Part shown: positions 1-64,000 of the stretch, piece by piece | Layout: each line of letters begins with the position of its first letter | Numbering within the stretch: position 1 is the first letter of the stretch | Assembly (NCBI GenBank): GCA_951406725.2 | Contig: OX597831.1 | Span: 51,956,001 to 52,020,000, forward strand | DNA length: 64,000 bases | Direction of reading: 5' to 3' | Source: Octopus vulgaris | Taxonomy: Eukaryota | Program-made: the position numbers and the translations under genes | The notes under the pieces: generated by a model | Database searches by the model: none | The model's input: only the letters and a program-made list of their open reading frames with translations | What the model was told of the DNA's origin: nothing

Positions 1-503
1 TACTGGAGCTGGTGCCATGTAAAAACCACTGGTGATTATGTCACATAATGCTGGTGCTACATAAAAAACACTGGTGCCATGAAAAAGCAACCAGTACACT
101 CTGTAAAGTGATTGGCATTAGGGAGGGCATCCAGCTGTAAAAACCAGGCCAAAACAGACTATAGAACCTGGTGCGACCCCTGACCTTATTAGTTCTTGTC
201 AAGCCATTCAACCCATGCCAGCATGGAAAACGGATGTTAACTGATGATGATGCAATCAATGCACTGCTTCCATAAAGATATCCTGATAAAAATTCTCCAA
301 TGAAGACAATACAGCCTGGTTTTCCACAAACAGTTCCCAGACAAAATTCCTGCTTGTATCAGTGAAAGTATTACCACTAGACACTCTACAGTTACAACTA
401 TACCTCAACTAGATACAATATTTCTAGGTTTCCTCTTTATCTTTTTACTTGTTTCAGTCATTGCATTGAGGCCTATACCAGGGTACCACTGAATGGCCTA
501 ATC

Positions 504-801
504 CATAGGTTCTCAAAGTGGGTACTGTGAGGGTCCAGGTGGGTGCTGGTGTCTGAGGGGGTGGTAGAGGAAAAGGAGGCATTGGGAGAAAGGCAGTGGA
601 TTGGGGGATGCTTATGAATTTATAATGTTATAGCATTGTATACAAATTATATAATAATATTAAATATCAAATGATTCATAGTATATATAAATTAGTAAAA
701 TATAAATTTTTTATTTATACATAAAAACAGGCGTGGGGGTGCTGAGAGTATTATGTGGTCATGGGTGGGGGGCATTGGCCCAAAAAGTTTGAGAACCTCT
801 G
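504..801. mobile_element. hAT-type MITE nested in a SINE
   Basis: TIRs CATAGGTTCTCAAA / TTTGAGAACCTCTG; 8-bp TSD GCCTAATC / GCCTAATT. Confidence 0.8.
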
Positions 802-2165
802 GCCTAATTGAACAAATTTTTTAAAGTCTGGTACTTATTCTATTGATCACTTGCTGAACTATTGATTGTCAAGTGGTGGGGTGAGACAAATACAAACACA
901 CACACACACACATGATGGGCTTTCAGTTAACCAAATTCACTCACAAGGCATTGGTTGGTCTGGGACTATAGTAGAAGACACTTACCCAAGGTACCACACT
1001 ATGGGAATGGACCTGAGACCATGTGGTTGCAAAGCAAGCTCCTTAACCACAGTCATCATCATTTAATGTCCGTTTCCCATGCTGACATGAGTTGGACCAG
1101 AAGGCTACACCAGACTTCACTCTCTACTTTGGCATAGTTTTATGGTTAGATGCCCTTCCAAACACCAACCACTTTAGAGTGTGGATGGGATGCTTTTTAT
1201 GTGGCACCAGACACCAGCAGGGTCACAAAATAACTCACAAAACAAAGATATTTGGGGGGGGGGGGGGTGAAGGAGGTAGCCTTGTGCCCAGCTGATGAGA
1301 GGTTAGAGTGTGACAAGAGGACAGAAACATATCTTGTAGAGGAGATACATGTTTACCCCAGTCAGAGAGAGAGAGGGACCAGATGCTTTACTCTAATTCC
1401 CTCACATTGATTACTCACATCATCATCATTTAACGTCTGTTTTCCATGCTCGCATCGGTTGGATAGTTTAACTGAAAACTGGTAAGCTGGGGAACTGCAC
1501 CAAGTTCCACTCTGATTTGGTATGGTTTCTATGGCTGGATGCCCTTCCTAACACCAATCACTCCAAGAGTGTAGTGGGTGCTTTTTACATGCCACCGGTA
1601 CAGATGCCAGTTATGTAACATCAGCATTGGCCACAATTACAATCCCACTTGGCTTGACAAATTTTCTCAAGCATGGTATGTCACAAAAGGTCTCAGCCAC
1701 TCGTCACTACCTCTGTGAGGCCCTGTGACAGGTGACTGAGATCTTTCGCAATATATTGTGCTGCTACACATAAACAACAGAAACCATGTCCAAAAAAAGG
1801 CCATCCAATTGATTGGTAAAGACTTGCTCATTAACACACTATAACTGACTTGCAGATCCACTGTTTTCCCTCCACTATTGCAATGGATTATCCTTCCTCT
1901 GTACAAACAAACAACAGTACCTCTGGCCTACCAACCAAATGTACCCCTTCTCTTCTTGATTCACTTCCCTTCTAAATCTACACTATATATGTATTCCTTA
2001 TCAAACTAAAAGGATCTACAAAGAACACATATACTACCCTCCTTCTCCTCTAAATAGGTCCAGAAAAAAAAATCTCCCAAACAGAATGTTACATTGGTTA
2101 ACCCTCACTCACCAGTGTTTACATGAAATAGCTGTGCTAATAAGAGACTGATTAATAATTCTTAC

Positions 2166-2276
2166 CCTGTTTTAGTTTTGACAGCATGGACTTCTCTGCA
2201 TCAACTGAAGCACTCTTTCCAACAATAAGTCTCTTAGCAAGGTCTTTCTTATAAAAAGCTTCAAACATATCTTTTC
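2166..2276 (-). CDS. CUL4: CUL4 exon 14 (111 nt) [36 protein letters not shown]
   Basis: ttttag|GA ... G|GTAAG; cullin homology domain motif. Confidence 0.97.
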
Positions 2277-4338
2277 CTAAAACAAAATAAAATAAACGAG
2301 TGAATATACTGATTACAGCAGCCTGAATGACTTATTATGAAGAGACAAAACCCAGGAAACTAGAAGTGGTCTTGACACCAAAAAGCATTTAGTAAAGTTG
2401 ATGTTGAATAACTTTATGCTGTGGAGAGAAGAGAGTATTAACATTTTAAGCAAGACCATCACAGGGAGAAAATTAGCTCAAAACTTCAGAGTTCTTAATT
2501 TGCCACAGCATACAAACTTACAGATATTTGCCAACTTTACAAAAAAAAAAAACGAACTAACTTAACAATGAGCAAGGATCAGGAAAGTCTAAATATTAGT
2601 TTCAGTCACTTACCATGGATAAATCGAAACAGAACCATTATCTTATCTAAAAGCCGTTCTAATTCTTCTTCTGTTGCTTCCTGTAAATAATAAAGCAGTT
2701 TAAATTAAACAAGTTATTTCAATAAACAACAGAATTACAAAAGCACAAACATGAAGTATGTACCTTTCTTAAATGGGTATTACTGACATAAGAGGATAAA
2801 AGCAAAATTCGAAAGTGAATTGCAAAGTCGGTTTATCAGAAGCTTTTTCTATAATATAGAACAAAACATTTGTTGCTTCTGTTCAGTAGTTTCAGATCAA
2901 CCCTGAATAGACAGATATTTTGATCAAAGGCATGACCATCCTGTCCTTATTTTGTAGTGTTAATATATCTAAGAATACATTATCTTACATGTAATTCTTA
3001 CAATTTGAAGATGTGGAAGTTATATCTAGGAAGTCAAGCAACCAGAGAGGGCCCCTTGTTAGTTTGTAATTGAATCAATTTTGATTGGTCCAATACTACA
3101 GCCATATATTTGTCTAATTAATTCGCTGATAACCCCCTACCCCACCCCGTTTATTGAATGATAAAATACTTCTATTAATTGAAGAAAAAGGATGTAGGTA
3201 AGTGATTTATGAGAACTGTTTGGGTTGTTTGAGAAAATGGCTAACAACAGGGTTAAATATAAAAATCACCATTTTCATTAGTTTATTTTAATTCCTTTAG
3301 AACCTAGAACAAATGAATTTCAGAACTGGATACTACCATAATAGAAAGATCTGAAAATCTTATAGGTGAATTTTGGAACCAAGAATTTTTCAATAAAATA
3401 ACAATTAATTGTAACAACAAATTTCCATTGGAAAGCAAAATTTATATTTAGATAAACAGCAAGTGATTTTCTTACAAGAACTACAAAAATAACCTCAAAA
3501 TCATTAAATTTTAAAGCAAAAAGCAGCAACTAATGCTTGTTCTATACTAACAATTTACAAATTAATCAAGCGACGGGTATTTTGATGAAATAGTAAACAA
3601 CAGAACTTACTTTATTTCCCGCCCGGAGCTTATAATCCACATACTTGGCTGGAATATAAGAGTTAGAGATGAGAACCAAGGCGAAAGAGAAAACAAAGGT
3701 TTCTTGTCAAAATATGTCAAATAATGCTTCTTGTTAAATAGTTTTATTCAAAGATAAAACTGAACTAACATAATGCTCTTTAGAACATTAGCTTAAAAGT
3801 TCAAATCACACCAAACTGCTAATTTACGACTATATATTTTCCCATAAAAATCTTTGGTAAGCTCTGCTGAAATAAGACTGACATTTAACTACATCCAACA
3901 CAATAGATATGGGCTTAGATAATGTTAAATCTCATTAATTAATCAGCTCTGTTTCACACAACTGATTAATTGGGGTTGATAACAATTCAACCATGCCATG
4001 TGTGTATATGTATGTGTGTGTATATATATATATATATCACGTGATCACGTGACCAACCAGACCATCAGATGTTGTTACACATCGCTGGTCACAATGCGTT
4101 CGCATTGTTTCAGCCTTCGAATGACGCCACCCCGTTGGCTAAGCGAGCAGGCCAACAGAAGAAAGAGTGGGAGAAAGAGTGGTGAAAGAGTACAGCAGTG
4201 ATCACCACCGCCTGCCGGAGCCTCATGGAGCTTTTAGGTGTTTTCGCTCAATAAACACACACAATGCCCGGTCTGGGAATCGAAACCGCGATCCTGCGAC
4301 CGCGAGTCCGCTGCCCTAACCACTAGGTCATTGCGCCT

Positions 4339-4384
<46 letters not shown>

Positions 4385-7300
4385 CCATGTTGGTTCGTTA
4401 GTTACTGCACGCATGTTTTTTCTCTCCTTCTTTCTGTGTTTTTTTCTCTCTGTGTATCTTTCTGTTGAAGAGCGTAGGCTCGAAACGTTAAAGACTTGTT
4501 TTATTTATATTTCCTGAGCGCCATACTAATACAATTGTTTGTTTGTTTTCCACCTGCCTTCGTCTTTTGTCTATTTTCATAAAGCTTCCCGTATATATAT
4601 ATATATATATATATAATGAATTTAATTGAACATAACTGACAATCAAATACATAAATCTGCAAGACAGCAGGGAAAATTAGAAGCATAACACTTAAACAGA
4701 TATTATAAGAGACTTTCATACCAATTAATTCTGCAGGTTTGTTTTGTCGTTGGTTGATAAAATGCTCAAAACTCTCCTTCATGGTATTCACAAATCTGTC
4801 ATTCTTTTGGAAGCAAACAGCATTTATGTTGTCGATCTTGTCTTTGAAATCTGGTTTCAAAATGCAAATACAAGGTATTGGCTAAACTATTTTAGATAAC
4901 AATGAAAATAAAATGAGAAATTTATTACAGTAATTGAACCCCAATGGCATAAACTTTAAAGTACTGTGAGAATATTTGATTTGATAAAGTGAAAATCTTA
5001 AGTTAAATCTTAACTTTAATTTTAACTCTTTTGTTAATAACGAAATATAAAATGGCTAGGTACAATTCTTCACTAGCACCAGCACTCTTTAAAATGACTC
5101 ATTAATACATTAAAATCTTTGTAGGTAGGAACTGGCCAATACAGAGACAAGATTAAAACACTGACAACAGAGTTTACATCAGTCATATGTAGCTATAACC
5201 TTTAAACAGTGACAGGATTAACTAACTGACAATTAGCAAATGAGGGAACTTTTACATAGTCACTCAATATACTAGATATAGTAGCCAAATCTCCCTCAAA
5301 TCACACAACCATTTCAAAAAATGGAAGGACACAGACACTATAAACTTAAACTATCTTGGGGGTAAAATAGGGATGGTACAGCCGGGATGTCTTCAATTAT
5401 ATGTTTTCTTAATTAGAACTCAACAACTAAATGACAACTGACTTTAGAGAGTAAATAGTGCACAAGGATTAACTCATAGTGTTAATGAAATTTTAACTTT
5501 TTAATTAATTAGCAAAAAAGTCACCAGGAAAGCTACGTTTTTGTCAGTTTAATTACATAAGGTCAGCACTGGGACACCTACCAAGCTTCCTACCTTTTCA
5601 CATCACTTCAAAATAACGGTTTCAAATTTAGGCACAAGACCAGTTAGTTGATTATATCAACCCCAGTGCTCAACTGGTAATTATTTCATTGAATTTGAAA
5701 GGATGAAACGCAAACTCAACCCCAGCAGAATTTGAACTCAGAAGGTAAAGAACCAGTGGAAACAGCACTAAGGATTTTACCCAATGCATTAATGATCCTG
5801 CCAGTTCACTGCCTTTAGCTTAAAATAATAGATTTCTAACAGAGGTTGTAAGGCCAGGGGAGCAGTAGTTAAATTGATCCCAAAAGGATAAATAGCAAAA
5901 TCAAACCTAGTGGGATTTGAACTCAGAATGTAAAGGAATATAACCAAATATTGTAAAGCCTTTCATTCAACATTTTACCAATTCTGCTATAATATTATTA
6001 AATATGGAATTTCCACATTTTATAAATTTTTCATATTTCCTGCAAAAATTTATTGATCTTCAATACAGTTTCATTTAAAGGTTATGAGTAGGTCTCTGAT
6101 TTTGTTCAATAGTTAAAGCATACATAACACAAACACGACACACCTTGTGACAAGCACAACAATATTACAAATAACAGTAATAGGTATCTAGCATGGAGAT
6201 GTAACAAAAAACCGTAACAGCCAGACACAAACTATCAAGTTACCAACTCTATACATTTAACAAGCTTCTAGGTGTTCACTTGTCCCACTAAAAATAGCAC
6301 AAGTTACACATTAAGACATATAGCCCTAGATACATTATGTCTAAAAAAAAAATACAGGATGGTTGTGACACATTTATCACACATCTAATGGATCAAAGCT
6401 GATCTAGGGCCAAAAAACAACCACTACCACTCCAAACATACCTTGCAATTATAACACTTACCAAGTAAAGTTTGCACTAGCTCCTTATCCTTTTCAGGGT
6501 CATTTTCTGTATTCATCACAATCAATCTGCCAGTTCCCTATAACAAATAAAAATAGCGAAGATACATTCATATTAATCTTTCTCCATATCTATAGACATT
6601 ATATCAAATTACACTGAAAGGTTTACTGCTTAGTGCAGTACAATCTTTCTGTACACAAGAAACATTCAAATAAAGTGAAGGCTCGTATTTCAATAGAAAG
6701 GAAGATAAAGGTTTCTAACAGTGGTTCCTACAAAGATGGGTGGGGAGGGGTCTTTTTTTTACAATAGAATCAAAAGAAACATACAAAATCCATAGACATT
6801 CTTTCTCTATTACCATTATTCAATACCATAACGTTAGGTGTGGAGTTAGTGAAAAGAAGAAAGGAGTAATGAACTATGCAATATGCCATATATAATCTCA
6901 ATCAGTGTCATACTTAGTTTAAATTCCGCCAGGGTTGGTAACCTCATACTCCATTGAATCAGTTGAATGTGGTCACCACTACCCAACCTGTGATGACCAG
7001 TTTTAAAAAAAGTAAGTTGCTGCTGTTGTTTAGTCCAATTTAGCTCCAACTGAGCAGACCTATCATGAGAGGCATTATAGCAGATAGCACTGATCTTTCT
7101 TTTTCAGATGTAATTTGTCAAAAGCTTACATTATCCCAATGTGTTCTTCTTTTCTTAAGATAATGAGGTGTATTTCTAGCAGATCAATCAACTACATAGA
7201 AGCTTCCACTGCTCATGAAATGTGCCTGCAGAGTGACTTCAACTCCTGCCCATCAAATACCTCTATAGCTCTATGTAAAAGCTCAATGCTTGGTACAAAA

Positions 7301-10300
7301 AGAACGGACAAAAGAATTCTAGCTGAAAGCTACATTGATGTGAAATATATTAGTTATGTAGATATTAGAAACGGAAAGACACAAAGAGTGAATGAGAGAG
7401 GGAAGAAAAAGGAGACTGAGAAAGAGAGAGAGAAAAAAGTAAGACAAATAAGCAGACAGAGAGGAAGAAGAATACACAAGGGAGGCATACCAACCAGAGA
7501 GGAAGAATGACATGCAGGGAGAAGGAAAATAAATGCAGAGAGAGAGAGAAAATGACATGCAGAAATAGATAAACACAGAAAAAATAGACAGAAAGACTGA
7601 CAGATTCCAAACAAAGAGAAACAAACAGACCGAACAGAGAAAGATAAACAAATAGAACAAGAGATAGAATGACAGAGAGAGGGACACGCTATTGGAGTGA
7701 GAGACAAAGGAAGGAAGGAAAAGAGAGAGAGAGAGAGACTAATAGATAAAATGATACAGACTAACAAATAGAAAGATTGACAGAAAGAACAGATAGATCA
7801 ATGGACAGAGAGATTATTTGTAAACATCTTAAAAACATTAATTAATATCTTAAATCTTTCCAAGCTTTCAATTAATAGGCTTCATAATAACTTCACTATG
7901 ATATGTTGAAGTCAATTTTGTTATTGAATAGCTCCAGTCAACAAGGCATCGGAGTCAAACTTTGCTTTGAATTACATAATACATTTGCACAAGATGCTAT
8001 GTGATAGGAGTACAAATGCATTCCATTCTGATATGTTTAATTGTGTAGGTTATGTTTAATTATGTGGATATCAAGATATGGGGTGTGCAGTATATTAGGA
8101 ACTGAAGACAACTGTTACACAGAACTGCTCAGTCTGCAATGGAGAGAAGCAGACCATTGTCACATATGTCATTACAAACAGGAAATATTGTATTCTTAAC
8201 TTCAACAAGTCATAGAGTGAACCCACAAGAGGTTGGTCTCACTGGTTATCATGGCTGAACACAAAGGAGCAATAGATTAAGTATCAAGAAGAGGGCTCTC
8301 CTCAACAATGAGGAAGTAAATATATTACATATAAATGGACATACACACCCATAGAGACAAAATTCTCACCTTAATGTAAATAGCAAAGGCATAACACAGT
8401 TCTTTTAATCCTTCCTTGACACGAGAAAATAGCTGATACATTAAAGTTAAATCCGAAATCCGGTTTTCATTCAACAGATGTTCAAGACCTGATTAAATGG
8501 AAGAAAATAAAACCCAATCAAAGCATAATCCTTAGTGATACAACTAACATGTTTGCTTTAACTGCTGAATATCTGTTGTTTTCCTCTTAATAGCAACAAA
8601 ATCAAATGAAAGGAAACATACAGAAAGGAAACATTAGGTACAACTACAAATAAATGATGCACAAACATTAAGATTTATAACAAACATGACAGACCTACAG
8701 AATATTAAACAAAGACAATGCACCACACTAAGAGGGAAATCGGAGCTTACATAGAAGATTAAAGACAGATGATCCTGAATAACAACAGACTTCATCATCT
8801 CTCAGGATGCTAAAGATTTAACTAAATGATTCTATTTCACATTTACAATTGAAAATAAATGTCAATGAGATGAATTTACTTTAAAATTATACACGATAGG
8901 CAGGAAGAATTCTCCTTCAACTGATGCTGTAACAGCTACTTTGGGAGATGTTTCACAAGTAGAATGGTAAATACTGGCTGCTTTGAAGAAATGGGAAAAA
9001 TGAATAAAATGTCTGAAACACTTTTGTCTAAAATAATATTGTGATTTTGTTTAATCTCGTTAATAAAAAGGAACTATTTTACTTGTCCCGGGTCTTTTTT
9101 AAAATCTCTTTTCCTATTTTATTCTTCAAAAATAGTAAGGGGAAGGAGATTTTAAATGCTTACCTTTTTGTAACATCAAAGATAGGTGTTGTTCAAGAAG
9201 TTGCTTCTCAACACAAGATATCAGTGGCTTTCTGCAGCAGAAAATACAATGTAACATGAACTGAAGAAACAATAACCAAAATATGTTAATACATATGTTT
9301 TACTACAAAACATAACATTTTTTAAAAAAGCATGAATTAAAGATGGATGGATTTGTTATTTGTTGTTGCCCCAACAAAACCATACTTGGGAATACTTGAT
9401 GGCTTAATGAAATTTGGCACTGTCAGATTTACTGAAACTTTATGGCTTGGTGATCTTTCTCCTCACAAAATATCACTTCTAAGATTATAACTTTTTGGAC
9501 AATTAACTCTGTCTGTAGAGTGTACTTCCAACATTTATGTAACTATTTCCATCAGTGTGTTTTTCCAATATTCATGGACTACTTCCTGAAATGTATATTT
9601 TTAATATTTATGGAACAAATCCTGAATTTAGTTTGGGACTCAGTACATTATCATCATTATTATTTAACACATCCTTTCCAATGTTTGCATGGAACAGACA
9701 GGATTTGTTGAGGCAGATTTTCTACAGCCCTTGCTGTTACCAACTCGTACTTGTTTCCAGGTAAGGTAATGTTTATCCATAGCCAGACATGTTATTCAAG
9801 GAAGACTAGAAACAAACAACCTCACTTGTATGACAGTGATGCTCATTTACAACATCACATGATGTGTAGATAAGGGTACATACAAATACATATGATGAGA
9901 TTCTTTCAGTCTCCATCTACCAAATCCACTTACAAAGCTTTGGCCAGCCTGAAGCTATAGCAGAAGGCACTTGCACAAGGAGCTACAAAGTGGGATTGAA
10001 TCCAAGACCAAATGTCTGGGAAGCAATCTTTTTAATCACCCAGCCATGCTTGCTCTTATTTTACACATGAATGATTAAGACACCTGATGACAATTGAAGA
10101 GCAGATAAAAAAATATTGTATGTGGGTATACATATATATATATTATACATGCACAGTAAAGCAGTTAATAGTCTAGAAATTAGCAAACTCATACATTTAA
10201 TCATTTCTTTTGTTATATGGTGTCTGATGGTGAGCTAATCAGTTAACTAATCCTAACACTGATCTAATTTATGTCATGGCTGAATCAACAAAACACTTGG

Positions 10301-13300
10301 TATCTAACCACATATTGCATAACAATTTCTGCTGAACCACAGACGGCATGAATAAGATTGAACTAACCAAACAGTACTTGCTGTCCAACCAGAGACCAAG
10401 ATGATTTCTGCTGACTCATGATATGGCTATGTTTAGATAGTCATGGCCAAACCAACCAAATAACACTTGGTATCCAGGCACAAATTAAAAGACATGAACT
10501 GCCATCAATTCACCATGAATAAAATTTAACCGAGAAAATATATCCATAGTATCTCATCATTAATACTTAAAAACTATTTTATTGGAAAAAAAAAACAGTG
10601 AACTTTCCTCGCAGTGAATTGATAATAGCAAACTTACCAGACATGAATAAGCAGAAATTACTAACAGTACAATTCAAATACAATAACCAATGAATGTTAA
10701 CAAAATCAAAGTGGAAAGAGTACATACTTGGTGGACTGGTCTAGGTAATGCAGCAGACGCTCAGATTCCTCATTCAAACGTTTATCTACATGAGCCAAGT
10801 ATTCAGGGACCTAGAGTAAAAAAATAGGAGACAGAGAAATTAAGATTTGTTATTAATATCACCCTGGCCATTTTGGCTGTGTGTTGAAGCAGTTGAATGG
10901 AAAACAGTAAGTAATGTTCAATACACAAACTCTTCATACAGTCTGTCACTTACATATTGACTTTTAGCTTATCAAGAATTTTAGCCTACTACTTTGTCTA
11001 AAGGTGGAGGCGCAGTGGCCCAGTGGTTAGGGCAGCGGACTCGCATTCGGAGGATCGGGGTTTTGATTCCCAGACTGGGCATTGTGTTTATTGAATGAAA
11101 ACACCCAAAGCTCCACGAGGCTCTGGCAGGGGGTGGTGGCGATCCATGTTGTACTTTTTTGCCCCAACTTTCTTTCACTTTTTCTTCCTGTTTCTTGAGT
11201 AACGCTATGATGGACTGGCATCCCATCCAGCTGGGGGGAACACATATGCCACAGAAACTGGGAAACCGAGCCCATGAACCTGGCTGGGCTTGAAAAGGGC
11301 GCATAAATAAAAATACTTTGTCTAAAGTAAGATCCTCACTCAATCTGGTTGATATAGGCACCTATTTCAATGGAACAATGTTAGGATCAACAATTGTAGC
11401 GTAATAGTAAGTCAGGTCTGAGTTGTATAATGAGAAAGTTAATATATAATGTGATTAATAAATAAAATAGAAGTTAATATAATAATTTCGTTTTTTTAGA
11501 TAGTGAACTGGCAGAATCATTAGCATGCCAGGCAAAATGTTTAGTGATATTTTGTCTGTCTTTCTGTCCTGAGTTCAAATTCTGCCAAGGTTGACTTTGA
11601 CTTTCTTCCTTTTGGGGTTGATGAAGTAAGTACCAGTTACCCCCTCCCCAAAAATTGCTGGCTTTCTCCTCTCCCAAAATTTCAGGCCTATTACCTATAA
11701 TAGAAAGAATTATTATTAAGGCAGCGAGCTGGCAGAGTCATTACCATGCTGGGTGAAATGCTTAGTGGCATTTCATTCATCTTTATGTTCTGAGTTCAAA
11801 TTTCACTAAGGTCATCTTTGCCATTTCATCCTTTCGGGCTCGAGAAAATAAATACCAGTTGAGCACTGGGAGTGATGTAATTGTCTTACCCCTCCCCACA
11901 AATTCCTGGACTTGTGCCAAAATGTTAAACCATTATTATTATTATTATTATTATCCACTACACTCATGGAGTGGTTGGCGTTAGGAAGGGCATCCAGCTG
12001 TAGAAACACTGCCAAATCTGAATGGGCCTGATGAAGCCTCCCGGCTTCACAGACCCCAGTGAAACCGTCCAACCCATGCTAGCATGGAAAACGGACGCTA
12101 AATGATGATGATGATGATCCTTGGGGTTGCTGTTCAGTAGCTTTGGTAAGCTATTTTGGAGCAAGCATACAACAAAGGGATAAATAAATTGATTGTGAAC
12201 AACAGACTTAGCAAACCAAATATGTCATGATTCTTTATATTGGTCTGGAATTATGTTACATATACTAGTGAAATTCAGTATGGTAGTCAGGATATGCTTG
12301 TGGGAGGAGTATAATGTGTGAAGTGGTGAGTAGTGTAATGTAGTATGGCTGTTAAAATGTATAACTTGGAATGGAGTGCAATGTCGTAGTCAGAGAATGT
12401 AGTGTAGAGTGTAATGTAGCAGATAGAATGTGTGGACTATCATCATCATTATTATTTAATGTCCGTTTTCCATGCTGGCATGAGTTAGACCGGGACTGGC
12501 CAACTTGAGACCTGCAGGCTGCAGAATTTCATCTTGCGGCTCACTTGATACTTTCTTGAAATGGGTTTATTTAAATGAGCATTTTCAAAATTTTATCAAA
12601 AATTAAAAAAAAAAGATACTACTGTTTCTGCAACAATCATTCATTCATTATTGTAATAATAGCATGAGAAAGCAAAATGCTTTCAATTCTGTCAGCATAC
12701 TAGCAGCCCTCAAAAAACTTTCTGTGATTAAAGTGACCCGCATTGTAATTTGAGTGTTTTGGCATGGTTTTTATGACTGGATGCTCTTCCTAACACCAGT
12801 CACCTTACATAGTAGACTGAATGGCACCAGCACTGGCAAGGTCTGCTGTGGCATGGTTTTTACAGCTAGATGCCCTTCTCAATGCCAACCACTTTATAGA
12901 GTGGCCTGGGTGCTTTTTATGTGGCACCAGGACTGGCAAGGTCTATTTTGGCATGGTTCTTACAGTTGGACGCCCTTTCTTAATGCCAGCCACTTTACAT
13001 GGCACCAGCACCGATGAGGAATAAAAGGGAAGTTAATCAGAACACATGGCATGCGGTAGCTGGCATGTCTGAAATGTAATGAGGTTTAATAGCCAGTTTG
13101 TGTTGAGTGTAGTGTGCTAATCAATATGATGTGGTAAAAGAGTGGAGTGAAGATATTGGGGAACATTGTAGGGGTGATGTGTATTGCAGCAATCAGAGAA
13201 AGCTAGGCAGTCAGGGTATGTTGTAGACGGAATATAAGGGACAGTTTGGTCAATTTTTGTAGAATGAAATAAGGTTGTATAAAATTTATACATCCACTCT

Positions 13301-14520
13301 GGCATTATTATGCTAACCAGCTGAAGTTAACTTTGTCCAACAACTCTTCAAGTTGATTAAATGAAGGACAAAAACCAACTGGGAGTTTGATTTAAGTCAC
13401 ATCAAACCAAAATTTAAGGCCTTATATTTATGTCAGAAAACATTAAGCCAATTAGTTATCTTCATATACACAGAAATGTTGTATTAGAATTTAGAATTTC
13501 AAATATTCTCAAAATTGTAGAAGCACTGAAGAACCACAATTATGTCAATATATTTGGGAGGTCAGTTATATAACAACCTTTTACAACAATACTCAACTAA
13601 AATCAACTAAAACTCAGTGTGACAATGAAAGACAGCAACCCGATTTTTAAGCCCATAACATGATTTTTTACACGGGATCAGTTTTTACTAGAGACAATAA
13701 TTATATATATATATAGTTAATCCAAACATGAAAACACAAAGAGAAAACACAACAACGCGAGGACGTGGAACAAGTATAGTATTATTGGACGCTCAAGAAA
13801 GAAGGAGGGTTTAACGTTTCGAGCGGAGCTCTTCTTCAGAAACATAGGAAAAGGAAAGATCCAAAGAAGGGAAGATGGAGGAAAAAAAATCGTCAACGGT
13901 ATATATATATATATATATATATGTAAAACACTATTTCATAGTGATCACTTTACTTACATCTCTCTCTTGCATGAGAAGATGACCTTCAGCGGCATATAAC
14001 TGATCTGTGGCTTCAAGAAATTTCTTTTCAAATGCTTCTTGATAAATCTGAAATGGAAAAAAGTCCATATATAATATATACATATATACATACACACACA
14101 CACACAAGCAAGCAGTTTTAAAGATTAACATATTTGATTTTCATGAAGGGCATCCAGCTGTAGAAACATTGCCAAATTTAGACTGGAGCCTGGTGCAGCC
14201 TTCTGGCTTCCCAGAACCCCGGTCGAACCGTCCAACCCATGCTAGCATGGAGAACGGACGTTAAACGACGATGATGATGATGATGATATCTCAAACTTGT
14301 AAATTTGAGGAGTGCAAAATTTCAATAGATAATTTTGAGGAATGCCTCTAAATATGAGAGAAATACACAGGGTAAACACAGAAATAGACATAGAGACAAG
14401 TTGACAAGTGTGGATATAGATATAATGGAATAAGACATGACAGAAAGACACAGGCATACAGAGATATAGACAGCCATAAAAGGAGTTATAAGAGATAGGA
14501 AGAGAGAGAGAGATAAGCAG

Positions 14521-14597
<77 letters not shown>

Positions 14598-17500
14598 TAG
14601 ATAGATAGATATATAGATATAGACAAAACATGGAAAGAGAGAAAGTAGGGTAGAAATACAAAAATAAAATGGTAATCATATACTGGAGATGGAAATACAC
14701 CAGAGCGAGACAGATACTATGTTAAAAACACGTCGTCAAATCTACAAGGAAATTGTTAATTGTCTATTGACTTGTGTGTTCTGTTTCAGGTGTTATGTGT
14801 GATGAGAAATATGCATCAGATACAGAACTCACCTGTAGATCAGAGAGCATTCTCAATAAGCTTTTCAGTAGTTGTCTGTCCACAGCCTCACCAGCTCGTT
14901 CTCGTTCGATCAGCTGGAGTAGACCACTAACTGTCTTTGCCTGGACAACTTGGTGACTAATGATATGTGTCCTAAACAGATCCAAACCCATGTCCCTAAA
15001 AAGCAGAAAATTATACAAATGACTTTGTTTGAATTCACCTGTGTCACTGATAGAGATAATCATACCTACAACAGATATCTGGTCCAAATATTTTACCTGT
15101 TCTATGATAAAAGTGACCAGATCCAACCTCTCATACTTACCCTATAATGTCATTCTAAAAATATACAAACACATCGTTGAAATATTGAAGCTACAAGATA
15201 ATGCGTGATTAATTCAAAACAATGCAAAAAAATAAGCATTATATTTGATAAAGTCATCTGAATGCTAAATGGTTAAACTCAATTTCAACCTCAATTGTAT
15301 TTTCTGACATATAGACAATATTATATAACCACAAATGACAAGACATTGGAGGAAGGGTGTTGAATAACAAGATGGGCAGTATTCATAACATTCTGTTCAT
15401 CCTCCAAGACTAGTGAAGCAAAAAGGAGGAAGAAACCACATCTTGAATTGTTGTTGTTTAAGCCCAAAGTTATCCTTTATAGAGTAAGGCTAGCTGTGAG
15501 CAAAAGTGTTCTACCCATAACCAAAGAAAATCAAACATTTCCAACAGCACCAACTTTGCTCAATCATGAGGATTCAAAGGAGGGACTACATTACCAATGA
15601 AGAGGTTCTGCTCCAGTCTGGGCTACCTAGCATTGAAACCATGATGGCACACCACCACCTCCAATGGTCAGGGCACATCATATGTATGCCTCAAATGTGC
15701 CTCAACCATCAATTCCTCTTTGTGGAGTTTAGGCTTCAGGCACCAGACCACATAATGCCCCCAAATACTGTTTCCAAGACCAGCTAAAGGTCACTTACTC
15801 CCACTGCTCTATCGACCTAAATTACCCGAGAGACAATAACCAAGGACTGCCCAAAGTGGTGGCATGTTATTACTGAGGGAACAGACCTGATGGAAAATAA
15901 CAAATGTCAAGAAGCAGAGATCAGGTGTCAAAGATGCAAAGAGCAACTTGCATTTCCTCACCTGCCCCCATCAACTCTCCTGTGATAAACGCCCTCGGCT
16001 TTTCTATACCACCCTTGGCCTGAACAGCCACCTGAGACACCAGCACCCTTCACACCCATCAAAATGAAAAGGCTCGATCACTAGCTATAGATCTGCTACT
16101 TGGATAAGAGTTAATACCGATGATGATAGCTAAAACTATATCCTTTCTTTAGGGTAGCAAAGTGAAATTCAAGGAAGATTTATTAGTTATTTCTAGCAGA
16201 TCAAAAGGTAGAGGCTGTAGTAAGAAGTTCATCAAGATGTCAAGCTATCATCAGACCCAGAGACTTGGTCCATGTGTTCACAATAGAGCAGATTCCACTA
16301 CTTAAAGCAAGCTTCTTAACTACAGAGCCACACCTTTACACTATCTTTTTTCTCTCTTTTCAGTGTATATGAAATTGCATTATCCAATGTATCCAAACAC
16401 TACTTAAGATGTTAGGCAATGGTTTGAAAGAGATTTGACTGCTATTTCTAGAAAGTTAAGTAATTACCAAGAAGGTTCCTCAGTTGTTCTGTCACCATGC
16501 CCACCATTTTTAACAAGCATACAAGATCTGTAGCTATAATTACCTGACACTTAACCCTCTAGTATTCAAACTGGCCATATCAGGCCCAAATATTCTACCT
16601 GTTTTGTGTTTTAAATGACTAGATCAGGTCTTGCACACCTACCCTACAATGTCATCATCATCAAAATCTCAAAGCTACGAGATAATGTATGACAAATTCT
16701 AAACCAATGTAAATAAATAAACATTACATTTGACAGGGGAATCCGAATGCTAAAAGGTTAAATATTCATCTGATCAAACCTTGCTAGACTTAACTGCTCC
16801 ATACCCTCCCATTTTAATACCCATACAATATCTGTCATCAATGTGAGAACAAAAAGAAGTTCAATTTTTCAGATTTTCTTATTTAAGAAACTCATTGCTC
16901 TTAAGACAAAAAGCATGTAAAGAGGATAAAAAATCCCCACAAAAACTAACTCTTTCTTAAAAACTACAAACTGTTTAACCCTTTCATTACTAAAACCAGC
17001 TGCAGCCAGCAGAGAAATTTTCTGATTTATGTTACCAGCCTTGTTGAAAACAGACGAAATAACGTAAAAGTTAGAGTTGTTTTATGAAACCAGTGATTTG
17101 AAATATAGTAACAAAAGGGTTAACTCACCATATAGAAAGTACAGCGGAGTTTTGTAACACATAGGTTCGGTCTAAGAACAAGAAAATACTTCGGATCATG
17201 ATCTGAAAATAAAGAATATTAATAAATTCCAAATTCCATCCAAGATGAAAAATTGTGTGAAACTGTTAATAAAGAAAAGAAAAAAGAACCCAAGAGAGAA
17301 TATTCTTAAAAATTAGGTTTTAACAGACATACATTCAAACTGATCAAATATTGGTTTTAATCCTTATAAGATGATGAACTAATCTATCACTCTACTACGT
17401 TTTGTACAGAGCAGAAGATTTGGTCTTAAAGAATCCATAGGTCAGAAAAAAATATGCACTTGTACATTTGAACAGGTATATTAATCAAACTATACAGTAT

Positions 17501-17672
17501 TACAGATCCATTTCAGCCAATCTTAGCAATAAGTTTCACACTGAGCATTAAATAACTATTTATTAGATAACACACCAAGTATTAAATAACTGGATATTAA
17601 TCTGTTTATTTAATATCCATTGTGAAACTAACTGGTAAGATAGGGTGAAATGGATCTATAATGCATACTTTG

Positions 17673-17721
<49 letters not shown>

Positions 17722-18068
17722 TCTTGTTTCAGTCTTTACATTGTAGCCATGCTGGGGCACTGCCTCAAAGAATTGTAGTCAAACAAATTGGCCCTAGTTC
17801 TTTTTAAGCCAAACCACTACACTTTCTTTCATTTGTACATCTATTCAAATATGTGAATGTGTGATATATTTCCTTGTGTGTGGTATATATAAATACACAC
17901 ACAACTTTCTCTTACATGCAAAATAGTTTATTAAATGAGGAAAAATGCCTATTAACTGACACTGAACTTCCAGATTTATGACATTAAATAAAACGATCAT
18001 ATAGATGGAGATTAACCATTTAGCCTGCTAAGAACATATAATCTTGAATGCAAAAAAGATAAACTTAA

Positions 18069-18104
<36 letters not shown>

Positions 18105-21100
18105 TATGCCAAACATTTGATATGTCTTTTCTGGCAAGTCTTCTTACATGTTATATCATTTGTGGAGTAAGAAAGGCAGAAGTTTAGTGTTTCTCTTTGT
18201 CTACACTGTATCCAAGAAATATATAATTGTCTTGATTAAAAGGCTGAGTGACTACAGAATAAGTCCTGCTCACAGAGTGACAAATTCTAAGGTCCATTCA
18301 AAAGTTTATGTGGATTAAACTGATAATTTAAGCTGATTTAGTCAGCTCAACCATCATGGTTTGCTGAAAACTGAAGCTGCATTTTCTCAGTTCCTAATTC
18401 TAGATAACTTAGTGAAGGGACTGATCCATATAACACAACAGAATGTTCCTGATTAGGGTAGGGTTATATGCAGAGTGATAAGAGGTAGGAGATTTAAGTT
18501 AGAACTGCTTATGGTTTTCCTGAAAGTTTGAGTTATTTAACAACTAACAAAAAATAAAGGTTACAATTTTTGGAATCATTCACAACTTATTTTTAAGGTG
18601 GACTTTTTCTAGGTTTTGTTCACAAATTGTAATTAGAGTTTTATTCCTGGGTGTTTGTACAGTACCACATTGGATTAGGACAGGGATCCTTATTTCTTAA
18701 AAATGTTTATATTTAATGACCCTCTAATCCAGTTTATTGTTATGGAATAAAATATATGACGACTGAAAATCAAACTGATCAAAATATAGTGTAAATATCA
18801 ATGATTCAAACAGTTATGAATTCATTAAAAAAACACTTCAGATGTAAGTTAAAAAGAAAATATAAGACTCTACATTTCACAAGTTTACTTACCATCTGCC
18901 GACAATGGTCCTGCCAGCAATTGTTTATTGCCTTCAAGAACATTTCATAACCCATGGTTTTTGTAAGATAGTTAAGGAAAACATTACCACCATAATCATT
19001 CAGATACATTTTTTTTCTGAATGTAAAAATGTTTTACAATATAAAATTAGAGACATGTAACTAAATAAAAGTACATAAATCAATTTCTTCATCTGTCACA
19101 CTCACACGCAATGTATGCAAACAGAAATAAAGCAATTTGAGGGTGATTGTAAAGGTTGAGTCCTAGGAAATTGTGGGTCACCCTTCATAAGAAGCTTAAA
19201 TGAATTTTGGATACCATGATACCATTGCTCTAAACTGACATCAGTTCTAGACAAGTAGTTTGTTGTTCAGTTATGGACATTCCAAGATGCAATGGAAAAT
19301 GTTGCTGAAATTCTGAATGCACTTGTAACACTTGGTTGGCCAACATATGCAACTTCAAAGCATGCAATGAATTCATGGCATAAGTATTGCAGATGCAGGC
19401 ATGACTCTGTGGCTAGAAAGTTTGCCTCCCAACCACATGGTTTTGGGTTCAGTCCCACTGGACAAGTATCTTCTATTATGGCCATGGGCCAACCAAAGCC
19501 TTGAATGGATTTGGTAAAGAGAAACTGAAAGAAGCCGAGAGGGAGAGAGAGAGAGAGAGTGGTGCATGTGTGTGTGTGTCTCTCTCTCTCTCTCCTTGTT
19601 TTAATATAACATGATGGTTGTAAAGGAATGTCATTCATTTCTAATATTCTGCAAAAACATGTCTGACCATGGAGAAATATTATCATGGTTGGAAACAGGT
19701 AAGGGTTGGCAACAAAAAAGGACATCTGGCCAAAGAAAATCTGCCTCAAATAAACTCCATCCAAACCAAGCAACCATCAAAAAATGGATATTAAAAAAGA
19801 TGAATGATGATGATGATGTAACAGAATATTTTTTTGCTACTTTTTCCTGTAATAGTTACATACAGTACAGCAAATGTCCAGAGATCATCAATACCTGGGA
19901 CATTTGCTCAGGACACAAATACCCTTGTGTCAAGTTTGGGTGCAGGAATTGAGAAAGAAATTGGTCTTAGTTTCTTGTTAGTAGTATCTACTAGAGAGAC
20001 AACTAATGTATTTATAAAATATGCAATGGGTATATCTAATGCACCCCAATTAAAGCAGCACATGATCAGGAAAAACTAGTTTTAATGCATTAAAGCATGT
20101 AATATAGACCTGACTTTGCATAAAGGACCTGGGATTGATTTCTTTGGAGACATTTTATTAGAGAAAAAGTGCAGCTTATATGCTAACAAATATAGAACAT
20201 TGATTCAAACAGATCATATGACTGGATGAGTGAAAAAAAGAGAGCAACACAAACATAATTGAGTGTTAGGGTTAATTAAATTAAAAGTAGAAGATTGAAA
20301 ATTATCACACAAAAACGTTTCACAAACAAAGAAACACAAGAGAGACTTAAAGTGTACTGCAGATGCTGATATAGAAACATGGAAATTAAAAGGAAAACTT
20401 TTGTAAGAATAGTATTGTTTAGTCCTACATCAGACTTAATCACAGAGATCTTATCAACAAAGACACTCTGAGACCATCCTGTCATTTTCCAGAGAGTGTA
20501 TATACTTTTTGTAAACATTGCAGGTTGTGGTCAGGAAGATATTAGTGCTATTTCTAGCAGCAAATCAAGCAACTGTGTAAAGGCATTTTCATTTGTTGTT
20601 ATTGTTGCTGGTCCACTTAGGGGTATCTTAGACTTATCCAGTGTGACTTTTTTTTTTATTACTTCTTAATAAAAGAAAGAAAAAAAAGGAATAGCCACAC
20701 CAATGATTTTCAAAGGAGATTGGTGAGAGAAAGGCATTCTCAGACTGAAGATCTGGTCCAACTTCTTGAAAAGTCAACTCTGATAAAAACTCTGAAAGAC
20801 CAGCTAGTAGTATTAAATCAGATGGTGGCTTAAGAAAATAGTGGGATTTAATGAGGGCTATTTGGCTGTTATTTCTTGTAGGTTGAGCAATGATATAGAA
20901 GCACTTTTGTTTTGGTGGTTCTAAGGATAGACCATCTAAGTCATTTTAGTCAAGATCATAGTTAAGACCACATTGTCTTTCACTCCAAGCTATATTACTC
21001 AGTGTATTTTCTTTTATAAGACAATAGAGTGTGGATTGAGGGAGATATGCCTGGTATTTTTTCTAGCAGATTCAGAGATCTCCATGAAGGTTTCCACACT

Positions 21101-24100
21101 GGCTTGTTCTAAGGTTGAGTTATAAACATCTGAAGCTAGCTATACTATTTGTAATTAGAATGTGATAAATTATTATAGTTAACTTGGTTAGAAATTTAGT
21201 TTCAATGTCATTACATCCATTAGATACAGAAAAATCTTCCAACATGGATAAACATTTTGTTTAAGTAAAAAGGATTTGAGCAAGAGGAATTTTGTGACTT
21301 TCTTAGGAAGGAAAGGATCATTTATGACTTTTTTTCACATGGCCTATACATTGTGTAAGAAACTATCATACATAGATTAATGCTGTTGAAAGAGCACATT
21401 GAAACTTCATCAGATTAGAGATATAAGTTTAAATCCACAATTGTCAGTTCAAATAGTAAATTTCTATTGACTTGTCAACAATATTACACCAAAGGGAAAA
21501 AGAAAAGATACACTGTAATAGCCGATATAAACACAATTTTCCAGGTCTTGGCAGTTATCCTTTTCTCTTTCAATTTTACTCTAATTGCAACAAGCCAATA
21601 ATTTGTTATCAAAAGTTTAAATCAACCTTGACAAATCTGACCAAATACCAATGAGTTAAACACACATCACTAATAAAAAAAATAGATGTGGGGTGGAGAG
21701 AGCGTTTCATTTAGATATGTTGCACTGAATAGAGGACTATATTTTAGTTTTATCTTTTTTATCAATGTACTTTGTTTTTCGGATTTTTTAATAAATCCTT
21801 TGCCGTTTGCTTGGAACAGTACAGTTCTTAAATCTATCAACAGCATTTTTAGACCTTCATAACCTCATCTTCAAGTTGAAGTGATGGTAGAGGTGTTTTA
21901 TTGCCTTGTTATAGAAGGTAGGGAAAATGTAATACACACACACACGTATAAAAATGTCAGTAGGTTTATATCTTAATAGCCCCTGGATCCTCACTACCCA
22001 TTCCAAAGAAATGCTCTGACCTCTGTTGTTGCAGAAACTGAAGCCATGTCATCACAGATCAAAGACACCTATTCTTAGGCAGCCTAATATGTAGCCTGGA
22101 GTTTGGGAAGTCTTGATGGCATGCTAGTGCTACATAGTTATTAGGTAGCAATCTTATTACATAGCCAGATTACTTCAGTAATAGCTTTTCTTATAGAAAC
22201 ATTTTTATGGTATTTGTAACACCTATAGTATAAACAATAAACACTACATTTCAAAAAACTTTGAGTCTGTATGCATTTTAGATTTTAGGAACCCTTTTCC
22301 AAGAAATAGAATTGGTCCTGGATATATTGAGAGAATAAAGGCAATGTACATTCTAAGTCAGTGACTGATATCCTGCAAATTCCAAATTATGCTTCCAAAT
22401 GCTATAGAAGCTACTGAAACTTCTCTTCTCACATTTTCTAATCCAACTTGCACTATACTGCCAGGAATATCAAATCTAGCCATGTGTTCTTCTTCAGCAC
22501 CATCCTTACTAAGTGACAGGACACTATGTCTATGCCCTATTTTTTTTTACATGCTTCAGTGAACAGTTTAATGGACATTTTCAAGTTGTCAATGGACTTT
22601 TAGAGATGTGTTGCCAGGATATATAAAAAAAATCTTTGGAGCTAGCATCATTGAGTAGTTTACCCAAATCAATTTTTACATGAGAAATTCAATGAAGATA
22701 AGGAAAAGAATGCAAGTGTATAGACACAAATGTACATATCTGTGTGTGTGTGTGTGTACACAGACACACGTGCATGTCTGTATATATCTGCACATATTTA
22801 TATACACGTTATATTATGCTCATTTTCCATGCTAGCATGAGTTAAATAGGTCATCACAGACTGAGTCCCTTCCCAGTCAAAATTACTTGCCTTCCAAAAT
22901 GAGTTAGAAGACCAAATCTTACAGGAACATTACATTTTTGACGTGTTTTCTATGGCTGAATGCTGTTGCTATCAACAAAACCTTACAGAGTATTCTAGGT
23001 GCATTTTATTGTAGCACCAACAGTAAAGAGGTTGTCATGTTCTCAGCAACACTAAAGGGTTCTCATGGCCCTACATCATCTCCACTCTTTTGTCAACCAC
23101 TTTTACAAAGTGTATATACTAGGTGCATAGAGCATCATCATTAGTGGGGTTGCCTTGCACACTTTAAGACTGTAAGGTTCCAATATGTAGAAGTACTAAG
23201 TAGAGTCCTCACTGCTCTATGAGCCGTTTGTTAAAAGCATAGACTGAGGAGGTGAGTAGCAAAGCAATTGAAGATATGAGAGTCCAGATGAGTGGTTGGA
23301 GCGAGTGAGTATATGATGGTAAAAACAGTGATAGAGTCAAGAGGCGGAAAGTATGATAACAGAAAGAGTGAAAAGGTAGTAGGGAATGCCAACTTTAGTT
23401 ACACCAGTAGCATTATGTAGGAAATAGACATAGGGGGTACGAGAGGTAGGAGAGGCAGAAGATTCAGACTTTTCTATTGGGTTAGAGACCCAAAACGTAG
23501 CTGTCCCCTAGTTTCACGATCACTGCCAGTTTTTAATGATTTTACATTTTTCTTGTCTATATAACCATGTTTACAAAGAGAGGTGGGTTTACTTTAACAG
23601 TAAACACAAAATCTACCTTTTCTCTTAGCCAGGCAATGATTTCACTATTTATACACAATCACATACACACATATATAGATATCAATACACAAACACACAT
23701 GACAAGCTTCCATTTCCTGTCTATCAAATTTCATTTACAAGACACTGGTCAACTTGTTATTCAAATAGAAGATACCAGTCCATACACCAAAACAAATTCT
23801 CAGCTATGTAGTTCCAAAGCAAACTTCTTAATGACACAGCCATGCCTGCACCTACATTTCGACATATGCGTGTGGGTATATACATATGCTAGCATGGAAG
23901 GCGGACTTTAAACGATGATGATAAATGATATACACACGCACACACACACACAGTGCCACGTAAAAAGCACTCAGTCCACTCTGGAAGGTGGGTGGTGCTC
24001 AGAAGGACATCCAACTGTAAAAACCCTAGTGAAGCCTAGTTCAGTCTTCTGTTTAGCAAGCCCCTGTCAAACCATCCAACTTATGCCACCATTGAGAACG

Positions 24101-27100
24101 GATGGTTTAAATGATGATGATGATCACACACATACATACATATACACACAGACACGTGTGTGTAATGTATATCTCATTTGGCTTTGACAACATCATCTGG
24201 GTTGCTCATTCTATTCTAATTTGTTCACAGACTATTTCCAATGGTAAATCAGTCACTTTCAAATTGACAGTTACACATATTTTGTTTAGGTTTCTTTGAA
24301 AGACACACTTTGTCATCCATCTTGATCTGGAGCAAAGGTACAACCATGCCACATATCTGTATTTCAAGGTTTCAAGAAAGCTCATTATTGGTAATTCACA
24401 TTGTATTATCTTACATTTTCTTTTGATCTTTTGGTATTATTACAAAATCAGCCACATGTATAAAATGACTGAAACTTATCTCTGAGATGATTCCAATTCT
24501 AACAGTTATACATCATCAAGCATTCTCACATTCCACAAAATGAGAAATGTTGCCAGGATATTCTTAACATTCTGCCTAAGACTGAGGGTCACTGTTCAAC
24601 TGTACAGCCACTGAGACTAATAGGCTAAAAATGTACTTGGGTACTTGCTAAAAACTTCCCAAAAGAGAGAATGTTCAAAGTGGTCTCTATTATGAATCCT
24701 AATTTTTACTAACAACACCCTGCTAAAACATTCAGTTTCTTGACTTCAAACTGCTATGGACTGCCACTTCTAGATACTCAGACAACTGCTGATGCTCAGT
24801 ACTCATCTCTTTGTCTAAGTTTGGTCTGTCAGCCAAGATGAGGTTAGGAATTTCAAGACCCTTCTTGAAGACACTACAACAGACATGAATGAGACCAATG
24901 CAAGTTAGGTCCAACATAGAGCTAGATGCTAACCAGTATGACTGGTAAGCTACTAAATGGCTACATTTATAGGCAGTGTTAAGAGTGGAAATTTACATAC
25001 CCCAAAATCTACATGTAATCCCTACACTGTAAAATGAGTGCATAAGAAAAGCTTTTCACAGGACATATGAAACAATTGGTGTCAGGTCACTTGAGGGCTA
25101 CTGTTAACATGAAATGCAGTACAACCTGTTGTATGGTCAGGTCGTAGGTGACTAAACTGACACCTCCACTAGACTTGCTTGGTGAGTGGGGTTGCTAGAA
25201 ACCCAGCAGGACTAAAAGCAAGATCTGTCAAAAGGACGGATGAACCTAGCATAGGTTCAACGATTATCTAGCAATAGCATAAGGACTCAGAAATTCTGGG
25301 TTAGTGTCTGGTGTTCTAGGAGTGACAACTGGGATTGAGGCACTCCTTAGCTTTTGCTAAAGCATGTCTCTAGAACCCACTTCATCCCTAGGTAATGTTC
25401 ACTCTAATAATCAGCAGTGAGTCAGTCAGTAAATCCTCTGTGATGATTGACAATTAACAGCAAGATGAGCTGTTATGGATCACACTATCCCAAAGTATGT
25501 ATGCAAGTGACTGGAGGCTAAATGTGAACTTGTATTTTCACTGAAACTCCGAACATGAACTCTACATCTCAATGGTTACTACAGCCATGGCAGCCACACT
25601 ATTGAATGAAGTCAGCATCCATAAGGAACATGGTGAACTTGCTGGTCAAAGCTAGCTCAACTCAACTTGGGTGAATGCCACCACAAGTACAAATATTACT
25701 GAAGCAATAGGAAGAAAGAGACTAAAATGGTCCAGTCATATAAAGGTTACCTAATAATTGTTGGCATTCATCCAAGCCTACCCAAACACATGACCATGTG
25801 ACAGACCACCTAATGAATGGGTCTTTCAGATCCATGACAATATAGAGTTACCATATAAAACAATGGAAGTCAGAGGACCCATTTGAAGTGGGCGGTGATA
25901 GTCCAGCTAACAGGAGAGGATGAGTGTTTAGACAAGTTTAAGTGATTAACCCTTTCGCTACCAACCCGGCTAAAACCGGCTCTGGCTCTGAGTACAAATG
26001 TCTTGTTTTCCTAAGTTTTGAATTAAAATCTTCCACCAAACCTTAGTCACAATTTATGTTCCTAACACAAGCTGAATGATAACTAAGTTATTTTACTAAA
26101 TTCTTTGTTATAGTTAAAGTAATAGAAAGAGAGCATCTCAAAATAAATACAGTAACGAAAGGTTTAAGATATGCATGCGGGCGTATATTCACACACATAC
26201 ATCTGTAGAAACACAATGCCATCAATTGATATGCAATGTTATATATTTTCAGTATTGACTATAAATAACTGATCTCTTCACTTGAAGGCCTTGAACTTTA
26301 AAAGGACTTTTGCTATGTTGGAATTAACAATAAATGCACCAAGCTCTCTCTGTAACTATGGATGGTAATAAGTCATCAGTTAAAAAGGAAAAGAAAATTC
26401 AAATAACAACATTGTAACTGGAGTCATTCAAACGTGTTGAGTGGGCCAGCATAGGGTACACTGATATGTGTATTAGCAAAGAAAGCCTGAGGAAGGTTTC
26501 AAATATATCTAACTCATACTAGCATATTTTATACATGTCTCAGCACACTAATTTCAAGCAGACACATACACATGAGTGAGATAAATATAAAGCATGGTTA
26601 CTGCTAACTAAAAACACACACCCACATCACACTTTTGAGCTGAATATTAATATGAAGCTTCTAATGTGAGAGTTACTATGTTCTCCAAGTACAGCTGTTA
26701 TTGCATGGTTGAGTGGTTAAATGTTGAAAAGCAACTTAACCCAATTGCCAAATATGTGAAATCATCTGGACTAAGCAAGTCAACTATTAATGTTGCTAGC
26801 CAAGCAAGAAATATTGTTTTGTGTGATAGGAACTAAATACAGTGAGTCAGCTTGGCATTTATGCAACAAGAAAACTGCCTTATCATAAGGATTTAATGTG
26901 TGTGTGTAGATGTCTGTGTCCACATCCCTACTCCCAGTCCTTCCAGCCCAGAACCTTGGTCCTCTGAAATACCCTCCTGCGCAATTTGCAACTATTTACA
27001 AGGGACCTTAACCATGTCAAACTCACAGACATGTGAATGTCGTGGAGCTGGCTATTTCCTATAATTCCTCCAAACTAATAAAGAACAAAAAGTGTGTGTG

Positions 27101-30100
27101 CTCATGTACACAGAAGTCCACATACATAGTAAATCCACATCACAACAGCAATGAGGGGACCACTACAAGATCACACAAACTCCAAAAACAAGAAAAAAAT
27201 AGCAGTCAAATTTCTCTCAAACAATACTGCCTTAAAAAATATGACACACTGGATAATTTAGTCCAATGCATGAGGGGGAAAATACCCAAAAAACAAAAAA
27301 GACTAGACAACCATGGCTGAATTATAAAATTACTTGGTCAAAGCTAACAGCAGTTAAGCAACAACAAATGCAAGCAAGCACTTTTCAGTCAGAGAAGGAC
27401 GTCTCCATTCAGTGCTTCACATTTCACTGCACTCAGTTTCTCCCTTCAGTACATGTCCCATTTGCATTCACTATTACAGAGTAACCTATAATAAAACACA
27501 TTTATCAAATAGTCTAAAAAAAGAACAAAGATAGACAGACAGCACCAACATAAACAAACAAACAAACAATTTCGTGAATCAAAAAAAAAAAAAAAAGGAT
27601 ATCCTAAAAACTGTTGTAGATTAGATTGCACATGGCTTTCACAGACATGTTTTAACTGTTCATAAATTGTAGCAGACATTTTGTGAGAACACAAATTTTC
27701 AACTGCCTGATAAAGTTCTTCCAAACAGGATTTTATGGAGTGGCTGTTGTGGATGGCTTCGACAGCCTCTTTCAATTTCTGCCATGTGTCTTGCTGGTAA
27801 TTCTCCGGCAACTTGGGTTTATCTGAAAATACAAAGGACCGTATGTAGAATCACAAGTTTATTTCAAGTTTCACACTCATCGTCATAATTTAAAGATAAA
27901 CAAATGTAAATGTAAAGGAATGTTTTGTTTAAACTCAGATCAGCCTAAATATGAAAGTCTTAACATTAGAGGCATTCCAGTTGTAGCCATCCTATCTTAT
28001 ATTCAGACACTGTACCTCAAGCCACAGTATTCAATATGCTCTTCCTATTTTCAAGAGGATACAGTGCGATTTGAAGGAGATTTGGTTGCTATTTCTAGCA
28101 GGACAAGCTCTTGCATAAAATTTTTTTCAAGCAAGTGCTTGTCCTGCACTTCTACTGATTCAGAGAGCAAGGTTTTAGGTCGATATGTTTACTTCAACAA
28201 ATTGATTCTATTAAAAAGAACATATCCTCAATGTTCACATTGATGATTCATGCAAATTTGGGTTTTTGCATATGAATAGTTGGAGAACATTTCAAGAAAG
28301 TTTCTCTCTGTAACTAGATGCATGCAATCTCAGTTAATGACCAGCTGTACTGACTAGAGAAAGAAGTGGCATTTATTTTCAACAAACCTAAGTCAAGTAC
28401 TATGCAAAGCCTAAATATATAAATATGATAGCTGTTACAAGGCTTTAAATTATAACTGTAATTAAATCTGACACAATGCCATGTAGGCTTATTCCTAACA
28501 TACACAACAAGAATTTATAATAGTGGCAACTTCAACACAATTCCATGACACATTTTCAACTCTCATTTGTGTCATGTATTGTTTAAATCAATAAAAGCTA
28601 TGAACATCCAAATTTTCCATTTTCTCCCTCTCCAGGTCAATAGAGTTAATAACCCTGATTACAAATTATCCATCAGAAAATACCTACATTTAATGAATAT
28701 TCATTTCCTGTATAAGATAAATAGGGTCTTTTTTTCTGTTACTTTTGTTTTTTACTATAATCCTTTCAACTAGAAGCACAAGGCCTGAAACTTGGTGGGG
28801 ATGGGCTAATCGATTACATCGACTCCAGTGTTCAACTGATATTTATTTTATAGACCCCACCCCCATGAAAGGATGAAAGGAAAAAAAATAAAATAGTAAA
28901 TTAAGATGCAAATTCAAGGGAGATAATCACAGCAGGTTGTCTTATGTAAGAAAGGCATTGACTGAGTGACATTGAAACGTCACTAGTTAACAACGTGACA
29001 ATTAGTAATCATATTTGACTATCCTCAATATTGTACTGATTAATTGAATAAAATAATTTAACAGGCTGCATGCGCACACAGACGTGTGTATTTAACAGGT
29101 AGGTGTAACAACAACAACAGAGGTTCTGTGGTTCACATAAAAATCAAGGTCAAATCAATATGTCAAACTAGGATTAAATAAACAATCTAAAGAAAAAAAA
29201 AAAAAAAGGAAGATGGTGGGAAGTGTACAGTTTAAGAGCAAGTTGTCTTACTGTGAAATGTCTGTTCATATCTATTAGCTTAACAGCCTTGAATATAAAC
29301 CTGAGCAGCCTTGAGTGTGACCTCTGAAAATTTTAAGTATGAACCTTGGCAATCTTGACCGTAAGAATTGTCTGTCACAGAATTACAGTTAAGCTACATT
29401 AAACACTAAACTACATTTGTCTTACTCTCAAGAAAACTGGTAACAAAAGAAGTATTCAATCCTTAACCCTTTTGTTACCAACCCGGCTGAAACCGGCTCT
29501 GGCTCTGAGTACAAATGTCTTGTTTTCACAAGTTTTGAATTAAAATCTTCCACCAAACCTAAGTCACAATTTATGTTCCTAACACTAACTGAATGATAAC
29601 CAAGTTATTTTACTAAATTATATTTTATATTTAAAGTAATTCAAAGAAACACAGAGCATCTCAAAATAAATACAGTAACGAAAGGGTTAACACCAGTGCC
29701 ACCACAATTCCAAAGTTGACAAATTTCAATTTATGACCATGAATAAAATCATTGTATCATGGCCCTACAAACTCATTGCCTGCCTTTAAGAAATGTATCC
29801 AGCTCAAGGAATATCACAGCTACTGAATATTGTAGTAAACTTGAACATTTTATAAAATATTTTATCGTTTACTGTTTCAATCATTGGACTGTGACCATAC
29901 TGGGACCTCCTTGAAGGGTTTAGACTAGGGGTTCTCAACTGGGGTCCACGTAAGATTTTGTAGGGAGCACACAACAAAATAGAAAATTGGGGATCCACAA
30001 TAATATTTTAAGAGCCCTTGAAAAAATTTTGCTTTCAATGTATGTATTGGAATGTATTTCAAGAAACAGATAGGTTTCTTTCTGTAACATTTCATTTGGT

Positions 30101-33100
30101 TCAACCCACGGAATTTTGAAAGAAGTTTCTATAAAACTCATTTTTAAACATCAAATGACCAAGAGGGTTAACCAGAACAAAATAATCAAAGGGGTCCATA
30201 GATTGAAAATGGTTGAGAAACACTAGTTTAGACAAACAGAACCCCAGTACTTATTTTTTAAAAAGTCAATTGCTAAGTTACAAGGAATTAAACAAACCAA
30301 CACTAGTTGTCAAATGGTGGAGGGGGGGGCATAAAAGACACACATATACAACAGGCTTCCATACAGTTTCTATCTATCAAATTCATTCTCAAGGCACTGG
30401 CTAGCCTAGAACCATAGCAGAAGACACGCAGTGGGACTGAACCCAAAAACAAATGATTGCAAAGCAAGCTTTTCAATCGCACAGCCATGTCTGTATTTTA
30501 TACATTATATTAGCAGTGTTGAATTATATGAGACAAAGTGTTTGGATTAATTTGGACACTTCTGGCAATAAAATCTATTAATTCTCTACAGCTTCATTTC
30601 ACGACAGTAAAGTATTATACAGATCTGAGAGAGAGACACATAACAGACAGACAGAGATATGAGTTGGAATGCCATTGGTCACAGGTGTGCAAAACTACAA
30701 TAACAGATGCCAATATTTTTCAGTCACAACAACGCTTTTTCATTTATTTGGCTGCTATTTAACAACTTGAATAAAAAACAAATAGTTACCAAATTAAAGA
30801 TAATCAAAAACATTATAGTAATTAGCTCTATATCTACTAGCAATTGAAGTAAATACCAGTAATATATTTGGATTGCATTGATTGTCCAACCCGCCAGAAA
30901 TAGTAGCCAAACTTCCTTTACATTGTACCTTAGTTTTAAAAAGTATATTTTAAATAATGAAGTCCTAGATGGTGCCTGGATAAAGGATGGCATGTTGACA
31001 GTGGAAACACTTTTAATCACAGGTCTGCTCTACCAGATGCTGAGCTGCAGTTCAACAATAATAATAAAGTTGATAACATAAAGGTAATGCTTTAGAGAGA
31101 GAGAGAGAGAGATATGCATTTGAATTGAGTGCTAAATCCATAGAACCCAAGCCATTTGGAAGGAGAGTTTTATACTGTAATACATTGCAGTAAGCATGTC
31201 TGTGTGGTAAGAAGCTTGCTTCCCAACCACATGGTTCTGGGTTCAGTCCCACTGTCTGACACCTTGAGCAAGTGTCTTCTACTACAGCTTTGGACCAACC
31301 AAAGCCTCCTTGGATTTGGTAGACAGAAAATGAAAAGAAGCCTGATGTGTGTGCGCATGTGATCACCACTTGACAGCTAGTGTTGGCTTGTTTGCATCCC
31401 TGACTTAGCAGTTAAGAAATCCATAAAACAAGTACCAGGCTTTAAAAAAAGTACTGGGATTTGTGCGTTCAACTAAAAGCTCTTCAAGGTGGTACCCCAG
31501 CATGGCCACAGTCATGTAAAAAGTTTACAAATCTCTCTTTTTTATATAACATCTACTATGACACATCTAAGTAAATATAACTCGAAGAACCCTCCCTCCC
31601 TTGCCCAGACATATGACCTGGTAATAACAAATACCTACAACTAAACAATAATTACAAGAGTGTCATAATCTAACAAAAAAAAGAAAAAAGTAAAGAAGCT
31701 TAACAAATATCTATAAACACAATCTATGCTTTATCATAATCTTGCTCAGTTGCTTGACAACAGTAATAAAATTTGTTTCACATCTAGAGTGGCTCTCACT
31801 GCTCAGCATTATTAATAAATTTGTAATCATACTACTTAATTTCGAATGATCATGAAAACCTCACCCTCAATTAACTCTAAATATACTTATTTTCGGATTT
31901 TTTCTGTAGATGTCACAGTTTTCTATTTTGTTTTTTAATTGCATTCCAATTGTTTTCAAATTTGGTGTACCAATTCAGTTTTGTAGATTAATTATGAAAA
32001 TGAAATTCATTTTTGCCATAAATTAATAAATAAAAAGTTAATAGCTTTTTTAAAGTTTGCAAATTTCAGGTAATTTTAGCCAATCAAAAGTCAGACACAT
32101 TGGGGCCTATTTCCATAGTAACAAACAAAGTTGTAGTCTGCTTAAACTACCACCACATGTATTTTCTTTGAGAGGGCCTATTTTCTAGACCTTTGTACTT
32201 CCTTTACGTTATTTTTCACCTCCATTGTTTTGAGAAACATATTTTCAATTGCTGTTCTATCACTACCTCATTTTCAGAATTCTGAACTGTTTTTTTTTTT
32301 TTCTGGACCTTTTCAACCTAAAAACAAGTATGATTGCAGCTAACTAATTTCACCTTTCAAGTATGATGGAGAAAGTGAAAACCAAAGTTTCTTACTTCCA
32401 AAAGAAGGGCGTTATCCCTAAAAGAAAACTGTGTAAAGAGAGACTCACCACCGCATGTATGTTCTTTTAGCCTATGTAATTTCCTCAACAATGAGCCAAA
32501 CCCTAAACCCAGTCCTGACATAGCTTTTATTTGTAATTTTTCTCAAAAAATTCTCTTGAGGATTTTTCCTTTTCAAATTATTTACATACCTGTTTGACCA
32601 TTTCATGACTTTATGTATTAAAATTTATTAAAACTTCATAACTTTTGTCGTTATAATGTTTTACTTCTTCCAAATCCTGTTTTCTGAGTGGGTAGCAATT
32701 ATCAAATTTTAAACCTCTGTAACACATTTTTATATCCTTGTATTGGATACATACTATAAGGAAGCAGAGGGGAAGAAAGTATATACATGACGCACTACTA
32801 TTACATGAGACTCAACAATCTATATCCAAGGCTCACAGTGAACTGCTACCAACATGAACTACCAATCGCTGACAGTTCTTTGTTTTATAACAATGAGTCA
32901 GTCCACCTAAGTCACTTGGGGATGGTCAGAACCCTTCCACAATTTAAAAAACATTTTTCCAGAATAAATGAATAACAAATCCAGATTCAGCATGGAAAAT
33001 TTCAGCAATATACCAAATTTGAAAATTTTCCCTTGATTTTAAAATTTCAAAATCTGTGACAGCAACAGAAAAGACCCATATTTCCAACTAAATTTCTCAT

Positions 33101-36100
33101 TAGGCCTGTCTATGTCTCCAAATCTTGAATGACTGATCACTTGTCCTTGTCAAACCTGTGCCAATAACAGATGAACTGGTACTATAGAAGTTCGGAATAG
33201 CATAGTATATTCTCATGAATGAATTTGATTAGATGGAAACTGTGTGGAAGCCAGTTTCCATGTGTATGTCTTTATGCCTTCCGCTGCCTGAGAACTAATT
33301 TTGGTCTATTTATATTCCCTATCACTTAGCAGCTCAGCAAAAGATACTAACAGAATAAATACCAGATTTTAAAAATATAAGTATTAGGGTTGATTTGTTT
33401 GACTAAACCCAAGGTGGTCTCCCAGCCTGGCCACAATTTAATAACAAACAAATAAAAAAAAAAAGGGGGGGGGTATAAAATAAAAATCAAAAATTAAACT
33501 AAAATACCACTTAGTTAGTGGTTTCATATTAATCTGCATAAACTAAATTTTAGCAAAATAAATTTATAGGAACACATACATACAGACTGCATGCATCTAG
33601 AAATGTTTGCTTGTATTATTTTTTTAATAATTTGGATATTTGTGTACAAAATAAAGTTAATGTTTTTACCACTTATGTTCATTCTACAAGAATACATGAT
33701 AGCTACTTCTCAACAGTAAATGTTAAATGTGTATAGTATCTATTTTGCAGCTAAACAAAAATCTACTAGCAGAGTTAATATGTCTTGTGTAATTAAACTT
33801 GTATTTGCAGTCAGTAGTCATAGGTTTTGTTCAATATTTCAAACTCACAGACCTACTGAAGCTATTTATGTAAATGTACATATTTGCAACAACAGCAAGC
33901 CAAAAAGTCAGCTTTGTTGTTGAATAGCAGTGAAGTAGGTGATCAAACAGTTGGAAACAAGTGCATTTATTCCAATTTTGGGAAAAAATGGAGTGTAAAA
34001 GAAAAACAAAATATCATCTGTCAGTAAAAAAAAATCTATTATTTCTATCAATTAACTGTCCTTAAAGTCATTTACACAAAAATTACTATCTTATAGACAG
34101 AGAGGAGCGAAAGGAAGCCTTTATATGGTCGTTTGACCTGCTAGATATAGCAACCAAATTTCCTTTGAATTACACACGCACAACAAAAGGATATATTAGA
34201 TAATGTAGAGTTAAATACATTATACACTGAAATAAAATGTATTGTCATGGCTGAAACACTTTCTATCAAAGGTCTACTGAATCAAGGTAGACTTGTGCCT
34301 AAACAACAAGAGTGGCCAGAAAGGAGGCTGGTATTACAGAGAACAAAATTGTTTGGAAAGCATTTTCTGTATCATGCACAATTACAGAATGAAGTTTTGA
34401 TTTCGGTTCAAGTAGAAAATTGATAAAATTAGTACAAGTACTAGATACACTGAAGATGATGCACCCAGCTGTGCTCTTCTTTTTGTGATTCCCTAATTAA
34501 AGCAAATAATATCCTCCTCATTCATCATCAAAAACAACCCTAATGTTACAGTGAAACTGTCAATCTACAAAAAGCACAAAGGTACTTAACTGCTTGCACA
34601 ACTAATCCCTATTTACATTTATCATCCATATAACCACCTTCCTCCCATCTCCTGTCTGTGCTGACCTGAGGAGAAAAACAGGAGGCAGCTGGCAAGAGAA
34701 GGCATTAGAAGTGACAAAAGATGTGTCCAGCAGAGAAATAGTCTACAGACACTTTCTATTGTTACAATTAGCTGACAGCTCTAACAAACTCTAATAACAC
34801 TGCAGGAGTAAGACAGGGCATGAAATGGATGATAGGTAGGAGAGGGGAAGTGCAGTGTTGCAGTTGTCATTAGAATATCTCATGGTTCTCTAAAATTGAG
34901 CATGAAAAGAAGATGTAAGTCACATAAGAAAACAAACAAGGATGATTTAAAAAAAGTATAAGTATCAAAATAAGGAATTCATAGAACAGTGAATCGTTTA
35001 ATAAACAATTACTTCATCAAATTTTGTATTGTTTCAAATCATTAAGAGGCTATGACATTTTAAGTAATAAGAGGTAATTTTCTCTCCCCATCCTCACTAA
35101 AAGATACCAATTATGAAAAGAGTAGACGACTAAACGAGCTAACACTGACTTATTGGCCATACTGACAAAGAAATTAGTCAATAGTTTTTGTAGTCATACA
35201 TTCCAAATAACATGATACTGAATAATGATGTACAAAAGTGTTCTACAATTTTTATTTTATGAGTCCCACAGACCTTAAAATATATTGATACTGAATGTTC
35301 ATTCTGTAAAACTGTCTTGTACATTGTGGCTGCTCTTGAGCATAGTAACCCTTGGTTTTGTGAATTGGAAACCAGGAACCCTTTGCTTCAATAGTTGTCA
35401 CAATGACTATCAAATGTTCATTTCTTACACATTAGTTGCAGAACACAACAAATTCATAGCTTAAACCACCACACATAAACGTACAAGAACAATGCTAGAA
35501 AAATCATTCTTTGAGATTAACCGGCTTCATATAACCAAAACAGGCTAATTACTTCAGTTCCTACATTCCAAATTCAAATCCCACAGTATTTCATTCTTTC
35601 AAGGTAGAGATACTAGTCATATAGCCCAAACAGCACTTCTTCACAACAGAACAACTAAACCTTTATCCAAAACACAAATATGCCTCACTGACTAATACAT
35701 ACAGTTTAGGCACCATCTATCTCCATGCAATACAGGCACTAGAAATCTTGACCTAAATACCTCACAAAAGATTAAATAATAGCAAGATAAAACACCCAAT
35801 TGCACCAAATGCTGACTTTATAAAATTACAACTGACACAAGTCACAGAATAGTAACTTGGTGGCAGAGTGTTTACAAGATATGTGAAATTCAGAAGAGAA
35901 CATAACTACCTATATAGATACACACAAGCAAAAATATTAGATGGCATGTATGGAGCACTAAAGAAAAAAAGAAGAAAAAAAAGAAAACCTGCAATTCTCA
36001 TATCCCAAATATATTCAGCTTTATTTGAATGATTACAGAAGCAACAAGCTAATCTATCAAAGTTAATGGAATAAAACAAAAGTGAATTTAGTTTCTTGGA

Positions 36101-39100
36101 AATGTGGAGAAATACTTCAATTCCTTAAGAAAAGTAGCCTTTAATAGGTGAACAGTTGGTTTTATTATATAGTCATAGCTCAGTCCCAGCTAAGTAGATC
36201 TATGATGAAAAAAAAAAACAACCTTTTTCCTCCAAATATTGTAAGGCTATGTATCCTTATAATCCAATGTATCCATCATTGTCTCAAAAGAAGTAGTGGT
36301 AACATTACTCCAACCACACACCTTCCTACTCTCTGGAAGTGGACAAACAACAATTGTGGTTGAGCTTACAGTACCCTGGGAGGACAGAGTTGACATTTCT
36401 CACCAACTAAAGAAAACAAATATCAGGACTTGGTTAATGAGGTTTTTCTCAAACGATGTCGTGCTAGATTGGTCTGGAACCCAAACGACTTAAAAAAAAA
36501 AAAAAAAAGGCACCAAGAAAAAAGGCATGGCAGCTGAAACCAGCTCAAGGTGATTGTGATTGGCAAGAGAGCTCAAGGTTGCGGTTGACACAGGTGAAAC
36601 CCTTCTGCAGGCAAAAAGTAATGTAGCCCTTGGTGCCTGTTCAGGCAAAGTATAGACTAAAAGGCAAAATCCTTGTGACCCAGAGATACCTGCTGATGAT
36701 ACAGAAGGGTTTTTGATATAGCGATGAATTAAGAAGAAATTCTGATACCTCTGAGTAGTTCCTACACTTTCTGTGTGGGGTAAAGCATCTCCAACATTCA
36801 CTTCAGCTATAAAGTAAGAAAGGATACTCTAGACGATTACAGGTAAGTTCACCACCATCAATCTACTGCAGGAAATGCTCACCACAAGTTTACCAAGAAA
36901 ATATATCCATAGTATCTCACCATTAATAGTTAAAATCTATTTTATTGAAAAAAGAAAAAAAAAAGGTGAATTGATGATGGTGAACTTAACAAATATGGCC
37001 CTGGTCACCATATTTTGAACAAGATACTCAACACTCTTTATAAACAAAACACTGATGATAGAAATGACACTTTCAGTATTGATTACTTTCAATAATCACA
37101 TCAGTTTGAAACTGAACCCATGACAGAATGTGTGCAATATGAATATTTTCAAAATTGAAAGAATTTATTGTATGAAAGAGACTCGTTTCCTTTGTCAAGT
37201 TTTAGATTTCATATCAAATTTCTAAAGCAATTCTTTGAACTCTCTAACACAAGAATCTATCTCTGATGTGCTGAATTCCACTTCATCACAATACAACACT
37301 ATCTCTCCAAATAACACAACATACCAAAAGAACCTATAGAAGAAACAATAACACTATTAGTCGGTTTGAACATAGCTGAGCAGAACATTGAGAAAACCAC
37401 AATCTTTTGTGACACTCATTGCTTTCAGCTTTATCTCTCTGCAATCAACAACAAGACTATTTTAATTAATCTTCAAAAAGAGCAGATGCAGGTATTTAAC
37501 ATTTGTCAGTTACCCAAGAACTTCAAACCTATCTCTCATTCAGAGATTTACATTCAAGCAATAGTAATCATGAGTGATGAGATTAATGACATAACTACAC
37601 AGTGGGAAGTAAAATAGTGGAAGTATAAAAGTAAAGAACATCTCTTTGAGAAGAGTACTGGTCTCTCAACAGGTACCACTCGTAACTAGATTGTTTACTT
37701 CACGTTCTTTTAGTGGTTTCAATCATTAGAGTGTGGCAATGATGTGGCAACACATGCTTATAGCTGATTACATTCACCCAGTACTTATTTTATCATGCTC
37801 ACAAGGATGAAAGGCAAAGTGGACCTAGATAGGAGTTGAACTCAAAATGCAACCAAATGCCACAAAGTATTTTGCTCCATGTGTTACTGATTCCATCATT
37901 CACTCATCGAGAAAAATGATTTTAAAACTGTTTTAATCCAAACATATTCCCAGAAACATACTACCAAACAAACTATATGGAGAGAGGTCAGTATAGCATG
38001 CTGAACTAGGAAACTAAGTAGAATACATGAAGCAGCACTTTAGCCACAGTGCACCATACACTGGCACTTTGTCAGTTATGAAGATGAGGGTACCAGTTGA
38101 TCCAATCAATGGAACAGCCTGATTGTGAAATTAATGTGCAAATGGCTGAGCACTCCACAGACACATGTACCCTTAATGCAGTTCTCTGGGAGGATTCGGA
38201 TGACACAAAGTGTGACAAAACTGGCCCTTTGTAATACAGGTACTATTCATTTTAGCCAGTTGAGTGAACTACAGCAACATGAAATAAAGGGTCTTGCTCA
38301 AGGACATGTGTTGCCAGGAATTGAACTCATGACCTTATGACCATGAGCTGAATACCCTAACCACTAAGCCATGCACCTTTATGCATCATAGTAGATGGTT
38401 CAAATATCAGCACAACAAAATGAAGCAGATCTTAGAAAAGAGGCAACAGATATGATTTGTTTGCAAAAAAAAATGGAAAATAGTTAAAACTAGGTTGAAT
38501 CGAATAAAATTAAGACAAGATAGAAGTGACCCAAAAAGTAGGTGGTGATTTCAATAGGGGCCACTTGGCCTACTAGAAATAAGTTAATTTCTTCAAATCA
38601 CACTCTACTGTCTTTAAAAATAAAGGAATGACAACTGGGTTGAGACTGAGGAACAACATGAAACAAAACAGAGACTATATTTCAATTAGATTACACAATA
38701 GAGGAATACAATAGAAACATTTGATGCAGCCACTGTAACTAGAGCCTGTATGTGAATAAACACAATAAAATATCACATCCATCTGAAACAAACTGCAAAT
38801 AAAGAATCAGCTGTCAGAACATTTGATAATGCCCCATAAAATATTTTAACAATACAAGCATTAATATCAGAATTACGTTTTTTTTTTGTTTTTTTTTAAT
38901 AAGGTAATAAAATCATATAAGCTAGAACCAAAAAATATAGTACATACAGCAAAACCAAAAAAATATATGAAATGAGATGAACTGTTAAAAAAAAATAAAA
39001 GAACTTAAAATTGAAACCTGTGTTTGCAAATGAGTATTTCACACATACAAGGTTCAGGTGTATCTGTGTGGTAAGAAGCTTACTTCCCAACCACATGGTT

Positions 39101-40987
39101 CTGGGTTCAGTCCCACTGTATGGCACCTTGGGCAAGTGTCTTCTACTATAGCCTTTTGAGTGGATTTGGTAGATGGAAACTGAAAAAAGCCTGTCATATG
39201 AGTGTGTATGTTTGTCCTCCACCACTGCTTGACAACCAGTGTTGGTGTGTTTGCATTCTCGTAATTTAGCAATTCAGCTTAAGAGACCAATAGAATAAGT
39301 ACTTTGCTTAAAAAAGAAATAAGTACTGGGGTTGATTGATTTGACTAAAAATTCTTCAAGGTGATTCCCCAGCATGGCTGCTGTCTAATGACTGAAACAA
39401 GTAAAAGTCAAATGATACACACATTGCTGTAGAAAATCTACCTCAACAAAATCTGTCTGACCCATGCAAGCATGGAAAAACTGAATGTTAAATGATGCTG
39501 TTGATACATATTATCCTGGTTTTAGACTAGGTATACTGTAATGCTTGTATAATGAGAAAGTCAATTACAAAGACTGGCATCAGGAAAGGCATCCAACTGC
39601 TAAGCATACCCACAAGAAGGAAACCATGATGAGTATAATAAGAAGGCAGTCATGGTGTCTCTAAGGCTAAGCCCTACTTTAATACATATTACACAAATAC
39701 AGAAATTTGATATTCCCTAAATACAGAACTGACTTTTGAGACCTACAATTTAAAGGATTAAATTGGATTTCACTTGAAATAAGACGTTCTTTATATAACC
39801 TAAAAATAGAGTGATAGGAAGATATGCTTTTCTTGAGAAGTATGAGAAACCCGAGTTCAGTGAAATAGTTTACTTGCCAATGATTAGTAAAAGTGAGACC
39901 TTGAATGAAGGTTCCAATTTATGAGGAACACAAGTAGCTGAGGTATTCATGCCTTTCCAAAAGGTTGGGCACAATGCAGTTATGGAGGCACTCAGATGTC
40001 TGCAGTGGCATATATAAGTAAATATGAAAGAAGGTACATTTTGAGTGAGTAAATGTTGATGCTGAAAGGTACTGAGCAGTGGTACCAAAGATTAGGGAGT
40101 TGGGGGTAGAGAGGATGATGTCAGAACCAAAATTAAAGGAGACATACAAAGAAACATTCTATGTAGCATCATCTCACATCTCAATATTTAAAACAAGGAT
40201 TTTTTCTTCTTTTTTTTTAAAATCATAACAGACAGTATTTAGTTATGGTCACTTTACATCATGAGCTCAAATCCTACCTAGTTCAACTCTGCTTTCATCC
40301 ATTCAAGGCCAATAAAAGACCTATCAGTCAAAAATTAGATTTAGGTTAAATCACTACATGCTTGTCCTCAGAAAGGTATACATTTAAAAATAAGTATCTA
40401 AAGTTTTATTGTTACAGTTTGTTTACGTAACTATGGAAAAATTGAACACTATTAAAGATTTATGTTATACTCAGTAGCGTAACTGGGGAGGGGGCACATA
40501 CCCTGGGCACCAATTGAAGTGGGGCGCAGAATTGACCCATGATATGATAAGCTTGAACTCCATTTATAAAATTGCAATTGTAAGTATGGATTTCCAGCAT
40601 ATCGTTTTATGCTGTTATTGAAGGAAAATTCAATATGATGGCTGTCTACATTCATGTCTAGACATTTTTACAAAGGGTGTCAAAGAAGGCTTTGCAAAAG
40701 TAAACATTCAAAAAATTTATATTTTGAATTACAGGCTGTACTGAACCGGCAGGTAAATGAACCCCCTGGTAAAGTATTTATTCCTAAAATATTGCTTTAA
40801 AACATTAATTACTTGTAACAAATAAGTACTATATAATATCATGGATTTTGTAATTGGTGGGGAAGGGGGGGGGGCGCATTTTTGCAGCTTGCCCTGGATG
40901 CAGTTTACCCTAGCTACGCTACTGGTTATACTCTATGTAAGAAAGTTGAAGGACACATTTTAAACTAAAAGATTGCACATATATCTA

Positions 40988-41039
<52 letters not shown>

Positions 41040-41053
41040 TATATCTATCTATC

Positions 41054-41107
<54 letters not shown>

Positions 41108-41109
41108 TA

Positions 41110-41140
<31 letters not shown>

Positions 41141-44100
41141 ATATATATATATATATACACACACATATATATATAATGTATCATCATCATTGATTTAACA
41201 TTTACTTTTCCTTGCTGGCATGGATCAGATAAAAGTACATTTTCTGCTTCCTTGTAAGGTAAGAATCTCCCAATCTACTGAACAACAAATAGCCCAGACA
41301 TGGTTTCAAGGAGAACTGGAAACAAATAACATTGTTTGAATGAGACTTGTTTACAAAGATCACATAACATCTCAAGGAAACCAGATGTGCTTTCGATGCA
41401 GCCTGCATTGTTAGTGTGAATGCAAGGGTCATTGTTTACAACCACTGAACACATGAAGGTCAACAGAAATACAAACTTAGAAATACACAACAGGATGCTT
41501 CCACTTTCCTCCTACTGAATCAGCCCAGGGTTAGAGAAGGCACTTGTTGAATGTGCCCACAATGGGACTGAACACAAAACCTTGTGGTTAGGAAGTAAAC
41601 TTTTAACCATAGAGCCATGTCTGCACCTACAAAATGTGTGTTTCAGAAACCACATCTCAAAAGGGTAGTTTTAATACTTTGTTCATGGAGACAATGGGAT
41701 CAAATGCAACCACATGCACTTTTCTCTATAAAAAATAAAATATAGTATATGATTTTTTAAAGATTTACCAATGTAGTCATGCTGTAGTAGAATATTATAA
41801 ATAGATTGTCTTCAGTACTTTATCATAGTAAACATGATTTAAGTTTTATAAATAACTCTCCAAGTAGAAGTGGTGACAATTGTATCATCATCACATGCAC
41901 AGACTGAAGTTGTTGAGGCAGAATTTCTACAACTGATGCCCTTCTTCTCACTAACTCTCACCTGTTTCCAAGTAAGATAGTAGTACCCTTACAGAAATAT
42001 TACCTTACTTGCAATCATTCATTCTAACAAGGTGTCCAGTCCAATGTAACCGGTGTTTGTGCACCATCACCTCAATACTCAGAATATCAGCTTTCCTCAG
42101 GACCTGTGTATCTAGAGTTTTTTAAAGTCCAGCCAACATTCTGAATGTCTCTCAGTCATCTCTGATGGAAGCATTCAAGGACATTTGTAAAGAGTCCATG
42201 TCTCACATGAGTAAAGGAGCAATGTTAGTACACATGCACGGTACACAGCAATTTTTGTTCGCCTTGTGATGCCATACAAGGACTAGACATGAGACTGAAG
42301 AGACTGGAAGGAATCAGTTGCTCTCTGCAGCCTAAAAGATATTTCATCATCCAGGGAGCAAGAACAGCTGAGTGTGCTGCCCAGGTAGACAAACTTGTCG
42401 ACTATTTTCAGTATTGTTCCTTTAACTAAGATAGCTGGTTCCATCCACATTGTGGTTTCCTGGTGCAAGCTGGAACATTACAGCAATCTTGTCTAGGTTA
42501 ATGCCAAGGCCAAATGCCTGGCAAGAAGCAGAAATATAATTCACAAGTATTTGCATATCATCCACTGTATTAGTGACTAAGTCACAGTCATCTGCATAAA
42601 GGAGATCATAAATAAGAGTTTGGAAAACTTTTGAATTGGCAGCAAATCGATGCGGGTTAAAAAGACATAAATACACACATGTATATTTACTCACATACTC
42701 ACACAAGTTACTTTCAGTTTACATCTATCAAATCCACTCATATGATTTTGGTCAACCTGAGGCTCCTGAAGAATATACTTGCAAATGGTCCCATGCTGTG
42801 GCACTGAATCTGAAACCATATGGTCAGGAAGTAAACTTCTTAACCATACAGCAACATCTGTGCCTATCAAAAGATATTAAATGCAAGAACTCTGTCCTCC
42901 TCCTCATACTACATAAACTGATTCCAGTTTATGATCTTTTTGAAATGATCTTTGCTCACATGGACTGCCACTAGTTTTTTTTCTTTATTTGCAGAATCTG
43001 TACATTAAACAAAATGCCTTGAGGTGTTAATTACATTACGTTTATTCATGTTTCACATTCAAATTTTGTTTGGATTGGCTTTGCTTGTCATCCTTTTAGA
43101 ATGAATAAGAATCAAGAAAGTAATGGAATTCATTTAATAGAGTATTCTCTCATCACAAATTTGTTTCCCTGTGCCAATGCCTGAAATCAACATCATCATT
43201 ATTATTATTGTTGTTGTTTTCATTGTTGAAAGGAATAAATGTGAAGTTTACTCGAATGGGATCTGAACTAAAAACATATGAACACAAGGATGTACTAGCA
43301 AGTATTTAGCCTGGCACTATTATTTCTACCAATTATTATTATTATTATGACTAGCTAGCAGAATTGTTAGCATAATTAGTAGCATTTTGCCTGTCTTTAT
43401 GTTCTGAGTTCAAATTTTGCTGAGGTTGGCTTCACCGTTCATCCTTTCAGGGTTGATGAAATAAGTACCAGTTAAGCACTGGGGTCAATGTAATCAACTA
43501 TCCTCTCCTCAAAATTTTCAGGCCTTGTGCGTATAGTAGAAAGGATTATTATTATTATCATTACTAAGGAAGCAGTGAGCTGGCAGAATCATTAGCATAC
43601 CAGGCAAAATGCTTAGCAGCATTTCATCTGTCTTTACACTCTGAGTTCAAATGCTGCTGAGATTGACTTTACCCTTTATCCTCTCAGGGTCAATAAAATA
43701 AGTACCAGTTGAGTACTGGAGTCGATGTAATCAACTTACCCACTCTCCTGGAATTGCTGGCTTTGCACCAAAATTTGAAATCATTATCATCATCATCCTT
43801 GATACAATAAAGTGTTCCCTGAGGATTTGTTGTGCATCTCTATGCATTTGGAACAACTGTTGCAGGGCTCCAAACAACCACAATGGTGAAATGTGTGTAG
43901 AAAATTTAATATAAACTTGTGTCTATCCTTATTTTCCTTACATTTGCTCTGTAGTCATATGTGGTAATACTGCTCAGTATAGTAGTTAATGAATAAGAAT
44001 AGAGAAAGCAGAATGGATTATGAAAATCTATGTGGAGTGCTAAACATAACAGTTGCAGCATAATTTCTACCACTGTTATCATCAAGGCAGTGAGCTGGCA

Positions 44101-47100
44101 GAATCATTAGCATGCCAAACAAAATGTTTAGTGGCATTTTATCTGTCTTTACAATCCGAGTTCAAAGTCTGCTCAGGTCGGATTTGTCTTTCATCCTTTC
44201 AGGGCCAATGATGTAAGTACCAGTTAAACACTGGGATAGATGTAATCAATAATCTTCCTCCCGAGCTGGCAAAAACGGTAGCGCGCCGGGCGAAATGCGT
44301 AGCCGTATTTTGTCTGCCGTTACGTTCTTAGTTCAATTTCCGCCGAGGTCGACTTTGCCTTTCATCCTTTCGGGGTCGATAAATTAAGTACCAGTTACGC
44401 ACTGGGGTCAATGTAATCGACTTAATCCGTTTGTCTGTCCCCTCTGTGTTTAGCCCCTTGTGGGTAGTAAAGAAAGAAAAATAATCTTCCTCCCCAAATT
44501 AGAAAGATATTATTATTAAGGTGATGAGCTGGCAGAATTGTTAGCACACCGGGCAAAATGCTTGGTGGTATTTCACCTATCTTTACCTTCAGAGTTCAAA
44601 TTCTGCTGAGGTTGACTTATCCTTTCAGGGTCGATAAATTAAGTACCAGTCAAGTACTGGGGTCAATGTGATCGACTTTCCTCCTCTCCCAAAATTTCAG
44701 GCTTTGTGCTTAGACTATTATTAATATTATTATAAAGTGGTAAATTGGCTGAATTGTTATTGTGTCAGACAAAAGGCTTAGCCTTTCTTCTGGTTCTTTA
44801 CGTTTGGAGTTCAAACTCCATTGAGGTTGACTTTGCCTTACAATTTTACGGGGTTGAAATAAGTACCAATTGAGAACTGAAGTCAATGTTATAGACTTAC
44901 CCTATTCCCCTCAAAACTTGCTGGCCTTGTGCCAAAACTTGAAACCATTTCTATCATTATGATGGTGAGATGGCAAAATTTTTTACCATACTGAACAAAA
45001 TGCTGCAAAGCATTTCTTCTTACTCTTGACATTTTGAGTTCAAATACCACTGAAATCAACTTAATCTTTCATCCTTTCAGGGTCAATAATATAAAGTATC
45101 AGCAAAGTACTCAAATGATGTAATCAACTATCCCTCTCCCACTCAAAATTGCTTGTGCCAAATCAGAAAGAACTATTATTATTATTATCAACAAAGCCAC
45201 AGACAGTCTAAATAAAATATCACCAACTACCTTCTAGCATATAGTTTTCTACAGCACAGATCTTATGTTTCATTCTTCTGTAACAGGTGGCCCAAAAAGT
45301 ACCAGTTACATACTATGAAAAAGTCACATAAGTGTATGAAAAATGTTCTGAAGGCATAATAATAATAATAAAAACATAGTGGACTGACAAATTCATTAGG
45401 ACATCAATACTTGTTAATGCTTTGAGTTTAAATCCTGCCAAAGTCAACTTTACTTTTCATCCCTGTGGGGGTGATAAAATAAAACACAAGCACTGGAGTC
45501 ACTTTAATCAACTAACCCTTATCTCTTATTTCAAACCCTTTGCTTATATTATTAGAAACAATTATTGTTATTTTAAGAGCATCAGACAAAATGCCATAAG
45601 GTTTTTCTTTCAACTCTTTATACATTCTAGGTTCAAATCCCTCTGAGGTTAATTTTGCTTTTCATCTTTCTTGGGGGTAAATAAAGTACTAGATAAGTAC
45701 TGGAGTTGATGTAATTGAGTTTTCCCTTCACCTCTAGCCAGATTAAGTTACCAATTTGTCTAAATTCCCTCTGAAACAATTTCATCATTGTTGATAGGAA
45801 CTGGTGAACATATTTGTAATCTTGTTAGAAACTGATAGGAAGGTGTTTGGTCTGATGATGGTGATGACAGTAACAATAAACCTTTCAAACTGCACAGATA
45901 CTACTCTCCAATATTAAGTATATATTAGATTTAGAAAATACTATTCAGAATTTGTAACAAAAATTTAACTTCTTTTTGAAATCTGAAATATTCAAATCAC
46001 TTGTTACAGAGTAGTCTATATTTTGGGACCATGGTATTCTACTCACTGAATCAGAAGCCAACAAGAGTGTGTTCATGTGGTTACTCAACTTGCTAAAAAC
46101 AGCAGCCACATTTCTTCAAATTACAGCAAGCTTAAAAAAACAAATGATACATTCCATATACAAAATGATGGAATGGTCTCTGCAGTAAGATCTTTGATCA
46201 TTGGTCTACTCAGCTGGACCTGACCTGAGGTTAATCAGAAGCATCGAGCTTGTTTGCCTTTATGGGCTGGATTGAAGCATAAGGTGAGGTCTTGTGTCTA
46301 GATAGGGATAACTATTCCTAAAAAGCTTTGTTTTTTATAAATACAGCCCAAAATAAATGGATAGAGGAGGATTCATATACATTATAACTTCATTAATAAA
46401 GGAAAGGCAAGATATGAGTGTTAGCAAAGTCTGTCTGCAAAGATGTGAGGAAGTAAAACTCATCCACACAGTATGCATACAATCCTATTAAGGAAAACTC
46501 CTTAGACAATGGAGACAGAAATTATCCAAATGAATACAAACAGGTCTAGAAATGACCAACATTTGATAGAAAACTTGCACTATTTCAGCTGCAAAAACTT
46601 TCAAATATATATATTGCCAGATCAGATTGGAGCCTGATGCAACCTCCTGGCTTGCCAGTCCTCAAAATGTCCAACCCATGCCAGCTTGAAAAGTGGATGT
46701 TAAACGATGATGATGATATATCATCATCATCATCATTTAATGTCCATCTTCTATGCATGCATGAATAGGATGGCTGACAGGAGCCAGCCAAGTAGAAGGC
46801 TACCCCAGGCTACTGTGTCTATTTTAACAGAGTTTTTATGGCTGGATGCCCTTCCTAAAACCAACCACTCTGCAGAGTGAACTCAGTGTTTTTATGTGGC
46901 ACTAACTAGCACAGGTGAGGTTAGTTTTGGCATAACTTTTACAGCTGGATGTCCTTCCAAATGCCAACCACTTTACAGCATGGACTGGATGCTTTTTACA
47001 TGGAACCAGCACCGTCAGGGTCACCAAATAACTCACAAGATAAGGAATTTTGAGAGGGGTAGGGGCATTTGAGGAGGGAAACTTGTGTCAGAGGAAAGGT

Positions 47101-50100
47101 TAGAGTGTGACAGAGAGGTAGAAATAGGAGTCTTGTTATAACGGAGGGGGTAATGGAAGATGTGATCCTGTGTCGAATGATAAAAGGTTAAAGTGTGACA
47201 CAGAAATAGAGAGGCAGAAACAGATGTCTTGCTACAGAGGGGGTACATAGTTACAGAGAGAAAGAATAGAAAGAGTTTCTATGGCTGAATGCCCTTCCTG
47301 CCACCAATCCTCACTTGTTTCCAAGTAGGATAATATTTCTGTGACTGGACATGTTCATGGAAGATTGGAAACATTAAGGACACCAGTAGTATGTCAGTGA
47401 TACTCATTTATAACTATCACAAAATGCCAAAGCAAAGAGGCAGTAGTACACACGATGGGCTTCTTTCATTTCCCATCTACCAAATCGATCCACAAGACAT
47501 TGATCAGCCTGGGGCTACAATGAAAGACACCGATGGTGCTATGTAGCAGGACTAAACCTGAAACCATGTGGTTGGAAAGCAAACTTCTTAACCACAAAGC
47601 CGTGCATGCATGCACATACACCCCACCACTGGTAACAAATGTAGAGAATGCAGTACCATCTGAAAGTGGTGCAATTACAGTACCAGAGCTCAAGAGATCC
47701 ACAGGCTCATAAATCTCTTGGGAGCATATGAGAATATTTTGATGGAGGTAAGGTGGTGAACTGGCAGACTCGTTAGCGCGCTGGGCAAAATGCTTAGTGG
47801 CATTTCATCTGCCTTTACGTTTTGAATTCAAATTCCACTGGGCCGACTTGACCTTTCACCCTTATGGAGTCTATAAAATAAGTAGCAGCTGAACACTGGG
47901 ATTGATGTAATTGACTTATCCCCTGGCCTCATGCCAAAATTTGAAATCAATATTTTGATCAAGGTGGAAGTTCCATTTCATTCATAAAATATTCAAGAAT
48001 GTGTACACCTAAAGATGAACCCAACAGAAAGTATTTCTGTTGATGGTGATCATATACTGAAGTCAATGTCAGAGGAATATTTGCAGATTGTATCACTGTA
48101 TTATCAAACACTCCTGTACATATTTTTAATGATGCATGTGTGTGTATATATACACTGTCTTGAAAACAAAAAATATAGAAAAATTTAGTAAAATAACTTT
48201 GTTTTTAATATTATGCCCAGGTTTAGAACAATGTAAAGGGTTCATATGTAAAACTGGTTAATATGAACTCTCTAAAACTAGTCATGTATCTCAGAATCAG
48301 AAGCAGTCTCAGGAGGGTCATGAAAAGAAATTCTGCATTATGAGACCATATACAGGCATACCCCATGTTACGGCCACCTCTTATGCTAACAGAAATTGTA
48401 AATTATGACCATTATTTCAGGAAACGGCCTGTAATTTTGCTCTAATGGAGACTTGTATAGTCTTAAATTTTAAAAACTACACTTTCTTCTTAGTGCAATG
48501 GCAGCTTGCACTTTAGTATACAGTTAATGATTTGAAAAACTATCATCACGTTACACACATAGATGTATATAAAATATACATAATGTGAGTATGTGTTTGC
48601 ATATATATGAATGGGTATGTGTGTGTATATGTGTTTCTGTCAACACAACCACCAACAATAATGTATAGTATGAAATTGATAAGCAAATCCATTTCAAATA
48701 TAAACATGAGGTATCCTTGTGTATTTTCAAAGTTGAATGAGAGGTCTTTGATCTTTGGTCTAAGAGGCTTAATTTGAGACTAAACAGCCACAACAATACA
48801 ATTAGTAAGAAATATACTACTACAACACCAATAATACCCAGTATCACTAACATCTAAATCAATGCAACCCACATCATCCCCACTATCAACCCACCGACTT
48901 TTGACTCCACTAGCTACAAAAGATATTAGCATGTATGAAAACATGAGTGTATGCATTTATGTTTTAAGTCAGCAGTGCAAGGAGCAAATTGCTTATAAAA
49001 TTGGGTGACCCTTCAGTTAACTGTAATCATTTATCTTTTCATCACATTTTCTTTATTTCAGCAATAAAATAAAACAATTTTCAGCTCTCACAAATCAGAT
49101 CTTTACAGGATGTTTTTTTGTTTTTTTTTTACTGTAAAAGAGTTCCACTGGATATTAAACCTGATGTTTTAAAAAGACTTGATAGGAAAGTAAAACCAAG
49201 TTATGTTACCTAAATAATCAAATCTTGCAACATCTACAGTAGGAACAATATATGACAATATGGAGAAAATTATGTCAAGTGCTCAAGAAGCTACTCCATT
49301 AACTGTCTGGACCTTATTTTTCCACAGATCTAATATAATGCTACAAATGCACTGACTTTTGATTGAATGGATCGAGGATCATAATTGACATAATGTGCCA
49401 ATAAACACAATGGTAATTTTTTTAAAATAAAGTAAAATGTTTATATGACAATTTGCAGAAAAAGGAAGGTAAAATTCTATGGAAAACCCTTTTTTGGCTA
49501 GTAAAGGCTGATTTGAAAGGTTTAAAAAGAGAATGAATTTGCACAACAAACATGACTTGTGAAACTACAAGCACTGATACAGAGGCTGCAACTAATTATC
49601 CTGAGCAGCTGAAGAAGATGATTGCAGAAGGGGGCTACACACCAGAGCAAGAATACTAGTTGATGGAAGCGCATGCCTGCTGGAACTTTTATTTCTCAAG
49701 AAGGAAAATCAACACCAGGACTTAAAACTTCCAAAAATCATCTGACACATTTTGGGGAAGGAAATGCCACCAGTGAGTGATATGAAATTAGAGCCCTTAC
49801 AAGTTCATCACTCTGAAAATTTAAAGGCTTTTAAAGGTTACACCAAGTTTAATCTACCTCTGATTTGACATTCAAATAAAAAAATAGGGATGACTAAGAG
49901 CTTTCAAAGAGTACTTCACAAACGTTTCTCATCCTGCCATAAAAAGGAACAGTGCCAGACAATATTTCCAACAAAGAATTGCTTTTAGACAGTGCACTAA
50001 ATCACCCAGCAAATTTAGATGACCTTTCTGATAATGTGAGAGTAGAATATATCCCCAAGAATACTCTTTTGCTCCAGCCAATGGATCAAAGTGTGATAAC

Positions 50101-53100
50101 CAACTTCAAGACATATTATATGAGAAGAACTTTCAAGCAACTTATGAGAGCAAATGACAAGGAGGATAAACTTACAGTTAAAGATTTCTGAAAGAAATTC
50201 AACACAATGGATGCTGTGGATAATAGAGCAGAGTCATGGGATGAAGTGAAACCTTCAACTTTGAATAATGCTCGGAAAAATTTAAGGCCAGGTTATATCC
50301 ATAACATTACAAGTTCTCAGGCGGAGAGTCTGCATCAAATTCAGAAAGAGATTGTGACACTTGCAAAAGGATGGAGATGATGTGACCGAGTTGTTAGTAT
50401 CCCAGAAAGTTTATCTAATGAGGAGTTGATGCAGTTAGAAAGTGAACAAGTTGAGAATACGGACGAGACAATGGAAGTTCCAACATCACCACTTAAATTG
50501 GCTACAAAAATTATTACTAAAGGTCTGCAGGTTTTTGTTGATAATGATCCTAATTATAAACATAACATACAAATTAAAAGAGTTTATAATGAGCTCAGTT
50601 CTTATACGGAGTTGTACAAAGAGATGATGTGTCACAAACAACAAAAACCTCTTTGGATAAGCGAATCACCCCTAAAGATGATGTTCAAGATAAATGAACT
50701 ATGAAGATAGTAAATATTGTCCCTCATCATCCTATTAACGCTAATTCCACCACCACTATTCACAGAGTAGTCAACATCTACTGTGGTAAGAGCGTATCTA
50801 ATGATATTACGATTCTTATTAATTCCCTTATTCCTCTTGAAATGTTTTCTATTTTATGTATATATATTGTATCGTATCTGCTTAGAAAGTTATTTTCATG
50901 TATGAAGGTGATTGTGCTTTTTGTTCTGTTGTTTTCTTGAGCATTTTTTTTCTTTTGGTGGTGGGGGGGTCCGTGGGAACGTAATATCACTTAATATAAA
51001 AATCAATAGAAAAATTAATTTCGCATTACGGCCAGACTTTCGGGAATGCATTACTTCCGTAAAGCGAGAGATTCCTGTAATCGGGCATCATCGTCTGAAA
51101 AGTTTAAATACTAGTTTGTGAACTCGTATTTAATTGTTTTTTTTGTTTCTTAAGCAGCTTGTTGTGAATCGTGCAACCATCGGTCGAAATAATGTTAAAA
51201 GAGAAAATAACTAAACAAGAATAACATGTATATAATAAACAAAACAAAAGACAACATATATGAAGTTTCAGATTTACGGGAAAGTTAAAGTAGAAACGAG
51301 GGTCATGCTTTTTTCAAAGACTTCTATTGAGTAAATTCAACACATACACAGGCTTGATGACACAAACAAGAAAGTAGAATTCAAAACATGAGCATATATA
51401 TTTTTATTATTATTACTCGGCAGAAGTTAGAGTAACTCAGGGGCCTTCCAAAGATTTGTGCATCAGCACTTCGTCTGATAAATACCATGCATGAAACTAT
51501 CGAGTCTCGAATCACTCTATAACTTCTGTCGATTATTATTATAAGTCGACTACATCGACCGCAGAGTTCAGCTAGGAATTTGAACTCAGAACGTAGAGAA
51601 GAATGACGTACCTGCCACCAAACAAGTATGTCATTCTTACTAAATCGTTACCTAAGGACGAAATAATAATAATAATATATATATATATGGGATTAAAGTC
51701 GAAGTTCAGAATTTTATTAGTTCTAAATGAATGGTAATTATCTTGCGTAGACAAACATTAGCCTTTGTATGTGTATAAATATATAAATCTATTCACACCC
51801 GTATTTGGTTTCATAAACACACGAGGCAAGCAGTAATATCGACTTATCACTAGATAAGTCGACTCACTTAACAGAGGAAAAAAAGGCCCTAAACCATTAG
51901 CTATGTATAAGCATATCAGCGAATACCCGTAAATGTTTTGTGCAAATGACAATACACCCATTGAACACATGTAAGGCTGTGTGCGCTGCCATCTTTAAAT
52001 ACCCACAATGCATCACAATGACGGCCATCAAAAGTGAAGTACGAAATTGTATTTTTATATGGAGAATGTGAAGTGAGGCATTCATCCCGTTTCCTTTTTA
52101 ATATTATAAGTACCGCGTAATAAGAACATGGGTATTGGACATAATAAAACAACCAGTGAATGAAAGAACACTAAATAAAGTATCAGACGTTGGGCGTTGA
52201 ATCCTTGGTCACACCACAATAGAAAATGTGTGTGTGTGTGTGTACATATGCATATAAAGAAAAACAAATGTTTGGGAAAGATTTATGTTGTTCTGCTACC
52301 CATTCACCCAGCCTAAACTGAACAGACTGACGATCGAAGGCCATGACAATCGTGTCTTTCTCTTGGATATTACATATTTAGAACTACAATATCCAATGTG
52401 TTGTTCCCCAGTAGAAGTGCAATATTTGAGGGAGATCTAACAACTATTTCTAGAAGGTTGAGATAGAGAACGTAAAGGCTCTCCCGCGTTGACCTGTTCA
52501 TATTTCGAGAAGTTTAAAAAAAAAATTTTTAAATAAATCATTTTTAGGGAAGTTTATCCACAGACACGCCAATAATTATATAACTATATGCTTCATAAGT
52601 GTGTGTGTGTGTATCTATATACATAGTCGTGACAAGAGACATATTCGAGGAAAGATAATATTCAAAAGAATTTCTATGGAACATATAGAACACACATCTG
52701 CCAGATATATACACACACTTGAAACATGTGTGTGTATACAAAAACATATAGTTACATGTATGTACATGTAATACACACGCACATATATAGTTGCAAATAT
52801 ACGTACATATAATACGTAAAGAGTTGCATATATATGTATCTATAATACATACATATCTATTATAATTACTAAAAAAAGGGAAGGGGTCGACAACTTCGTC
52901 TTTTCCTGCTTCCGGGATCGATTAAGTACAAGTGTACCAGTGATGCATCCAGGTCCATGTAATCACCAATGCAGTTATCAATAAGTGCATAAAATACTAT
53001 ATAACCTTAGATATTAGTTTGTTTGTTTTTTTTTTTTTTCTTTGAATGGCAGTATTAGTAGAGCGTCGAACAAAATTAAAGACTTCAATGTAGTTGTCGC

Positions 53101-55216
53101 TTTATACTGAGAGTTCAAATACTGCCTGAATCGAATTCGCAATTCATTCTTTCCAGACTCGATAAAATGATGAGTACCAGTCGAATAATCGGGATCGATT
53201 TCATCGAGTGTGTTCTACACTCTGGAGTATTTTATGCTCTCGAGTTTTTTGTTAAAAACCATTCTTTTTATTATTATTTTGATTTGTCAGTCTAACAAAA
53301 AAAAGTATTCCTGTACTATGACTGGACTACCCGAAAACATGAGGGTGCATCCACCCGACAGACAAACACACATATATACATACAGACGGACAAACAAACA
53401 AACAAGCAGAAGAGATTGGTCCCTCACCTTTGAAATTTTTGATGACCAATTTTTTGGCGGCGGCGGGTCTGTTGGCGGCGTTGAGGGGTGAAGCATGGTG
53501 TCTGCTGATACCATTGCTGGAGTTGGTCAGAGCGGAGAAGTTAGGTCTCCTCTCAGACTCGGTCATTGTTCTCACTCCTCTATCACCTTCTTTTTCTCTC
53601 TCTACCACTTCGTCTACAGCCGCCGCTGCTGCTGCTGCTACTGGTGTTGCTGTTGATGCTGCTGCGTCTACTCCTCCTCCTCCCTCACCTCTGTCTCTTT
53701 CTCCTTCTTCTCTCCTCTCTCCTTTTCTTTTACTTTCTTCTTCTTTTTCTTCTTGTTTATGATGATTGTGGTTGCGGTCGTCGTCGTCGTCGTCTTCTTT
53801 CTCTTCCTTACGTCCACCACTACCACCTCTGCTGCTGCCAGCGCCGCCGCTGTCACCACCACCACCACTGCTGCTGCTAGGACCTTCTATATTTTGCCCA
53901 CTTTTGTCCCTCGAAGTAGACGGAGCAGTGAAAGTCTTAGTTGTATAGTTACTAGTAGTTGTGGTTGTTGTACTGGTTGAGGTACCTGTACAACTGGCAG
54001 AAGTGGTGGTCGGAGTGAGGGTGGAAGTGGTAGTAGCAGTGGTTATGGTATTGGTGGCAGTGCTGAGGTTTAGGTCCTGGTCGTCACTTGCTTTGTTGTT
54101 GAAGGTTTGCGAATTCACTTTGCTAGTCACAACAGTCGGTCTGATGCCGTTAGTACTGTTAGTGGTGGTGGTGGTAGTAGTAGATGAAGTGGTAGTGGTG
54201 GCGGCGGCGGTGCTGCTGGGGCCACTGACCTCTCCGCTTTTGGCTGTTGTTGTTGTTGTTGTCGACGACGACGCCACTGCCGACACACTTTCAACTTTAG
54301 TTGTTGCTGTTGTTGTTGTTGATGTTGTAGCAATGACAGTTGAGATGGTGGTGGATGGTTCGACTGAGGAGCAAGAGCTGTCAGTCCCAGAGCTGGCACC
54401 TCCACCTTGACCACTTCCAGTATGTTCTGTTTCTTCACTTACTCCCGATGATGCTACTGTTGTTGTTGTTGCTGTTGTTCTTGCACCTTCTGCACTGTTA
54501 TCTCCACCACTGGAGTGGTTGACACTCACAACACTACTATCACTAATGTTGGTGTTAGTGTCGTTGGCAGTATTATAGTCAGTAGCTGCTATTGCTGGTG
54601 ATGGCAGTGGTACTGTGGCTGCTGTTGTTGTTGTTGTTATTACTGTGTTGTTGTTGTTTTTGTTGTGTTGGCTTGTACTGTCCAGGTCAAATGCCAATCC
54701 CGCCGTGGGACTAATGGACACTTTGATTTTCTTATGATTCGACGGAGAAGACGGACGCTGGTAAGAGTCGGAAGTAGAGTCTACTAATGTTGACGATGAT
54801 GATGATGATGGTGGTGGAGTAGTGGCGGTACTGTTTAATGGTCTCGACCAACTGGAACAGCCACTGTCTGAACTTATTTCTACCGCTGCTGTTGTAGTAG
54901 TCGACAATATTACTGATGCTGATGTTGTAGGTCCTGTCGCTGTATCACTGGAGCTGGTATTACTCAACGTACCACTACTACTACTAACGCCAATACTGTT
55001 ACTCTCAGATGATACTCCGACTGTACTACTCACTGCAACTATTGAGCCACTTAAACGACGCTTGCGGTGGTTCGTATTCTCCTCGCTCGACCGGCTCTGG
55101 TGATTATTATTGTTGCTATTATTACTATTATTGGTGGTGGTGGTGCTGGTGGTAGTGTTATTGGTAGTAGTGTTGCTATCCTCAGAAGCGAACTTATTAA
55201 CGCTTGAGAGAGGCAT
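2166..55216 (-). CDS. CUL4: Cullin-4 (CRL4 scaffold), multi-exon gene, 3' end outside the window
   Basis: 14 exons join in frame (3097 nt) and give cullin-4 motifs: [79 protein letters not shown]. The span given includes introns. Confidence 0.97.
2614..2680 (-). CDS. CUL4: CUL4 exon 13 (67 nt) [23 protein letters not shown]
   Basis: ttacag|GAA ... G|GTAAGT. Confidence 0.96.
3611..3648 (-). CDS. CUL4: CUL4 exon 12 (38 nt) [13 protein letters not shown]
   Basis: ttccag|CC AAG ... AAA|GTAAGT. Confidence 0.94.
4040..4341 (-). mobile_element. tRNA(Arg)-like SINE sharing its head with 11004-11190
   Basis: Reverse complement reads TGGAGGCGCAATGACCTAGTGGTTAGGGCAGCGGACTCGC...GGTTTCGATTCCC; CpGs retained. 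Confidence 0.85.
4457..4494 (+). ncRNA. Hammerhead-like motif with variant core in a (TA)n-embedded repeat (about 4383-4591)
   Basis: TCTTT-CTGTTGA-A-GAGC-GTAG-GCTC-GAAAC-GTT-AAAGA. Confidence 0.45.
4722..4850 (-). CDS. CUL4: CUL4 exon 11 (129 nt) DFKDKIDN...NKPAELI
   Basis: ccag|AT TTC ... G|GTATGA; within ORF 4501..4860. Confidence 0.95.
6462..6537 (-). CDS. CUL4: CUL4 exon 10 (76 nt) [25 protein letters not shown]
   Basis: ttatag|GGA ... G|GTAAGT. Confidence 0.93.
7370..7812. repeat. Degenerate purine-rich (AG/AGAC/AGAT) low-complexity tract
   Basis: Read directly; explains the overlapping spurious ORFs at 7115-7767. Confidence 0.85.
8370..8488 (-). CDS. CUL4: CUL4 exon 9 (119 nt) [39 protein letters not shown]
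   Basis: atcag|GT CTT ... AAG|GTGAGA. Confidence 0.95.
9164..9231 (-). CDS. CUL4: CUL4 exon 8 (68 nt) [23 protein letters not shown]
   Basis: ctgcag|A AAG ... G|GTAAGC. Confidence 0.95.
10728..10810 (-). CDS. CUL4: CUL4 exon 7 (83 nt) [28 protein letters not shown]
   Basis: ctctag|GTC ... AA|GTATGT. Confidence 0.95.
11004..11313 (+). mobile_element. Young tRNA(Arg)-like SINE
   Basis: A box TGGCCCAGTGG, B-box-like GTTTTGATTCCC, A-rich tail, 14-bp TSD TACTTTGTCTAAAG. Confidence 0.88.
11960..12118 (+). mobile_element. Retroposon 3' tail ending in (GAT)n (representative copy)
   Basis: GGAAGGGCATCCAGCTGTAGAAAC...CCATGCTAGCATGGAAAACGGACG.TAAATGATGATG. Recurs at about 100-252, 14147-14287, 23990-24125 and 46615-46720, and in reverse at about 1420-1590 and 46720-47040. 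Confidence 0.78.
13809..13843 (-). ncRNA. Minimal type-I hammerhead-ribozyme-like motif in a (TA)n-embedded repeat (about 13715-13900)
   Basis: GTTT-CTGAAGA-A-GAGC-TCC-GCTC-GAAAC-GTT-AAAC. Confidence 0.55.
13958..14047 (-). CDS. CUL4: CUL4 exon 6 (90 nt) [30 protein letters not shown]
   Basis: cag|ATT ... GAT|GTAAGT. Confidence 0.96.
14833..14995 (-). CDS. CUL4: CUL4 exon 5 (163 nt) [10 protein letters not shown]...LLRMLSDLQ
   Basis: tttag|G GAC ... CAG|GTGAG; within ORF 14764..15126. Confidence 0.96.
15530..16070 (+). mobile_element. RTE-type LINE 3' fragment
   Basis: [19 protein letters not shown]...LQWSGHI is typical of the RTE C-terminal region; frame is degraded. Confidence 0.75.
16555..16757. 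mobile_element. piggyBac-like MITE, second family (partial copy at about 15060-15272)
   Basis: TTAA-CCCTCTAGTATTC...GAATGCTAAAAGG-TTAA. Confidence 0.7.
16979..17119. mobile_element. piggyBac-like MITE abutting the exon 4 donor
   Basis: TTAA-CCCTTTCATTACTA...TAGTAACAAAAGGG-TTAA. Confidence 0.78.
17129..17202 (-). CDS. CUL4: CUL4 exon 4 (74 nt) [25 protein letters not shown]
   Basis: ttttcag|ATC ... TG|GTGAGT; read by hand, not in the ORF track. Confidence 0.96.
18893..18962 (-). CDS. CUL4: CUL4 exon 3 (70 nt) [23 protein letters not shown]
   Basis: AC acceptor; donor ATG|GTAAGT; phase 0. Confidence 0.95.
18963..27602 (-). other. U12-type (minor spliceosome) AT-AC intron, 8640 nt
   Basis: 5' splice site ATATCCTTT at 27602. 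Branch site TTTCCTTAAC at 18980-18971. 3' end TATCTTAC at 18963. Joining GG|A AAA ACC ATG keeps the frame. Confidence 0.95.
25950..26163. mobile_element. piggyBac-like MITE, copy A
   Basis: TTAA-CCCTTTCGCTAC...GTAACGAAAGGT-TTAA; highly similar to 29467-29686. Confidence 0.82.
27603..27822 (-). CDS. CUL4: CUL4 exon 2 (220 nt) DKPKLPENY...SNLQQFLG
   Basis: Acceptor ttttcag|AT. Ends at the U12 donor GG|ATATCCTTT, phase 2. Confidence 0.95.
29467..29686. mobile_element. piggyBac-like MITE, copy B
   Basis: TTAA-CCCTTTTGTTAC...GTAACGAAAGGG-TTAA. Confidence 0.85.
29926..30225. mobile_element. hAT-type MITE nested in a SINE
   Basis: TIRs TAGGGGTTCTCAAC / GTTGAGAAACACTA; perfect 8-bp TSD GTTTAGAC. 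Confidence 0.85.
36290..36720 (+). mobile_element. Relic of a non-LTR retrotransposon with restriction-like endonuclease
   Basis: [21 protein letters not shown] in ORF 36296..36493 resembles the RLE domain. Confidence 0.6.
39050..39410 (+). mobile_element. Abundant tRNA-derived SINE (representative copy)
   Basis: GTGTGGTAAGAAG..GGTTCAGTCCCACTG..CCTTGGGCAAGTGTCTTCTACTATAGCC. Related copies at about 440-1050, 9890-10050, 19380-19530, 31190-31520, 42700-42860 and 47460-47600. Confidence 0.8.
40472..40924. mobile_element. hAT-type MITE
   Basis: TIRs CAGTAGCGTAACTGGG / CCTAGCTACGCTACTG; perfect 8-bp TSD GTTATACT. Confidence 0.88.
40976..41175. repeat. Compound (TA)n/(CA)n/(TATC)n microsatellite
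   Basis: Read directly. Similar tracts at 4341-4382, 14521-14620, 17678-17720, 18070-18102 and 60711-60790. Confidence 0.95.
42010..42650 (-). mobile_element. RTE-clade LINE reverse transcriptase fragment
   Basis: [11 protein letters not shown] and [24 protein letters not shown] lie in frameshifted ORFs 42422..42706 and 42283..42468. Confidence 0.85.
43350..45720 (+). repeat. Cluster of about 9-10 co-oriented SINE copies, mostly head-to-tail
   Basis: Repeating unit GAGCTGGCAGAATCATTAGCA...GAGTTCAAAT...TTTCATCCTTTCAGGG..GATAAAATAAGTACCAGT with (ATT)n tails. Further copies at about 11505-11950, 47750-47950 and 59432-59650 (+), and 5615-5990 and 59855-60092 (-). Confidence 0.88.
48353..51077 (+). 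mobile_element. Degenerate full-length Tigger/pogo DNA transposon
   Basis: TA-flanked imperfect TIRs (CAGGCATACCCCATGTTACG / CGTAAAGCGAGAGATTCCTG). Broken transposase at about 49120-50680: [40 protein letters not shown]. Confidence 0.88.
53428..55216 (-). CDS. CUL4: CUL4 exon 1: 550-aa low-complexity S/T/N-rich extension, then [15 protein letters not shown]...KKLVIKNFK
   Basis: ORF 53327..55216. In-frame TAG upstream at 55310-55312. Donor AAAG|GTGAGG at 53428/53427, phase 1. The part from Met551 (53566) is secure; translation of the extension is inferred. Confidence 0.85.
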
Positions 55217-55220
55217 GCAT
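55197..55220 (-). promoter_or_regulatory. 7-codon uORF (MHASLKR*) overlapping the first CUL4 AUG out of frame
   Basis: Minus strand reads GGA ATG C ATG CCT. The upstream ATG at 55220 gives ATG CAT GCC TCT CTC AAG CGT TAA. Function is untested. Confidence 0.55.
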
Positions 55221-55779
55221 TCCGATTTCTTCGGCCAAAAATGACCTGGGCCCTCCTTTGAATAAAAATCTGGGGTCTTGCAGTCCCTTTCGCACTTTAG
55301 GGAATCCGACTACTGGATGGATGGCTTCCCCGACGTCTTTTTTTTTTTTTTTTTTCCTTCAACACGCTAAATGGCAAGAGATGGTGAAGTAGTCAAAAAA
55401 TATTACCAACAATAATAATAATACTGGTGATTCTGGTATCGCTGCGACATTTGTTCCGTCGATAAAGCTTAGAGCGTTGCTGTGTTGGTTTCAATCTGTG
55501 TGATATATATACTGTATATTATATATTCGGGTGTATGTAGAGAGTAAATTGAATACACAGTTGCTGTTTTATAAGTAATTTTTGTGACTTAACTGGCATG
55601 AGGTGCGCCTTTTCTTTAAACACCGACCCCTTTGCCTTATTTTGCTGTTTCTAGCAGTCCCTTTCTTCCGACTCACAGCTACACTTCCACTTACTGGATA
55701 CGGATCTTTCACACAAAGGAAAAAATACGATGTTCGCTAATGGTGAAAATCCTATATTTGTGTATGAGGTTTCTTTAAG

Positions 55780-55920
55780 GCGTTAACGCCAAAATAATAA
55801 TGGATAGCCGTTTTGTAGCTTCAGCTTCAAGGTAGGAGAAATATGGCGGAAAATCTCGCGAAAATCACGTACAGCAAGGGGAACTAACCGACAAGTCTTG
55901 GAAATTGCTTGAAGCAGACG
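55780..55920 (-). promoter_or_regulatory. Probable CUL4 core promoter, CpG-rich
   Basis: YY1-like ATGGCGG (55843-55849) next to TCTCGCGA (55854-55861), at the upstream edge of the CpG-retaining zone. The TSS is not known. Confidence 0.5.
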
Positions 55921-58900
55921 ATACATGTGGAGGCACATGGGTGGGCAATTGTTGTAGGTTCTTTTCCACAATATATACATATAATTTCTACAATATGTAT
56001 AATTTGTGTTAATTCTTGAATTCTTCAATCAATGATCAAAGGAAGAAGAGATCCAAAGAGGTTTCAATAAGAGTATATTCTCTGCAATATGTGCATTTTC
56101 TACAACATATATATTTTCTGGATTATTTGCAACACAAACACTTTCTACAATGTTTCCTCTCTAGTAAACCAGAATATGTACATTTCTGAAAATGTGTACT
56201 GTTTTACAAAGTAATTCTGTTTCAACAATATGAGTTCTTCTAATTGTGCATTCCCCCAACACTGACAAGTTTTATAGTATATACATTTCTGCAATCAAAG
56301 TTGCATAAGTAGGTATATTTCTATAATGCCTTTAGTTTCTACTATGTATATAATTTTTTACAATAAATTTGCAAAGAAACTTCACAACACTACACTTTCT
56401 CTGCTAATGTGCTGATTACTTTAGAATGTGCATCTAATATTCAATGTAAAGTCGTTGGCACATTAGCAGAGAAAATATAAGTTGTGAGGTAACTTTAGGT
56501 CTTGTCAAAAACTATTCAATCTCTCTTGTTATGGTGCCATGAGACAAAAAAAGCACTCAGTGTATTCTAGCAATAGGAAAAACATCCAGATGCCAAATGC
56601 AGGAATCTAGCACCAGTCTATGGGAGCAACAGCACAGCTCCCAATAAGGAATGATACAGACCATAGCAACCCATCCAGCCTGTGCCAGCATCAAATCATA
56701 AATGGATTATATGCTTTTTACAGTGTGTGAAGCATCAATAACATGTGCAGTCTCTTCAATATATGCAATGTTATATGTGCATTTTTGCAATGAATGCAGT
56801 TTCTTTGTACAAGACAAAGTGGTAGGCCTACCATATTTTCTTGTTTAACATATCGCCATCTGGTCCCTGGATGCTTTTAATGGAGTTTAAACATTCAAAC
56901 CAGTTTTTTGTGTGTATGCACATATGTTGTAATATGTGTGTATGCATGTATGTTATAAAAACAACTAAAGTTTTAAGTATAACTGAAACACATTTGTGAA
57001 TATAAATTGTAACCCCATCTCCACCTTTGTTTGTCACTCAGTATATTTGCTCCTACATAACTTTAACCTCTGTCTCTGTCATTAAGCATCACTTTCTTCC
57101 CTCTCCACAATTCACATCATTTCCCTATTTTCATCTGTCTACAATAGTGATCCCCAATGTGAGGCATACACCCTACCGGCAGTGCCTGGGAAAATTGTGG
57201 TGGAGCATGGTGCCATAGTTACCAGGCACAAGGTTCTCATTAAGGTGATTCACTGTTTTTTCTTAGTCGGTAATGTGCTTATTTTTTGTACTCAGTACTT
57301 AATAAAAGGGTTACCGGTAGATTCTTTTGTATCAAATAATTATGATAAAATATTAAAAATAAAGTTGTTTTTTTCTAACCACCATTGAGATATATATTTT
57401 TCTGGAAAGTTATAGTGGGGCCTGAAGGAAAATAAGTTGGGAAACACTTGCCTACAGTTTTATTAAACTGTTGCTCTCCACTTCTCCTTTATAGAGTTCC
57501 ACTTCTGACTTACTCCCTAACCCATTCCTATTCCCCTTTACCTTACCTACCAAACTGAGATTCACCATTAACCACAACTTTACAAGTGTTTACCATTCAC
57601 TTCTATTGCCACCTCTAACCATCTGTCACTTTCCTTTTACACTCTCATAATCTTCAATCCTTGATCTTCTTCTGCTTTTTTTTTTCTTTATCCCCCTTCT
57701 TGTAACTTGATGGTATGCTGTGAACCTTCATCTCCATTTTTTCTCCCTTTTCAGCTGGAGTAGCCTAGTATCTTCAGTAAAATACCTCTTCCTATCCTTC
57801 TATTATACATTAGCCTCTCAAAATCCTGCATAAAGCCATCTCCCTCAGTACTGCAACCCACTCAATCAAGAGGTCTTGTCTTACTCTGACAGTTACTTGG
57901 TAAACTCAATAATGCTAATGCCACCCCCACCCCCAACCAATGCATTCTGTAAAGTGGTTAACATTAGGAAGAGCAGCCAGCTGTAGAAACCATGCCAAAA
58001 CAGACACAGGAGCTCAATACAATCCTCTGGTTTGTTAGATCCTGTGGTACTTTGCTAAAACATTAAATCTGTAAAATGTAACTGTTTTGGTCTACAGTTA
58101 TTTTTAACTCTTATTGAGTCCTCTTTCAATTTCTTCCCCCATTCATCATTGAATCAATAATTTACACACACACACACATCACTCACTCATGCTTTTGCTC
58201 AATGAGGCTAGGGCTATTGGTAGTGCCAACCAGGTCCACCAATGCCCCACAACCCATTGCTGGCAGTTCCTCTGCATTCTCCAAGATGACAACAAGCCCC
58301 TGAAGATCTCCCTTAATCACATCCAACCATGTAGTGTGGAACTTACTATCAGGCCTCTTCTAGCACATAGCTGCTGTGTCAAATAAGAGTAAGGCCCTGA
58401 TATGATCATCTGATGGTAAGTTGAGGACATGTCCATACCACCACATGAGGCAGGAAACTGTGGGCTGATGTGCGTGCACATGAAGCTCTACGTTGTAAAT
58501 GTGATGGTACCATCTGATGTTGTCGATGGTCTCCAGGGCTCTACTATCAGGAAATTTTCAGCAACCTCTTGTTTGTATCTATCTATCTGGCTGGCTGTCT
58601 CTGTTTGTCTGTCTGTCTCTCTCCCTATATATATATATATATTGCAGAGAAAGTATCCAGTACTCTTGTGTGACCATCGATCTGTGTCTGGAAAATCTTG
58701 TATTAATTTCCCTGACAGAACAGCATCTGCCGTGATTGTAGTGACCCCTTTGTGAGTGACAGCCCTGGCTGGAATGACTACACTATCTGCCAATTTTGTC
58801 CCAGTGTTGTTATTCAATTACATTTGCTTTTCTTCTTTGCTAACATTTTCTGTGGCTGTTCACGATCTAATCCTCAGCAACTTTGGCATAATGACTAAAA

Positions 58901-60711
58901 CAGCATGACAGAAGGCATATTGTGTCACATACCACAAGAATAAAAAGAAAAACCTACACCTGGGGTTTACTTCAGCCATGTACAATCAAACACTGATTCT
59001 AATTGAAAATATTGTATAGTCTATAGATGGATAGGATTTTGAAAAGTATAGACTGCCAGCTCCTATATGAACAGCATATGCAACTTTCAGTCATTTGATT
59101 CTTCATGCAACCAGCAACATTCAACAATTGGAGCAGAATGTCCATCAAAAAGAATTTCTCTGTTTCAGATAAAAAGAATACAAAGATCAAACTCTTGGGA
59201 ACATCTGACACAGGAGGAGTAGTTTTCTTCGATGTCTCCATTGAAATGGGTAAAACTTTTCTATCAACTTAATCTTCACAGAAGTTTGTTCACTCAATCA
59301 GGTTGCCAATACAGTGGCCACATCTGGAAATCATTACAAGTATGCTCACAAGTGGCAGAACTGCTCTTTCTATATTTAAACTTTCACTCAATTTTGCTTG
59401 ATAGTCCTGCATGCATTATTGGCAAGATCTAAGGTGTCAAGCTGGCAAAATTATTAGCATGCTGGGCAAAATGCTTCACATGCATTTCATCCCTCTTTAT
59501 GATCTGAATTCAAATACTGCCAGGGTCTACTTTGCCTTTCACCCTTTCAGGGTTGATAAAATAAGTACCAGTTGAGCACTGGAGTTGATGTAATTGACTT
59601 ATCCTTTCCTTAAAATTGCTGACCTTATGCCAAACTTTGAAATCAATATTGACAAGATTGGAACTGGCAGAGACTCTGAAACAGACCAAACTGAAAGAAT
59701 GGGATGAGTGTACAACACCTCACAGACTTGCATTTCAAGTTCTCAAACACACCTCACATAATCTCAAAAATTAACATTTATATCATAAGTAGTGTAACTG
59801 TTTGTTTTCTGGTGATTTCAGACAAACTCTGCCAGTCATGCCCAAAAGTATACTTTCTTATTTCTTTATTGCCCACAAGGGGCTAAACATAGACAGGACA
59901 AGCAAGGACAGACAAAGGGGTTAAGTCGATTACATCGATCCCAGTGTGTAACTGGTACTTAATTTATCGACCCCCGAAAGGATGAAAGGCAAAGTCGACC
60001 TCGCCAGAATTTGAACATAGAACGTAAAGACAGACAAAATACCACTAAGTATTTCGCACAGCAAGCTAATGTTTCTGCCAGCTCACCACCTTGATATACA
60101 GAAAGTATCCTTTCTGATGAATCAAGAATCCTATATTTGGAGATGAGGTGAAAAATTACATCTTTCTGCCAACATGAGAGTTGTACTTAATATAGATGTT
60201 TCAGAAACCCACTTTACAAAATTTTTACTTCAGCCAGGCAATGGTCAACTACCAGTTAAGTTGGCAGTGAGTAAAGAAATTTCCCAATACCTAAGAAATG
60301 TGGAACAATCATCAACATGTCATCAGAAAAGCTACTAAATGTTTATCCTAGCATCTCACAGGATTACAGAATCTATAAGAGACTCTGTAAATGTGCTATT
60401 CTGGCTCTAAAAATGATATTAATACCATTGCAATGAATGTTGGTGGTACAAATCAGTTTACACTAGCTGATATTAACAAAGTTGTTGACTATCCAACAAA
60501 GTTTTGCAGTTTTTTGGGGGGGTTTTCTGCAAACTGTGTCCTTCCTTAATCTGCAACTGAAAATAGGAATACTTATTATGATTCTATGAATTTTGGAAGC
60601 AGCAGAAGTTGCAGTCAAAAGTTTTATGCTCCATCAAAGTCACTATTATGACCAGGCATGCCTGTTTACTATAAAGATTAAACCCCAGCTACTCATCATT
60701 TCTGCTGAGTA

Positions 60712-60771
<60 letters not shown>

Positions 60772-60937
60772 TAGAGAGAGAGAGAGAGATTGTACTTTAC
60801 ACTTTAAGTAGCCAAGAAATAAACTGTAACTTTGGATGGGAGTTAAAGGAAGTTTGCCATAAAATGCATCTGAAGGAACCAGCTTTGGCATTTTACATAG
60901 AGAATTTCAGTATGTGCCTAAATATTATATCACTCCT

Positions 60938-60976
<39 letters not shown>

Positions 60977-61561
60977 AAGGTTTGAAAATGCAATTTTAAA
61001 AGATGTTTATCTTTTAAAATTGCATTTTCAAACCTTCTTTCATATATAATTCCACTCGTGGGGTAGCTTACACTTTGTTTTATATATATATATATATATA
61101 GCCACTTTGTTTTATATATATATATATAAATAAGCAACTAGGCATAATGTGATACCATAAAGGAAAAATTCAATCATCACTAAGTGTAACTAAGGGTGGT
61201 AAGACACCTACATTGCTAGAAATAATAGTTAAAATACTCATAATGCTGTAGGAAATGCACAAATGTATACACAGATACTGACAGGGGAGGTAACCACCCT
61301 ATAACCAATTCAAGAAACTCCAGACTAGATGTCTAGTTTCACCTATTCTGCTCGAACTGTACATGTTGGCTAATTCCAACGACAACAGAAGACAAATTAT
61401 TGATATTTTGAGTCTTTCATTACATTAGTTTCAATCATTTATAATTTTAAATTTATATAAGCGTCCCATTAGGTAAACTTACTGAAGTATAACAACAGGT
61501 CTATAAGGATAATTTTTATCACCCTTGCATATAGAGTAGATACATGAATACTCCAGAAGTA

Positions 61562-62699
61562 CATGGGTAGGCTGAAAGGCTAGCTATATAGAAGTGATGT
61601 TAGAGCTGTGAAATCTTGCTTGCATTAATTTCAGTTCTTCTCATTAATAACTGCATTGTCAGACTGCTCAAAAGACACTTCAAAAGTAACTAGTTGCAAC
61701 TTCTCTTGAAAATGGACAAAATTAACTATCATGGTGTTATCAAGTACCTTAGAAAAAAGCTTTTAGCCCTTATGTCACTCTTGCTAATATGGCTGCAACA
61801 TTAGGAGATGATGCTCCTACTTTATCAACAGTACAAAAGTAGGCAGCTGAATTTAGGAAGAGAACAGAAAGTCTTGAAGATGACCAAGATCTGAGCATCC
61901 TTCAACTGCCACCATCCAGGAAACCATTGATTGTGTTCACTACATAAAATTGAATGACAGGCAATTGATTATAAATCAAATAGCAAATGCTATTAGCATA
62001 TACTGCGAGAGAGAGTTGAGAATATTATGATCAAAAGTGAATAAGTCTGATCAGATCTCGAGAAAATCTAACATTGTTTGAGGCAGATTCAGCTAGTCTC
62101 ATTGAACATTTCCTAACCCAAGATGAGTGTTGGCTTCATCACTTTCAAATAAAGAAAGAATCCAAGCAGCTAAAACATCCTTCCCCATCTGCTCCAAAGA
62201 AGGCCAAGGTTGTTTCATCTGCAGGGAAGGTGATGGCCTCAGTTTATGAGATGCAAGGGGCATTGTGTTTATTGACTATCTTCAAAATGGCTATCAAGAT
62301 CAAATGTTCAGGAAAACAGACAAACAAGGGCTTGTTTCATTGGAACAATGCTCCAGCACACAAGTCCTTGGTTTCAATGGCTGCTTTACAGGACTGTGGC
62401 TTTGAAGTGGTTGATCAGCCTTCCTATTTTCCTAATTTGGCCCCATTTGACCACTATCTGTTCTCCAATATGAAAAAACACTTGGCTGGAAATAAGTATC
62501 ACGGTGATGATAATGTCATATCTGCTGTTGATGACATTTTTGACCAAGATGAAAGTTTCACCAAAGGGATCCAAGCACTGTAACACCAATGGAAGAATTG
62601 TGTGGACCACAAGGATGACTATGTTGAAAAATAAACCTCATTTGGTCATATTCCATGAGAGTATCTTGGTCAGCCTATAAACTTTTCAGCCAATTTTTG
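61562..62699 (+). mobile_element. Degenerate mariner (Tc1/mariner) transposon
   Basis: ORF 62074..62583 has mariner motifs TQDECW, SAGKVMASV, FHWNNAPAH, PSYFPNLAPFDHYLF. Residual TIR GGCTGAAA / TTTCAGCC flanked by TA. Confidence 0.88.
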
Positions 62700-62719
62700 T
62701 AAATGTTCTCTGAATTTTC

Positions 62720-63130
62720 TCTATCCTGTTCTTGTTCTAGCAATTACACTTTCAGTACATCTTTCTCCATTGCTATTCAGGTCCCCTAAATAGCAGAAAT
62801 TATCCTCTACCTCTAGAGAGCCTCTAAGAAAATCGGTTTCCTTTGTGTCTATAGACTTTATGGCTCTTGTGCATCTTCCACATACAAACACTGTTTTCTC
62901 TGTCAACCTTCCTATTATTCCACAGTACCTCTTGCACTGTGTACACACTATGGAATTCCTGCATACACCTTACCTACATATTGAGCAGGGCAATTTACAT
63001 GAAGTGGGTAGGGTTTTGTCTGTTTGCTTGCTAACTAGAACTGAAATTTCTTTCCTAGTTTTGTTACAGAATCTGCTACAAGAGCAAGATCATCAGCATA
63101 TAGTAGTTCCCAAGAGCAGCTGGTCTTGAA
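62720..63130 (-). mobile_element. LINE RT fragment with Cys-rich insert
   Basis: CTQCKRYC..FVCGRC..LEVEDNFCYLGDL..ESVIARTR in ORF 62721..62948. Confidence 0.65.
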
Positions 63131-63396
63131 TTCCTTTGCTATTATCATTTTTTGCAATTTACTTAATCATTGACATTTTATTGTTATTTTAATTTTAATA
63201 TTTCTATTATATATAATTTTCTAGGTTGTGTAATTTAATTCTTCATTTTGAATTGATAAAAGGTGGGTTTTTTCTAATTTTTTCTGTATATATTATATTG
63301 TGTGAAACTTGATTTAGTATTTCTAAATTGAATTTTTTTTCCTTGTAAGTTTGGATTTTATTCTCTCAATTAATAATTATATATATATATACACAC

Positions 63397-63610
63397 ATAA
63401 GAGGGATGACCACTAAGTGAACATCCATTATGCTACAAGTAGACCCCCTATGGTCTTACCACTAAGAAAGGATTGTTCTCAAGACAATTTAGCAAATGCC
63501 AGAATGTAAGCATTTGCTAAATTTTCTTGAGAACAATCCTTTCTTAGTGGTAAGACCATAGGGTCTACTTCTAGCATAATGGATGTCCACTTAGTGTTCA
63601 TCCCTCTTAT
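63397..63610. repeat. Long inverted repeat (foldback), arms of about 100 bp, 10-nt loop
   Basis: 63397-63499 is the near-perfect reverse complement of 63510-63610. Confidence 0.93.
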
Positions 63611-63933
63611 ATGTATGTAATATAATTTTTCTGAATCTTCAGATTTTTCAATACACTAGACCACTGGTTTTGAATTGATATTAATGAATTTAGTATTCAA
63701 TTTTTCACCCTTATTATTTTAAATTTATATATATATATATATATAAATTTAAAGGTCATTCCCAAGCCATTGGATCATAAGGCTGGTTTCTGGGATACTG
63801 TGGTGTATATATTCCCTTCTTGAGAGGACACTGGTCCATTGCAGGATTGCTTGTTTTAGCCAGCTGAGTTTTCTGAGTTTTACCTGCAGTTGCATTGTAT
63901 CCCCAGACAAGTTATAGCTCGCCTGTATAAATT

Positions 63934-63966
<33 letters not shown>

Positions 63967-64000
63967 GCAGAATAAGAAATAGAAAACCCTTGGTACAGTA

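Follow-up and report, generated by a model that had tools for sequence, protein, structure and literature searches.

The single CUL4 gene of Octopus vulgaris likely directs the synthesis of two proteins from one mRNA. The long form (~1,310 aa) would start at a weakly placed codon (Met1), contains NLS-like basic clusters and is predicted to be nuclear, while the CUL4A-like short form (760 aa) would start at a downstream in-frame codon (Met2) and lack these clusters. We give a probability of about 0.7 to the reading that leaky scanning combined with uORF reinitiation yields CUL4 with and without an NLS, and that this arrangement predates the vertebrate duplication. Replication licensing, DNA repair and chromatin are all regulated by CRL4 ligases; CUL4B itself is a gene for X-linked intellectual disability.

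The gene occupies the minus strand of the analyzed 64-kb stretch of DNA (the window), and all features below are on this strand. The Cullin domain (PF00888) was identified by a Pfam search on exon 2 and on the O. vulgaris protein model P0003, which also carries the neddylation domain (PF10557). When exon 2 was used as a query against the genome, one CUL4 match was obtained, indicating a single copy. In a midpoint-rooted tree of 23 proteins, represented by the O. sinensis ortholog P0122, the octopus gene clusters with CUL4 of invertebrates and lies outside the vertebrate 4A/4B split, which falls inside vertebrates with 100/100 support. The octopus gene is a CUL4 ortholog, co-orthologous to CUL4A and CUL4B. 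Its downstream cullin exons were recovered as 12 tblastn pieces (2167..27829), and the gene extends beyond the start of the window. In model P0003 a Met is placed directly before 'SRSSEEN', which leaves out the MPLS start; this splice is absent from the transcript contigs, and the model was set aside as an artefact.

The transcribed 5′ leader (55217..55842) is ~620 nt long and apparently unspliced. Its 5′ end is approximate, being taken from contig ends that do not fix the start site (55842 in X1, 55838 in X8 and 55799 in X4). Record 19 of X8 spans 55838-55172 with two gap letters, and a contig of X16 (organism B) reaches 56455. The leader contains two uORFs with weak contexts, of 26 codons (55519..55599) and 15 codons (55403..55450). 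A third uORF, of 7 codons (55197..55220), begins 4 nt before Met1 in an ATG-N-ATG arrangement, has a purine at -3 and terminates 20 nt past the A of Met1. Met1 (55214..55216, MPLS) has a weak context (-3 T, +4 C) and Met2 (53564..53566) a strong one (-3 A, +4 A), as had been noted before. They are separated by an open frame of 549 codons (53567..55213), which is Thr/Ser/Ala/Gly/Asn-rich, has no strong fold and includes two clusters that are NLS-like by sequence, RKRRLS (55049..55066) and KKIKVS (54716..54733). The remainder of exon 1 (NFSAL...KKLVIKNFK; 53428..53563) ends at a GT splice donor at 53427. Both start codons were found on single contigs in all four runs examined, from four studies; the runs were taken to be RNA by guess, and individual records cover 55326-53428, stop at the splice donor and continue past it. 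No credible splice skip across 55326-53428 was found in the contigs of these runs, nor was any acceptor-like splice site found in the extension. Short joints within the extension fall in triplet repeats, have flanks of 18-25 letters and lack GT/AG ends; they were rejected as repeat artefacts.

The extension was described in the earlier note as free of in-frame stops and of ATGs in any frame, where composition would predict 15-25. This description proved accurate. After the ATGs at 55220 and 55216, the next in any frame is Met2 at 53566, a gap of 1650, the runner-up gaps in the window being 456 (minus strand) and 407 (plus strand), and no stop interrupts the frame between 55309 and 53327. Of the 64 possible trimers, 63 occur in the 1647 nt and ATG is the sole absentee. 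The expected number of ATGs is 22 under a mononucleotide model and 15.3 under a first-order Markov model, and 300 dinucleotide shuffles gave a mean of 15.1 (minimum 6). ATGs reappear soon after Met2, as the note had it; they lie at 53514 and 53496 and are both off-frame.

It could be argued that only the long protein matters, the missing ATGs having arisen as a by-product when Thr/Ser triplet repeats expanded, and Met2 being kept simply as a residue. Repeat blocks elsewhere in the genome do hold ATG-free runs of 500-1160 nt, and a synonymous-codon shuffle of the extension yields a mean of just 3.2 ATGs, zero being reached with a borderline probability of 0.017. This low expectation arises because the extension has just 10 junctions of N, D, H or Y followed by G, six of them within one (GAC)n run. 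The claim that synonymous choices avoid ATG is therefore weaker by the shuffle than had been implied, but is supported by the junctions themselves: none of the 10 in the extension yields an ATG (via T), compared with 13 of 13 in the downstream exons of the same gene (Fisher 9e-7, or 1e-4 if the GAC run is counted once). Shuffles that preserve local composition also reach zero never or almost never: 60-nt blocks gave a mean of 12.5 ATGs (zero in 0/1000) and 10-codon blocks 6.4 (probability of zero 0.0002). Shuffling of codon order gave 10.4 off-frame ATGs (zero in 0/10000).

Genomic controls were examined as well. In none of 49 control places did an ATG-free run reach 1650 nt, the three longest measuring 1163, 820 and 817 nt. 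The 1163-nt run is a near-pure microsatellite, with 135 distinct 6-mers versus 777 in an equal length of the extension. Repeat-rich DNA of the octopus genome is ATG-poor in its own right. For low-complexity coding sequence, a protein search gave five weak places and two repeat patterns gave the first 60 loci among thousands, on one contig; nearly all of the latter are non-coding microsatellites, and among those listed only L087 resembles a long coding frame. This ORF of 1008 codons, a candidate gene, carries 19 Met and 11 off-frame ATGs, which speaks, as a thin control, against the by-product account. Pfam searches of the extension, of L087 and of two flanking ORFs yielded no match. A polymorphism test lacked power: the 13 substitutions listed all fail to create an ATG, but only 210 of the 4941 possible single changes would do so. 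Folding of the extension is neither unusually weak nor unusually strong (mean -20.9 kcal/mol per 120 nt, mean z -0.86), so an especially unstructured leader is unsupported. Eight near-cognate in-frame codons with strong context are left in the extension.

The layout of the two starts is widely shared. Wherever a Met1 motif can be recognised in an invertebrate CUL4 record (47 of 47), Met2 is present and no Met lies between the starts (none in 1669 aa from 36 short extensions or in 3948 aa from 11 cephalopod records), and all 47 extensions scored have two basic NLS-like clusters at a similar relative place. A further 13 of 13 scorable representatives agree with the two-Met layout. The cephalopod extensions range from 221 to 636 aa and are still Met-free, with the frame open in all cephalopod types, although they are mostly non-alignable: octopod and decapod types share 59-107 identities, as do the two decapod types with each other. 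A third protein search added no further cephalopod extension, and the search for representatives added one decapod-type record. In CUL4B-type records, a Met lies within 16 aa of KK[LF]RFE in 82 of 82, and 74 of these have no Met in the 7446 aa upstream of it; the CUL4A alignment begins at Met2. Both start codons are conserved from molluscs, worms and insects to vertebrate CUL4B, and this comparison weighs more than the shuffles do.

The nucleotide contexts follow the same pattern. A weak -3 pyrimidine precedes Met1 at 24 of 30 loci (23 of 29 excluding L003), and a -3 purine precedes Met2 at 28 of 30, compared with 148 of 219 internal Mets; in divergent loci the two Mets were chosen by eye, and the loci and proteins are akin, so p-values overstate independence. 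The Met1 call of L003 is doubtful, an acceptor-like site lying upstream. At L007, L020 and L053 an upstream in-frame Met is absent from the same frame, and at L049 an intron is found there. Met2 is a residue in a variable, probably disordered region that nonetheless has a selected nucleotide context and coincides with the CUL4A start, which is difficult to reconcile with its retention for the long protein alone. At a Met rate of 1%, the two decapod extensions could be Met-free by chance (p 0.11 and 0.05). Taking both sides together, we regard the long protein as the only relevant product as unlikely.

The earlier note had looked to orthologs for an open frame with zero ATGs and had counted internal ATGs among the observations against its reading. 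The in-frame part of this expectation was upheld in 47 of 47 records, but the off-frame part was not: at least one off-frame ATG lies between the starts in 18 of 29 short-extension relatives (22 in 4611 nt), so that, to the letter, distant orthologs do contain the internal ATGs named there. Eighteen of the 22 are weak at -3, 17 open frames that terminate before Met2 and five open frames that run beyond it. Off-frame ATGs between the starts occur in human and fish CUL4B too.

The overlapping uORF is also conserved. An ATG at -4 of Met1 is present in 8 of 8 MPL[ST]-type loci, in L018 and in the window; in these 10 loci the uORF has 7-13 codons and stops +20 to +38 from Met1, 97-1630 nt before Met2. 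Moreover, Cys or Trp (TGN) precedes Met1 in all five protein records that extend upstream of MPL[ST]. This conserved uORF probably adds reinitiation to plain leaky scanning. Scanning ribosomes reaching the ATG-N-ATG pair could take three routes: some would initiate at Met1 and make the long form; others would initiate at the better-placed -4 ATG, translate 7 codons, terminate past Met1 and resume scanning; the rest would leak past both. Ribosomes on the latter two routes would traverse the entire extension, and the first AUG that they met would be Met2. Because these ribosomes must cross it, new ATGs would be purged from the extension, whether off-frame or in-frame (a Met giving an intermediate product), while repeat expansion in octopods enlarged it from about 48 to 550 codons. 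Passing three uAUGs and scanning 2.2 kb should reduce the yield of the short form.

Alternatively, the short protein could be made from a transcript whose 5′ end, set by an internal promoter or in some other way, lies just ahead of Met2, as in yeast CCA1, with no scanning through the extension. This reading is no worse at explaining why Met2 is conserved, HeLa cells commonly use downstream TSSs, and the contigs are blind to an internal start. It would, however, leave unexplained the weak Met1, the conserved -4 uORF and the lack of ATGs over the whole 1.65 kb; the absence of an acceptor-like site from the extension also goes against another 5′ end, and the sole HeLa CAGE site found for CUL4B lies 324 nt upstream of its weak Met1. 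We therefore consider this origin quite improbable. That the short protein alone is made in quantity, the extension serving chiefly as a long leader and Met1 together with the -4 uORF as a rheostat of CUL4 level, agrees with a weak Met1 shadowed by a better AUG and with two records that begin at Met2 (the RefSeq-type O. sinensis P0122 and the older O. bimaculoides model P0124), but is very unlikely: every cephalopod type keeps the frame open across its 221-636 codons, molluscs, a brachiopod, an annelid and a nemertean share the MPLS start and both basic clusters, and the homologous CUL4B extension is functional and phosphorylated.

The two-start reading, in which the coding extension would double as a scanned leader for long and CUL4A-like short forms, fits all the comparative tests, and the vertebrate evidence bears on it further. 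In human CUL4B (NM_001079872.1) the start context falls in the weakest 10%, and the first AUG downstream of it (+73, frame 1, 16 aa) exactly matches that of the fish locus L054. In a published table of HeLa initiation sites, a truncated CUL4B is given a start nine codons before Met2 and past both basic clusters, called at a CUG and not at the Met2 AUG. In mouse brain, an N-terminally short, neddylated Cul4B band has been reported, which that paper attributes to splicing. CUL4B belongs to the weak-start mRNA set of PMC7397870 and is absent from the 10 genes tested there. In review PMC11763709, the cytosolic function of CUL4 is dated to the vertebrate duplication and CUL4A, and, against the two-start reading, the single CUL4 of plants, yeasts, worms and flies is described as nuclear. 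Our comparison suggests that an NLS-less CUL4 form is earlier than this duplication and that CUL4B still encodes it. The earlier proposal that initiation choice does in octopus what duplication did in vertebrates is accordingly kept in its two-form logic, but not as an octopus substitute: the arrangement appears older, CUL4B having retained the weak Met1, the basic clusters and Met2, and CUL4A, a short-only derivative, having fixed Met2 as its start.

As in CUL4B, the octopus long form has an unstructured Ser/Thr-rich extension with basic clusters, and the short form would start at the site that corresponds by homology to the beginning of CUL4A; unlike in vertebrates, there is one gene, and the extension is about five times that of CUL4B. 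The leaky-scanning isoforms of TRNT1/CCA1 and GARS1, as presented in PMC12718117, likewise combine a weak Met1, a conserved downstream Met and a targeting signal between them, a need met in other lineages by paralogs or alternative promoters; octopus CUL4 differs in that the signal is NLS-like rather than mitochondrial, the starts are 550 codons apart rather than about 30, and the -4 uORF is added. Short uORFs stopping upstream of a downstream start, and competition for initiation between two AUGs within 17 nt, are described in PMC10275272 and PMC9743702, whereas the CUL4 uORF overlaps and bypasses an in-frame start and would set an isoform ratio. The model for weak-start human mRNAs favours a nearby in-frame AUG that limits waste (PMC7397870), while in CUL4 the in-frame Met comes only after the basic clusters.

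A broader scenario is offered tentatively, as possible. The nuclear-cytosolic division between CUL4B and CUL4A may long predate vertebrates, with fungi perhaps sharing it, and may first have been encoded by start choice on one mRNA. Spiralians would tune the ratio by the ATG-N-ATG uORF, which should respond to stress and start-codon stringency, octopods would force a 1.65-kb scan, and human CUL4B may still make an overlooked CUL4A-like short form, spared by variants upstream of Met2. If the conserved two-start design is true, the split dates to at least the bilaterian ancestor, the duplication was a partition of pre-existing isoforms, and insects and other single-CUL4 animals, like human CUL4B, would be expected to yield an NLS-less product, with a bearing on knock-out design, tagging and the interpretation of 5′ CUL4B variants. 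Octopus CUL4 would then represent an extreme natural test of scanning distance through translated coding sequence, in which AUG avoidance shapes a fast-expanding, repeat-rich protein region.

The gene was identified as cullin-4 by Pfam, with one CUL4 match in the genome searched (G000), and its closest proteins come from Octopus species. On the minus strand, exon 1 ends at 53428 with a donor reached by contigs, and 12 further gene pieces lie at 27829-2167. Four runs, each from a different study, have contigs that carry both start codons, Met1 (55216) and Met2 (53566), on a single record, stop at the donor and then continue; these runs were presumed, by guess, to be RNA, and their contigs are uninformative on start sites. 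Three contig ends fall near 55800-55840, and the leader (~620 nt, minus strand) carries two uORFs in weak context, of 26 and 15 codons, together with an ATG at 55220, 4 nt before Met1 and off-frame (the -4 ATG). A contig from organism B (run X16) had zero listed substitutions over the leader and start region (55172-55989), 21 directly upstream (55990-56413), and, within 1288 nt of the extension between the two starts, 11 substitutions and one 6-nt insertion that keeps the frame; by this contig, conservation appears higher in the leader than in the coding extension. Public Octopus CUL4 models (P0003, P0121, P0122, P0124) conflict on the start position: a 1317-aa version begins at Met1, a 760-aa one at Met2, and a 1286-aa one at a spliced start that the contigs do not support. 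Two other open frames, 62041-62583 and 50381-50704 (both plus strand), gave no match in a Pfam search and by eye resemble decayed transposase fragments.

A whole-window scan placed minus-strand ATGs at 55220 and 55216 and the next only at 53566, with zero between in all three frames; the runner-up gap within the window was 456 nt. The frame from Met1 to Met2 is open, without a stop, and ATG is the sole trimer missing from its 1647 nt. The earlier note's description of this stretch and of both start contexts was borne out. How improbable the absence is depends on the null model chosen. A Markov-1 model predicted 15.3 ATGs, and codon-order shuffles 10.4 off-frame ones (zero in 0/10000). The synonymous-codon shuffle, which the note had proposed as a check, was only borderline (3.2 expected, P0 0.017), because an ATG is possible at just 10 junctions, 6 of them in one Asp run.

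The explanation that the desert reflects composition only is unlikely. In its favor, repeat-rich DNA is inherently ATG-poor: among 49 control places of G000, comprising the first matches of two patterns plus 5 protein matches rather than a genome-wide sample, the longest ATG-free runs were 1163 (a near-pure microsatellite), 820 and 817 nt. However, shuffles keeping local composition still predicted 12.5 ATGs (60-nt blocks; zero in 0/1000) or 6.4 (10-codon blocks; P0 0.0002). Before G, T was favored in pyrimidine-ending codons of the extension other than NAY (51/66) but was used in 0/10 NAY codons, whereas ATG was formed at 13/13 equivalent junctions in downstream exons of the same gene (Fisher 1e-4, Asp run counted once). 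Composition thus accounts for part of the depletion, not the whole. The control locus L087 (G000:C1:54425994-54429019, frame 2-3025) is a 1008-codon Gln/Ser/Ala-rich open frame without a Pfam match.

Named mollusc, brachiopod, annelid and nemertean CUL4 proteins share an MPLS start, one or two basic clusters, and a second Met ~35 residues ahead of KKLVIKNF; insect CUL4 has the same plan with a different first motif, and three insect records carry an extra Met further upstream. Met2 was present in all 47 invertebrate records with a recognizable Met1, and none had a Met between the starts. The 36 short extensions (39-58 aa) contained 0 Met in 1669 aa, compared with 4 in 1249 aa after Met2, and the 11 cephalopod records (224-636 aa) 0 in 3948 aa, even though the latter form four types that align poorly except for the two octopod ones. 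Among 15 further representatives, all 13 scorable ones agreed, including another 221-aa decapod-type extension. The CUL4A alignment begins at Met2. In CUL4B-type records, mostly birds and fishes and far from independent, a Met soon follows KK[LF]RFE (82/82), with no Met ahead of it in the 74 with a recognizable first motif. A midpoint-rooted tree of 23 selected proteins placed the 4A/4B split inside vertebrates. Judging from these comparisons, both Met1 and Met2 are ancient.

In relatives' DNA, exon 1 was present in 40 of 54 loci found and absent in 14. Twenty-nine were scored; the 11 omitted were four near-copies of L035, three truncated at the 5' end, one interrupted there by an intron, and L007, L020 and L053, which have no upstream in-frame Met and count against universality unless the extension sits on another exon. 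Including the window, Met1 had a -3 pyrimidine in 24/30 and Met2 a -3 purine in 28/30, versus 148/219 internal Mets; starts in divergent loci were chosen by visual inspection, and the L003 call is in doubt. Six divergent loci (L040, L041, L042, L044, L050, L055), probably fungal judging by their sequence, likewise combine a weak Met1 with basic clusters and a Met further on. The -4 ATG, with a -3 purine, recurred in all eight MPL[ST]-type loci, L018 and the window, opening a 7-13-codon frame that stops 20-38 nt beyond Met1. In 5/5 protein records extending upstream, Cys or Trp precedes MPL[ST], as the A-TGN-ATG layout requires.

The expectation that orthologs keep zero ATGs held for in-frame Mets in the protein records scored but failed for off-frame ATGs, 22 of which occur in 4611 nt between the starts, spread over 18/29 loci (36 in 3816 nt after Met2). 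Eighteen are weak at -3, and 17 have frames ending before Met2. In the MPL[ST] loci, all seven lie ≤34 nt from Met1 or ≤16 nt from Met2, leaving none in the intervening 786 nt, a zone set after data inspection. Short off-frame ORFs of 3 or 6 codons, stopping before Met2, occur in L005, L006 and L011 (+46 to +55) and in L025 and L032 (+58).

Layout, co-transcription and conservation are matters of observation; that both starts are chosen on one mRNA is probable (about 0.7). The -4 AUG and Met1 would compete for ribosomes, as AUGs so closely spaced do (PMC9743702). Ribosomes using the former would bypass Met1 and may resume scanning after the short uORF, with an efficiency set by distance and ternary complex (PMC10275272), while the remainder would leak past both; either group would require an AUG-free route to Met2. 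In octopus, ~15 random ATGs across 1.65 kb would soak up this flux, which would explain the complete desert. Where the extension is only 150 nt long, a small number of weak ATGs close to Met1 are tolerated; ribosomes that are translating the uORF, or have just left it, probably run over them. Origin of the short CUL4 from an internal promoter is unlikely, much like the compositional account, and production of the short form only is the least likely.

Human CUL4B (NM_001079872.1) belongs to the weakest-10% set of start contexts, its first downstream AUG opening a 16-codon ORF at +73 in frame 1 (PMC7397870); the fish CUL4B locus L054 matches it (+73, 16 codons, off-frame), and this ORF may correspond, in vertebrates, to the -4 uORF. 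In a table built on HeLa harringtonine data, CUL4B has an entry for a truncated form whose start was called at a CUG, nine codons ahead of the Met2 homologue and beyond both basic clusters, CUL4 being unmentioned in the main text (PMC12718117). One CUL4B row in a searched file, taken from its columns as HeLa CAGE data, lies by our arithmetic exactly 324 nt upstream of the weak Met1 (PMC13219423). A mouse study describes a neddylated minor form of Cul4B, missing residues 1-187, and, following UniProt, attributes it to splicing (PMC3506489); by size, this form plausibly corresponds to Met2.

On its sequence features, CUL4 falls into the class of dual-start isoforms, resembling TRNT1 and GARS1 (PMC12718117), with the overlapping uORF as its addition. 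Among the papers listed by full-text searches, none was seen to describe CUL4 alternative initiation or its evolution. A 2025 review assigns the gain of a cytosolic CUL4 role to vertebrate CUL4A (PMC11763709), whereas the CUL4B extension is described as unique by Stier 2023, which notes a similar one in Trypanosoma. The two-start CUL4 arrangement is a real feature. Since no in-frame Met was seen close to Met1, where a waste-avoidance model would favor one, the pattern suggests that what is selected is the Met2 product in particular, which lacks the basic clusters.
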